DNA of 64,000 nucleotides from Zygnema circumcarinatum SAG 698-1b (taxonomy: Eukaryota; Plantae; Zygnematophyceae), in assembly GCA_037447605.1 (NCBI GenBank), contig CM074820.1, positions 434,001-498,000 on the forward strand, read 5' to 3'. A program made the translations under genes and the position numbers. Positions 1-64,000 of the stretch are shown piece by piece; position 1 is the first letter of the stretch; every line of letters starts with the position of its first letter. The notes beneath the pieces were generated by a model. It ran no database searches. It was not told the DNA's origin and saw only the letters and a program-made list of their open reading frames with translations.

Positions 1-18
1 TGAAGCCACTTCTAGTGA

Positions 19-180
19 AGTCGAGTCGAATCGAGTCAGTCAAGTCAATTCGAGTCGAGTCGAGTCAAGTCAGGACAAGTCATGTTAAGTCGAGTCAACT
101 GAAACGAAGTGAAATCAATTCGATAGATTCCAAGTCAAGATTAGTCAACGGAGGTCAAGCCGAGTCAAGCAGGTCAAGTC
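19..180. repeat. Degenerate (GTCGA/GTCAA)n pentamer tract in a SAC9 intron
   Basis: gtcgagtcgaatcgagtcagtcaagtcaattcgagtcgagtcgagtcaagtc...; a related gtcaa tract is at about 11150-11210. Confidence 0.75.
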
Positions 181-334
181 ATATCCATTCTGAGAGAGCA
201 ACCGATTCTGCAAAGCCCTCGTCCTTTTTAACATATCCCTCTCTCTCTGAATCATTTCTTACTGCTTCCGAGCCCTTTTTTAGCCTTTCACTTTCCCCAT
301 TTTTTTTTTTCCTTTTTTGCCTTGCTGCCCGCAG

Positions 335-3300
335 GTCTGCCCGGAAGGCTATGATGTGGTGGAACTGTACATATACCTCACAGAGCCCTGCCACGTGGCA
401 TCTCTACTGCTAACTGTGGCACATGGAGCCGACGATTCCACCTCTCCGCGTTGCTTCGATGTTCGAGTTGGTCGCCATCTCGACTCCTTAGAACTCGTTA
501 TGGAGGTAATGGAGCTCAAATTTCTTCATACAAACCCTAAAACCCTAAACCCTGAAACCCTAAAACCCTAACTCTCTACCCGAAAACAAGATGCTAAGGA
601 CGTTGACATTGCACATGCGCACGATTGATTTTGTTCAGAGATTGGGATTTTCTGAGAGTTCTGGGTTTAATTTTGGGTGGGACGAAACAGAGTGGAATTA
701 TTCCGAAATGTGGGCAAGGCACACAGCTGCTTTACACTCTCCCTGCGAAGCGTGGGATAGAGGAGAGAGGGAGTGAGCCGATACGATATGGGGAGGGGGG
801 AGCCTCTCTCTACCTCTTCGAAGAGGGAGAGAGAGAGCTCGACTTCCTGTCGAGAGTGGTAGCGATCACCTTCTATCCGTCGGTTCCCAATTCGAAAATG
901 ACACTTGGACAGGTAAAGGGAGGGAGAAGGAGAGAGAGAGAGAGAGAGAGAGAGGAAGAGAGAGGGAGAGGGGAATGGGGAAGAGTTTTGATTTTGCTTG
1001 TGGTTATTTGTTTTTTTTTTCTTTTCCACTCGCTTCTCTTTATTTTGTCCTCTGCCCTTTCCCTCTCCCCCCCCCTTCTCCCGGTCTCTCCCCCACCCCC
1101 TCTTTCCTCTCTATTTATCCCTTTCTTTTCCTCCTTCTGTATAGTGAGATCTCTCCTTTCCCTCTCTCCCAGTCTGCCACTCCTCCCTCTCCCTATCTCT
1201 CTCCTCCTCCCTCTCCCTCTCCTCCCGCCCACCCTCTCTCTCTCCCTCCCTAATTGTCACAACGTCACTTCTCCTTCAACACTAGTCCGAAAAAAGTATT
1301 TGTTCAGTTCAACTGTCAGCCACACTTTGAAAAAGAAACATTGAAGTTAATAATCATTACAAACGATAATAATACTTATGAACTTTCCTATTGCTTGTAG
1401 GTGGAGGTGTTAGGAACATCCCTTGTCTCCGACGCACGCAGAAATCATTTGAAAAACGGAAAAGTGAACAAAGTAACGGAAAACGGAACTTCCCAAAGTC
1501 ACATAGAACCTTCCGTTCCACAGAACCCAAACTCCCTCGCCATAGAAAGTCTAATGGATATGGATTGGGGAATTCCAAGAGACTTTTCAAACCTTGCAAT
1601 AGAGGAAGGAGCATCTGTGAACGGAAAATCCGTTCCGATGGGCTGGCAAAGTTTCGACAACGGAACTGAAACGGAGAGCGTGAACGGGGACGGAATTATG
1701 CACCCTCTTAGAAGTGATGTTTTGGGAAATTCTCAAGGGGAGGAAGAGGAGGGTTTTGGGTTCATGGCTGGGAGAAGCCCCTCTGAGAAATTTGCTCGCT
1801 TGGTTCGGAGATTGGGACATCCTCACAAGGTACAAAAAGGGAGAGGGAGAGAGAGAGAGATTAAGAGAGTGAGAGAGAGAGAGAGAAAATCCAAAAACTA
1901 TGATTGGAACTCCTAAAATTTCCTCCTCTCCTTCCCCTCTCCTTCTTTCTTGGAAGCCTTCTCTCCCTTGTCCCCCTTGGCCCTCCCTCTCCCTCTCCTC
2001 TCTCTCGCTCTCTCTCCCTCCTCTACTTCGCACTCCCCCTTCCCCTCTCCCTTCCCCTTCCGTCCCGTCTCCTCCCGTCGCTCCCTCTCTCTCCACTTCA
2101 CTCTCCCTCCCTCCTCTCCCTCTCCCACTCCCTCCCCACCCTCCTCTTCCTTCCTCTCCCTTCCCCGCACCTTCGCCCTCCCTGCTGATTGTAGAATAGA
2201 ATATGAAGGGAAAATATCAAAAAATTTACCCCCCTTTTTTTTTTTTTTGCAGATTCCCGATTTTGAAGATGCCCTGCGATTGGACATAACGCGCATTCTT
2301 CTCGGTCTGACTGCAAAAAAAAGAAACGAAATTTTGTGGGCAGCTGAGAGAGACCCAACTACGGTCGATCCCAACCGTCTATTGGGCCGGGCAGAGGCAG
2401 CGGATGTGCGACACCTGGCAAACATTCTGATCTCAAAAACAAGGTCAATGGAAGAAGACGAGGAAATGTCAAATTTAGGGTTCAGCGAGGAAGTAAACAA
2501 AGAGCCCAATTTAGGGTTAGGGTTTAGCGAAGAAGATTATTGGAAGGTAGTGGATTTGGAAGGCGAATCTTTACCCCAAATTTTGGGGCTTGACCGGTGT
2601 AGGGGAGGCCAATGTCAGCAAGGAAACTCTTTTTCAGCTGACCCTGAAACTGCCCGAAAAAAGAGAGAGAGAGAGGGAGAGAGGTGTCTCCCATGCAGCA
2701 GCTGCGGAAAAATGGTCTGTTTGGCATGCCAAGCGCCACGTGGCGCGGGGCTATTGGTCGGGAACAGCTCGTTTTTGGCATCTTCTGGGGGAGGTAGTAC
2801 TGCTCCTATTGGTCCTCTGAAACGACCCCACCAATCAGAGCCTCTCTGTGGGTCTTGCTGTCCGCCAGCTGTCAAGCTGGCAGCTCTTTTGGACGGAGTA
2901 CGGACAGTGGGAGGGAGGAGAAGGAGAGAGAGAGTGAGAGCGGCTGCGGGAGAGGCCATGGCTGAACTTCAGAACTATGGGAACTTGGTTTCTGAACCCA
3001 ATTTTTTGAGAAATTCGGATTCAGTTTCGATCGCAGAATATCCCTTTGCAGGGCTTCTTTTCAAGGTGAGATCCCTCTTTTTTTTTTTTTTTTTTTGGTA
3101 TGAACCGACATTTCTCCTCTAGCTTCAGAGATTATTAAATTGGGTCCTATTTTTTTACCTTTTTTTTTGCCCTTTTTTTGCCTTTTTTTTGCAGGTCCCG
3201 ACAGCAGAGGGAGCGGAGCCCGCGATATCTTTGCTGGCGGGAGATGGGGGCTCTCTGGATGCCACGTGGCAAGCACCTGAAGGTGCCACGTCAGCAGAAG

Positions 3301-3401
3301 TAGCGATCGTTCTTGCAGCTCCTGCTGAGGTGGATCGTCTTATTTTGACATTGGGAAGGAGAGCTTATCCTCTAGGGGAAGCTCCAGTGGTAATCTCTCT
3401 C

Positions 3402-3443
<42 letters not shown>

Positions 3444-5156
3444 CCCCTCTCTCTCTCTCTCTCTCCCTCTCTCTCTCCCTCTCTCTCTCACTTTCTCTCT
3501 CTCCCGCTCTCTTTTTCTCAATCTCTCTCTTCCTCTCTCTCCCTCTTCCTCTCTCTCTCTCTCTCACTTTTTCTCTCTCCCGCTCTCTCTTTTTCTCTCT
3601 CTCTCTTCCTCTGACTCTCTCTCTCCCACTCTTTCTCGCTCCCCCCCACCCTCGCGCTCTCGTTCTCTCTTTCTCTCTCGCTCACTCATCCTATACTCAA
3701 ACATTTACCCCCCAAATGGGAGAAATTTTGGATTGAGGAGTCCCACTTTTTTTTCCCACTTGCAGGTCCGAATTTTGGTCGGAACAACATGTTCAGATGT
3801 AAACCGAAAAGCTATTGGTCAATGGAAATTGGAAGAAACCTTGTCATCGACAACAACAACAACAAGAGCAACAACAATTTCTTCTAATGCGAACACATCT
3901 GAAATTGAACTCACTTACAAATTTCCAGAACCGTCAATCTGCCGAGTGGTATGGTTGGAATTTAAAGTTCTTCCGGAAATTTCGTCGACGGCCCCTGGAC
4001 CTCGGGCAGTGAAAAGTATTTTTCCGGCACGCATGGGTAGCCTCGGAAACATTTTGACGGCTGCCCGTTCCCAGGGGCAGATTCCGGATTCAGCTGCTAC
4101 ATTCGACCTTTTGACTGGCGATAGTGGAAGCGGAAAATTGTCGCATTCGGCATCTTTTTCTGCAAACGGTCGGGAACAGGAAAGTAGGGAAGCAAACCGG
4201 GCGAATCAGATCGTGACAGGTGGAAAAAGGAGAATTTACGCGAGAAGAATCAAAGTTTTTGGGCGATGTGTAATGGAGGAGGAGAGGGTCGGAGCTGCAC
4301 AGAGTCAAGAGAGGTTGGAACAGAAGCTGCTGCTTGACTTGGCTCCGAAAATAAGCCGAGTAAAGGTAAACCTAGTCTCTTTCCCCTCTCCACCCTCGTC
4401 TCTNNNNNNNNNNACCCTCCCCTCCCACCCTTCCCTCCCCCCTCCACCCTCCCCCCTCTCACCCTCCCCTCCCACCCTTCCCTCCCCCCTCCCTCTCCCG
4501 CAGGTGGGTGTGGAAGCCGAGCGTGTGTTTGGCGGTGGGCGGCTCCTCGAGTTCCGTGTGGCGCCAGTTCCGTCCGTTGCGGGCTTCCGTTTGGACGGTC
4601 TCTCTCCCGCTCGCCTCGCCTCGTCCTACGTGGCCTCCACGCCGCCAAATTTTCGTCCGTTGTACCAAACTGTACATGGAAACCACATCGATGACTGGCT
4701 AGCAAGTCCGGGCGTCCTCACAATTAGGGTTTCCGGAAAAAGGGTAAAGACCCAACACTCACTTTCCATTTTAATTGGCTTTTTTTTAGGGTTGTTTTGG
4801 GGGGGAGGGGAGGGGGGGATGCTGGGGTTCTATTGCTAATCTAATGCTGTTTTTTTTTTTTTTTTCAGGTGCATGAAACGCATCCGAATTTGGTTGACTT
4901 ATTTGTGGTTCCGTGGGTCCGTCAACCGACTCCGCTTTACTTCGATTTCACGACACCCCAACAGGTGGAAATTCTTATTTTTGAGCTGCTCGGAGAGATG
5001 GGCCCCTTAACTGAGGACTTTCACATGGAACGGGGGACGGAGGGAGAGGGGAGGGAGCCTGTCTCTCCCTCTCTCTCCCTTGTGAATAAGCTACGGCCCT
5101 TCCGCTATGTTCCCAGCGCCGAAGTTGGGGGGTGGGGACAGCTGAATCTGGCTTAA
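335..5156 (+). CDS. SAC9: SAC9-like phosphoinositide phosphatase, 3' part (5' exons upstream of window)
   Basis: Exons 335-505, 691-912, 1401-1829, 2253-3065, 3195-3389, 3766-4365, 4504-4743, 4869-5156 join in frame through GT-AG introns. Peptides VELYIYLTEPCHVASLLLTVAHGADDST, ELDFLSRVVAITFYP..MTLGQVEVLG, FEDALRLDITRILLGLTAKKRNEIL, SIAEYPFAGLLFK, LYFDF and SLVNKLRPFRY..EVGGWGQL match the C-terminal half of plant SAC9 as I recall it. Confidence 0.9.
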
Positions 5157-5747
5157 CTTAGGGTTAGGGTTCAAGATTTAGGGTCAGCGTTTAGGGTTCA
5201 GAAAATGGGGTTTTGGGTCAGAACGCCGTTCTGTGTATACTCCGTGAAGCGGTGGGAGGACGGTTCCATGTTGCCGTTGTACACATGTAAACAGTGTAAT
5301 TGTGTGAAATGAGGCATGGATAGGTACTGACAGGTGGGCAGGGACTGCGTTAGGGGTAACTTTTACGGAAAGCATTAGAGCATGGAGACAGGAGTAAGGG
5401 GTTGTGCTCTACTTTTCTATGTGCATACATGTCCAGTTAAGCCGCTATCAGGGATCCAATTGTATGAACTTATATGGCTTGCCGTAAGAAAGTTGTACAT
5501 TGGAGCAAATGGTGGGTTCTCTTTCTCTCTCTATCCAACTCTCTCTCGCGCGCACTCTCTCTGTCGCTTTTCTATTCTCTCTTTCTCTCTTTCTCTCTTC
5601 CTCTCCCACACCTCCTAACTCTAGTCTCTCCCCTCCTTTTCTCTACTCTTGTTTATCAACTCCTACATTCTTCAAAAAACAAGCAGAATTGCCCAAAATG
5701 TTTGAAAATCTTGACTCCAAAACAGACGAACTCAAAATTTCCCTTCT

Positions 5748-7473
5748 CTACACTAAGCTCCACTGAGAAGCAATTTTCAAAGCCCATCTCCGCGCCAAAA
5801 CAGCCCCAAAAACCAACGCTACCACTCTCAACACTAAGGGTTGCCCGAGCGACTCTTTCTCCCCTCTCTCTCCTCTCCCTCCCACTCCCTCCCCTCTCAC
5901 TTCCCCACCCTCACCCTCTTCCTCACCCCCCTCCCTCCCTACCGTCCTCAAGTATGTAACAGCTGCAAACGCCAAATAAGGCACCAAAAGTACAGCCCTT
6001 AACGAGGTCCCCTCCGCTAGCGTGACAAGGGTCACAATTGCAGGAGTGATAGCTGACAGAAGGGAAGCCTTGCTCCGAACTCCCATCCATAAAGCGATCG
6101 AAATAACTCCAATCAATAGGTTCACAGGGTGCAGAAATCCCAACAGATTTGCTAACCCTAAAAAGCTTGCTATTCCGAGGGTCCTCCTTAGCTCCCTCTT
6201 CTCTTCATTGGGTACAACGAGGTCAGCGGTAGTGAGAAGGAGAGAGGAGAGAAGGAGAGCTACCGTTATTGGGAGAGTGGGAAGGACGTCAACTAAGGGT
6301 AGAAAGAGTTGGTCTCCCCAAGACCATACGAAATCTATGGCTCGGGCAGTTAAAAGAACTGGAGTTTGAATATGGGAAAAAGCCCACGAAGCAAACCATT
6401 GGAGAAGATCGGAGGTGAAGTTTGCGGTTCCAAGGACGAAAGTTTGGGACCATTCGATCAAATGAATGGTTTCTGCGACGAGAATGTCGCGAATGCTCCA
6501 TAACAAAACAACACCTGTCGAACATGAGAGCATGAAACCAACAAGAAGGTGAGCAACGTTGTTAGTTCCTCTCCGTAACTGACGCACAACTGGCTTCGAA
6601 ATTAAAAAAAAAAAAAAAGGGAAAATACTCAAATACGGAAATACGGAAATATGGAATGGAGCGCGTAACTGAGAACATAGAGAGCTGTGAGGGTCTCATA
6701 AAGAAATAATTTAATTGATGATGAACTAACTCTTTTAAGGAGAGGAGAGGGAGAGGGAGGGAGGGGGAGAGAAAGGAGTCCGAAATCTAAGTTTGGGTTC
6801 CTCAATTTCAACTATCAAAAATTTCAAACCCAAAATCTCTCAGTTTCTAAGGCCTTCCTCACCCACATTCCAGCTCAAAATTCCTTACACTTCAAACCCG
6901 CAAACCGTAACACCCCAGTACTTGACCCAATTCCGGAGCTTTGGGGTTTTCAAATTTCTGAACCCTAACCCTAAATCCTGAAACCCCATCAAAGAAAAAA
7001 TCCCGCAAGCCTTTCCCCAACTATTGACCCCATTATCCCAAAAACCCACCTCCAAGTAACCACAAAATCGGCACCCAATCCAAGCCTTCTTGATTTTTCA
7101 TAAATTCGAATTCCTGGGGATAATATGAAGCTCGACTTCTCCCATCTGCAATTCCGCCTCTTTCTGAAACCCTCCCTGAACCCTCCCCTGTATTTTTCTC
7201 CTCAGGAGAGGGTTCAGAAGCTGCCTCCTTGGCCGCCTCCACACGCCACGTAGCCCTAAAATCCTTCCGTCCACTTGTGTCACGCCACGTGTCTTCCTTG
7301 AGGCTTGCCAGGTGGCGGAAAGAGGCGCCTAGAGAGCGTGGAAATGGCGACACGTGGCAGGCTGTGAGGCGGCTTCGGACCCTCCCATGGGTTCCGGCGA
7401 CTGGGAGGCTGCCACGTGGCAGGCTCTGAGTGGGGGTGGGCAGGACACATGGCGCTACGGCCTGAGCGGACAT
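5748..7473 (-). CDS. Uncharacterised multi-pass membrane protein, probably plastid-targeted
   Basis: ATG 7473 (MSAQAVAPCVLPTP..., Ser/Arg/Ala-rich transit-peptide-like start). Exon 7473-7050, phase-1 splice to exon 6589-5943 carrying several hydrophobic segments. The last mini-exon (WSLV*, ending 5748) is uncertain. No family recognised. Confidence 0.6.
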
Positions 7474-7640
7474 GGGGGGAGGGGGGGAAGGGGGGGAGCC
7501 AGAGGCGAACACGTGGGAAGAGGAGAGGAGCCCCTCACACGTGCGATGGTGGAAATTTGCGAAATTTCGGAATTTTGTGGGAGACCCAAAACCCTAAAAC
7601 CCGCAAAAAGCGCAAAAAATGAAAAGCTTGCCAGACTGAA

Positions 7641-7790
7641 ACGATACAGGATACGATATGATACGATATCACAAAATAAAATGCGATACGATAAAATGCG
7701 ATACGATACTATATGACACAATACAATATGATACGATATCATAAGATATATACGATATGGTACGATACATTTCTTTACGATACGATACAA
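7641..7790. repeat. (GATAC/ACGAT)n pentamer tract
   Basis: acgatacaggatacgatatgatacgatatc...; related tracts at about 17755-18245, 22737-22832, 55066-55185 and 58540-58750. Confidence 0.8.
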
Positions 7791-8448
7791 TAAGGAATTG
7801 GGGATTCTTTCTTGTCCTTATCTCCGTCCGTACAATTATTCCTCCCCGCCCATTTGTCGTTTTCGCATGTCACGGCAGCCCCGGCATCCTCGCCGCGTTC
7901 TCCGCCCATTCAACCAATAAGAACGCATCACTTGGATGACGTGGCATCCGCCCATTCGCTGAAGGCCGACTCCTCTGTGCGCCTACCGGTCCTACTGTCG
8001 AGGTGGCCCTGTAGCCGCACTCCCTTGGCGGAATACGGTGTTGCATTATTCTCGCCCTCTGCCTCTCCCTCTCCCTCGTTCACTCCCACTCTCCCTCTCT
8101 CCCAACTTCAAGCGTGTATTTTGAAGCCTCTCCTACCCTGCCTCGCGCTCCCCCCACTCTCTCCTCCTCCTTCCCTCCTTTCCTTCCCTCCCCTCCCGTC
8201 ACACACCTCTCCAGTCTCCTCTCCCTTCCCCTTCTCTCTCTTCCTCGCTCCCTCCCCCCTTCCCTCCCCTCACCTCCCCTCCCTCTCTTCCCCCCTCCCC
8301 CCTCTCTCCCCCCTCCCTCCTCTCTCCCTCCCCCCTCGCTCCCCCTCCCTCCCTTCCTCCCTCCCCCATACCCCTCCCTCCTCCCCTTCCTCATTTCCGC
8401 CTCCGCTCCCTCCCTCCCTCCCTCCCTCCCTCCCTCCCTCCCCCCCTC

Positions 8449-11400
8449 ATGGCCTCCTCCTCTCCCCCCAAGTGGGGCCCGGGCGACATAGCCACTGTGG
8501 CGGTGTACTTTGGAGCGGTGGCGGCCATTGCGGGGTACTCCGCCCGCCGGCTCTCTCGCCGGCGCGGCCCTCAAGAGGGGGAGGGAGAGGGAGAGGGAGA
8601 GGGAGAGAGAGAGGGAGAGAGAGAGGGCGCCGCGGACGCGTACTTCCTCGCGGGGCACTCGGTCCCGGGGTGGGCCGTCGCCGCGTCGCTCTTCTCCGCC
8701 AACATTGGCGCCGAACACTTCGTCGCTCTCGCGGGGAGTGCGGCGGCGAGCGGAATCGTCACGGCATGGTGGGAGGGGGAGGGGGAGGGGAGGGGGGAAG
8801 GGGGAGGGGGGACGGGNNNNNNNNNNGAGAGGAGAGAGAGGGAGAGGAGAGGGAGGAAGGGAGGGAGGGAGTAGGGGCAGGGAGGGAGTGGGGGAAAGGG
8901 AGGGATTGGGGAGTGGAGAAAGGGAGGGGAGGGGAGGGGAGGGGAGGGGAGAGGAGGGGAGGGAGAGGTAAGGAGGGAGAGAGGGAGGGAGAGGGTAGGG
9001 GGAGGGGATGTGAGTGGAGGGAGGGAGTGTTGAGTGGAGGGGAGGGGAGGGGAGTGGTGAGAGAGGAGGGTTAGGCAAAGGTGGGAAAGGGGAAAAAGGG
9101 AGAGGGGAGAATGGGTGAATGGGAGGGACAGGGAGGAAGAGGGAAAGTTGGGAAAGGAGAAGGTGAGGGGAAACCATTGAGGGGGAGAGGGACGGCAGGG
9201 AAGGGGTAGGGAGAGCAGGAAGTAGAGAAGGGGGTGAGGGAAGGGGAATGAAGAAGAGAGCTGCATGAATGGAAAAGCGAGAAACATTTAAAAAAAAAAA
9301 ACTTTTTGACTCGTTAAAGCACTTCTGCTCTTAACTTTATCGCCCGCCAAAAGTAGATCAAGAAATATCGTTTCTCTTTCTCACTAAAGTAATATTTCTT
9401 GGAAAGAAAGTGCTCATTTTTCCTCTTCTCTTGAAATGATAGTAGAATAATACGGAGCTCACGTTCAATTTCATGGGAGAATATAGCGTAAGAGTGAAAG
9501 AATGAGAGACGGGGAGAGAGAGAGAGAGAGATAGAAAGAGAGAGAGAGAGAGAGAGGGAGACGTCCAAAGACATATGGTCCACGCTCTAATCAATGACTA
9601 ATTCACATTTTTTATCCCCTCGTATTCTTTCAGGTATGAATGGGGCGCTATTCCATGTTTATTAATACTTGGATTTTACTTCCTTCCGGTTTATTCAAAG
9701 TCGGCTGTGAGCACGATGCCGGAATTTATCGAAAAAAGGTTTTCGCCTTATTGTCGAACATTTTTGGTTATATTTTCGATACTTATATATATGGTCACAA
9801 AAGTTGCTGCCACTTTATATGCGGGATCAATCATTATTACAGAGGTGAGATTTTTTACTCAATACAGCGTAGGGTTTCATCGGTTGCTTTTCTCTTCTCT
9901 TTCAGCTTTTATTTTGAATCATTTAGTTCTTTTATTGTTTTGAACTTTCGATTGAACTGCGTAAATATCATACCACATAATACGAAGGGGGGAGAGGCCG
10001 TAAGAGAGTGGGGGAGAGAGGGAGCGAGAGGGAGACAGAGGGAGAGGGGCAGAGGCAGCGGGAGAGGGGGTGGGAGAGGCAGAGGCGGAGGCGGCGGGGA
10101 GAAGTGAGCACAAAATTTACTACTTAAAAGAAAAGAACCACAAGAGCCTACTCAAACGAAGACAAAGATAGAAAAAGAGACTTCGCGGGGCTTCCCCCCT
10201 CTAACAGCTCCTCTCCCTCGTCCTTCCCTCCGCTTCCTCTCTCTCTCTTTTCGCCCCTCCCTCCCCTCCCTCCCTCCCTCCCTCCCTCCCAACCCCTGCC
10301 CCTACCCCCGCCCCNNNNNNNNNNCCCTCCCTCCCTCCCTCCCTCAGGTGTCCGACTTCAACAGCCTGCAGGCCATCCTGATCCTCATAGTGGGCACGGC
10401 CGCGTACACGGTGGGGGGGGGCCTTGCGGCGGTCGTGTACACGGAGGCGCTGCAGACGTGCGTGCTCGCAGTGGGGGGGGTCGCCCTGCTCGTGCTCTCT
10501 CTCCTGCGGGTGGGAGGCTGGGGAGAGGTCAAAACCCTCATTTCGGAGGCAGATCCCAACCGTCTCTATTTCCATATCTTTCGGTAAGTGTAGCGGGGAG
10601 AGAGCGAGTGTTCTCTCTCTCTCTCTCTCGCCCCGGCCTCTTTTTCTATTCCCCCAGTTCGTTCGTAATTCTCCTCCTACTTCCTGTCCCGTTTCTCGTT
10701 CTCTCCCTCTTCACTTCCTTCCCTCCCTCTCTTCCTGTCCCTTTCCCCTCTCTCTCTTCTCATGGATGCCCCTATTCCGCTACCCTTCTTTGTGTTTCCC
10801 GTCCTCTCTCCTCTCCTCTCTCTCCTTCTCCCTCCCCTTTTGCTCTCTCCCTCCCCTCTCTCTCCCTCCTCTCTTTCCCTCCCCGCTAATCCCTGGACCA
10901 CATTCATCCCCCCTGCTGCAGGCCCGCCTCCGATCCGGACTTCCCTTGGCCGGGTCTTTTCTTCGGGTTCTATCCGGTCGCGCTTTGGTTCTGGGCGACT
11001 GACCAGGTACATCCCCCCTGGCCCTTTTTCAAGACTTCGAGAAGCTTCTAGAAGCTTGTGGAACTTTCTACTTTGTTTTTTCTTCCATCAGAACCCGTCT
11101 CCATGCGGCTCCCTACTGGAGAGAGGACTTTGTAGAAGGCGGCTTTCCGACAGTCAGTCAAGAAAGTCAAGAAAGTCAAGAAAGTCAATCAAGTCAATGA
11201 AGTCAACACGGTCGATTGGAATCAGCAATGACTTTGTCTTGTTTCCTTTCAGATTCAAATGTTTTAGGGTTTTTTTTTGGGGCCCTTTTGCAGGTTATAG
11301 TGCAGCGTGCTCTTGCTGCAAAAAATATCGAACATGGCCAGGCGGGCTGTGTTGGAGCCTCATATTTAAAGGTATATGCTTTTTTAATTGTATTGTTTTT

Positions 11401-13852
11401 TTCATGGACAAAAACTTCTTCAGAAAACGTCTTTCTTACAAAATCTGAATCCTTCACATGATACATTCTTTGGTATGTTCCTAAGATTTTATTACATTTC
11501 TGCCCTCCAGCTACTTCCGGGGTTCATTATGGTGATCCCCGGAATAATCGGCCGAGCTTTATATATAAAAGAGGGGCTACCCACACCGGCGGGGGATTCC
11601 ACTGCTTACGATAAAGTCTATCCATGGCTCGTTATGAATGGTGAGAGAGACAGAAATAGAGGGATCTCTATATCATTTTTTTCTGAAAAATAATTGTTTT
11701 TACAATCTGTCTATGGCATTGGGGCTTACTTCGAAATTTACTTTGCGTCGCTTTGTTTAATTCTTATTCTTTCTTAGGGTTTTTAGGGTTTCATTTCCTG
11801 GGTATCTTTTTCTTTGTGGCGGACTTAATAATTACCTAATGAGCATACCCTCGTTTTCTGTCTCTCTCTCTTTCACTTCTTTCTCCTCGTTTTGCTCTAT
11901 TTTCCTTCTCTCCTTCGCCTCACCATCCATCCCTTCCCACTCCCTTCCCTCCCATCCTCTTCTCCCCTCCCCATCCTATCTCATATTTTCACTCTCTCCC
12001 TTCCTTCTTTCTTTCAATTCCTCTATCATTGTTCTCCACCTCACCTGTCTTTCTCCCCCGTCCACTCACTCTCTCTCCTTTCTTCCACTCCCCTCCACTC
12101 TCTCCCCCCACCCTCCACGTTAACCTTCCCTCCTTTCCCCTCCTCCCCCTTTTCCTCTACCTGTTTCCTCCCCTTTCCCCTTCATTTCTTTCCCTCACTC
12201 TCCTCCCTTCCTCCCTCCCCACCTACCTCCCTCCCCCTCCCCCTTCTCCCTCTCCCATCCCCTTTCCCCCCTCCCTCCCTCCCCCTCCTTTCTCTCCCTT
12301 CCCCTTTCCCCCTCTCTCCCTCCCTCCCTCCCTCCCTCCCNNNNNNNNNNCCCAGTGATGCCGGTGAACACCCGCGGGCTCGTCCTCGCCGCCATGCTCT
12401 CCGCCCTCATGGGCCATCTCGCGGCGGTCATGAACTCCTGCGCGACCATCGTGGCCGAGAACGTGTTCGCCACATGGCGGCCCGCGAGCTCCCCCGCGCG
12501 GCTGGTCCTGGTCGGTCGCGTCACGGTCCTGGCGGTCGCGGCCCTGAGCGCGGCGTGGCTGCCCGTCATCCCGCGCTTCGGCGCGCAGCTCTTCTACTTC
12601 GTGCAAGAGCCGCCGGCCTTCATGGCGCCGCCGATCCTTGCAATGTTCCTGTGCGGGGTCGCGTTCCGTCACGTCACGGCGGAGGCGGCGGAGTGGACTA
12701 TTTCGATAGGCGTCGGGTTTGGGGCGATAAGGTGGGTTGGAAGGCTCCCCCCCCCCTCTCTTTCTCGCGCTCTCTCTCTCGCGCGCTCTCTCTCTCTCTC
12801 TCTCTCCCCCTCTCGTTCTCTCTTTCGCTCTCTTTGCAGCTCTCTCTCTCTCACTCTCTCTTTCTCTGGTCCTTACCTTTCACTATCTCTCCGTCGACTT
12901 CCCTCTCCCGCCCCCTCACTCATGTCCTTGTCCACGTCCTCTATTGACTCTTTCTGTCTCCCTTCCCTCTCTGAACATCCCTCTCTCCCTTCTCCAAGTC
13001 ACCCATCTCTCCCTTCTCCCCCTTCTTCCTTTCCCCCCCCCGCTTTATCTTACCCCGCCAGGACCCAACCTCCGACCCAAAGCGTCGCTTTTGACATTCA
13101 CTCTACTCCGTTCTGCCTTTCACCGTCCCTTTCTTGTGGGTTTGTTTTCCCTTCACTTGACAGGTTTGCAGCGCAGCTTATTGTGGGGTATGCGGATCGC
13201 TACATCCCCATCATAAGCCCCATTTCATCCATCCAATTCCTTGAATTTGCTTGTGGGAACTTCATCTTCTCCATGTCCCTTTTATTCCTTATCAGCTACT
13301 TCCGCCCACATAACCGCAACTGGGATGTGAGCTCTCAACTCCCCCCNNNNNNNNNNCCCCCCCCCCCCCCCCCCCCCCCCCCCTTCCGCCTCATCTCCCC
13401 TTCCTCTCCTTCAAATTGGATGCTTAGTATGCGATATATGAGTTTGCATGACTACATACATACTGAAAACCCAAATCCCAAGAACTTAAAACTTAAAACC
13501 TAGCAAGTAAAGAAGCCCTACCAATGCATGTGGACATAAGTGCGGCTATGGGCACTATGTTAATTATTTCCTGCCTATAACTATGTTGGCACCTTCTCAG
13601 AAGGAGTCGTCCCGACTGTTATGGAGACAGGGACTTTATTGGGAGCTTCTAGACGAGGCTGAGGCTAACGGCACATCTTCAGAGGCTCCGGCGCCGCCAA
13701 AGTCACATAGTGATGTTGAAGGGAGCCAACATCACTCGTCCCGAACATCACCCTCTTCTGATCATCACCGAGTGCTTCGAAAACGAGCCATCAATATTGC
13801 GGCGGTGGGTTCCCTTGTTTGCTTTGGAGCCGTCGTTTTTACTTTTAGGTAA
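8449..13852 (+). CDS. Sodium:solute symporter family (SSS/SLC5), SGLT/SMIT-like sugar or inositol transporter
   Basis: Exons 8449-8768, 9634-9844, 10348-10583, 10922-11006, 11294-11371, 11511-11640, 12356-12731, 13164-13326, 13601-13852 splice in frame. Motifs YFLAG, SLFSANIGAEHFVALAG, WYEW, TMPEFIEKRF, YTVGGGLAAVVYTEALQ, PWPG..WFWATDQVIVQR and YLKLLPGFIMVIPG parallel SGLT1/vSGLT. Confidence 0.92.
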
Positions 13853-14694
13853 ATTAGAGATTCCACTTAGTGTTCGGGTTCAGGGAAATGTCTTCATTGA
13901 AGGAACCCCACTAAGGGTTTTTCATTGTTTTCTCTTTTTAATCAATTTATAGGATAAAAGGGGAATCTGAGGGCCAAGGTGTTGGTCAATTAGGGGAATG
14001 AAATGTGGGGAAGGAAGAGGAATGTACATACTTTTTGAACCAGAGTCATGCTAAATAGGTGAATAATTGGTCGTAAGTAAAGAGCACAACGCTACGGTGT
14101 TGCGGGCACAACCATGAAGGCACAGTTGTTGCCACAAGCGTTCCATGTACTCCAGTTTATGGGTTTGAGCGTTCCCTGAGCCTAAAACTGTAACTGGATG
14201 GTTTGACGGCACATGTTCACGCTGCGGTTGCGACGGACAGTTCGCAGTGGAGAAAGGCACTCCGATCACACCCCTGTGCAAATACCTTCGTTCTGAATTG
14301 AGGGCACAGCCTTATGATGTAAAGAACACACCATTACATCATTAAGGGCACACCTTTGATAAATCGAGAATGAACCAGCACTTTTCAATGCAATCACAAC
14401 GAATTGATGAACCATAGAAGCTGAAAGGTTAAATCACTTTTCAGTTTAAACATCAGAAGCTGACTACATACAATGAATTAGAGACGTGCTCTTATTGGCT
14501 GAAATCATGGAACGCTGAATTCCTGAAGCTTCAATTCCCCGCTTTAATTTCCCATCACTTAATAGCAACTCCTTCAACTGCACCAGTTATTCCTAAAGAG
14601 AGCTTCACACACAAATCTTACCTCCTCCTGCCGATTCTCCTCTCCTTCCTTCTCTCCCCATCCCCCCCTCTCCCTCTCCCTCTCNNNNNNNNNN

Positions 14695-16010
14695 CCCCCC
14701 CCCCCCCCCCCCCCCCCCCCCTTCCGCCTCATCTCCCTTCCTCTCCTTCAAATTGGATGCTTAGTATGCGATATATGAGTTTGCATGACTACATACATAC
14801 TGAAAACCCAAATCCCAAGAACTTAAAACTTAAAACCTAGCAAGTAAAGAAGCCCTACCAATGCATGTGGACATAAGTGCGGCTATGGGCACTATGTTAA
14901 TTATTTCCTGCCTATAACTATGTTGGCACCTTCTCAGAAGGAGTCGTCCCGACTGTTATGGAGACAGGGACTTTATTGGGAGCTTCTAGACGAGGCTGAG
15001 GCTAACGGCACATCTTCAGAGGCTCCGGCGCCGCCAAAGTCACATAGTGATGTTGAAGGGAGCCAACATCACTCGTCCCGAACATCACCCTCTTCATCAT
15101 CACCGAGTGCTTCGAAAACGAGCCATCAATATTGCGGCGGTGGGTTCCCTTGTTTGCTTTGGAGCCGTCGTTTTTACTTTTAGGTAAATTAGAGATTCCA
15201 CTTAGTGTTCGGGTTCAGGGAAATGTCTTCATTGAAGGAACCCCACTAAGGGTTTTTCATTGTTTTCTCTTTTTAATCAATTTATAGGATAAAAGGGGAA
15301 TCTGAGGGCCAAGGTGTTGGTCAATTAGGGGAATGAAATGTGGGGAAGGAAGAGGAATGTACATACTTTTTGAACCAGAGTCATGCTAAATAGGTGAATA
15401 ATTGGTCGTAAGTAAAGAGCACAACGCTACGGTGTTGCGGGCACAACCATGAAGGCACAGTTGTTGCCACAAGCGTTCCATGTACTCCAGTTTATGGGTT
15501 TGAGCGTTCCCTGAGCCTAAAACTGTAACTGGATGGTTTGACGGCACATGTTCACGCTGCGGTTGCGACGGACAGTTCGCAGTGGAGAAAGGCACTCCGA
15601 TCACACCCCTGTGCAAATACCTTCGTTCTGAATTGAGGGCACAGCCTTATGATGTAAAGAACACACCATTACATCATTAAGGGCACACCTTTGATAAATC
15701 GAGAATGAACCAGCACTTTTCAATGCAATCACAACGAATTGATGAACCATAGAAGCTGAAAGGTTAAATCACTTTTCAGTTTAAACATCAGAAGCTGACT
15801 ACATACAATGAATTAGAGACGTGCTCTTATTGGCTGAAATCATGGAACGCTGAATTCCTGAAGCTTCAATTCCCCGCTTTAATTTCCCATCACTTAATAG
15901 CAACTCCTTCAACTGCACCAGTTATTCCTAAAGAGAGCTTCACACACAAATCTTACCTCCTCCTGCCGATTCTCCTCTCCTTCCTTCTCTCCCCATCCCC
16001 CCCTCTCCCT
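14695..16010 (+). repeat. Near-identical tandem copy (about 1.34 kb) of the symporter's last exon and 3' flank
   Basis: Duplicates about 13337-14684 (offset 1337, then 1335). A 2-nt deletion (tcttc-tg-atcatc to tcttc-atcatc) frameshifts the exon copy. Both copies start at N gaps. Confidence 0.85.
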
Positions 16011-16314
16011 CTCCCTCTCCAGCTTCTCCCACTCCCACTCCCACTCCCACTCCCACTCCCACTCCCTCTCCCTCTCCCTCTCCCTCTNNNNNNNNNNCCT
16101 CTCCCTCTCCCTCTCCCTCTCCCTCTCCCTCTACCTCTCCCTCTCCCTCTCCATCTCCCCTCCCTCCCATGTCCCACTACACATGAATCCACTACAAACT
16201 ATGGCTTTCCTTCTTCCTCCAGTCGCAATCACGAAAGTAAAACAAACCCTTTTATCATCTGATGTTAATATTCACAAATTCGCGCCCACCCTACCCTCTA
16301 TACATTCACGAAGT

Positions 16315-17540
16315 TCACTGATATTGGCGAAGGTCCTCCTCCGAAGCCCTCAAGATCGGCACAAGCACTTTGGGAGGTTCGATTTCCGGAAAGTCCTCAC
16401 TGAAGGTGCTCTCCGTTCTCTTTGAACAGAACTGAACATGGAGCGCTCCGTTGGCATCCTCACGGAGCTCATATAGCGCCTCCCCAGCTCCGAAGTTTCC
16501 AAGCAATTGATATGACTGCTCGGATCCGTCCATGGCTACACATATGTCATCGGAACCTGCAGATTGAGGGGCAACAGCAGAAGGTGACAGAAGAGAAGGC
16601 AGAAAGAATGAGGCAAAGGATTGTGAGTGATAGAGAGTACAAAGGATATGCTCACATGCAGCATGCTCGAGCTGCGTGCTGTAAATGAACTCGAGCAGCT
16701 CCGAGGCGGAGCGTTCAAAGTCATGCAGCGCTTTGTTGTGCTCGCGAAGACGCCGCAGCTTGCTCAGGCCCTCGCCGAGCTCCACCATGGCTCCGCGGTG
16801 GTTCTGAAGCAGGACAGAGAGAGAGAGAGAGAGGGAGAGAGAGAGAGAGAGAGAGAGGGAGGGAGAGAGAGAGGGAGGGAGGGATGGTGAGAAAAAGAGA
16901 CAGAGAACAGAGACAGACAGAAGGAGAGAGTGAAAGAACGACATGAAGGGAGAACTCTAAAAAAAGGAACAGAAAGCAAAAGACAAAAAGAAAAAATGCC
17001 AGGAAAAGCAGTACTTTATGAAGAATCTCTTCATTTAAAACTGAAAATATAAATTAAACTACGTTTTTAAACTATTTAAAGAAATAAAAGAGAAATGATG
17101 CACCTGGTTCAAAAGATGATACATTCCCACTGAGCATTGTAACACTCCGTGAATAATTCCACGTTGGGGCTCTCCCGCTCCGTTCCAAAGCTCCTCCAAC
17201 ACGTCGTGACAGCGATAGTACTCCCCCGCATTGAAGAGAGCCACTCCCTCCTCCCACTTCCCTGAGCTCTCCTGTAATGCTGCCACGTCATCATCATCCC
17301 ACCGCCAGGCTTGTACTCTCACTCTCCGTGAGAGAGCATTCTCCCTCTTAATAACTCCAAATGGGATACAATTTATAGAATTTTTTTCATAATTGGGATG
17401 TGGATAGGTGAAGGAGAATCGCTGGGTAAAGAAATTACGAGTTGGGTCCTTTGAGAAGATTGAGTGAAGGTATGCATTGGGGGGCGGTGGGGAGGGAGGA
17501 GAGGGGAGGCTGATTGGCAGAAACCCACAAGGGAGGTCAT
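16315..17540 (-). CDS. DUF309 domain protein (plant type, probably plastid-targeted)
   Basis: Exons 17540-17439 (inferred), 17346-17104, 16803-16656, 16556-16315. Peptides WEEGVALFNAGEYYRCHDVLEELW, GVLQCSVGMYHLLNQNHRGAMVELGEG and ICVAMDGSEQSYQLLG match the plant DUF309 pattern. Confidence 0.88.
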
Positions 17541-18518
17541 TTTTTGGAAAAGTAAAGGGGAGATATAGTTAGAGAGGAGGTGAGGAGTTGAAATTAGGTT
17601 TTGTGGATGAGGTTATCTGTGAAATTGAATGAGATAGAGTTTAGATGTTAGGAGGAAGGAAGAGAAGGCAAAGTGAGAGTGGATGGAGGAGGGAGAGTGA
17701 GAGGGAGGGAAGGAGAGAAAGGAGATAACATTTAATACTCGTACCGACAATTTGGTCTTTAATATCGTATCGAAGTCTCCGTGCCAATACCGTAATTGAT
17801 ATCGTATCGCCAAATCAGTCCTAATATCGTATAGTTGTATTGGTAATAAATATCGTATCTGACATTTCGCTTTGGTAACGTATTGAATATCCACTTCGAA
17901 ATTTTACCGATATCATAATCGAATATGGTATCGAATATCGTATCGAGATACTCAGTTTCAGTTTCCATTTGGGGTGTAGCCTAAGTGGTTTAGCGATCTT
18001 CAGCCGTACTTTAAGCACGTAAACCAATCGCTGACGAAAAGGTGTACAACTAGCTCGTTCTTGCACACATGGCATTCCATGATGGAATNNNNNNNNNNNN
18101 NNNNNNNNNNNNNNNNNNNNNNNNNNNNNNNNNNNNNNNNNNNNNNNNNNNNNNNNNNNNNNNNNNNNNNNNNNNNNNNNNNNNNNNNACTGTATCGATA
18201 TTTTATTAAATATCGTATTGATGAGCAGTTTTGGTATCGTATCGATCATTCGGACGCTGTTATGAACGACCTCGTCATTTTTTAAGAAAAAAATGCTTGA
18301 AAGGCAAGGTTTGTAATTATCGAATTTCTGCGACCCAATGGGCAACGACTTGTCGACCACCAAAAGAAAAAATTCTCAAAAAAAACCCGAGGCACACTAC
18401 ACAGCAGATGGGAATCGACAGCAGTTTTGAAATATGTACATCAAAAACTAAGTTTTTCCATCCATCACCGCTCGAACATCCTTCCAAACAATCAAAAAAA
18501 TTGAATATATGTCAAAAT

Positions 18519-21500
18519 TCAATCTATAACAATGTACTCTATCTCCTTCTCCTTAGCATTAACACGTTCCTCTTTCTTCTTGCCCTCTCCCATCTCAAAA
18601 CCAGCATTCACACCCTTCTCCCTCCTTCCGACTCCACCTCCCTCCCACACTCTCCCTCTCGCTCCCCTCCACCCTTTCTCCTCTTCTTCTCCCTCTCTCT
18701 CTCCTCCCACCCCTTCAGCTCTCTCCTCCATTCCTCCTCTCTCTCCCTCCTTCCTTACCTCCATCCTCCCAGCCACCTCAATATAGCCATCCCCTCCTCC
18801 CTCCCCTACCTTCCCCCCATCCTCACTTGTCTTCAAATCGATTCCTCTCTCGCCGCTCTCCTGTCTCTGCTTCATCCCCTCTCTCTCCTCTCCCTCCTCC
18901 TCTTTCTCCTCTCCCTTCTTCCCATCCTCTCTTTCGCCCTTCTTCAAGCCCTTCAAGTCTCCTGGGAGTCGTTCCAAAATTTTATCCAAAGGCAAAACTG
19001 TCACCTGCCTTGTCTCTCTCATTTCCCGAACAAGAGAAAAGATTATTTCGTCGCATGCTAGCTGACCCACCTCCACCAGCCCTCTCTTTTTGCCAAACTG
19101 AACACGCACTGGGAGAGGTGGTTTCTTTCCGTTCCGTACACCCTGAGATTCAAAACGAGGCCAACTCCTACTTTCAGATTCTTCCCTCCCAGCCGATGGA
19201 CATTCCTGCTGCCCTGCTGCCATAAAATGGGGATTCTTAAAAACTGGGGTTGGACGAAATGGGCGATCTGCCACATTTGCAAATTTAGGAAGTGGAGGCA
19301 AAAAAATTGGTGGAGCACTGTCTACTGTCTTCTTCACTGAAGTTCCGAGCCCTTGTTTGGGGTTTACATGTGGCAAGCAGTCAACATCTGAACGGAACTG
19401 TGGCATGGAAGCAGGTCCTTGAAGCTGTTGAACGACGGTTTTTGCATCAGATTCCACTGTCAGTTTAGTACACGGAGTGAGTCCATTGACTGGCAAAACC
19501 TTCTGTGATGAAGCTGAGACATGGCTTGTCCATGTATTACTTCCCAAAACCTGCTCCGCTCTTCTGTTGGCTGCTTGGCTTCCCTCGCTCCTTGCATTCT
19601 GAATTGAAGATGATGGCAATCCAGAAAGAAAGCCTTTCCTGGATGCAGCTGCTTCCTCTTGTTGCTGTGCATTCACCCCCCCTCGTTCTTTCTCTCCTTT
19701 CTGTCGAAGAATCTCCAGCAGAGCCATTGATACATCTCTGCCATTTGAAACTACTTCTTCTCCTTTTGAAAAAGCTCGACTTCTGTGCGCATCCTCCCCT
19801 TGTTCCGTACTTTGTTCATAACTACTAAACAACGGCTGAGCCGGACCACTATCTCTTCCTCCAGTTTCAGATCTCTGCTGATTTTCAGACGTTACATGTC
19901 TACTACCCATAGGCAAAACCCCCCCCGAACTCGATGCTTGAGGATACCCATGCTGCTGCGAATTATTTTCAAAAAATGCATCACTTAAAGTGCTTACTTT
20001 TGCCTGCAGAAGAGACGCCATCCATGATTGAAACGCTTCCTTCAAATCAGTTGTTCGGTTTTGATCTGTGGGTAAGCCCACACTGTTGCTCTGCACATCT
20101 GCATTCAACTTCATCAACCGTTGTCGCTGATGTTCTTGTTGTTGCTGCTGCTGCTGTTGTAAAAGTTTTTCTTGAAGTTGTTGCAGTTGAAGACGTCGTC
20201 GTTTCTGTTGTAGAAGTTGTTGCTCTTGTTGTTGAATTTGTTGCAGAAGTTGTTGCTGTTGTTGAAATTTTTGTCGTTGTTGTTGTAGAAGTTGTTGCTG
20301 TTGTTGTTGTTGATGAATATGATGATCGTAATGGTGATGCCCCATGATGTTATCGGCAGACGTATGTTGCAGGTTACATGATGGTGCAGAGGACAGATGA
20401 TGCTGGAAATGGGAAGGATTCGTTCTCCCTACGTTGCTGCTATTGCCGATGTTATGTAGCCGGTCGTGATGATGGATTTGCTCAATCGAGCCTCTACATC
20501 TTTCGAGTTCCATGGGAGAGCAAAAGTAGCCATTGCTATCGCTACTACAAGGGAGACCAGCACTACTGAAGTAGCCTCCATTAACAGCATGCTGTGACAA
20601 GGGGGTCATCACTGGTTGAGTACCTTCTGCTCGGGTACCAGATAATGTACCCAGACGCCTCCTCTTTCCAGGTTCATTCAGCCATAGGCCTTGTGAAGCA
20701 ACGTCCACGCCATGATAGCCCCCACTTCTGCGCTGGTCTTCTCCCTCCGGTAGAGAACTATCACAATTCGGCATCGGAATAGGAGTGGGAATTACAGTTT
20801 CATTTATTCCAGTGTTAAATTCCGTGGTTTGAAGGAAAGCCCAACATGTCCGTGCATTATATGCAACTGCGTTCCATACAGCAGCGCCTGTTTTGTCTTC
20901 AAGCTGCCATTCTGGACCATTACTACAAGGGCTGCTTACGGGGGCTATAGCTTCAACACGCTCAGTAAAAGGCTCACACAGTGAGGAGATATTTACAGTG
21001 TGGGAGGGAGAAGGAAAGATGGGTTTTTCACCCTCGATAATGTCACAGGTACTCCTCACAGGCTCGGTCGAAGGCTCACACGGAGAAGAGATATTTACAA
21101 TGTGGGGGGGAGAAAGTCGAGATGGGGAGTTGGGTTTTTCGCCCTCGATATAGTCATCGGCTTTTGCTTTAAAAGGAAGAGTAGACGAGGAATGATGAGG
21201 GTTGAAAGCATGCAGCCCAGGAAGACGTGCACTATGAAAAGTCAACGGAGAAGATATATCACCAATGTGGGTGGGAGAAGCAAGAGATGGGGAGGTGGGC
21301 TTTTTGACCTCGATAAAGTCACATATATTCACTGTGGGAGAAAATGAAGAAGCATGGCCCCCAGAAAGGCGAGCAGTATGGCGAGTGGTTCCGGTATCCA
21401 AATAATCCATCACTTCAACTCTCGAACGGAATACGCGATTCGTGTTTGGTTCATAGTAATACTGCGCATAAACGGTGGAGCTTGATTAGGAAAAAAAAGT

Positions 21501-22471
21501 CAAACCATAAATGACAATATCTGAACATATGTAGAAGGTACCCTGTTAAGCAGCAGCCAATGACAGTTTGCCACGTTTGCAGATTTTGAGACGTGGCAGG
21601 CTGTGATTGTGCAATTTACACAAAGTACCCCCAATGGAGTCCCAACCCATGTGATGCTATCAGGTTGATTCATAGACCCATTAATTTTTACAATACATAG
21701 ATGGAAGCACATGACAATGCTACATGGAATAAACATCCGCAATGCATTAAATGAATATTCTGGCGACATGACATATAACATGTATATAAAAAAACCATGA
21801 TTCACATATGCATACAAGTCCTATTTACCTTATCTTTTGTACCCGCTGACTTCCCTCCAATCCTTACTTTCTGCACCGCTCTCCATCCTTCCGGAAGCCA
21901 TGGCGGCGGCTCAAGCTCCTGAACTGCTTTTATTTGCTTTCCGTTCACGGAGGTAGGCGTTCTCTCCCTCTCTCCCCGCTTCTCCCCACTTCCCGCACTC
22001 TCCCGCTCCCCTCCTCTCTCTCGCTCCCACTCTCCCCCCCCCTCTCTCTCCTTCACTCCTCCCTCTCTCTCCCTCTCACCCCCTCCCTCTCTCTCCCTTC
22101 CTCCACTACCAGACATTGAGAAGCTATTAGGGCTTGCAAAAGAATTAGGGTTCACTGAAGAATCAACGCCAGCTGCAGAATTCGGGCTTGCTGGAGAATA
22201 AAAGGTAATTGGAACAAAATTTCGTGGAGGATGATAGTTATCTGGATTTGGAGTTGCTGAAAAAATCTGGGCAGATGAATTAGGGTTTCTTGAAGAAGTA
22301 GGGTTAGCTGTAGAACTGATAGGCGGTATAGATACAGGCTTAAACATGCGTGTGAAGTTCAAGCTGCCTGTGAAAATTGATTGAAACACTAGGGCTCCCT
22401 GGAAGACATGGCTCTGCAGCAGAATTAGGGTTAGCAGAAGCCATGGCCTCCGCCCCCTCCTCCTCCTCCAT
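18519..22471 (-). CDS. Large methyl-CpG-binding domain (MBD) protein with polyQ and low-complexity C-terminus
   Basis: MBD is split by intron 21828-21462: PPWLPEGWRAVQKVRIGGKSAGTKDK|YYYEPNTNRVFRSRVEVMDYL. The long final exon 21461-18519 is open for 981 codons. The start (ATG 22471 plus an inferred small intron) is uncertain. Confidence 0.8.
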
Positions 22472-23242
22472 GACGTCCCTCCCGCCGAATGCCCTCCTCC
22501 CTTAATTCATAGTCCATAAAAAGCATAAAGAGTGGCACCACCTCTTATTCTTTGTTCATTTTTTTTAAAGGGCTGATGATGAGAGGCGCAGAAATATCTC
22601 GCCCTAATCTTGAAACTCACATATTCAAATCTTTCGAAAAAAACAACATCTAGTTCGCTATGAAATTTTGAACCAAATTTGAAAAGGGAGAAGGCGGCGA
22701 ATGGTGGCTAGAAGCTTCCAGAAGCTTCAGGTACTCGATACGATACGATACATTATTATATCGAAACGATATTATATCATACGGTATTACGCGATACGAT
22801 ACCAAATATACGACAATACAATACAATACGATACACTTTGTCGTTACCTTCCAATGTCCACATTTCCAGTCCCAATGCTCCACGTGGTGGAAGTTCCATG
22901 CACCCCAAGCGTTAAAATAAACAGTAACGGGTATCTGTGCTTGTTTAGTGCTCCACGCTTGACAGTTCGCATAGAATCTTGGTGATCAGCTGCCTCCTGC
23001 ACCACCTTCCTTTCTCAGCCATGGCGGAAACCTGCATTGGTGTCTGCAGGAAATGATGCTTCGCAAGGAAAAACTTGTCAAACCCTAAATATGATGCATC
23101 TGTTTCGTAATATGGCACATACATTATGTATGCTGAAAGCTCTGAAGCAGAAAAGTGTAGTATAGCTAGTAGTTCTTTGTATCAGCATTCAGCAATAAGG
23201 CTACCAGAGGAAGAATCTGCGATTTTTTTAATTTGAAAATTT

Positions 23243-26002
23243 ATGTTGAAGCTGCCTGAGGTCCCTCTGCAGGTACTCAAGAGTTGGTAGGATCTTGTGC
23301 TGCTCGTTTCCTTGCAGCTGGATTTAAGGGCAAAATCATGTTGTGTTGAGAGTAACAGGAAATGTTGTTTCCCTCCCTCCCTCCCTCCTTCTCTCTTTCC
23401 CCCTCCCTACCTTTACCTACATCCCTCCCCCCCTCCCTCCCTCCCTCCTTCCCTCCCTCCCTCCTTCCCTCCCTCCCTCCGCCCCTCCCTCCGTCCCTAC
23501 CACCCACTTCTCGTTCTTTCCTCCATTCCCTCCCTCCTGCTCGAAGAAGTTCAGGAGTATGAATGTGTGTGGATTGAAACGTTCTGTCAACTCAACTTTT
23601 TCTTCGAATTTTTTGAAGCACATAGTTTGATAACTGCCGTTCGTCCTCCTTTTGCCCTCCATCGCATTTTGTCCTCTCGTCCACTCCCTCTATTCCTCCA
23701 TGTCGCCACTTTCCATCTTTGCTCTCTGATCTCAATTCCATCCCCTCATATCCTCCCTTTCCCCTCCCACTTCCTTCCCATCCCTATCTCCTCTCTCTCC
23801 ACCTTTTCATTCTCCATTCCTCCCTCTTCCTCCCCCTGCCTCTCACATTATTTTTCCCACCCCAAAATTGCACTTTATCTCCCCTACAACTCTTCCTTCT
23901 TTCCTCCAACTTCAATGTATGTTTCGTCACAGCTATGTAATGTAATCTGTAGTTGTAGCTAAGAACAAATGTGCTTTGTTTATGTGGGGCGTAGGGACCT
24001 GTAGCCTTAGCAGTCGTTGAGAGTCCAAGGGAGATTTCGACTGCAGCTTTTAAGGAGGGCTTCATGGCGGACCTCCCATGGCTAGTGCATGCATTGGCTG
24101 CCGTTACCCCCTTGTTTATCGGAATTGTATACTACAACGGCACTCTCTTCTCCCTTCATGTTATGGCTATGTCCGCAGCATTTCTTCTGATCCTGCCAGA
24201 GGGTCTCATTATCGCCGTTAAAGCTATCAGGGTATGCACACACATGACTGGAATGGTGGCGCCAAATTGTCTAAGTTTGTCTTGAAGGCATTGAGTGTTT
24301 CGCGGCGATCTTTTCTGGTTTGTTGATTCCTTCAGTAAATGAAGTCATCGAACTTGAATATGCTAACGTAACGCTATTTAAATAACGCTGATGTGAGCGT
24401 GTTAGCTGGATGGAGGGGTGTGATGCAGCACAAGAGCCGACCGAGATTGATGCAAATCCACATGTACCTACAGTTTACAGCTTTCGTTCTAGCCATGATT
24501 GGGTTTTTAGCCCAGTTTTGGCATCGTCAACTTCAGGGAAAGCGACATTTTAAGGGTCTGCATTCATTTCTTGGAGTTACAACTCTCATAGGAACGCAAG
24601 CGGTTACATTTGTTGGCATACTTCTATACTTTTGGATTCCCAAAGCCCGGAGAGCTTCCCTACCACGGATTTTGGCATTCCATAGACTGGTCAGAACGAA
24701 CTCTCTCTTTTCCCTAACATGTTTATCAGCCACGGGACTTTGAAAGTCTCCAGAAATATTCAACCACTGAGAAGGCGTAGGGTATATGGGACTAAACCAC
24801 CATTTCCTTGTGGGCTTAGACGCTCTAATGTGTTCAAGCTTTTCATATTTTTTAGTGCAGTTTCTCACTTCTTAGAAGATAGTGTTCATTGTTTTGGTGA
24901 TGCCTTACTACCATGTTCTCACATGTTGCTAAATCCTTTCCTTCGGGGTCCTTACAGGGAGGTCGACTGGTCTTCGTTTTAGGCATCCTTACTATTTTGG
25001 AGGCCCTCAAAATATTTGATCCAGAGCACAGACGACACAAGGTAATCTGAACTGCATTACTCACATCTCTTTTCCTTCTGAGGGATTCAATTCGTGACTT
25101 TGTTAACATTATGCTTTGATGGATTCTCAAATGATTCACAGTAATGATGAAAAACATTATATTTCCGATACCCCAGGGGACTCTCCTTGCTTCCCCCCTT
25201 CACCTAAGCATGAACAATATGTCTCAAAATCTCACTCTGAGAGTTATCAAACAGGGTCGTTGGCACTGCTTGATTCAACACTCTTTTGAGGATACTGGGC
25301 TAGGAAGCGTCAGTGAGCATTGAGCTTATGCCAATTAGGAAGGGAGCCTCCCTTTCAGGATGCTTTACCTTATAGCTAGTGTGGAGTGATGGTTACATAT
25401 TTAGACTGATTAAAGTGCTCCCTACCAGCAATCTCCTTACCTGCATGCTTCGTCAATGCGATGCTGAAGCCTACTCAGTGCCTTGATATGTATGGGGGAG
25501 AAAGGCAGAGAGGGTGAGGATGGGGGTGAGGGAGAGGGGTGATGGTGGGGGNNNNNNNNNNGGGTGAGGGCACCCTAATGCTCGAACTTCTCATCCACTT
25601 GACCCAGCCTGTATCTTTTAGGATTATGCAAACCCTAATCTCCAGGTGCCTATGCTCAGCAGTTTCTTATATACTCGCTAACATGCATGCATGCCCATAT
25701 ACATCTGTGACCATGTATGTGTTGTGCATGTGCAGGGATGGATCACATACTGCTTCGCATGCGCCATTGTGGCCCAAGTGGTGGGCATGCAGGGAGTGAT
25801 GTGGCCGGCGGTCCTGCGTTGGACGAGGAGAGAAGTGCCGAGGTCGCCCATGGGTGCGTGGCCGAGCTCGCCCTTTGGCGGATGGCCGAACTCTCCGATG
25901 GGGTTGAAGGGGGGGGGCGAACGGAACCCCCTACAGGTGGTGGTCGACCACAAGACGGAGATTCAGCAGGAGGATAAGGAGGAGATCAACAAGGGCGTCT
26001 GA
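23243..26002 (+). CDS. Cytochrome b561 family (CYB561D-like) membrane protein
   Basis: Exons 23243-23272 (inferred), 23995-24231, 24429-24689, 24958-25041, 25736-26002. Four candidate haem-ligand His in spaced helices: FSLHVMAM, QIHMYLQ, GLHSFLG, AFHRL. Confidence 0.82.
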
Positions 26003-27187
26003 TATCGATCCGTCTTCTCCTCTCTCTCTCTCTCTCACACACTCTCGCCCATCTCTCTCTCTCTCTCTCTCGCTCTCTCCTCTTGTCCTGTTCCCTACTT
26101 TAGAGTCTAAATTATCGCACCAGATTCTGTTTTCAGTTTGTAAAGGACAAAGTGGTCCGGTGGCAAGGGAGCATTTCCTTAGCGTTCATTGCTTATTTCT
26201 ACCATTTTCATTAAGTTAGAGGACTTTTTTTTCAGGAAACGCAGAATGTTGTTGCCGGTTTATTTTTCTTGAATCTCTTTATGAATTTGACTTTACCAAC
26301 ACCTCTCGTGTCATCACTGATGCCATGCTCTGCGAGAAAATACGAAAAATTATGAAGTTAAGGGACGACGAAATATGAAAGTGACGAAGGAACTCAGAGA
26401 CGCAGAAAGGAACTAAGCAACGAGAAGTCGAAATAAGAAAATGATAACAAAGAAATTAAGGAATTAAGAACTGCAAGCTTTTCCTTTGAAGCAACAATTC
26501 AAATCTAAGTCTTCAAAATTGATAAACACTGGGTGGAAAATGCTGTGCAATGGAAATCAATATTTATTTATTTATTTATGGTCCTCCATACACTCCTGGG
26601 CAGTCGGCACTCCATTAAAGCCCTCCGAAGTCCTTTCCATGGTTTCCTCAAACTAATAAAATTACTTATTGGGCCCCTGTACTGCTGTCGTTTAGCTGCC
26701 CAGTACTAGGACTTCCATGAATATGCCTTTTAGGCAGCCTGTCTCTCCCTCGCCCTCTCCCTCCCTCTCCCTCTCCCTCTTCGTCTCCCTCTCCCTCTCC
26801 CTCTTCGTCTCCCTCTCCCTCTCCCTCTTCGTCTCCCTCTCCCTCCCCCCATCTCCTTCTCCCCTTTCCCCCCAACTCCCCTCTCACTCCCACTTCCTCT
26901 CCATCTCCTTCGCCCACACCATTTTCCCTCTCTCACACCCTCACCCTCTCACCATCTTCCTCCCCTTTCCCTCCTCTCTCTCTTCGTCCTCTAGAAACAC
27001 ACGACGGACGTTGAGCTCTGTACATCCAATAAGTGGCTTCAATACTGACGCGAAAGCGGCTCCTGGTAACCACCTTACTGATTCAACAATCCTGACAACC
27101 CTAACCCTAATCCTAAAACCCTCAACCCTAAACCTTGAACCCAGACCACTGTTCATGAACATCCAGACGATCCCTCTCTCACCCTTG

Positions 27188-30100
27188 TCAAAGCCGCTGC
27201 TTAAATACTTCCTGCGTCAAAAAGAAAGTCCCAAATGACCGCTCATTCAGAAACTGACTCTTTAGCTCTATCAAGTGTAGAGCAACGGAAACAGTTTACA
27301 ACTTAAGCTTTCTTACGGGCATAACAATGGAAGCTGTTTAACAGTATGTACCTTTATCAGGGATATTCGATGGAAGCGATAATGGACATACGATACGAGC
27401 AGTGTGAGGGAGCCTCATGCTTGAAAACTTACAGAGAAGGAGCTGATTGCATAATTGATGTCCGATGTAGTAATGTGATAATGGGTCACAAGACGAATCC
27501 TGCACCCCATGCATCGATGTGTAGGATGGATACATGTCATGCATGGCTATACATGCCATACGCCTCCATCCATGCCATTCCAAGCCACACTTTTCGGAAT
27601 CCGATACATGCCATCCCCACCATGCATGCCATACATGCACCTTCAATTGTAGAGCACACAATGAGGTGAGGCACTTCCCTCACCTTCATGTACTGAGACA
27701 CACCTATTTCTTCCCTCCACTTGCCCGCAAATGACCACCACATGCATAACTAAGACCATGGTATCCACAACAGCATGCATCTCCCGCCGCCCCTCCTCCC
27801 TCTCTCCCCACTCCCACCTTCCCCACGCTCCCCTACTCCCCTCCCCCTTCCCCCCCACCACTCCCCACTCCCCTCTCTCCCCTCCCTCTCTCCCTCCCCC
27901 TCCCCCTCCCACTTCCCCCCTCCCCTTCCCTCCCCTCTCCAACTTCCCCTCCCTCCCCTCTCCAACTTCCCCTCCCTCCCTCCCACTTTCCCCCTCCCCT
28001 TCCTCCCCCTCCCCCACTTCCCCTCCCTCCCTCCCTCCCTCCATCTCCCCTAGGCCTCTCACTCCCTCCCCCNNNNNNNNNNTCCCCCTCTCCCCCCCTC
28101 CCTCCCTCCCTCCCTCCCTCCCTCCACCTCCCTTCCCCCTCCTTCCCTCCCTCCCTTCCACTCGGTATAGGCTCAACACCTGCCAGGTCCGCTCTCCAAT
28201 ATGAGAACCCCTTTTTCTTTGAGAGCAGCGCACAGCTCATCCGGACGGAAGGGGCAGTCTTCAGTGATATCCACATACACCTGCTCAGCTCAGAGAGAGG
28301 AGGAAATGAGGGAATAATTATTGAATAAACATAGCTCCTTTTTCTTCTTTTAAACTTCTGTGAATGAAGGGAACTATCCTACTCCTCCCTCTCCCCCTTC
28401 TCCTTCACCTCTCCTTCTCTCTCTACCTCTCTACACTGAATGAAAGGACTACTCTACATTAGTACTATGTGAGCAGAAGTTGAATGCGATGAAAGGAGGA
28501 AGGCAGCTTACAAGGTTTGTGTCGATTGTTTGAATGTCAACTGCAAGTCCCTTCATATGACTCAATCCCTCTGGCAACCTCCAAACAAGAGGGGGTTTCA
28601 GTCTGAAAAGTCTGAAAAGACATGGAATTCTAAAGTAGGTTTTTTTAATTCATTTCGCTGTTTTTCTTGTTACGCGGGAAAGCGCGTACTCGTTTCTTTT
28701 TCCTAAGTGTGAAACTTTTCTAAGTTTGAAACCCCCTACTAACGAGCATACCAAGTGTGGAGAGCAGAGAATTAAACAGAGTCAAAGAAGAGGGGATGAG
28801 GGGGAGGGAGGAAGCAAAAGGGGATGGAGTGGTCCTCCTCCCCTCCCTACCAACTCCCCTCCCCTCCTCCCCCTCTCCCCTACTTCCCCACTCCCTCCCT
28901 CCCCACTCCCCCCCTCCCCCCCCCTTCCCCCGGCCACCTCCCCCCTCGCCCCTCCCCCTCCACCCCTCCCTCTCTCCCGCCCACCCTCCCCTCCCTCCCC
29001 CCTTCCATCCCCCTCCACCCTCTCTTCCCCCCCTCCCCCTCTCTCTCTCCCCCCACCTCCTCCCTCCCCCTTCCCTCCCCTCCACCCTCTCTTCCTCCCC
29101 TCCTCTCTCCCCCTACCCTCCCCTCCCTCCCCCCCTCCCCCTCCACCCTCTCTTCCCCCTCCCCCTCTCTCTCTCTCCCCCCACCTCCTCCCTCCCCCTT
29201 CCTCCCCTCCGCCTCTCTTCCCCCCCTCCCCCTCCCTCTCTCCCCCTACCTCCCTCCCTCCCCCTTCCCTCCCCCTCCACCCTCTCGCCCCCCCTCCCCC
29301 ACTCTCTCTCCCCGCCTCCCTCCCTCCCCCTTCCCTCCCTCCCCCTTCCATCCCCCTCCACCCTCTCTTCCCCCCTCCCCCCTCCCTCTCTCCCCCCTAC
29401 CCTCCCCTCCCTCCCCCCTTCCCTCCCCCTCCACCCTCTCTTCCCCCTCCCCCTCCCTCTCTCTCCCCCTCCCTCCCTCCCTCCCCCTTCCCTCCCTCCA
29501 CCCTCTCTTCCCCCTCCCCCACTCTCTCTCCCACCCTCCCCTCCCTCCCCCTTCCCTCCCTCCACCCTCTCCCTTCCCCCTCCCCCTCCCTCTCTCCCCC
29601 TCCCTCCCCTCCCTCCCCCTCCCTCCCTCCACCCTCTCTTCCCCCTCCCCCACTCTCTCTCCCCACCTCTCCCTCCCCCTTCCCTCCCCTCCCCCTTCCC
29701 TCCCTCCCCCTCCTCCCTCCACCCTCTCTTCCCCATCCCCCTCTCTCTCCCCCCACCCTCCCTCCCTCCCCCTCCTCCCACACCACCCTCTCTTCCCCCC
29801 TCCCCCCTCCCTCTCTCCCCCCTACCCTCCCCTCCCTCCCCCCTTCCCTCCCCCTCCACCCTCTCTTCCCCCCTCCCCCCACTCTCTCTCCCCCCCACCC
29901 TCCCCTCTCTCTCCCCCCCACCCTCCCCCCCTTCCCTCCCCCTCCCCCCTTCCCTCCCCCTCCACCCTCTCTTCCCCCCTCCTCCCTCTCTCTCTCTCTC
30001 TCTCTCTTCCTCCCACCTCCCTAAACCCTTTGATTAAGCAGCCCACCTGCCAGCAGCTTCGCATGGTAATGGTCTTCCTCCAGTCTCATTGTCATCTCCT

Positions 30101-30418
30101 GAAGAGAGAGAATACCGGCGGCAGCGATCACTCCCACTTGCCTCATTCCTCCTCCGAGAGCTTTTCGGAGTCGTCTCGCCTGCAAAAAGAATAAAATGAA
30201 ATCAAAACAATAAGATAAAACGAAACAAATTAATGGGCAAAGAAAAATAAAATAAGACCCAAAACCAAGTAATAATATGCGTTCAAAAGTTGAAAAGTTC
30301 GACAAGCAACATGCTTTAACATTTGAGGCATTAAAGAGGAAGAGAAAGAGAGAGAGAGAGAGAGACAGAGAGAGAGAGAGAGGGAGATAAAAAGAAAGAG
30401 ATAGAGATAGAGAGAGAA

Positions 30419-30452
<34 letters not shown>

Positions 30453-31140
30453 CGAAGCGCGAGAGAGAGTAGTGATTCATACCTTAGCAATGAAATCTCG
30501 GGAGCCGAGAATAATGCTCCCAACAGGGGCTGCCAGCCCTTTAGAGAGGCATACCTGCACTACATAGGAGGGAGAAGAAAAGACATTCAAAATTTCGCTT
30601 CCAGGCAGCGATGGTTAAAGCAAAGCAGCTGCTTCCAATAGCAGCAATGTGAAGGTCCTGAAATTTTATGAAGAATGAGCAGATGCTTACCGACACAGAA
30701 TCGGCTGCATTGACCAGTCTGGCAGGGGATATCTTCAAAGCCTGCAACCTCAAAACATGGGATAAAACATGGCATAAATATTGTACCCACATGCAGTTAG
30801 AGCTCAATAGAGGTTGAATTCAACCACATTCTTTGCAATGAAATGCGATTATTACGGTTACATCACAGACATTGCATACATTGCAAAATCAACAGCTCGG
30901 ACACTTTTCAGAACTTGAAGTTTTAGATGCTTTTTCGTTCAAATGTATTCTTTATTCCTGACAAAGTCAGTGAGCTCTCGGGAAAAGAAGGGACAGCTGA
31001 CAGTATTGACCTAGGGCGGCTCTTGTTTGGATTGAGCCAATCAGAGCGCGCCACGTCAGGCAATATGCAAACGTGGCAGGCTGTGATTCGGCTTTGCGGA
31101 ACAGGGTAGCTTCAATGGAGACCCATCCCTAGAGTTCAGC

Positions 31141-31190
<50 letters not shown>

Positions 31191-32473
31191 ATTGATATTG
31201 AAAGGAACATGATGGAGAGGCATCAAAGGCATATAGAAGCCAAAATTGCCAAAATTTCCAAAATTTCTCAATGCCATTTTCCCTCTCAAAATTGTAATCA
31301 CTGCCATCTTCATCCATAGAGAAAACTGACCGTGGCTGCATTGCAGATTCTAGCGCCGTCAATATGCAGTTTGAGGCCATATCGATGGGCCAAATCTCCC
31401 ACTTGGTCGGTGTACTCTGCTGATAAAACACGCCCCCCGCACCTGCTCATATGGAAAAAACAAAAATATACATATATATATTAAAATTAGAACTTCATTC
31501 AGCTTTAGAGCAACCCTCTTTCACAGCAAAAAAAGAAAAAAAAATGGGTTTTTTTTTACCTATTGTGAGTATTTTCGAGGCAAATCACTCGCGTGATCGG
31601 GTAGTGCTCGTCGTCAGTCCGAATCGCCGCTTCTAATTTTGAAAGGTCCATTGTTCCGTCGGAGTTGGTGGGAACTGTGCGAGGATGGACCCCTCCAAGA
31701 GTCGAAACTCCGCCCTGCTCGTAATGGTGAGTGTGGCTCTCACTGCCCATAATGGCTTCACTGCCCCGCACCTGAAATCAAAATCAAAATCAAAATCAAA
31801 AACAAAATCAAAATCAAGAACAAAAAGCGAAATCAAAATCAAAAGTAGAATCAAAATCAAAAGCACAAGTAAAAGTAAAAGAAAAAGATTTCGATAATGT
31901 CGAGGATTGCCATCGCATAAGCAGGAAGGAGTGAGAGATGAGGGTGCAGAATGAGAATATGAAGTGCGCTTTCAGATGTTTTGTATGGAAACATTCTTTC
32001 TTCTTCATCTTCTCATTCTTTATCTATTCTTAATTCTTAATTCCTTAGTCTTAATTCGTACTTCTTTAGTCTTAATTCTTAATTCTTTAATCTTAATTCT
32101 TTAATCTTAATTCTTTAATCTTAATTCTGTAATCTTAGTTCTTCACTCTCCATTCTTTATGCAGATACGTTGAGCAGAATCATTCATTCCGCACCTCGCA
32201 GTGCACCAAAATGCAAATCAAATTCCCCATTGTTCCAGAAGGCACCAACAGCGCTGCTTCCTTTCCGAACATCTCCACCGCCCGTTGCAGGAGCTTCTCC
32301 GACGTCGGATCCGTACCGAGCACGTCATCATCGACGTCAGCAGCCGCCATGGCTGCCCTCATCGCCGCCGTCGGCTGCGTAACAGTGTCCGATCGCAGAT
32401 CAACCCTAACCCTAATTTCAGTCGCTGCACCTCCTTTACCTTCCAAGCCTGCTGCATCGATTTCTGGAGCCAT
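27188..32473 (-). CDS. THA1: Low-specificity L-threonine aldolase (PLP-dependent)
   Basis: Exons 32473-32195, 31771-31560, 31442-31331, 30741-30691, 30554-30483, 30179-30047, 28570-28512, 28280-28180, 27499-27433, and 27211-27188 (last uncertain). Motifs [33 protein letters not shown] (PLP lysine), GGGMRQVG and RIRLVTH. The THA1 versus THA2 paralogue cannot be resolved. Confidence 0.93.
28825..30020. repeat. About 1.2 kb polypyrimidine/polypurine tract within threonine aldolase intron 6
   Basis: Almost exclusively C and T on the + strand, built from variants of ccctcccc and ctccaccctctcttcccc. Confidence 0.9.
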
Positions 32474-33653
32474 GGCTGCGGAGTTTAGGGTTGAGAGTAG
32501 GGGCAATATGTGCAATAGTCAATGAATTATTGAAAATATTTTGAAAATTTCGAGGTTAATATTAGAAAATTAATCCTTTTCTTTCCCTGCCGCAAGAATT
32601 GCCTGCATGTGGAAAGCAAGGCGGGGAAATGGGCTGTTTTTTTAAATGAATGGGGTTTGCTTGCAAGGCTGCCTCGCTGTTTTTGACGCCTATTCAGCGC
32701 TACCGTACTGTACTCCTCATAGTGGGGCATGTCAGAACTTAACAAAATCGAGCGGGAAATTGATCTTCAGTACTGTAGTGCTGATTTTTTAGCAGTACAA
32801 CAGTACACTTTTGCAGGCGGATCGCTCTCTCCCCAAAGTACCGGCTCACCCCCCAAAAGGCTTGGTCTTCAATATACTTAAGAAGTATCTTCAGTAGTGT
32901 ACTGAAGAAGAAAGAACAGGAGACGGAAATGGCATTGAACTCACGATGGCGAGGCCATCCGACAACTACCATTCGAGGTTTTTCTTGTTTAACAAGTCTG
33001 CCTTGCGTGCTGCTCAAGTTCGTGCACAAACTTTCATGACTAGTCTTGATCACCACGTTGACTTTTAAACCACGAGCCTTCGGTCAAAACAGGACCATGC
33101 GAACGACTAACAAGCTGGTCAAAGTTTGGCGATGGATTAACCAAATCGCAGTTGGCATGAAAAATTACATTCACAAGCGCAACATGTCGGAGTTCTATTA
33201 CATATAAACGCGTAGAGGGAGAGGGAGAGGGAGGGGAGAGGGAGAGGGAGAGGGAGAGGGAGAGGGAGAGGGANNNNNNNNNNGAGAGGGAGAGGGAGAG
33301 GGAGAGGGAGAGGGAGAGCTGGAACGGGAAAACGCACACGCGTAGCGACAAGTTTTCCAAAAAAAAACTCTTCATGAGGTGATACAGTTATTTACATAGC
33401 GGCCTGCACGAGTCCGCTGCTCCTCACAAGGGCATCCCCCCTATATACAAGCACTCCCTAAATACATCGTCTACATCCTAACGGAAGGAAATGAACAAAA
33501 AAGAAAAGGAAAAAACCAGCACGCAGTTTACAAAGCTCCCTCAAAAATAATGCCAAATTCTCTCAAAACTGCCCATAACAGCTTCTTCAGCACGTACAGC
33601 TTTTTTAGGGCTGACGTCATTCCGGCTATCCCTCCTCCCTCAGTCTCCTCTCT

Positions 33654-36012
33654 CTAAAGAGGCATCGGATTCAGGAGATGTCTCACGCTTCCAAGAATCT
33701 CCACCTTAGTCAATTCCAGCTGCTGCTTTGCATTTTCAATGGCCTGCACAGCATCATATAGAGCCTTCCTCTTGGCTTCTGTCTCATCTATTTTCAGCTG
33801 CAAGTACTGACAGGCATAGTTTTCATCCACAGCTTGTGCTTTTGCAGTCATAATCCTCAAAATTCCTTCTGCCTCCTTCCTCAGCTGCTCCGCCTTCAAC
33901 TGAAGGACCTCTGCCTCTGCCTGCTTCAATCTCACAACTGTTGCCAAATCTTGGACTTGCTCTCTATCTCTCTGCTGCTGTCTTTGCAGCTCCGCTGCTT
34001 CATTTCTTTTTTGGTCAAGTTCTTTGTCATAAAGCTCTAAGGACACTCTTGCTTTTCTTAACTCCGTTTCCTTCTCCTTGGCATCAGTATCCATCTTCAT
34101 CACAACCTCCTTCACTGCCCCCGTTACCTTGTTGCATGCTTCACCGGTTTCAGGCAGCTGCACATCTGCATTGCTCATTCCACATTCCTTTTCGTCCACC
34201 TTATCTCGTTCAGACAGCTTGTCAATAACTGCACCCAAATCAAAGGTCCTCCTGGCTTTAAAACATTATAATCTCAATAATTCAGCACTTTACGCATAGA
34301 TAATTCAGCATCAGCGAGATAGATTATTCACCCACGCTTGAACACTGAAGATACTACAGCTGCCAGACTCAGTTTTCTGAGTCAAAACCTTGTGAACATA
34401 CCCAAAGTTACAAAAAGCAAAACACATCATAAAGAAGCTCATGTGTCATCAAAAACTCATAGCACAACACTAAGAAGCTCAAAACATCAGGAAGAGTAGA
34501 AGCTAATGCAGGCGAACCCCCCACAAAACCATCTCATGCAGTACCATATTCCCATCAGAGCCCCCCGTTTTCAGACCTCCCATGCCTGAATTCATAGAAA
34601 AAAGAGCAGTATCAACAAATTCAACACCTTCAATATCACTCCACATGCTTGATTCAACCAATATGCCGACTTCACACATAACCTGCAGCAGTCCCATTCC
34701 CCCCGTCTCCCTCTTCCTTACATGAAAAGAATTGCTGCATTTCAAGGGTGACCTTCTCGCTCTCCACCTTGTTGACTGTGAGCTCTCTGTACAAATTCTG
34801 AGCCTTCCATAGCAGCATTTTGCCCCTTCCGTCAACCGCTCCCCGAAACAGTCGAGCTACACAATCGAGCTCCTTCCTGATCACATCTCTGTCCCAGTCA
34901 TTCGAACACAGCATGAAAACGTCTTTTACAAACCCGTACAGCTCCGATGTATGCCCACATGCCAAACAAGAGAACTGAGTCTCCGACATTCCCGACGCCT
35001 TCGTCAAAGAAGGCCCTCTTGCAATGTATCCCATTCGAAGCGCGCAGTCGGTATGGCACCAATGCAAGCAGAAATCACAGCCAATCCATCGACAAGTATT
35101 TGCATCGAAGTCGAATTTCGTGCAGACGAGGCACATGCAAAGGTTGCAGAACCCCGTCTTTGAGCTGCAGATTTTGCAGCTACAGTTATCCGCCGGAAGC
35201 CGGCTCTGACACGCCACATTCCGACACCTCTTTTGCAAGAAAATATCCACGAGGGCCGGCGAAGTAATGCTTATATCAGGATGTAAGAATGCCTGGATGC
35301 CCGTTCTCACAGCCACCAGCACTTCCAGCTGGCTCTTATGCGCATTTGAAAGGGATCTCGCGTTCAATATATCTGTTCTTGACATGAGCAGCTTCTGCAG
35401 AGCAGCAAACTCCCCCCTGCGCTCCCCTCCTCCTAGAAAGTCCCTCAAATTGTACTTCAGAGCGTTGATGCTTTCCCATGGCAGCTTACTCAGCCGCGCC
35501 GCCACCTCTTCCACCGGCGACGACACTATATCCTGAAGCGTGGGGAAGCCTGGGGTAGGGCTAGGCATAGGGTTGGGGCTAGGCCTAGGGCTAGGGTTAG
35601 GGCTTAGGCTAGAATTAGGGTTAGGGTTAGGGTTAGGGTTGGGGTTAGGATGAAAGCTACGGTAGTGGTAAAGGTTAGGGTTAGAATTAGGAGAAGGATT
35701 AGGATTAGGGTTAGGATTAAAGCTAAGATTAGGGCTGAGATTAAGGCTCGAATTAGGGTTAGGCTCAGGCTCAGGATTAGGGTTAGGATTACGCGGGCCC
35801 TGCCCCGTGTCCCCCTCCCCGCTGCTGCTCCTGCTGTCCGCGCGCACCGAGCGGTGTGCCGAGGAGAGGGGCGTGGCCGGGGAAGGCTGCCTGAGGCCTA
35901 GGGCGGGGGGAGGGGGAGGGGGAGGGGGAGAGGAAGAGAGCTCCGCGGCCTGCTTGGCGGAGGGGAGGTCGTCCTCTTCATCCTCAGCAAAGGGAGGCCG
36001 GCTCCGCTTCAT
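33654..36012 (-). CDS. OBE1: OBERON-like PHD finger / coiled-coil protein
   Basis: Exon 36012-34683: VAVRTGIQAFLHP, KRCRNVACQSRLPADNCSCKIC, PHD CNLCMCLVC..WIGCDFCLHWCHTDC, CLACGHTSELYGFVKDVF. Phase-1 splice to exon 34228-33654 with the Oberon coiled coil (VVRLKQAEAEVLQLKAEQLRKEAE). OBE1 versus OBE2 cannot be resolved. Confidence 0.92.
35570..35790 (-). repeat. Telomere-like (TTAGGG)n-type hexamer repeats inside the OBERON coding exon
   Basis: ttagggttagggttagggtt... on the + strand encodes (Asn-Pro)n on the - strand. Confidence 0.8.
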
Positions 36013-36049
36013 GCCGACGAGGGGGGTATCCCCGCCCTGCCTCTCCTTC

Positions 36050-37130
36050 TCTCGCCCCTCTCTCACTTTCTCGCTCTCTCTCTCTCCCTCTCTTTCTCTC
36101 ACTATCTCTCTCCCTCTCAATCTCCCTCTCTCCGTCTCCCTCTCTCCCTCCCTCTCCCTCACACTTCTCCCTCGTCACCCCATTCACCTCTCCCTCCCTC
36201 TCTCCCGCCCCACCTCTCTCCCTCCCTTCTCACTCTCCTACCACACCTCACCTCTCTCCCTCCCTCCCCTCACCCTTTCCCTCTCAACCTCCCAACCCAC
36301 TTCACCTCCCCCTCTCACTCGTCTCTCCCTCGCTCCCTCCCTCCCTCTCTCTTCCTCTCCTCTCCCTCTCCCGCTCCCAACCCACTTCACCTCCCCCTCT
36401 CACTCGCCTCTTCCTCGCTCCCTCCCTCCCTCCCTCCCTCCCTCCCTCCCTCCCCCTCTTCCTCCCTCTCTCCCTCTCCCGCTCCCTCTCTTCCGCTCTC
36501 CCTCCCTCCCAACCTTTCCTGCGCTCAACCTCCCAAGGCCTGCCTTTCCTGCCACTGCAACTCCTCTTTAGTCCCCTCCAATTGGGACTCGCCACGTGTC
36601 ATACATGTCCGCGTGGTGCGTTCCCATTGGACGACTCCAACGTTTTAGCAGAAAGTGCCCTAGGCCGAGCTGCGTTGGCGAGCGCAGGGTCCAAGGGGGC
36701 TTACACATGCGGGGACGCCACTTGATTGGCTCAGACGGACTGTATCCTCTAACTGGGGACGCGACACGGACTCCGAGTATCCTTTCTGGTGTGAGTTGAC
36801 GTCCTTCGCGACTCTCGAGAACTGCAAAAAGGGGAGTTTGTTGGACGGGATCATGGGAGTACCATAAATTGGCGGACGCAAACGACAGAGGTAAAGTAAA
36901 TTGGGGACAAGCCGTGGACGCCAAAAGGTCGCGAAAACTCACCGCACGCACTCGTCTGAAGTTTCAAGGGCAGGAAGAAAACGACAGGACATGCACGAGA
37001 CTTCCCGGAAGCTGCCTGCCGCCTTTTGGATTTTCTGCCAGGAAGCCTCGTGCGTCGCTAACTGCCATTATGACCGTATAGTTACCGTACATGTCAACTC
37101 TTATAGCCGTACCATTCGAAGCTGGCGCTC
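36050..37130 (-). promoter_or_regulatory. Putative OBERON 5' leader and promoter with (GA/CT)n tract, G-box and CCAAT motifs
   Basis: CT tract at 36050-36530 upstream of the ATG; CACGTG at 36593-36598; ATTGG/CCAAT motifs nearby. Function is inferred from position only. Confidence 0.4.
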
Positions 37131-38363
37131 CATACAGGGGGTCCTCGTCATATTTTCCACCTTCAACAGTGCGTCACCAATAAATTCGCACCGATTTTGT
37201 CGAAACCACCATTTTGTACGGTAACTTTGTGTTAGCCGTACTATTCGTACTATCCGTACCCTAAAAACCGTCGGGCAGAGTTTTTGCGTTGCCGTAGGCA
37301 AAAGCTTTGCGGTCGTTTTGATCCGTACGATGGGTTCGATTATGTTGTCAAAGATTAATTTAGTGAATATGGGGTATAGTTGCCGCGAGTCTGACTTTGC
37401 CACGTTGCGCGTCCTTACTGGTTGTGCTTTTCGTTGGATCGAATGCGCCGAAAATGGGGTAGATCGCGTACTTATTTTGTCATTGCCACGTGTCGCTTTG
37501 TACGTACGACGGCGTGTTTTATGTGGCGTACGGATTCTGTTAGGTTGTGAAGGATGAATTTAATGAAATTGGGGTATAATTTCCGCGAGTCTGACGTTGC
37601 CACGTCGCGCGTTCTGATTGGTTGTGCGTTTCGTTGGATCGAATGCGCAGAAAATGGGGTATATCGCGTACCCATTTTGTCATTGCCACGTGTCTTTTTC
37701 TATGTACGACAGTTTTTGGTTTGAATGTTTTACGGGACGTATTGTTGTAAATAGGGTATTTGCGCAGAGTGTTTAAAGTGGCCACGTGGTGCATTCCTAT
37801 TTGTTAGCACGAACGGAATCTGTTATACTTCTTATCCAGTCAAAAATTGCCACCTTGGAAATGTAGTGTGTTTTTGAATGTCTGTTATCCAGTCAGGTGT
37901 TGCCACGTAGCCCTAAAATGGGAAAAAAACCAAAAAAAAACCACACACAAACTGCGAAAACAGAATGAAGCCTCATTCTGTTTCCGCAGTTTGTGTGTGG
38001 TTTTTTAACAAAAATAAAAAATCAATCTGAATATTACAACATGAGCTCGAACGGAATTTGTTATAATTCTTATCCAGTCAGAAATTGCCACGTTGGTACT
38101 GTTGTGTGTTTTTGGATGTCTGTTATCCAATCAGGTGTTGCCACGTAGCCCTAAAATGGGAAAAAAAGCAAAAAAAAACCACACACAAACTGCGCTGACA
38201 GAATGTGGCCACATTCTCTCTTGCAGTTTGTGTGTGGATAAAAAAAAAAACACAATCAATCCAAATATTACAACATGTGGCCTCATGTTGTATATATTAG
38301 GTTGATTTTTTGTTTTTTGTTTTTTTTGTTTGTAAAAGTCACACACAAAAATACACACACACA

Positions 38364-38394
<31 letters not shown>

Positions 38395-38579
38395 CCACAC
38401 ACACACTCACACACACACACACACACATTCACCCACACACACACACTGTCTCTCACACACACACACACACAAACACACACACTCACACGCACAAAAAATG
38501 AAAAAAACAAAAAAAATCAGAAAATGATGAAGAAAAAGATGAAGAAAATGATGAAGAAAATGTAAAGAATGCGAACATC

Positions 38580-38950
38580 ACCATATCCAGGACCGGGTCC
38601 TTCCGAAATCTTTCCAGAGTTATTTGCTATACAATACATGGGTGTGAGCGTAAGTACGGACCTTTTTTCATGAAGATCTTATGTTTCCGAAATTTTTTCG
38701 ATCTTTTCGAACATCGCTATATCCAGGACCGGGTCCTTCCGAAATCTTTCCAGGGTTATTTGCTATACAATGCAAGAGTGTGAGCGTAAGTACGAACCTT
38801 TTTTCATCATGATCTTATGTTTCCGAAATTTTCTCGATCTTTTTGAACATCGTCATCTCCAGGACCGGGTCCTTCCGAAATCTGTCCATGGTTATTTGCT
38901 ATAAAACACATAAGTCAAGCGTAAGTACGAACGTTATGTACATCATGATG
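38580..38950. repeat. 136-bp tandem repeat, about 3 copies (inverted 2-copy counterpart at about 51410-51680)
   Basis: ccaggaccgggtccttccgaaatc recurs at 38587, 38723 and 38859. Confidence 0.85.
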
Positions 38951-39372
38951 TCATTTTTATCATTTTTTTTTTTTTTTTTGGTAATTTTCAAAACTGCGAA
39001 ATGTCCAAATTTCCAGATGTCCAGGATTTTAAAATTTCCAGCTTTTCAAAATTTCCAGCGATTTCCAGCGATTTCCAGCGATTTCCAGCGATTTCTCTTT
39101 AAAGTCCAGAGGACTGTAAAATCTTTGAAGTCCAGAGGACTGACTGACTATGGACGGACAACCTAGCTGACTGACTGACTGGCCGACTGACTGACAAACA
39201 CTGACTGACTTCTGAATGACTGACTGACAGATGGACTCATGGTCTGACTGACTGACTGATTGACTGACTGACCGACTGACTGACTGACCGACTGGCTGAC
39301 TGACTTGTTAGTTTGTTGACTTTTTTGTTTGTAAAAGTCACACACGAAAATACACACACACACACACACACA

Positions 39373-39414
<42 letters not shown>

Positions 39415-42245
39415 ATCGACTGTCACAGACACTGACTGACTTCTGATTGACTGACAGACAGACGGACAGACTGACAGACTGACTGACTGACATGTTAGTT
39501 AGTAGCCTCCATCCTTCCTCAACACCCTCTTCAACTTCTTCCTTCGCCCTTCCACCATTCTCCCTCTCACCACACTCCATGTTCCTTCCTCCGCCTTCCT
39601 CCTCAACACCCTCCTTCCTCCTCCTCCTTCCTCAACACCCTCTCGTTTCTCTTCCTTCGCTCTTCCACCATTGTCCCTTTCACCACACTCCATGTTCCTT
39701 CTCCCTCCTTCCTCCTTCCTCCTCCTCCTCCACCAATCATTATTTTTCGGTTTTTCGCATTTCTCTGGTAGGAAGAAATGCAGCAAGAGCTGCAGCAGCA
39801 GAAAGGCAGAGAATTCGCAGCGACATAAGTGTTGGTTATACTGCCTTCCCTCACTCACACATGCCAACCCCCTCCCTCCTTCAACACCAAATTCAACGCA
39901 AAAACCTCCCCTTCGCCCTCAACCTCACCTCTCCGAGGACGTGGACGCAAAGAAAACCTCAGCACCCGTCACTCGTCCCTCTTCCTCCTCCTCCCCCTCC
40001 CCCTCCTCCTCCGTTGCCGCTCCCCTCTCCCGTTCCATGGCGCTGCCCCCTCCCCCTTCAAAGGCCTCCTCCCTTCCAAGTGGGCGCCATCCAAAGGGCC
40101 CTCCTCATCCTTTCACCACACTCCATGTTCCTGCTGCGACATAAGTGTTGGTTACGGTAGATTTCGGAACAAAACGGCAGCAAGCACCACCAGCAACTCT
40201 TCAGCCAGGACAAAGCAGTGTAAAGTAAATGGAAGTCCGGAGGTGGTGCGCATTAGGAAGATGATATCGCTGTTGTTCCGTAGCAGTTTCGTCATCGAAA
40301 CGTCGTCGACGTCCCCGTACAGGGACGAAACTGCTCTATTTGGCTCTATGTCGGTTCTCTTTTTTTGACGTTTTTCGTAATCGCGGGATTGTGATTGTCG
40401 GTTGACAATGCCCGGCTGCATCGCTATGGCGCCAGCTGGCTCCACGCTGGGCGGCCACGACTCCGCCGTGTCTTCTCGCAGTCGTAGTGGATGGGCTGAC
40501 GCCATCATGAATCACGCTGGCCGATCGGACGTGCAAATTCGGGCGACGGGCGCTACGCGACATAAAGCGACGCTGCTCATGCTATTAATCGCCGCATACG
40601 ACGCCGCTGCGATGCCACGCTGGGCGGGTCGGTCTTCGCCGCGCCGCTACGCGCCACAAAGGCGGAACAATAACCGAAGCAGGGCTGGCCAGCTGGCGCA
40701 GACGCCGCCGCGGGTTTTCGCTAGCCTCGGTGATGGTTCGCCACGCGGGCCGGATCACCGCTGCGGTGTCAGCGCTTAGAGGTATCTAGCGGGTTCACCG
40801 CTACCGGGCGGGTGGATTCAGTTGCACGCTGGCCAAGCAGCGACGCCGCTGGCGGTGACAATCGCGACGTGCCGTTCACGCGCGACACGTACGCGATACG
40901 ACGCAGATATGACGCCAGCGTCAATCGGGGTTGGCGGTTGATCTCAGAATCCTTTCCTTTCTTCTCACACTTTGTTTCATGACGTAATCAACGGAAGCGG
41001 GCGAAGAAGCTGCCGTACTGAGTCGCCCCATCGTCGGGCTACTCTAATCAAGTGGTGCCAGCGTGGACCACCTCATGTGCGGTCCGCTGACCTGAACGCG
41101 AACGCTGTACGGACGTAGCCGAAAATGAGTTATAATCTGACGCTGCCAAAGGATTTACAACAGGGAGGGGCAATCGGTAGCGTCAACCGCGTCAGGCCAC
41201 CGTACTGGCACGAAACGGTTGTACGGGACAATCAAGCGTGGACGCAGGACGGGTCCATTTCAGATGATTTCGCGAATCGCGTGATTGTGATCGCCGGTTG
41301 ACAATGCTTGAAACGGATGTTTGGTACCGTATGTGTTGGTAAACCGCAACAGCTTGTGTTGTCAAACTATGGACACGCAAGATTTGGAATGGTTCGCTGA
41401 TCTCTAAAATCTGGTCAATGTGTTGGTCACTAAAACCGCTCTAACGTACCGTGTCGTGTTTGACAGATACGTAACAGCTCTATTTGTAGTTTGACAAACG
41501 GTAGCCGTTGCCGAATCCATTGTTACGACAGCCTTATTTGATGTGACTTAACAAGTAGTTTTGTTCGTTGATCATTCGCGTTCAGTTCGGCTTGGACGTC
41601 GTTGGTTTCTGCTGTGCCAAGCTACGTGGAATTTTGTCACTTCATCACGGTGCAGATCTAACCTCCCTTTTTTGCGTTGCCGTAGGCAAAAGCTTAGTCA
41701 TCGTTTTGATCCGTACGACGGCTTCGATTATGTTGTCAAAGATTAATTTAATGAAAATGGGGTATAGTTGCCGCGAGTCTGACGTTGCCACGTCGCGCGT
41801 GCTGATTGGTTGTGCGTTTCGTTGGATCGAATGCGCAGAAAATGGGGTATATCGCGTTCCCATTCTGTCATTGCCACGGGTCGTTTTCTACGTACGACAG
41901 CGTTCGATTTTGATGTTTTATGTGGCGTACGGATTCGGTTAGGTTGTCGAAGATGGATTTAATGAAAATGGGGTATAGTTGCCGCGAGTCTGACGTTGCC
42001 ACGTCGCGCGTCCTGATTGGTTGTGCGTTTCGTTGGATCGAATGCGCAGAAAAAGGGGTATATCGCGCTCCCATTCTGTCATTGCCACGTGTCGTTTTCT
42101 ATGTACGACAGCGTTCGTTTTGAATGTTTTACGGGACGTATTGTTGTAAATAGGGTATGTGTCGCAGTGTGTTAAAAGTGGCCACGTGGTGCATTCTAAT
42201 TGGTTAAATCGCACCTCGCGCAACTGAACAGAACACAAAATTAAA

Positions 42246-42834
42246 CAGCTTATGTGTTCGATCAGTTTCCGTTTCAGTTCACTTCACATAATTAAGGTTC
42301 GAAGACATTTCTATAAAAAGGCAACGCACGAGGATCTTGATCCGCAGCCTGTTGTTTTACAATCCGCTCGGAGCGGAAGATCCGTCCGCCACGAGATCGG
42401 TCGCGGCTGTACGTCCTTCACACGTGTGATCAATATCAGCCGTCGATTCTTTTGTAGATCGCACCACGGCAGATCACCGTTCGATCTGCAGCCGGGCTTG
42501 GTCTCAGCGAATGGCACGCGTCCAAGGACCTTTGAGCCGGCTTGTGTGTGACACGTGGGCGCGTGCCATTCGCTGGGACCGAGCCCGGCTGCAGATCGAA
42601 CGGTGATCTGCCGTGATGCGATCTGCGAGATAATCGACGGCTGCGATTAACTGCAAGTGTGAAGGACGCACACCCGCGACCGATCTCGTGGCGGACGGAT
42701 CTTCCACAACGAGCGGATTGTAAAATAACAGGCTGCGGATCAAGATCCTCGTGCGTTGCCTTTTTATAGAAATGTCTTCGAACCTTAATTATGTGAAGTG
42801 AACTAAAACGGAATCTGATCGAACACATAAGCTG
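42246..42834. repeat. 589-bp core hairpin (279-bp arms, 31-bp spacer)
   Basis: cagcttatgtgttcgatc... pairs with ...gatcgaacacataagctg; the arms are highly similar throughout. Confidence 0.92.
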
Positions 42835-44071
42835 AATGGGTACGCGATATACCCCATTTTCTGCGCATTCAATTCAATGAAACGTACAACCAATCAGGTC
42901 GCGCGACGTGGCAACGTCAGACTTGCGGCAACTATACCCCATTTTCTTTAAATTCATCTTTGACAACCTAATCGAATCCGTAGGTCACATAAAACATTCA
43001 AATCGAACGCTGTCGTACGTAGAAAACGACACTTGGCAATGACTAAATGGTTACGCGATATACCCCATTTTCTGCGCATTCGATCCAACGAAAAGCACAA
43101 CAAATCCGGACGCGCGACGTTGCAACGTCAGACTCGTGGCAACTATACCCCATTTTCATTAAATTCTTTTTTTAGCCTGGTATGTTGGAGCTGTGATTAA
43201 TTTGACCAACACCATAACCGTTTCGGGCGTTGTCAACCGAACCATTCCAAATCTTGCGTGTCCCGTGTTTGACAAAACAAGCTGTTACGGTTTACCAACC
43301 CACCCCGGTACAAACATGCCGTTTCGGGCATTTTCAACCGACAATCACAATCCCCCGATTACGAAAACCGTACTAAAAAGGGCCACATCCTCGTCCAAAA
43401 GCCGATTGTCCGAATAGAGCCGTTTCGTGCCGGTACGGTGACGTCGACGACGTTCCGACGTTGACGTTCGACGACCGACCTACAGATGACTGCCGTACAG
43501 ATTCTCTGCCCGTCAGGTCCCCTTCGCCATTTTCCGGCTGCTACATGAGTGGTCCACGTGGCGCCACTTGATTCGTAGCCGACATTCTGAAGCGACTCCA
43601 CTGACGCTTCGTTCCGCCGCTTCGTGCACCACCGTTGATCTCCATCCGTCGCGCCACATGTCGCGCGCTCCACGCTCCGCACTCGCGCCGCAACAAATCA
43701 GCGCTCTGCTGGCCGTACACCAGCGCGCCGCTCCGTACAACTACATTTCTGCCCAATCTTCATGCGCGCGCTACAGTACGCGCAAACCCCCGAAGACTTG
43801 TACGGTCGCTAAGGCGGTCCTCCATGCAATATGGACGCTATAAGCACACCACTTAGAACTCAGCCGGGCGCCATCCGCGCGTCGCATCTGCGCGTCGTAT
43901 GCGCGTGTCGCATGAACGACGTCGCCGGTGTCGCACGGCGCGTCGCCGGCACGTGGCGAACCGCCACGGGCTAGCAAGAGCCACGCGGCGTCGCGCCACT
44001 GGCCAGCCCTGCTTCCAGTCCCTCACGATACGATGTTATTATGTTATGATGTTATCAACTATGTTGTTATA

Positions 44072-45037
44072 TGTTAGTGTTAGTGTGCTATAGTTAGACA
44101 TTGTACGGGTTCACACTAACATTGTTGTGGTCCTCAGTTGGGAAACATGAGATCTGCTAGTAGTGTTCCTAGGAAATACGGTCGGGCCAAATGTCGGTGG
44201 CCCGTACGCTTTTCGGGCGCGGAGGATGTCGGTGATGTCGGCGGAACCGCGTCAGACCCTTAGTGCGGTCCGCGGACTGTGACGAGGTCAACTACGGAGG
44301 AGACCGAGTCAGCAGCCACGCGGACAAGTGTGAACGGCGCGGAAATGCGACGACGGAGATTTCGTCGCGGACGGCGCGAATGTGTACGGTGCGCGCGAAA
44401 CGAACATGCGCGCGCGGGCGGCGGACGCGTACGGACGGGCGGCGGAAGTTCTGCGCTCGAACGGACGACAAGTTCAGATGGGCGGCGGAACTGTACGGAC
44501 GACCTGACTAGGTCGGTGCTGGCGTAGGTTTGCGAAAGACCGCAAAGCTGGATGTTGAACGCGTACCTGGCTGCTGAACGCATGAGGGCGGCCGTGACGT
44601 GACATCGGTCAACAAGGAAGATGTCACGTAACACGGCCATGGCGGTATATAGGGTTTAGCTTTGTTATGAAGGATAACCACATTAGACTACTGTAGTCCC
44701 GTGACTTATTCTGTGCCTGCTCGTGTTGCTGGGCTGCCCTGCTTGTGTCGCAAGGTAGTGAGTAAGGGGAGAAGTAGCTAGTGAGAGGGGGAGAACTTCA
44801 TGTGGGTGACATTCTTATTATAAAGGAGTTTTAGAGCCGTGAGCTTTCTCCTATACTCTCTCGTGTGTGATTTCCGCTGTGCTCGTCTCTGCGTTCATTC
44901 TGTGAGTTATGGGCTATGAGTGAAGTGAGATAGAGTGAGAGAGAGTGAAGATGTCTTCATCGGTGGGAACCGGAGTTCCAATGGAGGGCGACACGCGAGG
45001 TGGCGCCGGGAGCAGCGAGCAGATCCAGACTCCAACA
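44072..45037 (+). repeat. 5' LTR of copia element
   Basis: Direct repeat of 49452-50417; TATA-like tattataaa near 44816. Confidence 0.95.
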
Positions 45038-48000
45038 AGTGGTATCAGAGCCAATGGTGGCGACGAGGACCACGTGAAGTTCAGCATTCCCGCATTCGAC
45101 GGTCAAGACTACAAGGGGTGGAGATGGCGGCTGGTTCCTTTGCTCGTGGGCAAGGGACTGTTGGGGTACGTCAACGGCACCATCAAGGCACCGGTGCTAC
45201 CGGAGGGAGCCACGGCGGAGCAGCAGTCGGAACACGAAGTGGCGCTCGCCAGATGGAGTGCCAAGGACAACAAAGCGCTCACCCAGATCGTCATGAGTGT
45301 GAGGGGAAGTCCTTCGTCCATGCTGTATGATCTCAAGACCTCACATGCTATGTGGAGGTGCTTAGAAGAGATGTATGATGTAAAGGATAACGTCACGATA
45401 GTGAGTCTTTACACGCAGCTTGGGAAGATGAAGATGACTTCGGATGAGAAACTGAGTGAATATATGGTCAGGTTTGATACCTTGATGGAGAGGTTCATAG
45501 CTCTACAGAAACCGTTAGAGAGTGACCATAAGATCAGCCAGTTCTTAGGGGGATTGACCTCTAGATTTGATGTAGCAGTCGCAGCGCTTAGGACTGTCCT
45601 AACGAACTCGAAAATGACCCTTGAGCAAGTGAAGCGGAGGATCAAGGAGGAGGACACCGTCCAAGACACCGGGAGCACCGAGGAGAAGGTGCTAGCGCTG
45701 CACTCACGACAAGACCGAAGAGGAGGTGCGCCGAAGTCGGACCGAGGAGAACGCCCTGCGGGAGCGTGCTACACGTGTGGCAAGACTGGCCACTACTCGG
45801 CAGACTGCTACAAGAACAAGAGTCCCCAAGATCGGGGAGGAGGAGGCGCGCCGGCATTCGGCAAGAAGGAGAAGAAAGGCTTCAAGGGGATCTGCTTCAA
45901 GTGCAAGAAGCGAGGTCACAAGAGCACCGAATGCAGAGGGTCGAATGAGACCAATCTGATGATGGCTGAAAGGCCCGAAGGTTCTGACTTTGTTGGGAAG
46001 ATCCAGGTTCAGGATCTGAAGCGGCCCTGGTTGATCGACTCAGGCGCTTCCACACACATGTGTGGCGACAAGCAGATGTTCTCCACGTTGGACACGCTGG
46101 AGAAGACTCGATCTGTTCACTCGGCAACCGGAGAGGGAGTGACAGTCACGAAGGGTGGAGTAGTCAAGATGATTCTCGGAGACGGCTCTGTCATCTACGA
46201 AGAGGAGAGGGAGGAGCGTTTGTGTATCGGTGATGTACTCCACACCCCCGAGCTGAAACAGAACTTCATGTCTGTTAGCCAGGTGTGTAAGAGGGGGTAC
46301 GAGATCACGTTCAAGGAGAAGTCTTGCGTAGCTACTCACGCAGTGACGGGGAAGCGGCTGTTTGAGGGGTATGAGAAGGGAGGCCTGTATTATCTTCATT
46401 ATAGAAGGACAGAGGATGAAGATGTGATGGCTGTGGCTGAAACTGCCATAAATCTCTGGCATCGTAGACTTGGACATCTTAACCATCGGGGGTTGCAACA
46501 GCTTGCTGCTAAGGGGCTGGTCCGTGGGTTAGACGTAGATGTCGTGGAGAAGGAGCTCGGCTTTTGCAAGGAGTGTGTAGAGGGGAAGGCGCATCGGAAA
46601 CCATTCGCGAGGAGCGGAGAGGAGGCGTACCATGCGCAGGAGAAACTGGAGTTGGTTCACACCGACCTTTGTGGCCCCGTGACACCGGCAACGAGTGGAG
46701 GAGCTCGGTACTTCATCACTTTTCTCGATGATTTTTCGAGGAAAATTTGGGTGAAAATTCTCAAGAACAAGTCTGAGGCTTTCGGAGCCTTCAGAGATTG
46801 GCAGACTCAGATGGAGCGAGAGAGCGGACAGAAACTGAAGACTCTGCGCTCAGACAACGGAGGGGAGTTCAAGTCGAAGGAGTTCGGCGAGTACCTCAAG
46901 ACTCGTGGAATTAGGCATGAATTCTCTGCTCCCTACTCCCCTCAAAGTAATGGAGCTGCTGAAAGGGTAAATAGGACGTTGGGGGACATGGCGCGGACCA
47001 TGCTCATAGATTCCCCCTTCCCGGCTTCTTTCTGGGGAGAGGCGGTGATGACCGCAGCTTACCTTAGGAATAGATGCCCATCTTCTGTGCTCAAGGACCA
47101 GGTTCCTGAGGAGGTGTGGAGTGGGAGAAAGCCCACGGTTTCCCACCTGAAGGCTTTCGGAGCGCGCTGCTGGTCGACAGTGCCGAAGGCGAGACAGAAG
47201 AGGAAGTTTGACCCGCGAGCCGTTGAAGGATATGTTCTCGGCTACAACATGGACAGTCGCACCTACAGGATTTGGAACCCGCGAGCGAAGGAAGTGCAGA
47301 GCTCGAGGGACATCACGGTGGACGAGAAAGGGGCGGTGACACGGCTAGGTGAGACCCAGCCCCAAAAGGCAGGATTGGAGATTGTGTATGAGGACGTGGA
47401 AACCAGCGGAGAAGGCGCTGAAGCCTCCCTTGTGTCCTGGTTTTGGAGGAGATCACGACGCCGGAAGAGCGCCGCATCGAGCAACACCGAATCGTCGAGA
47501 AGCGAGGTAAGGCGGAGTCGAACCCGGTACCGCGGCCGGGAGCCGAGAATGTATCGAGACGGCTCTTACTACACACTCACCGGCTGGGATGAGAAGACCG
47601 GCCTAAACCGCATCTTTGGCATCGGACAGAGTCCGGAGGACTCGAGATGGCCGAGAGAGACGCGATGAGGGCAAGGATGCCTCCGGGATTTGTTCCCGGA
47701 ATTTTCTTCAACTCGAGGAGTGGGAGAACGCAAGGACCGCGGAGGAGCACCCGTGTGGTGAGGAGGCCTGAACGATACAGGCCGTCGCAGACTAACCTGA
47801 TGCAGGAGAGAGTGCCTACGGACTCTGCTGACCTCGCAGGAGTTGCCCACTGCTACATGATCACTGAGCCGCAAACCTTCGAGGAGGCTCACGATGGGGT
47901 CGATGGAGCGAAGTGGCGAGCAGCGATCGATAGCGAGTGGAATAGTCTGATAGAGAACGGGACGTGGCGACTGGAGAAGCTGCCGAAGGGAAGGAGAGCC

Positions 48001-49435
48001 ATTGGATGCAAGTGGGTGTTCAAGGTGAAGCGAAAGGCGGACGGGAGTGTCGACCGTTACAAGGCGCGGCTGGTGGCGAAGGGCTACAGCCAGAAGTACG
48101 GAATCGACTACACGGAGACTTTCGCCCCGGTGGTGAAGTTTAACTCCCTCCGTGCCCTAATCTCGATCGCAGCTGCTGAGGGGATGCATGTCCATCAGTT
48201 AGATATCAAGACCGCGTTTCTGTACGGAGATCTCGCTGAGGAGATCTACATGGAGCAGCCCGAAGGGAAAGTTGTCCCGGGGCAGGAGCATCTCGTCTGT
48301 CGCCTAGTGAAGAGTCTGTACGGACTGAAGCAGGCACCCAGGATCTGGTACGAGAAGATTGACGATCTTCTGAGGAGCAACGGATTTGCGCGCTTTGAGA
48401 CGGATCATTCCGTCTACCGACAAGGAGAGGAGGGAGATCTCATATACGTTGGGATCTACGTGGATGACCTCATTATGGTGAGTCTCTCACGGAGAGAATC
48501 AATGATCTGAAGAAGCTTTTGCAAGCTAACTTCCAAATGTCGGATCTAGGGGAGGCGCAGTATCTCCTGGGGATACAGCTGAAGAGGGGGCAGGACGGAA
48601 GTCTGTTCCTAAGTCAGAAGAAGTACGCCGCGGATGTACTAGCGAGATTCAATATGGAGGAGTGCAGACCGTGCACCAGTCCGATGGAGATCGGCGCGAG
48701 ATTGTCGAAAGATATGGAGCCCGCGACGGACGCGGAGGTACAGCGCATGTACGGAGTGCCGTACAGATCTGCTATCGGAAGTTTAATGTACCTAATGATT
48801 GGTAACCGAATCGACTCTGGCTTAAGGTCGCGAGCCGCCGGCAAGTCGGTTCATGGAGCAATCCCGCCCCTCGCCATCAGAGGCGTCGCAAAGCCAATCT
48901 TTCGTTCAGACACGGGGACCCTTCTGGAGTACGGACTTCGCTATTTAGAGAGGGTCATCAGAAGTGGATCGGATACACCGACTCTGACTGGGGAGGTGAC
49001 GTGGACACATCGCGATCGACCTCCGGATTTGTTTACCTGAACGCAGGTGGAGCGATCTCATGGAGCTCGAAGCTACAGGATTCGGTTGCGTTGTCTAGCA
49101 CCGAAGGCGAGTACATGGGAGCATGTCACGCAGCGAAGGAGGGAGTTTGGTTCCAACATTTCTTTGATGAGTGTAAGAGGCCACAACGTCCCTTGACTTT
49201 GTTCACGGATAATCAGTCGTCCATAGCTCTTGTTGAAAACCCTGTGTTTCATAAGAGGACAAAGCACATTAGAGTACAATACCATTATGTGCGAGAATTA
49301 GTAGAGGAGGGGATGATTGTTGTGAAGTTCGTGGGGACGAAGGAGCAGGCTGCGGATATGTTGACTAAAGGAGTTAGTGGTGAGACGCTACTAGTGAATA
49401 GCAGACTCATTGGGCTAGGGCCCATGAGGAACTGA
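44951..49435 (+). pseudogene. Copia gag-pol polyprotein, frameshifted in its 3' half
   Basis: FDGQDYKGW (gag); CYTCGKTGHYSADC and CFKCKKRGHKSTEC knuckles; WLIDSGASTHMC (PR); LWHRRLGH, HTDLCGP, LRSDNGGEF (INT); KARLVAKGYSQKYGIDY, QLDIKTAFL, YVDDL (RT); SRSTSG..WSSKLQ..ALSSTEGEY, ADMLTK (RH). Split across ORFs 44945-47668, 47647-48510, 48519-49040, 49001-49435. Confidence 0.93.
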
Positions 49436-49451
49436 GGCCCAAGAGGGGGAT

Positions 49452-50417
49452 TGTTAGTGTTAGTGTGCTATAGTTAGACATTGTACGGGTTCACACTAAC
49501 ATTGTTGTGGTCCTCAGTTGGGAAACATGAGATCTGCTAGTAGTGTTCCTAGGAAATACGGTCGGGCCAAATGTCGGTGGCCCGTACGCTTTTCGGGCGC
49601 GGAGGATGTCGGTGATGTCGGCGGAACCGCGTCAGACCCTTAGTGCGGTCCGCGGACTGTGACGAGGTCAACTACGGAGGAGACCGAGTCAGCAGCCACG
49701 CGGACAAGTGTGAACGGCGCGGAAATGCGACGACGGAGATTTCGTCGCGGACGGCGCGAATGTGTACGGTGCGCGCGAAACGAACATGCGCGCGCGGGCG
49801 GCGGACGCGTACGGACGGGCGGCGGAAGTTCTGCGCTCGAACGGACGACAAGTTCAGATGGGCGGCGGAACTGTACGGACGACCTGACTAGGTCGGTGCT
49901 GGCGTAGGTTTACGAAAGACCGCAAAGCTGGATGTTGAACGCGTACCTGGCTGCTGAACGCATGAGGGCGGCCGTGACGTGACATCGGTCAACAAGGAAG
50001 ATGTCACGTAACACGGCCATGGCGGTATATAGGGTTTAGCTTTGTTATGAAGGATACCCACATTAGCCTACTGTAGTCCCGTGACTTATTCTGTGCCTGC
50101 TCGTGTTGCTGGGCTGCCCTGCTTGTGTCGCAAGGTAGTGAGTAAGGGGAGAAGTAGCTAGTGAGAGGGGGAGAACTTCATGTGGGTGACATTCTTATTA
50201 TAAAGGAGTTTTAGAGCCGTGAGCTTTCTCCTATACTCTCTCGTGTGTGATTTCCGCTGTGCTCGTCTCTGCGTTCATTCTGTGAGTTATGGGCTATGAG
50301 TGAAGTGAGATAGAGTGAGAGAGAGTGAAGATGTCTTCATCGGTGGGAACCGGAGTTCCAATGGAGGGCGACACGCGAGGTGGCGCCGGGAGCAGCGAGC
50401 AGATCCATGCTCCAACA
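49452..50417 (+). repeat. 3' LTR of copia element
   Basis: Follows the PPT, ends tccaaca and is followed by the TSD ttata. Confidence 0.95.
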
Positions 50418-51759
50418 TTATATGCCTGTTGCTTACGCTATAAGCAAACGAACAAACATGCAAACACGGTACAAACATGCCGTTTCGGGCATTGTCAACC
50501 GACAATCACAATCCCGCAATTACGAACATCGTACAAAAAAGGACCACATCCAGGGCTCCATAGCCTGTTGCCGGTTTTGTGCCGGTACCTGCGGACGCCG
50601 GCGACAAAGCCATGACGGTTATCTATAAACATCGTGAATATTTCATCTTCCCCGTTTTACGCCCTCCTATTGATCCATTTTCTTTACACTTCCAATAAGA
50701 GTTGTTGCTGGCCGACATTCGAGGATCCTCCGGATCACGAGGATGGAACATGGAGTGGAGTGAAGGGAAGAATGGTGGAAAAATGAAGGAAGAAAAGGAT
50801 GAAGAAGAAACATCGAGAATGGAAAGAGCAGAATGGTGGAGGGGGGAAGGAAAAAAAGGAAGGGAAGTAACATGGAGTGTGATGAAGGGGAGAATGGTGG
50901 AAGGAAGAAGGAAGAAAAAGGAGGAAGGAATTAGATTGTAGTGAAAAGGAAAATGGTGGAAGGGAGAAGGAAGAAACAGGGGGAGACAGGAACATGGAGT
51001 GTGGTGAAGGGGAGAATGATGGAAGTGAGAAGGAAGAAAAAGGGGGAGGAAGGAAAATGGAGTGTGTAAAGGGAAGAATGGTGGAAGGGAGAAGGAAGAA
51101 AGAGGAGAGGTTGTTAATGAAAGATGAAGGCTACTAACTAACAAGTCAGCCCGTCAGTCTGTCAGTTTGTCGGCCAGTCTGTGAGTCCGTCTGTCAGTCT
51201 GTCGGCCAGTCTGTGAGTCTGTCTTTCTGTCAATCTGTCTGTCAGTCTGTCGGTCAGTCTGTGAGTCCGTCCGTCAATCACTTTGTCAGTCTGTCGGCCA
51301 GTCCACCAGTCCTCTGGACTTTAAAGACTGGTCATATGGAAATTTTGGAAATTATGGAAATTCTGGAAATTTTGGAAATTATGGAAATTATGGAAATAAG
51401 GTTCGTTCTTACGCTTACTTTCAAGTATTGCATAGCAAATAACCCTGGATTGATTTCAGAAGGACCCGGTCCTGGAGATAATGATGTTCGGAAAGATCGA
51501 AAAACGTCAGTGATATATGATTATAATAAAAAAAGGTTCATATGTACGCTATCACTCATGTGTAGTATAGCAAATAACCCTGGATTGATTTCAGAAGGAC
51601 CCGGTCCTGGAGATAATGATGTTCGGAAAGATCGAAAAACGTCAAAATATATGATCCTAATCAAAAAAGGTTCGTACTTCACATTCCCATTCTTCACATT
51701 TTCTTCTTCACCTTTTTTTTTCTTTTCTTTTTCTTCCTTTCTTGTTGTTTTTTTTTTTC

Positions 51760-51772
51760 TGTATGTGAATGT

Positions 51773-51811
<39 letters not shown>

Positions 51812-54120
51812 TTTGTGTGTATGTATTTGCGTGTGTGACTTTTACAAACAAAAAAAAAAAAAAAAATCAAACTAATTAATACAACATAAGGCCTCATGTT
51901 GTTATATTTAGATTGATTATGTTTTTTTTTTTTTAACTGTAAAGACAGAATGAGGCCTCATTCTGTCGTCGCAGTTTGTGTGTGGTTTTTTTTTGGTTTG
52001 TTGTAATATTTAAATTGTTTTTTTTCCCTGTGACTGTGTTTGTGTGTGTGTTAATTTGTTTTGTGTTTTTTTAAACAAAAAAAAAAAAAAAAAGAACACT
52101 CTCAATATTACAACATCAGGCCAAATGTTGTAATATTAAGATTGTTTTTTTCTTTTTTTTTTCCCTGTGACTTTTTTTCTTTTTTCTTTGTTTTTGTTTG
52201 TGTGTTTTTGTGTGTGTGTCTTTGTGTGTATGTATTTGCGTGTGTGACTTTTACAAACAAAAAAAAAAGACATCTCAATATTACAACATCAGGCCAAATG
52301 TTGTAATATTAAGATTGTTTTTTTTCCCTGTGACTGTGTTTGTGTGTGTGTGTATTTGCGTGTGTGACTTTTACAAAAAAAAAAAAAAAAAAAGAATACT
52401 CTCAATATTACAACATCAGGCCAAATGTTATAATATTAAGATTGTTTTTTTTTTTTTTTTTCCTTCTGTGACTGTGTTTGTGTGTGTGTGTGTATTTGCG
52501 TGTGTGACTTTTACAAACAAAAAAAAAAAAAAAAAAAAATCAAACTAATTAATACAACATGAGGCCTCATGTTGTAATATTTAGATTGATTATGTTTTTT
52601 TTTTTTCTTTTTCTGTGAGTGTGAATGTGTGTGGGTGTGTGTGTGTTGTGTGTATTTGCGTGTGTGACTTTTACAAAAAAAAAAAAAAAAAAAAAAAAAT
52701 CAAACTAATTAATACAACATGAGGCTTCATGTTGTAATATTTAGATTGTTTTTTTCTTTTTTTTTTCCTTGTGACTGTGTTTGTGTGTGTTTGTGTATTT
52801 GCGTGTGTGACTTTTACAAACAAAAAAAAAAAAAAAAGAACACTCTCAATATTACAACATCAGGCCAAATGTTGTAATATTAAGATTGTTTTTTTCTTTT
52901 TTTTTTCCCTGTGACTGTGTTTGTGTGTGTGTGTATTTGCGTGTGTGACTTTTACAAACAAAAAAAAAAAAAAAAAAAAAATCAAACTAATTAATACAAC
53001 ATGAGGCCTCATGTTGTAATATTTAGATTGATTATGTTTTTTTTTTTTTTTTTTTCCCTGTGACTGTGTTTGTGTGTGTGTGTATTTGCGTGTGTGACTT
53101 TTACAAACAAAAAAAAAAAAAAAAAAAAATCAAACTAATTAATACAACATGAGGCTTCATGTTGTAATATTTAGATTGTTTTTTTCTTTTTTTTTTCCTT
53201 GTTACTGTGTTTGTGTGTGTTTGTGTATTTGCGTGTGTGACTTTTACAAAAAAAAAAAAAAAAAAGAATACTCTCAATATTACAACATCAGGCCAAATGT
53301 TATAATATTAAGATTGTTTTTTTTTTTTTTTTCCCTGTGACTGTGTTTGTGTGTGTGTGTATTTGCGTGTGTGACTTTTACAAACAAAAAAAAAAAAAAA
53401 AACACTCTCAATATTACAACATCAGGCCAAATGTTGTAATATTTAGATTGTTTTTTTCTTTTTTTTTTCCTTGTTACTGTGTTTGTGTATGTGTGTGTAT
53501 TTGCGTGTGTGACTTTTACAAACAAAAAAAAAAAAAAAAAAAATCAAACTAATTAATACAACATGAGGCCTCATGTTGTAATATTTAGATTGATTATGTT
53601 TTTTTTTTTTTTGATTTTTTTTAAACAAACAAAAAAAAAAAAGAACACTCTCAATATTACAACATCAGGCCAAATGTTATAATATTAAGATTGTTTTTTT
53701 TTTTTTTTTTCCCTGTGACTGTGTTTGTGTGTGTGTGTATTTGCGTGTGTGACTTTTACAAAAAAAAAAAAAAAAAAAGAACACTCTCATATTACAACAT
53801 CAGGCCAAATGTTGTAATATTAAGATTGTTTTTTTTTTTTTTCCCTGTGACTATGTTTGTGTGTGTGTGTATTTGCGTGTGTGAATTTTACAAAAAAAAA
53901 AAAAAAAAAAAAACACTCTCAATATTACAACATCAGGCCAAATGTTGTAATATTAAGATTGTTTTTTTTTTTTTTTTTTTTTGTGTGACTGTGTTTGTGT
54001 GTGTGTGTGTATTTGCGTGTGTGACTTTTACAAAAAAAAAAAAAAAAAAAAAAAAAATCAAACTAATTAATACAACATGAGGCTTCATGTTGTAATATTT
54101 AGATTGATTATGTTTTTTTT
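51760..54120. repeat. Tandem array of about 16 hairpin-forming units (mean period about 146 bp)
   Basis: Unit: (GT)-rich segment, gacttttaca, A-tract, then palindrome aatattacaacat-caggccaa-atgttgtaatatt or tacaacatgaggcctcatgttgta, then T-tract. Confidence 0.9.
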
Positions 54121-55339
54121 TGGTTTTTTTCCCATTTTAGGGCTACGTGGCAACACCTGACTGGATAAGCATTTGATCCGACGAAACGCACAACCAATCA
54201 GGACGCGCGACGTGGCAACGTCAGACTCGCGGCAACTATACCCCATTTTCATTAAATTCAACATTCACAAACTAACCGAATCCGTACACCACATAAAACA
54301 TCAAAATCGAACGCCGTCGTACATAGAAAACGACACGTGGCAATGCCAGAATAAGTACGCAATATACCCCATTTTCTGCGCATTCGATCCAATGAAACGC
54401 ACAACCAATCAGGACGCGCGACGTGGCAACGTCAGACTCGCGGCAACTATACCCCATTTTCATTAAATTCATCATTCACAAACTAACCGAATCCGTACAC
54501 CACATAAAACATCAAAATCAAACGCCGTCGTACATAGAAAACGACACGTGGCAATGCCAGAATAAGTACGCAACATACCCCATTTTCTGCGCATTCGATC
54601 CAATGAAACGCACAACCAATCAGGACGCGCGACGTGGCAACGTCAGACTCGCGGCAACTATACCCCATTTTCATTAAATTAATCTTTCACAACATAATCG
54701 AACCCGTCGTACGGATCAAAACGATGGCAAAGCTTTTGCCTACGGCAACGCAAAAATTCTGCCCGACGGAAAACGGGTGTGTGCCGATTCCAAAAAAAGT
54801 GTGAAAGGAGCATTTTCTGCTGTTAATCCTTTTTTTACTATTGTAAAATCTGCCCAGCGAAAAAAGGTCTGTGTGTAGACAAAAAAGGTGTGAGAATAGA
54901 ATTTTCCACCCTAAAACCCTAAAACCCTTAAAACCCGTACTATCCGTACTAGCCGTACTAGCCGTACTAGCTATACTAGCCGTTACGGGCTTACGCAAAA
55001 CTCACCTAATCTCCCCGCACGTGGCGCCGTAAGAGGCGCTCGCTCTTCTCCCCTTCGTCTTGACTTCGATACGATACGATACGATACGACATGCCCAGAT
55101 ACGGTACTATCCGTACGAGCTATTGTAGCCGATATGGTACGATTCGGTACGATATTACAACAAACGACACGATACGATACGTACGGACCTACATGAACAC
55201 TAACATAATTCCGCTCGCCTATTGGTAACACGGACCTTCTATTTGCCAAAAACAATATTTTCGCCCGGTATTTGCCGAAACCAGGTGGAAAATATGACGA
55301 GGACCCCCTGTATGCAGTAGTCCCCCCAAATTACTTTCG

Positions 55340-56021
55340 GGAAACGACTATTTACAGTGACCTTGTTCTGAATGTAGTGTACTTTTTCGTCGGGCAGCTT
55401 GTACAAAGGATTTTTTTTGCGAAAAATGCTGTTTCATACTTTTCAGAATAGATACAGACCTTTTTTTGTCGGATGTACGGATGGTGATTTGAACGAAGCG
55501 CCCGCGTGTACGAGGTAAAAGGGCGCAACACGATGATTGGTCGCGGCAACATATGACGTGACAAGTATGTTTGGGACCGTGACGTGACGAAACGAGACGC
55601 GAAAAAAGTGGAATCCGCGGACGGCAGTCGGAAATGGCGGGAATTAAAACTGACAGAAAATGGTCAGTCAGTAAAGTAAGTCAGTGGTGCATTGGTGGTA
55701 AAGTCTGTCAGTTTTAATTCCCGCCATTTCCGACTGCCGTCCGCGGACTCCACTTTTTTCGCGTCTCGTTTCATCACGTCACGGTCCCAAACATACTTGT
55801 CACGTCATATGTTGCCGCGACCAATCATCGTGTTGCGCCCTTATACCTCGTAGACGCGCGCGCTTCGTTCAAATCACCATCCGTACATCCGACGAAAAAA
55901 GGTCTGTATCTATTCTGAAAAGTATGAAACAGCATTTTTCGCAAAAAAAATCCTTTGTACAAGCTGCCCAATGAAAAAGTACACTACATTCAGAACAAGG
56001 ACACTGTAAATAGTCGTTTCC
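55340..56021. mobile_element. 682-bp hairpin MITE-like element with 8-bp TSD
   Basis: Arms 55340-55657 and 55704-56021 are near-perfect reverse complements; flanked by TACTTTCG at 55332-55339 and 56022-56029. Confidence 0.8.
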
Positions 56022-56371
56022 TACTTTCGCCCCTTATATTTTCGCTACCCAATATTTTCGGAAAATGATACAGGCGCCCCACTTTTTGGATATCAGCGCC
56101 CCCTTTCGGGAAAAAACTGTACTTTCATTTTGGCTAATCACGGCCCCCCCTTGGATCTTTCGGGAGGAGAGATCTTGATCGACAATCGGACCCCGCGCCT
56201 CGCGCGCAGGATCCGACCGTGCACCGACGTACGGCGCCGCGCATCGCGGCGCGGCCCGCGAGATGCGGTGAGCCTACGGAAACGTTGTCCTCACCTGACC
56301 CTTTTGGGTCAGAGGTTGCTACGTGGCAGTCTACCATTGGACAGCCCTGCTGCCGATCCCCCATGCCGATA

Positions 56372-57740
56372 CAGTGGACCCCCATAATATTTTCCACCTT
56401 GTACAGTGCGTCCCCAAGAAATTCGCCCCGATTTTGCCGAAACCACCTTTTTGTACGGTAACTCAATGTAAACGTAGGGTAGTGATATTTCCACCCCTTT
56501 TTTGGATCCAAACACCCCTTCCCGGCCGGGCAGATTTCAAAAGGGATTAAAAACGGAAAATGATTTTTTCACACCTTTTTGGAATCGATACCCACCTTCT
56601 TCAGTCGGCTGATTTTATTTTTGCTAACCAACGAAAATGATAACCCGTCACTGCATTTTGAATACTGTATCCCGCCTCCCTGAATTTTTTTTTGAGGGAA
56701 AGAAATATCTGCCTGCCCGAATCCGCTCGAAGCGGAAGATCCGTCCGCCACGAGATCGCTCGCGGGTCCTTCACACGTGCGTGTCAATCGCATCTGTCGA
56801 TTCCCTCGCAGATCGCACCACTGCAGATCACCGTTCGATCTGCAGCCGGGCTCGATCTCAGCGAATGGAAAGCGCCCACGAGTCCCGTCAAAGCCGGATC
56901 GCACGTACGAGTGCGCGCGTCCCTCGGCCCGAGATCTCGTCACTGTTAGTTCTCAGCCAATGAAAATCTGCCACGTGTTATATTTTTGACGTGGAAAATT
57001 TTGATTGGTCCAAGCTCTCAATGTACGAAATTCTGGGTTCCTCAAGTTGTGACCTTACGAAATTTGTACGAACAAACTTTTGAGACGAGTTTGGCGGGAT
57101 ACGTGGGCACGGGCCATTCGCTGTGACCGAGCCCGGCTGCAGATCGAATAGTGATCTGCCGTGTTGCGATCTGCGAGGGAATCGACGGCTGCGATGACCG
57201 CACGCGTGAAAAAAAATCAGGTAGGCGGGCTATTCAAAATGGGGTGACGGGTTATCATTTTCCTTGTTTCGCAAAAATAAAATCTGCCGATGGAGGGTGA
57301 GTATCGATTCCAAAAAGGTGTGAAAAAAGCATTTTCCGTTTTTAATCCTTTTTGAAATCTGCCCGGCCGGGAAGGGGTGTTTGGATCCAAAAAAGGGGTG
57401 GAAATATCACTACCCGTTAACGTATTAGGGGTGTTAACCTAACCTGACCTATTCTCCAATACAAAATCTGTTAATCGAAACGGATTTCAAACATGGGTCA
57501 CGCTTTTACGCTGTACGTTAAGTACGAATAGAATCTCTAAATCATACGGTATATGTACGGCACCAATAGGAGCTCGTGTATCTAAAGCACGGTACGATAC
57601 GATACGATACGTACGGACAGACATGAACTCTAACATAATACCGCTCGCCTATTGGTAACACGGACCTTATATTTGCAAATTACAATATTTTCGCCCAGTA
57701 TTTGCCGAAACCATGTCGAAAATATTATGGGGGTCCACTG
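56372..57740. mobile_element. pogo/Tigger-like MITE interrupted by a foldback element
   Basis: TA|CAGTGGACCCCCATAATATTTTC... and ...GAAAATATTATGGGGGTCCACTG|TA; internal modules match the 58282-58877 MITE. Confidence 0.7.
56477..57415. mobile_element. Mutator-like (GGG...CCC) foldback element, about 940 bp
   Basis: TIRs over 200 bp starting GGGTAGTGATATTTCCACCCC; flanks GTAAACGTA (56468-56476) and GTTAACGTA (57416-57424) give a 9-bp TSD with one mismatch; inner arms homologous to the 42246-42834 core. Confidence 0.75.
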
Positions 57741-58281
57741 TATCAGCATGGGGGACCGGCAGCAGGGCTGTCCAATGGTAGACTGCCACGTAGCAACCTC
57801 TGACCCAAACGGGTCAGGTGAGGACAACGTTTCCGTAGGCTCGCCGCATCTCGCGGGCCGCGCCGCGATGCGCGGCGCCGTACGTCGGTGCACGGTCGGA
57901 TCCTGCGCGCGAGGCGCGGGGTCCGATTGTCGATCAAGATCTCTGCTCCCGAAAGATCCAAGGGGGGGCCGTGATTAGCCAAAATGAAAGTACAGTTTTT
58001 TCCCGAAAGGGGGCGCGGATATCCAAAAAGTGGGGCGCCTGTATCATTTTCCGAAAATATTGGGTAGCGAAAATACAAAGGGCGAAAGTAGGAAACGACT
58101 ATTTACAGTGTCCTTGTTCTGAATGTAGTGTACTTTTTCGCTGGGCAGCTTGTTGGGCGAATTTCTTGGGGAACGCAAGAGGGTGGAAAATATGAGGGGG
58201 GGGCTACTGTAGTGGTACTAGCCATACTAGCCGTACTAGCCGTACTATTCGTACTATCCGTACTACCTGTACTAGCCGTTA

Positions 58282-58877
58282 CAGTAGGACCCCGTCATAT
58301 TTTCCACCATCAAAAGTGCGTCCCCAAGAAATTCGCCCCGATTTTGCCGAAACCACCTTTTTGTACGGTTACTTGTGTTAGCCGTACTATTCGTACTAAC
58401 CGTACTAGCCGTACTAATTGTACTAACCGTACTTCCCGTACTAGCTGTACTAGCCGTCACGGGCTTACGCAAAACTCACCTATTCTCCCCGCACGTGCCG
58501 CCGTAAGAGGCGCTCGCTCTTCTCCACTTCTTCTTGGTTTCGATACGATACGATACACCCCGATACGGTACTATCCGTACTAGCCGTACGAGCTGTAGTA
58601 GCCGTTACGGGCTCGAAGCTTTTTGGTTTGCTGCCTCAGTAAACGCTAAGGCGTGCTTCATGTACTGTATGCTGTTAGCCACGATACGATACGGTACGAT
58701 GCGGTGCGATACGACAGCAAACGATACGATATGGTGAGATACGATACGTACGGACCTACATGAACTCTAACATAATTCCGCTCACCTATTGGTAACACGG
58801 ACCTTATATTTGCCAAATACAATATTTTCGCCCGATTTTTGCCAAATGTAGGTGGAAAATATGACGGGGTCCTACTG
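58282..58877. mobile_element. 596-bp pogo/Tigger-like MITE (uninterrupted family member)
   Basis: Perfect 27-bp TIR CAGTAGGACCCCGTCATATTTTCCACC with TA on both flanks; internal (ccgtacta)n and (gatac)n subrepeats. Confidence 0.85.
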
Positions 58878-59540
58878 TACGGTCTTAAGCAAAACTCACC
58901 GAATCTTCCCACGTGCCACGGTACGAGGCGCTCACTTTTACGATATGATACGATACGGTATGATTTGTACGGACAAACAGTAACTCTAACATAATACGGC
59001 CCGCCACTTGTTAAAATGGACACCCTTACATTTTCGCTACCCAATATTTGCCGAATCATATCGAAAATATTGGGGGGGGGGCCTACTGTGGGTACCACCT
59101 CATGATGGTACAGTTTTTTTGTCGTATGTGACAGGGACTGAGACTTAGTTTTTAATACCGAAAAATGAACTTCCTTAAAAAGAAGTGCAGAAAAGTGCTC
59201 AACAAAACTCTCATCACTTCACGGAGCAAGCTCCCTCCCTGCCCTGCAAACCCTAAAAACAAAAGCAGGGAAATGGAAAGAAACGTCAACAGCAGGGAGG
59301 GCCCTCACACTCATCCCGAATTGCACCCCTCAGAAAGAGAAGAATCTAAGGAAAAGAGCAAGCAAAGCAAAGCAAAGCAAGCAACCCCTCTGCGAGATAA
59401 TTCATTCCATGGCTTTAAGAAGAAGGAGGAGCTTCACAAAGACCTAAACTCCTGAAAGAGAGCTTCTCAAACTCCCTCCTGCTTGAAGGAGCTTCCTGCC
59501 TACTGGGCAAAACTTTGAGAGGGAAAACTTCCGAGCCCCT

Positions 59541-63830
<4,290 letters not shown>

Positions 63831-64000
63831 CTGTCAGAAACATCACCTCACAAAAACTAGATCAAAGAGATTCACACTTTTCTTTAATGGAAATAGATAA
63901 CGTAAAGCTAGCCTTTTTGAACATTTATGTAAAAAAATATGAATGTCTCAATGTCTCAATAATTATGGAGCCAGAATCTCATTATCAAACCGAATTCAAC

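Follow-up and report, generated by a model that had tools for sequence, protein, structure and literature searches.

The window analyzed here, a 64,000-nucleotide stretch of contig CM074820.1 (positions 434,001 to 498,000) of the zygnematophycean alga Zygnema circumcarinatum SAG 698-1b, carries on its forward strand a nine-exon SLC5/SGLT-like gene, traced at 8449-13852, for which a protein of about 616 residues is predicted (Table 1). GT-AG splice sites are present at every exon junction, the codon phases agree across all of them, and the exon order is colinear with residues 5-530 of a protein from Mesotaenium endlicherianum (P0003; tblastn). The exons were searched and aligned as separate pieces, not as one joined protein. 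Because conservation is low at the C-terminal end of the protein, the last two junctions are only tentatively placed, with exon 8 matching its relatives weakly (tblastn, blastp) and exon 9 likewise recovering only a weak match to residues 512-530 of P0003 (tblastn).

Membership in the SSS family (TC 2.A.21, PF00474, SLC5) is indicated by significant profile matches of exons 1, 3 and 7 to Pfam SSF (E of 8e-10, 2e-12 and 9e-15, respectively), along with a match of exon 7 to TIGR00813 (E 7e-17); exon 2 scores 22.7 bits against PF00474, for which the cut-off is 22.8. The PDB matches of exons 1-5 and 7 comprise SGLT1, SGLT2, vSGLT and SiaT only. Thus, exon 1, whose donor reads TG/GT, aligns to SGLT2 49-96, exon 2 to SGLT1 101-169 (E 6e-13), exon 3 to SGLT1 176-231 and exon 4 to SGLT1 272-295, while a phmmer search against all PDB chains places residues 1-124 of exon 7 on human SGLT1 373-497 (E 9e-22). 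The join between exons 6 and 7 presumably preserves the SGLT1 spacing. Searches with four relatives (tblastn) recovered no second, mutually exclusive exon 7 of the Ser-Ser type in the window.

Table 1. Features of the SGLT-like gene and its surroundings (coordinates are those of the window)
Feature	Start	End	Strand	Description
Exon 1	8449	8768	+	Start codon, TM0, Gly/Glu repeat loop, TM1 with ANIGAEHF (N78/H83 equivalents)
Exon 2	9634	9844	+	YEWGA (E102 equivalent), TM2-TM3; AT-rich, GC3 0.33
Exon 3	10348	10583	+	TM4-TM5 with YTE (Glu at D204)
Exon 4	10922	11006	+	FPWPG...LWFWATDQ; Phe at Y290; W291, D294 and Q295 kept
Exon 5	11294	11371	+	VIVQRALAAKN...YLK (K321 equivalent); aligns to SGLT1 296-321
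Exon 6	11511	11640	+	TM7 and loop to YPWLVMN; tblastn with P0003 residues 287-343
N run before exon 7	12341	12350	.	One of six in the gene region
Exon 7	12356	12731	+	TM8-TM10, Gly-His motif, F453, Q457; GC-rich, GC3 0.90
Gly-His codons GGC CAT	12412	12417	+	Positions of the Na2 ligands S392/S393
Exon 8 (3' end tentative)	13164	13326	+	TM11-TM12 region; GT-AG sites
Exon 9 (5' end tentative)	13601	13852	+	Cytoplasmic loop, last TM, stop codon; ORF and splice acceptor
Near-copy	14701	16019	+	Near-copy of 13363-14684, last exon included; 99.8% identity, indels

Sugar- and sodium-site residues

The residues that typify sugar- or polyol-type SGLTs, which we take to be N78, H83, E102, Y290, W291, K321 and Q457 of human SGLT1 together with the gate F453, serve here as a working list in place of a curated definition. 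By that list the algal gene is of the sugar/polyol type at every position but Y290: in the exon-wise PDB alignments the equivalents of N78, H83, E102, W291, K321, F453 and Q457 are all kept, in agreement with the initial annotation, which had described these seven as intact. The departure lies in exon 4, where Y290 is replaced by Phe, a change that the initial annotation does not mention, and position 287 is occupied by Ala.

The situation at the cation sites is different. In the SGLTs, Na2 is built from the main-chain carbonyls that A73, I76 and A389 provide, together with the S392 and S393 side chains (PMC10803289, a 2023 cryo-EM study of SGLT2), whereas Na3 comprises D204 (D201 in SGLT2) along with residues 393-396, with T395 distinguishing SGLT1 from SGLT2 (PMC10803289). 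Substitutions at the Na2 ligands reduce uptake (PMC10803289, PMC7918813). The algal peptide around the motif is MLSALMGHLAAVMNS (reading frame from 12355/12358), and its TM8 aligns to that of SGLT1 without a gap; consequently, Gly corresponds to S392, His to S393 and two alanines to T395 and S396. This upholds the earlier reading of GGC CAT as Gly-His at the Na2 serines with Ala at 395 and 396, and speaks against misalignment of the Gly-His run. The same PDB alignment places an Ala at the position of SGLT1 S389. Hence, where Na2 has two TM8 hydroxyls (S392/S393; S364/S365 in vSGLT) the algal protein has Gly and His, the latter at the sequence position of the direct Na2 ligand S393, and where Na3 has a TM5 acid with hydroxyls at 395 and 396 it has Glu204, as placed by the PDB alignment of exon 3, with Ala395 and Ala396.

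These departures are not of equal import. Ala395 is the norm of the clade, as it is in SGLT2, while Ala396 is specific to the algal gene. Likewise, GAEHF in TM1 and YTE in TM5 are, together with Ala395, common to the whole subfamily of algal, protist and bacterial proteins, including those members that keep the serines. Thus, although YTE in place of YTD204 and Ala at 395 are both present as first described, both are weaker support for a change at the cation site than first argued: being common in serine-keeping members, they are not linked to Gly-His and form only its background. For the same reason the Glu of GAEHF was rejected as a gene-specific partner of Gly-His. Quick, Loo and Wright reportedly found in 2001 that D204E in human SGLT1 raises the apparent affinity for H+; given that YTE is the clade norm, this carries little weight here.

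The loss of both hydroxyls need not by itself abolish Na+ coupling, as the ion might still be held by TM1 and TM8 carbonyls, water, a nitrogen of the His or the Glu of GAEHF. His is a poor ligand for Na+, which counts against such an arrangement. In its favor, relatives with Ser-Ala or Gly-Ser in place of the serine pair are annotated as Na+ symporters, albeit by annotation only, and backbone carbonyls, which lie beyond the reach of sequence, supply three of the five Na2 ligands (PMC10803289). However, a review of the SSS family records substitutions at Na2 as highly deleterious in all carriers tested (PMC7918813), and here both hydroxyls are gone at once. We therefore regard retained Na+ coupling as distinctly improbable.

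The assembly around the motif also calls for scrutiny. The gene region is divided into segments about 1-2 kb long by six N runs (8817-8826, 10315-10324, 12341-12350, 13347-13356, 14685-14694 and 16088-16097), the third of which ends 5 bases upstream of the exon 7 acceptor. Downstream of the gene lies a 1.3-kb near-copy of 13363-14684, in which the copy of the last exon is frameshifted; it is probably a duplicate produced by scaffolding. Contigs this short, linked by N runs, together with a duplicated block with indels, are the kind of surroundings in which the motif itself might be an assembly or sequencing artefact. Against this, the TM8 stretch shows four residue changes in ten codons without an indel, and the same contig has exon 8 in order and in frame. 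Moreover, four sequencing runs of one 2024 study contain 68-71% of the sampled words of a 5.5-kb stretch of the locus, a result that bears on the stretch and not on its individual codons. A sequencing error at the motif appears unlikely since four residues depart from the family consensus, which needs several base changes, and the reading frame is undisturbed; we accord an artefact of any kind only a very slight probability.

Distribution of the Gly-His pair

The best match of exon 7 is the Mesotaenium endlicherianum protein (59% identity); other algal and protist proteins and Chara braunii come next. For comparison we assembled 152 relatives, namely the 150 best from a full protein-library search and two distant proteins from a word-index search. 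Among these 152, positions 392/393 read Ser-Ser in 102 and Gly-His in three, all three from one bacterial family, with the other pairs being Ser-Thr, Ser-Asp, Gly-Ser, Ser-Ala and a few rarer ones; the Gly392-Ser393 combination comes from other bacterial families in this set.

LMS[S/A]LASVFNS is the TM8 reading of the closest relatives, from Mesotaenium, Chara, other protists and Acidobacteriota. Among the algal and protist members, those from Mesotaenium (ME000425S07187, P0003), Chara (GBG60497.1, P0008), Chlorokybus (Chrsp107S01346, P0172), Chloropicon and labyrinthulomycetes share 46-59% identity with exon 7, are colinear over the whole gene and have GAEHF, YTE and Ala395 as in the algal gene, but none of them has Gly392 or His393. 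Position 392 is Ser in 41 of the 41 relatives in our alignment, while at 393 Ala is found in roughly one quarter to one third of eukaryote-clade members. Position 393 is thus the less constrained of the two, and its hydroxyl may matter less in these eukaryotes.

The initial annotation had asked whether the pair is conserved in orthologues, and among the relatives compared it is not: the near eukaryotic relatives lack both residues, and neither the protein-library nor the related-locus searches with exon 7 found a eukaryotic orthologue with Gly-His. The relatives recovered by the related-locus search were all at about 33% identity and all lacked Gly-His, and the degenerate pattern M-G-H-L-A-A-V-M-N-S had no match in metagenome contigs. 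Across the sequences compared, the loss of the Na2 serines is lineage-specific.

The three Gly-His matches come from a bacterial group whose only names in the source records are Opitutaceae and Armatimonadota MAGs. With one of its members as query, at least 486 clusters were obtained at E 1e-30 or better, and all of the 120 bacterial members read carry ALMGH[LI]SATYNS, with the Gly-His invariant. Like the algal gene, this clade (e.g., P0283) comprises sugar-type SSS proteins with Gly-His at 392/393, and it retains the equivalents of N78, H83, E102, Y290, W291, K321 and Q457. Unlike the algal gene, to which they are about 37-44% identical, these proteins have YTD instead of YTE and Ser at 395, and are about 526 aa long without the eukaryotic tail; they are uncharacterised.

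A tree built for the exon 7 region places the bacterial Gly-His group on a single branch (100/100) within bacterial Ser-Ser sequences (100/99), and the algal exon 7 inside the eukaryote clade (100/99). Further, of 34 columns by which the two groups can be told apart, the algal gene matches its own clade at 26 and the bacterial group at four, including 392 and 396. On the tree and this count together we reject the idea that the algal motif came from bacteria of the Gly-His clade by transfer or gene conversion. Ala396 was considered as a further instance of convergence and withdrawn, since Ala is already present at this position in the Ser-Ser sister group of that clade; Gly-His alone is truly convergent. 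As judged from the phylogeny, the bacterial clade and the alga acquired the pair independently, and the arrival at the same two residues in separate lineages argues for Gly-His as a working arrangement and not random damage.

Constraint and base composition

A contrary view of the motif is that it marks a little-used or decaying copy, in which selection for Na+ binding had relaxed, GC-biased substitution had overwritten the site, and the protein is inactive or not made. Several observations are consistent with this. The terminal branch of exon 7 in the exon 7-region tree is long (1.14, as against a median of 0.11), the motif is in no orthologue found, and no RNA run is on record in the sequencing-run search with the 5.5-kb stretch. 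The exons also form a compositional mosaic, with GC3 from 0.33 to 0.90: the amino-acid changes in GC-rich exon 7 lean to Gly, Ala, Arg and Pro by 15 to 5, and those in the AT-rich exons to Phe, Tyr, Met, Ile, Asn and Lys. The Ser-to-Gly and Ser-to-Ala changes of TM8 follow the GC trend.

The Ser-to-His change, with its CAT codon, and the neighboring Phe-to-Met change go against that trend, and chance arrival at a pair that is invariant in a bacterial clade would be rare. Moreover, all nine exons are open with correct splice signals and phases, and the sugar site is intact. To gauge constraint, we aligned 41 relatives, added the exons as separate fragments, and took the 83 exon-covered columns with conservation of 90% or more. 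The algal gene keeps 76 of these 83, compared with losses of zero to nine in near relatives tested alike, and its identity to the clade consensus over 366 core columns of exons 2-7 is 0.61, within the 0.55-0.72 of 16 relatives. The gene thus looks unlike a decayed copy, its conserved columns being kept and its divergence ordinary. The seven deviations consist of two Leu-to-Ile changes, one Gly-to-Ala, Y290F and the TM8 changes S392G, S396A and F398M, a pattern of overall constraint with departures clustered at the cation site. We hence consider decay an unlikely account of the gene.

Predicted ion coupling and known systems

With these points taken together, we propose that the gene encodes a putative, functional sugar/polyol member of the SSS family that has lost both Na+ sites, is Na+-independent and is most likely an H+/sugar symporter, a reading to which we give somewhat less than an even chance. 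Under this proposal, Gly and His would replace the TM8 serine hydroxyls of Na2 and, with positions 395 and 396 also devoid of hydroxyls, Na+ binding would be lost at both Na2 and Na3. The His imidazole, projecting from the backbone position of the Na+-ligating serine, might occupy the Na2 pocket, which lies between TM1 and TM8, and act as a built-in titratable charge, allowing the carrier to cycle without Na+ and, by our prediction, to symport H+ with a hexose or polyol.

Precedents for such a substitution come from within and beyond the family. Arabidopsis DUR3 belongs to the SSS family and is H+-driven; its H222, on TM5, places an imidazole at the Na2 position, the H222L mutant is inactive, and D312 and E402 are the proposed proton carriers (PMC11840088). 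The SSS family also includes CbrA and MctC, which are H+-driven and without the Na2 residues (PMC7918813). In the auxin importer LAX3, H319 on M8 is at the Na2 position and proposed to function in H+ coupling, with H319A and H319R both inactive (PMC12364708), and in ApcT a Lys on TM5 takes the place of Na2 (PMC11840088). The suggestion of the initial annotation that a His stands in for the cation gains from DUR3, LAX3 and the bacterial Gly-His clade, and so framed it is plausible and better posed than as first put forward; that the coupling ion is H+ is the part that we still infer.

The His could alternatively be imagined, whether neutral or charged, as locking the Na2 pocket of a Na+-independent uniporter or facilitator that has no coupling ion. 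The side-chain ligands are gone from both sodium sites, as such a carrier would allow, and in some LeuT-fold families a fixed basic residue at Na2 is known to confer Na+-independence without H+ symport, as in CaiT, where an Arg takes the Na2 place. The pKa of the Na2-site His of DUR3, estimated at a low 4.0 (PMC11840088), points in the same direction. On the other hand, the closest precedents, namely DUR3 from the same family and LAX3 with its His on M8, are both proposed to be H+-coupled, and a freshwater alga facing dilute sugars would presumably gain little from a facilitator. We consider a uniporter improbable for these reasons, and retain H+ symport as the preferred reading.

A broader claim, that Gly-His at the Na2 serines is a general Na+-to-H+ switch for sugar-type SSS/SGLT proteins reached independently at least twice, once in the large bacterial clade and once in a single streptophyte alga, is one that we advance tentatively and hold to be rather doubtful. 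Were it correct, the algal protein would be the first known eukaryotic H+-coupled sugar carrier of the SGLT type, and the motif would offer a two-residue route for re-engineering the ion coupling of SGLTs. The way in which LeuT-fold carriers switch from one coupling ion to another is under active study, and DUR3 is the only structural example of this in the SSS family. The algal gene provides a natural experiment in this regard, being a sugar-type SGLT relative with Gly-His whose near kin have the Na2 serines. Residue swaps could draw on matched pairs, setting the alga beside Mesotaenium or Chara and the Gly-His bacteria beside their Ser-Ser sister group (e.g., P0204). The gene also bears on the fate of inherited Na+-type carriers in the plant lineage, with its H+-energised membranes. 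A review of sugar transport in plants treats SGLTs as the animal counterpart of the plant STPs (PMC8298354), and no publication on SGLT-type genes of streptophyte algae turned up in our literature search.

In relation to characterized systems, human SGLT1 and SGLT2 (SLC5A1, SLC5A2) and vSGLT are of the same family and fold as the algal protein (PF00474, TIGR00813), align with its exons 1-5 and 7, and share its sugar-site residues, with the algal Ala395 as in SGLT2. The algal gene differs from SGLT1 in having Gly392/His393, Ala396, Phe290 and Glu204, and its exon 7 is only about 35-40% identical. DUR3 resembles what we propose in belonging to the same family and in being Na+-independent and H+-driven with a His at the Na2 position; however, its His is on TM5 and not TM8, its substrate is urea, and it belongs to a distant subfamily. 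The His of LAX3, by comparison, is on the same helix as that of the alga. LAX3, ApcT and CaiT are LeuT-fold carriers with a basic or titratable side chain at Na2, as is proposed for the algal gene, but they come from other families of the APC superfamily without useful sequence similarity and have different substrates. Thus, the family and the replacement of a coupling ion by a side chain are both known; what is new is the convergent Gly-His pair, which is testable by swaps.

Composition and assembly of the SGLT-like gene

The exons of this single gene form an extreme mosaic of third-position GC content (GC3), with values of 0.80, 0.33, 0.82, 0.75, 0.35, 0.49, 0.90, 0.61 and 0.45 for exons 1 to 9, respectively. 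Simple repeats rich in C and T, together with runs of N, border the GC-rich exons, and the amino-acid replacements across the exons track the local base composition. Exon 1 additionally contains a Gly/Glu repeat, encoded by a GA-rich microsatellite and absent from the relatives, which lies at residues ~41-60, within the loop that joins the first helix to TM1. As the repeat keeps the reading frame, it could be either coding sequence or a small unrecognised intron. At the 3′ end, the last exon falls within a 1.32-kb block present in two copies, which share 99.8% identity with 3 gap positions and are separated solely by a run of N; in the second copy this exon is frameshifted. The doubling was probably introduced by scaffolding and is unlikely to reflect a true tandem duplication.

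Coordinates of the features in the window and in the bacterial and metagenomic loci
Feature	Sequence	Positions
SGLT-like gene, exons 1-9	window	8449-13852
Exon 1 Gly/Glu repeat	window	8568-8630
Duplicated block, first copy	window	13363-14684
Duplicated block, second copy	window	14701-16019
Bacterial Gly-His SSS gene	L001	8001-9584
Bacterial Gly-His SSS gene	L002	7001-8587
Bacterial Gly-His SSS gene	L004	7001-8572
IVASLAGKVNS SSS	L005	3001-3342
IVASLAGKVNS SSS	L007	385-726

Relatives and further variation at the Na2 site

Several streptophyte algae, namely Mesotaenium (P0003), Chara (P0008) and Chlorokybus (P0172), carry SGLT-type SSS genes that are separate from DUR3; our literature search for such genes in these algae found no paper on them. 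At positions 392/393 (human SGLT1 numbering), Ser-Ala takes the place of Ser-Ser in many of the clade's protist members, Hondaea and Mucochytrium among them, this pair being found in proteins P0171, P0179, P0183, P0186, P0187, P0013, P0189 and P0005. This pattern suggests that part of the subfamily dispenses with the second Na2 hydroxyl or replaces it in another way. Another metagenomic SSS group, in which TM8 reads IVASLAGKVNS, has alanine at position 392 and a lysine four residues past 393, and constitutes an additional departure from the Na2 motif.

Neighbourhood of the bacterial Gly-His clade

In all three contexts examined, a URO-D family gene (PF01208) is found near the bacterial Gly-His SSS gene, directly adjoining it in two and separated from it by one gene in the remaining one. 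B12-binding and DUF1638 genes, along with AraC/PocR regulators, are also present in one of the three. This neighbourhood resembles that of a corrinoid methyltransferase, which hints at a methylated substrate.

Follow-up and report, generated by a model that had tools for sequence, protein, structure and literature searches.

Organization of the locus

The window analysed here, a 64,000-nucleotide stretch of contig CM074820.1 of the green alga Zygnema circumcarinatum SAG 698-1b, contains an OBERON gene and, about 0.5-1 kb upstream of it, a very large foldback-type structure spanning 37135-55310 (Table 1). Both this position and the mirror-ordered arms of the structure are in keeping with a preliminary description of the DNA, in which the whole was regarded as a giant, almost wholly palindromic element enclosed by its own TIRs, interrupted by a copia insertion and representative of a non-autonomous family; several parts of that picture have to be modified, as set out below.

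Table 1. Features of the OBERON upstream region (positions in the window; a point marks features without strand)
Feature	Position	Strand	Remarks
OBERON gene, PHD_Oberon and Oberon_cc exons	33654-36162	-	domain search
TA duplication (37133-37134) and left MITE part	37133-37259	+	TIR 37135-37162; 89% identical to 58280-58405
Outer-left A array	37268-37806	+	leader, 2 x 211-bp units, 66-bp tail; mirror partner 54769-54294, 90.5% substitution identity
238-bp unit x2	37806-38277	+	each with a small hairpin and a 57-bp CCAAT/ACGT/CCCTAAAA module
Left-arm middle modules	38240-39738	+	tandem-repeat search; every one mirrored at 53047-50742
GC-rich, poorly mirrored left-arm stretch	39739-41197	+	mirrored islands only 40359-40414 and 40676-40745; no Pfam domain in its ORFs
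Module M8	41198-41396	+	mirror at 43440-43238, 86.1% substitution identity
Inner-left A array	41669-42206	+	leader-u1-u2-tail layout as in outer-left A array
Core hairpin (U and S segments)	42246-42834	.	arms 42246-42524 / 42556-42834
Inner-right A array	42834-43172	-	1.6 units, truncated; inverted-repeat search, self-BLAST
Young Ty1/copia LTR retrotransposon (44072-50417) with TTATA duplications	44067-50422	+	pol frame split into several ORFs
Right-arm middle modules	50742-51760	-	mirror of 38455-39738
Hairpin-containing satellite, ~140 bp	51780-54130	-	~16 copies in right arm vs 1-2 in left
Outer-right A array	54169-54769	-	2.6-2.8 x 211-bp units, in part homogenised to 96%
Right terminal arm (T arm)	54775-54912	-	homologous to termini of small foldbacks at 55340 and 56478
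Telomere-like (TAAAACCC) run, 3-4 units	54913-54945	+	between foldback terminus and host MITE
Right MITE part	54935-55312	+	TIR 55283-55310, TA duplication 55311-55312
Small foldback	55340-56021	.	loop of 46 nt between 318-nt arms that are 97% alike; 8-bp duplication TACTTTCG, perfect
MITE copy 2	56371-57743	+	carries 0.94-kb foldback 56478-57418
MITE copy 3, uninterrupted, ~600 bp	58282-58879	+	perfect 27-28-bp TIRs, TA flanks; "empty" reference

The enclosing MITE

Exactly two occurrences of the 28-bp TIR CAGGGGGTCCTCGTCATATTTTCCACCT were found, at 37135 on the plus strand and at 55310 on the minus strand, with 0 mismatches and against 0 expected, and both ends of 37135-55310 are flanked by TA. 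The perfect TIRs with TA flanks therefore exist as first described, but they are not the palindrome's own ends: they belong to a ~600-bp MITE of which two further copies lie in the window. The three copies have both ends and the TA flanks in common and sit in unrelated flanking DNA; a 58-bp MITE end fragment is present at 58158-58215. When aligned, the uninterrupted copy 58282-58879 runs across the split point 37259 / 54935 of copy 1, and judged by this alignment the 17.7-kb block at 37260-54934 is an insertion into the (CCGTACTAG)n tract of the MITE. With 28-bp TIRs that start with CAG, TA flanks, a non-coding body of ~600 bp and at least three copies in the window, this host layer resembles Tc1/mariner-pogo MITEs and is accordingly classed, by its sequence features, as a non-autonomous Tc1/pogo-like MITE; the likeness is confined to the host layer and does not cover the palindrome, and the MITE is known here without a linked transposase.

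Architecture of the palindrome

The order of the modules was checked by inverted-repeat search, self-BLAST, a colinear mirror chain and an ASCII dot-plot; a MAFFT global alignment of arm versus arm was thrown off by satellite expansion and was replaced by the BLAST chain and per-module alignments. After excision of copia (44072-50417), 14 inverted segments and the core hairpin follow one another in strict mirror order around 42540, and the dot-plot displays an unbroken anti-diagonal across the palindrome. In the left arm (37260-42540), 66% of the sequence has an inverted partner in the opposite arm, and in the right arm (42541-54912, copia excluded) 82%, direct-orientation coverage being 5% and 25%; 20 shuffles gave 0 nt. 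The preliminary count of at least 12 modules mirrored around a centre near 42540 is thus upheld, also by the self dot-plot that had been suggested as a check. To call the structure almost wholly palindromic is an overstatement, as 39.7-41.2 kb and 43.5-44.07 kb are weakly mirrored and the satellite copy numbers of the two arms are very unequal.

The arms, each roughly 5.3-6.0 kb long in a giant foldback of ~11.3 kb, are composed of tandem subrepeats of 211, 238/140, 136 and 113-122 bp. The A array is present twice in each arm, with the u1/u2 unit order kept in all four arrays and mutual distances about equal; each 211-bp unit of the outer-left array harbors a CCAAT-N9-CGACG box. CpG observed/expected is 1.86 in the A units, where a signature of CpG decay was considered and dismissed as weak (16/123 changes at CpG). 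The middle modules of the left arm consist of one hairpin-satellite unit, (CA)n, a 136-bp repeat (x2.8), ATTTCCAG repeats, (CTGA)n and a C-rich 113-bp repeat (x1.9), and those of the right arm of a G-rich 122-bp repeat (x3), (GTCAGTCT)n, TATGGAAAT (x7) and a 135-bp repeat (x2). Towards the centre, a non-mirrored gap (41397-41668 / 43173-43237) borders the inner A-core-A block, in the middle of which the 279-nt arms of the core hairpin, 92% complementary, surround a loop of 31 nt whose centre is 42540. The DNA fold of this 589-nt core reaches -323.8 kcal/mol (z = -43); a near-perfect hairpin fold is a property of the core only, the long arms diverging by roughly 10% or more. The cruciform extrusion and dsRNA put forward in the preliminary description, and any effect of these on OBERON, are hypothetical. 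At the outer edge, the left terminal arm of the giant is absent, the A leader beginning within ~10 bp of host MITE sequence.

Substitution identity between the arms is 86-97%, in most cases 86-92% and chiefly 90-92%, for the non-tandem modules (heterogeneity p = 0.05, per-module alignments) and just 81-82% for the tandem ones. A patch of 57/57 identical positions (37885-37941 vs 54168-54112) lies within chance for ~90% identity over ~2.5 kb. On these identities, the non-tandem modules would date from about the same time, long before the copia element, whose 966-bp LTRs (44072-45037 and 49452-50417) are 99.5% identical. This element has TG..CA ends, a 5-bp TTATA target duplication on each side, and the copia-type order of gag, protease, integrase and RT domains, which confirms the 6.35-kb insertion reported earlier; the primer-binding site, TGGTATCAGAGC, located directly after the 5' LTR, presumably matches the initiator tRNA-Met.

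Outside copia, no Pfam domain was detected in any of the 28 ORFs tested, in agreement with the initial view that the palindrome has no transposase, and a tRNA and Rfam search of the element gave no match. Elsewhere in the window, none of 10 long ORFs (189-964 aa) contains a transposase domain. Searches with ORF translations of the core (42436-42828, minus strand) and of the A array (41568-41942) found no homologues, and the conserved A-unit motif and the degenerate MITE TIR, sought as exact patterns in metagenome contigs, gave 0 hits each.

Small foldbacks next to the giant

Two small foldbacks neighbor the giant, one at 55340-56021 and the other, inside MITE copy 2 (56478-57418), with an 8/9 duplication (GTAAACGTA / GTTAACGTA). 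The T arm 54775-54912 aligns to both ends of both, and between the core S segment and the small-foldback core 56720-57210 the identity is 84-85%; unlike in the giant, the T arm of this small relative directly adjoins the S core. Of the giant's termini, the right one is common to the two small relatives and the left one is missing, the copy being incomplete. By this homology, the giant is assigned to a local foldback group together with its 0.7-0.9-kb neighbors. As only one giant copy is visible in the window, beside the two small relatives, the "family" of giants proposed earlier is unproven.

Target duplications of MULEs are 8-11 bp long, typically 9 bp; it is by the length of their duplications, 8-9 bp, that the neighbors are classed as probably Mutator-like. 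The target duplication of the giant is unreadable, because its left terminus is gone and it inserted within a 9-bp microsatellite: a block CGTACTATCCGTAC does occur on both sides, but inside that microsatellite. Since the left terminus is missing, the giant is probably immobile on its own.

MITE copy 2 itself sits exactly on the axis of another palindrome, whose 412-bp arms (55959-56370 / 58153-57744) are 97% alike. Included in these arms are the target duplication of the 55340 foldback and its final 63 bp; DNA derived from an insertion has therefore been mirrored there. A description of 55313-58215 as one long-TIR MITE was rejected because its outer ends are ~78% alike and its inner arms 97%. 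The foldback and MITE families appear to target each other, foldbacks entering the GTAC tract of the MITE and the MITE entering a palindrome axis, in 2-3 cases.

Origin of the giant foldback

The locus exhibits a clear nesting order, homology of the giant to small mobile foldbacks, arms built of subrepeats and no detectable protein domain. We regard it as fairly probable that the intergenic space upstream of OBERON holds a three-layer nest, in which a MITE contains a large old non-coding foldback that in turn contains a young copia. The first layer is the ~600-bp Tc1/pogo-like MITE with its TA duplication and 28-bp TIRs; the second would be a single old foldback-type DNA transposon of ~11.3 kb lodged in the (CCGTACTAG)n tract of the MITE; the third is the Ty1/copia in the right arm of the foldback. 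Both ~5.3-6.0-kb arms would have a common single origin and would have lengthened through tandem subrepeat amplification, unequal between the arms, as in other foldback elements, in which subterminal repeats bind the transposase. The foldback may have been mobilised by a transposase acting in trans from a gene at another site. The giant could still travel only as cargo of its host MITE, whose TIRs are intact.

Counting against a single foldback, the extra 5 kb per arm relative to the small relative need an unexplained symmetric growth, the doubled A array and the non-mirrored gap fit a second, axis-nested foldback equally well, only one giant copy is visible, and the tandem modules are just 81-82% alike. 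Independent palindromic elements could instead have inserted into one another's axis like Russian dolls, a possible if unlikely course of events from which mirror order follows automatically. In one such arrangement, the inner foldback A-U-S-S'-U'-A' (41669-43172) would occupy the loop of an outer A-X...X'-A', and the module pairs would represent different elements. The two A arrays of each arm have the same internal layout, as such a nest would predict, the non-mirrored stretches 41397-41668 and 43173-43237 border the inner block like loop remnants, and the window offers direct examples in the foldbacks inside two MITE copies and in MITE copy 2 on the axis of the 412-bp-arm palindrome. However, recognisable foldback termini or a target duplication were looked for at the inner block 41669-43172 and none was convincing, and arm identity is near-uniform across the layers, whereas independent elements of the window vary widely (97%, 90%, 85%). 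Moreover, the giant and the small relative both have the S core at the inside and the T arm at the outside, an arrangement that speaks for T and S being parts of a single element. An origin of the inverted arms in chimeric fold-back reads or a mis-join is highly improbable: palindromes are a known class of artefact and the draft assembly of the window has gaps in the form of eleven N runs, but every one of these runs lies before 33.3 kb and none in 36-59.5 kb. Artefactual foldbacks have near-identical arms, whereas those of the giant differ by 8-19%, by indels and by unequal satellite copy numbers, and copia, with its clean TTATA duplication, breaks one arm only.

The near-uniform arm identity would also fit one last homogenising event, as expected if a small foldback in the MITE had been enlarged in situ by copying material of one arm into the other and had never transposed as the giant that it now is. 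Gene conversion between the arms, fold-back repair primed by a hairpin, and replication of a break that MULE-type excision had left capped by a hairpin are conceivable routes, and MULE excision does leave hairpins on the flanking DNA (PMC5499845). Such growth accounts for the 5 kb added symmetrically between T and S and has a young precedent in the window, the mirrored 412-bp arms (97%) around MITE copy 2. We nonetheless hold it to be quite improbable, as the event has left no direct trace, the 57/57 patch being within chance; it differs from the three-layer nest only in where the growth happened. In a more general form, that of a rather doubtful conjecture, foldbacks in this alga may self-extend, DNA of one arm being copied to the other through hairpin-templated repair or arm conversion, perhaps with MULE-excision hairpins as the seed, and such a process would have left the 11-kb element as its fossil. 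If true, small foldbacks would grow into multi-kb concentric palindromes. The arms of the 11-kb element are arrays of CpG-rich, promoter-like CCAAT-N9-CGACG units and lie beside the OBERON promoter.

Comparison with known elements and significance

The giant is a big example of an element type already known, and the stack that it is part of consists of ordinary mobile DNA; neither points to a new kind of system. Arabidopsis FARE is reportedly a foldback-type DNA transposon with long inverted arms of ordered tandem subrepeats. The same construction is common to the giant and FB-type foldbacks, namely Drosophila FB, Tetris of D. virilis (PMC4079207), Tm1 of root-knot nematodes (PMC3169594) and the type-2 foldback MULE Muta1 (PMC5499845); the TIR-220 of Tetris, at ~220 bp, is close to the ~211-bp unit of the giant (PMC4079207). 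Further points in common with foldback transposons are the amplification of one subrepeat to a satellite-like array, the lack of coding capacity and, on the small relatives, the 8-9-bp target duplications. Unlike these elements, the giant has arms of ~5.3-6.0 kb with at least 14 module types, carries one subrepeat array twice per arm and has lost one terminus, and its subrepeats are CpG-rich, with CCAAT-N9-CGACG boxes like those of host promoters. The copia in a foldback in a MITE resembles the nested stacks of plant intergenic regions, where younger elements lie inside older ones with clean duplications; unlike in those stacks, foldback and MITE appear here to target each other repeatedly (2-3 cases).

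The annotation of the 18-kb block upstream of OBERON is hereby corrected, in that its TIRs, palindrome and retrotransposon are three elements of different ages. To our knowledge, the transposons of land-plant-related algae have been little described, and an unusually long-armed foldback is added for one of these algae. Together with the young mirrored duplication nearby, the giant provides a concrete locus for asking how palindromes of great length form and are tolerated. It also poses the question of whether promoter-type CCAAT/ACGT modules are spread with the arms of foldbacks.

Palindrome structure and arm modules

The 36-59.5 kb region is an intergenic interval packed with transposons; an OBERON gene faces it with its 5' end, and a ribophorin II-like gene on the opposite side with its 3' end. 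Inverted-repeat search and self-BLAST find many inverted pairs in it; once a copia retrotransposon is excised, 14 inverted segments form a colinear chain running inward from 37268/54769 to 42076/42834, visible as an anti-diagonal in an ASCII dot-plot. At the centre (42540), two 279-nt arms, 92% complementary, flank a 31-nt loop; folded as single-stranded DNA, the core reaches -323.8 kcal/mol (z = -43). Of the left arm, 66% has an inverted partner in the opposite arm; for the right arm the share is 82%. Same-orientation coverage between the arms is 5% and 25%, and 20 shuffles gave zero coverage. The mirror order, the centre and the separate copia insertion of the preliminary description are thus borne out and the palindrome is real, although "almost wholly palindromic" was too strong. 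It is not an assembly artefact, because there is no N run within 36-59.5 kb, substitutions, indels and unequal copy numbers set the two arms apart, and the copia, with its clean duplication, breaks one arm only.

From outside inward, each arm carries an A array of tandem 211-bp units; a 57-bp module with CCAAT/ACGT/CCCTAAAA (57/57 identical between arms); a ~140-bp hairpin-containing unit (1-2 copies on the left, ~16 copies or 2.35 kb on the right); (CA)n; 136-bp repeats; ATTTCCAG-type repeats; (CTGA)n; C-rich repeats of 113-122 bp; three short unique modules; a second A array; and the core halves U and S. The order of the two A-unit types (u1/u2) is identical in all four arrays, which are roughly equidistant pairwise (88-93%). 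Every 211-bp A unit contains a CCAAT-N9-CGACG box, and CpG is frequent in these units (observed/expected 1.86); the window holds 18 occurrences of CCAAT-N9-CSACG where 0.25 would be expected, half of them (9/18) within the giant palindrome. A convergent CCAAT-N9-CCACG pair lies at the OBERON promoter, just upstream of the first exon, and a second convergent box pair at the exact centre of a small foldback. The CCCTAAAA word adjoins CCAAT/ACGT boxes at 37910 and 38150.

Coordinates of the main features (positions in the window)
Feature	Position	Remarks
Oberon_cc exon; PHD_Oberon exon	33654-34238; 34672-36162	OBERON, minus strand
CCAAT-N9-CCACG pair	36578-36630	convergent
Ribophorin II-like gene, 3' end	~59.7 kb	
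Long ORFs, Pfam domain-free	18519-21413; 28824-30194	964 aa, minus; 456 aa, plus
MITE copy 1	37135-55310	host of the giant
Inserted block (giant palindrome with copia)	37260-54934	17.7 kb
Core hairpin arms	42246-42524 / 42556-42834	
S segment	42361-42719	innermost
Right terminal arm	54775-54912	left one absent
Copia LTRs	44072-45037; 49452-50417	966 bp each
TTATA duplication	44067-44071; 50418-50422	flanks copia
Copia ORFs	44945-49435	at least 4
Left junction	37258-37267	one CCCTAAAAA
Telomere-like (TAAAACCC) run	54913-54945	3-4 units
Degenerate MITE-TIR-like sequence	55313-55339	
Complete small foldback	55340-56021	duplication TACTTTCG
MITE copy 2	56371-57743	
Second small foldback	56478-57418	duplication GTAAACGTA / GTTAACGTA
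Box pair in second foldback	56957-57008	convergent
412-bp arms	55959-56370 / 58153-57744	
MITE end fragment	58158-58215	58 bp, reverse orientation
MITE copy 3	58282-58879	

Nesting of the elements

The 28-bp terminal inverted repeats (TIRs), with exactly two occurrences (0 expected), 0 mismatches and TA at both outer ends, are as first described, but they do not belong to the palindrome: they are the ends of its host MITE. The ends of copy 1 (~125 bp left, ~375 bp right) recur twice downstream, in MITE copies 2 and 3, each copy being TA-flanked in different flanking DNA. Copy 3, ~600 bp long, non-coding, uninterrupted and with perfect TIRs, aligns continuously through the (CCGTACTAG)n tract at which copy 1 splits (37259 / 54935); the 17.7-kb block with the giant palindrome is therefore an insertion into a small MITE. 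A fourth, truncated copy adjoins a (GTACTAGCC)n tract that is followed by copy 3 (58158-58282), and members of this MITE family seem to use one another's GTAC-repeat tracts as insertion sites. The host MITE, to which no transposase is linked here, follows what we take to be the Tc1/mariner-pogo pattern, with TA targets and CAG-initial TIRs. A telomere-like run lies between the giant's right terminus and the host MITE.

The giant's right terminal arm aligns with both ends of both small foldbacks, and its S segment matches the core of the second one at 84-85% identity; at its outer ends and at its centre the giant thus corresponds to a ~0.9-kb foldback, to which it adds ~5 kb per arm. On the left, the A leader starts within ~10 bp of host sequence. 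The complete small foldback (318-nt arms 97% alike, 46-nt loop, perfect 8-bp duplication) is young and appears to sit in degenerate MITE-TIR-like sequence; the second lies within MITE copy 2 and has an 8/9 duplication. These 8-9-bp duplications suggest a Mutator-like affiliation, as argued for other foldbacks (PMC3169594, PMC4079207). The giant's own duplication is unreadable, as the insertion point falls within a 9-bp microsatellite. Outside the copia, the searches turned up no tRNA, no Rfam family and no Pfam domain. They revealed no transposase, in line with the earlier statement, so the superfamily assignment is tentative.

The copia is a 6,346-bp Ty1/copia element with 99.5% identical LTRs (TG..CA ends) and gag, beta-barrel protease, integrase and RVT_2 domains (Pfam); despite the LTR identity, its gag-pol frame is broken near 47.65, 48.51 and 49.0 kb. 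The nesting is best read as a MITE containing the giant, an old truncated foldback, which in turn contains a young copia.

Age and origin of the arms

Arm identity, counted as substitutions only across mirrored non-tandem modules, is 90.5% for outer A, 91.1% for M6, 92.2% for M7, 86.1% for M8, 91.3% for inner A, 97.4% for U and 87.8% for S (heterogeneity p = 0.05). A single mirrored unit of tandem satellite is 91.3% alike; the remaining tandem modules are just 81-82% alike, probably through mispaired repeat units. The arms look broadly of one age, with ~9-10% divergence, about 18 times that of the copia LTRs (0.5%), and this favours a single common origin for both. Independent elements in the window span 97% to 85% arm identity, which makes a pile of palindromic insertions of separate ages a poorer fit. 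Alternatively, the giant may be two-layered, with an inner A-core-A block inserted at the centre of an outer foldback; loop-like non-mirrored stretches on both sides of that block are consistent with this, but neither termini nor a duplication was found for the block when both were looked for.

The extra 5 kb between terminal arm and S in both arms needs an arm-to-arm copying step. MITE copy 2 occupies the exact axis of a palindrome without spacer, whose 412-bp arms are 97% alike and contain the complete small foldback's last 63 bp with its duplication; insertion-derived DNA was therefore mirrored there. This palindrome is a segmental inverted duplication or the product of arm-to-arm conversion and no transposon arm; it is a young precedent for mirroring, and the giant may have been built by the same process. 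Foldback arms are known to grow longer when their subterminal repeats are amplified; these repeats make transposase binding stronger (PMC5499845) and can be the starting point of satellite arrays (PMC4079207). The unequal satellite in the giant's two arms agrees with this known lengthening. The giant is a large new example of a known foldback type.
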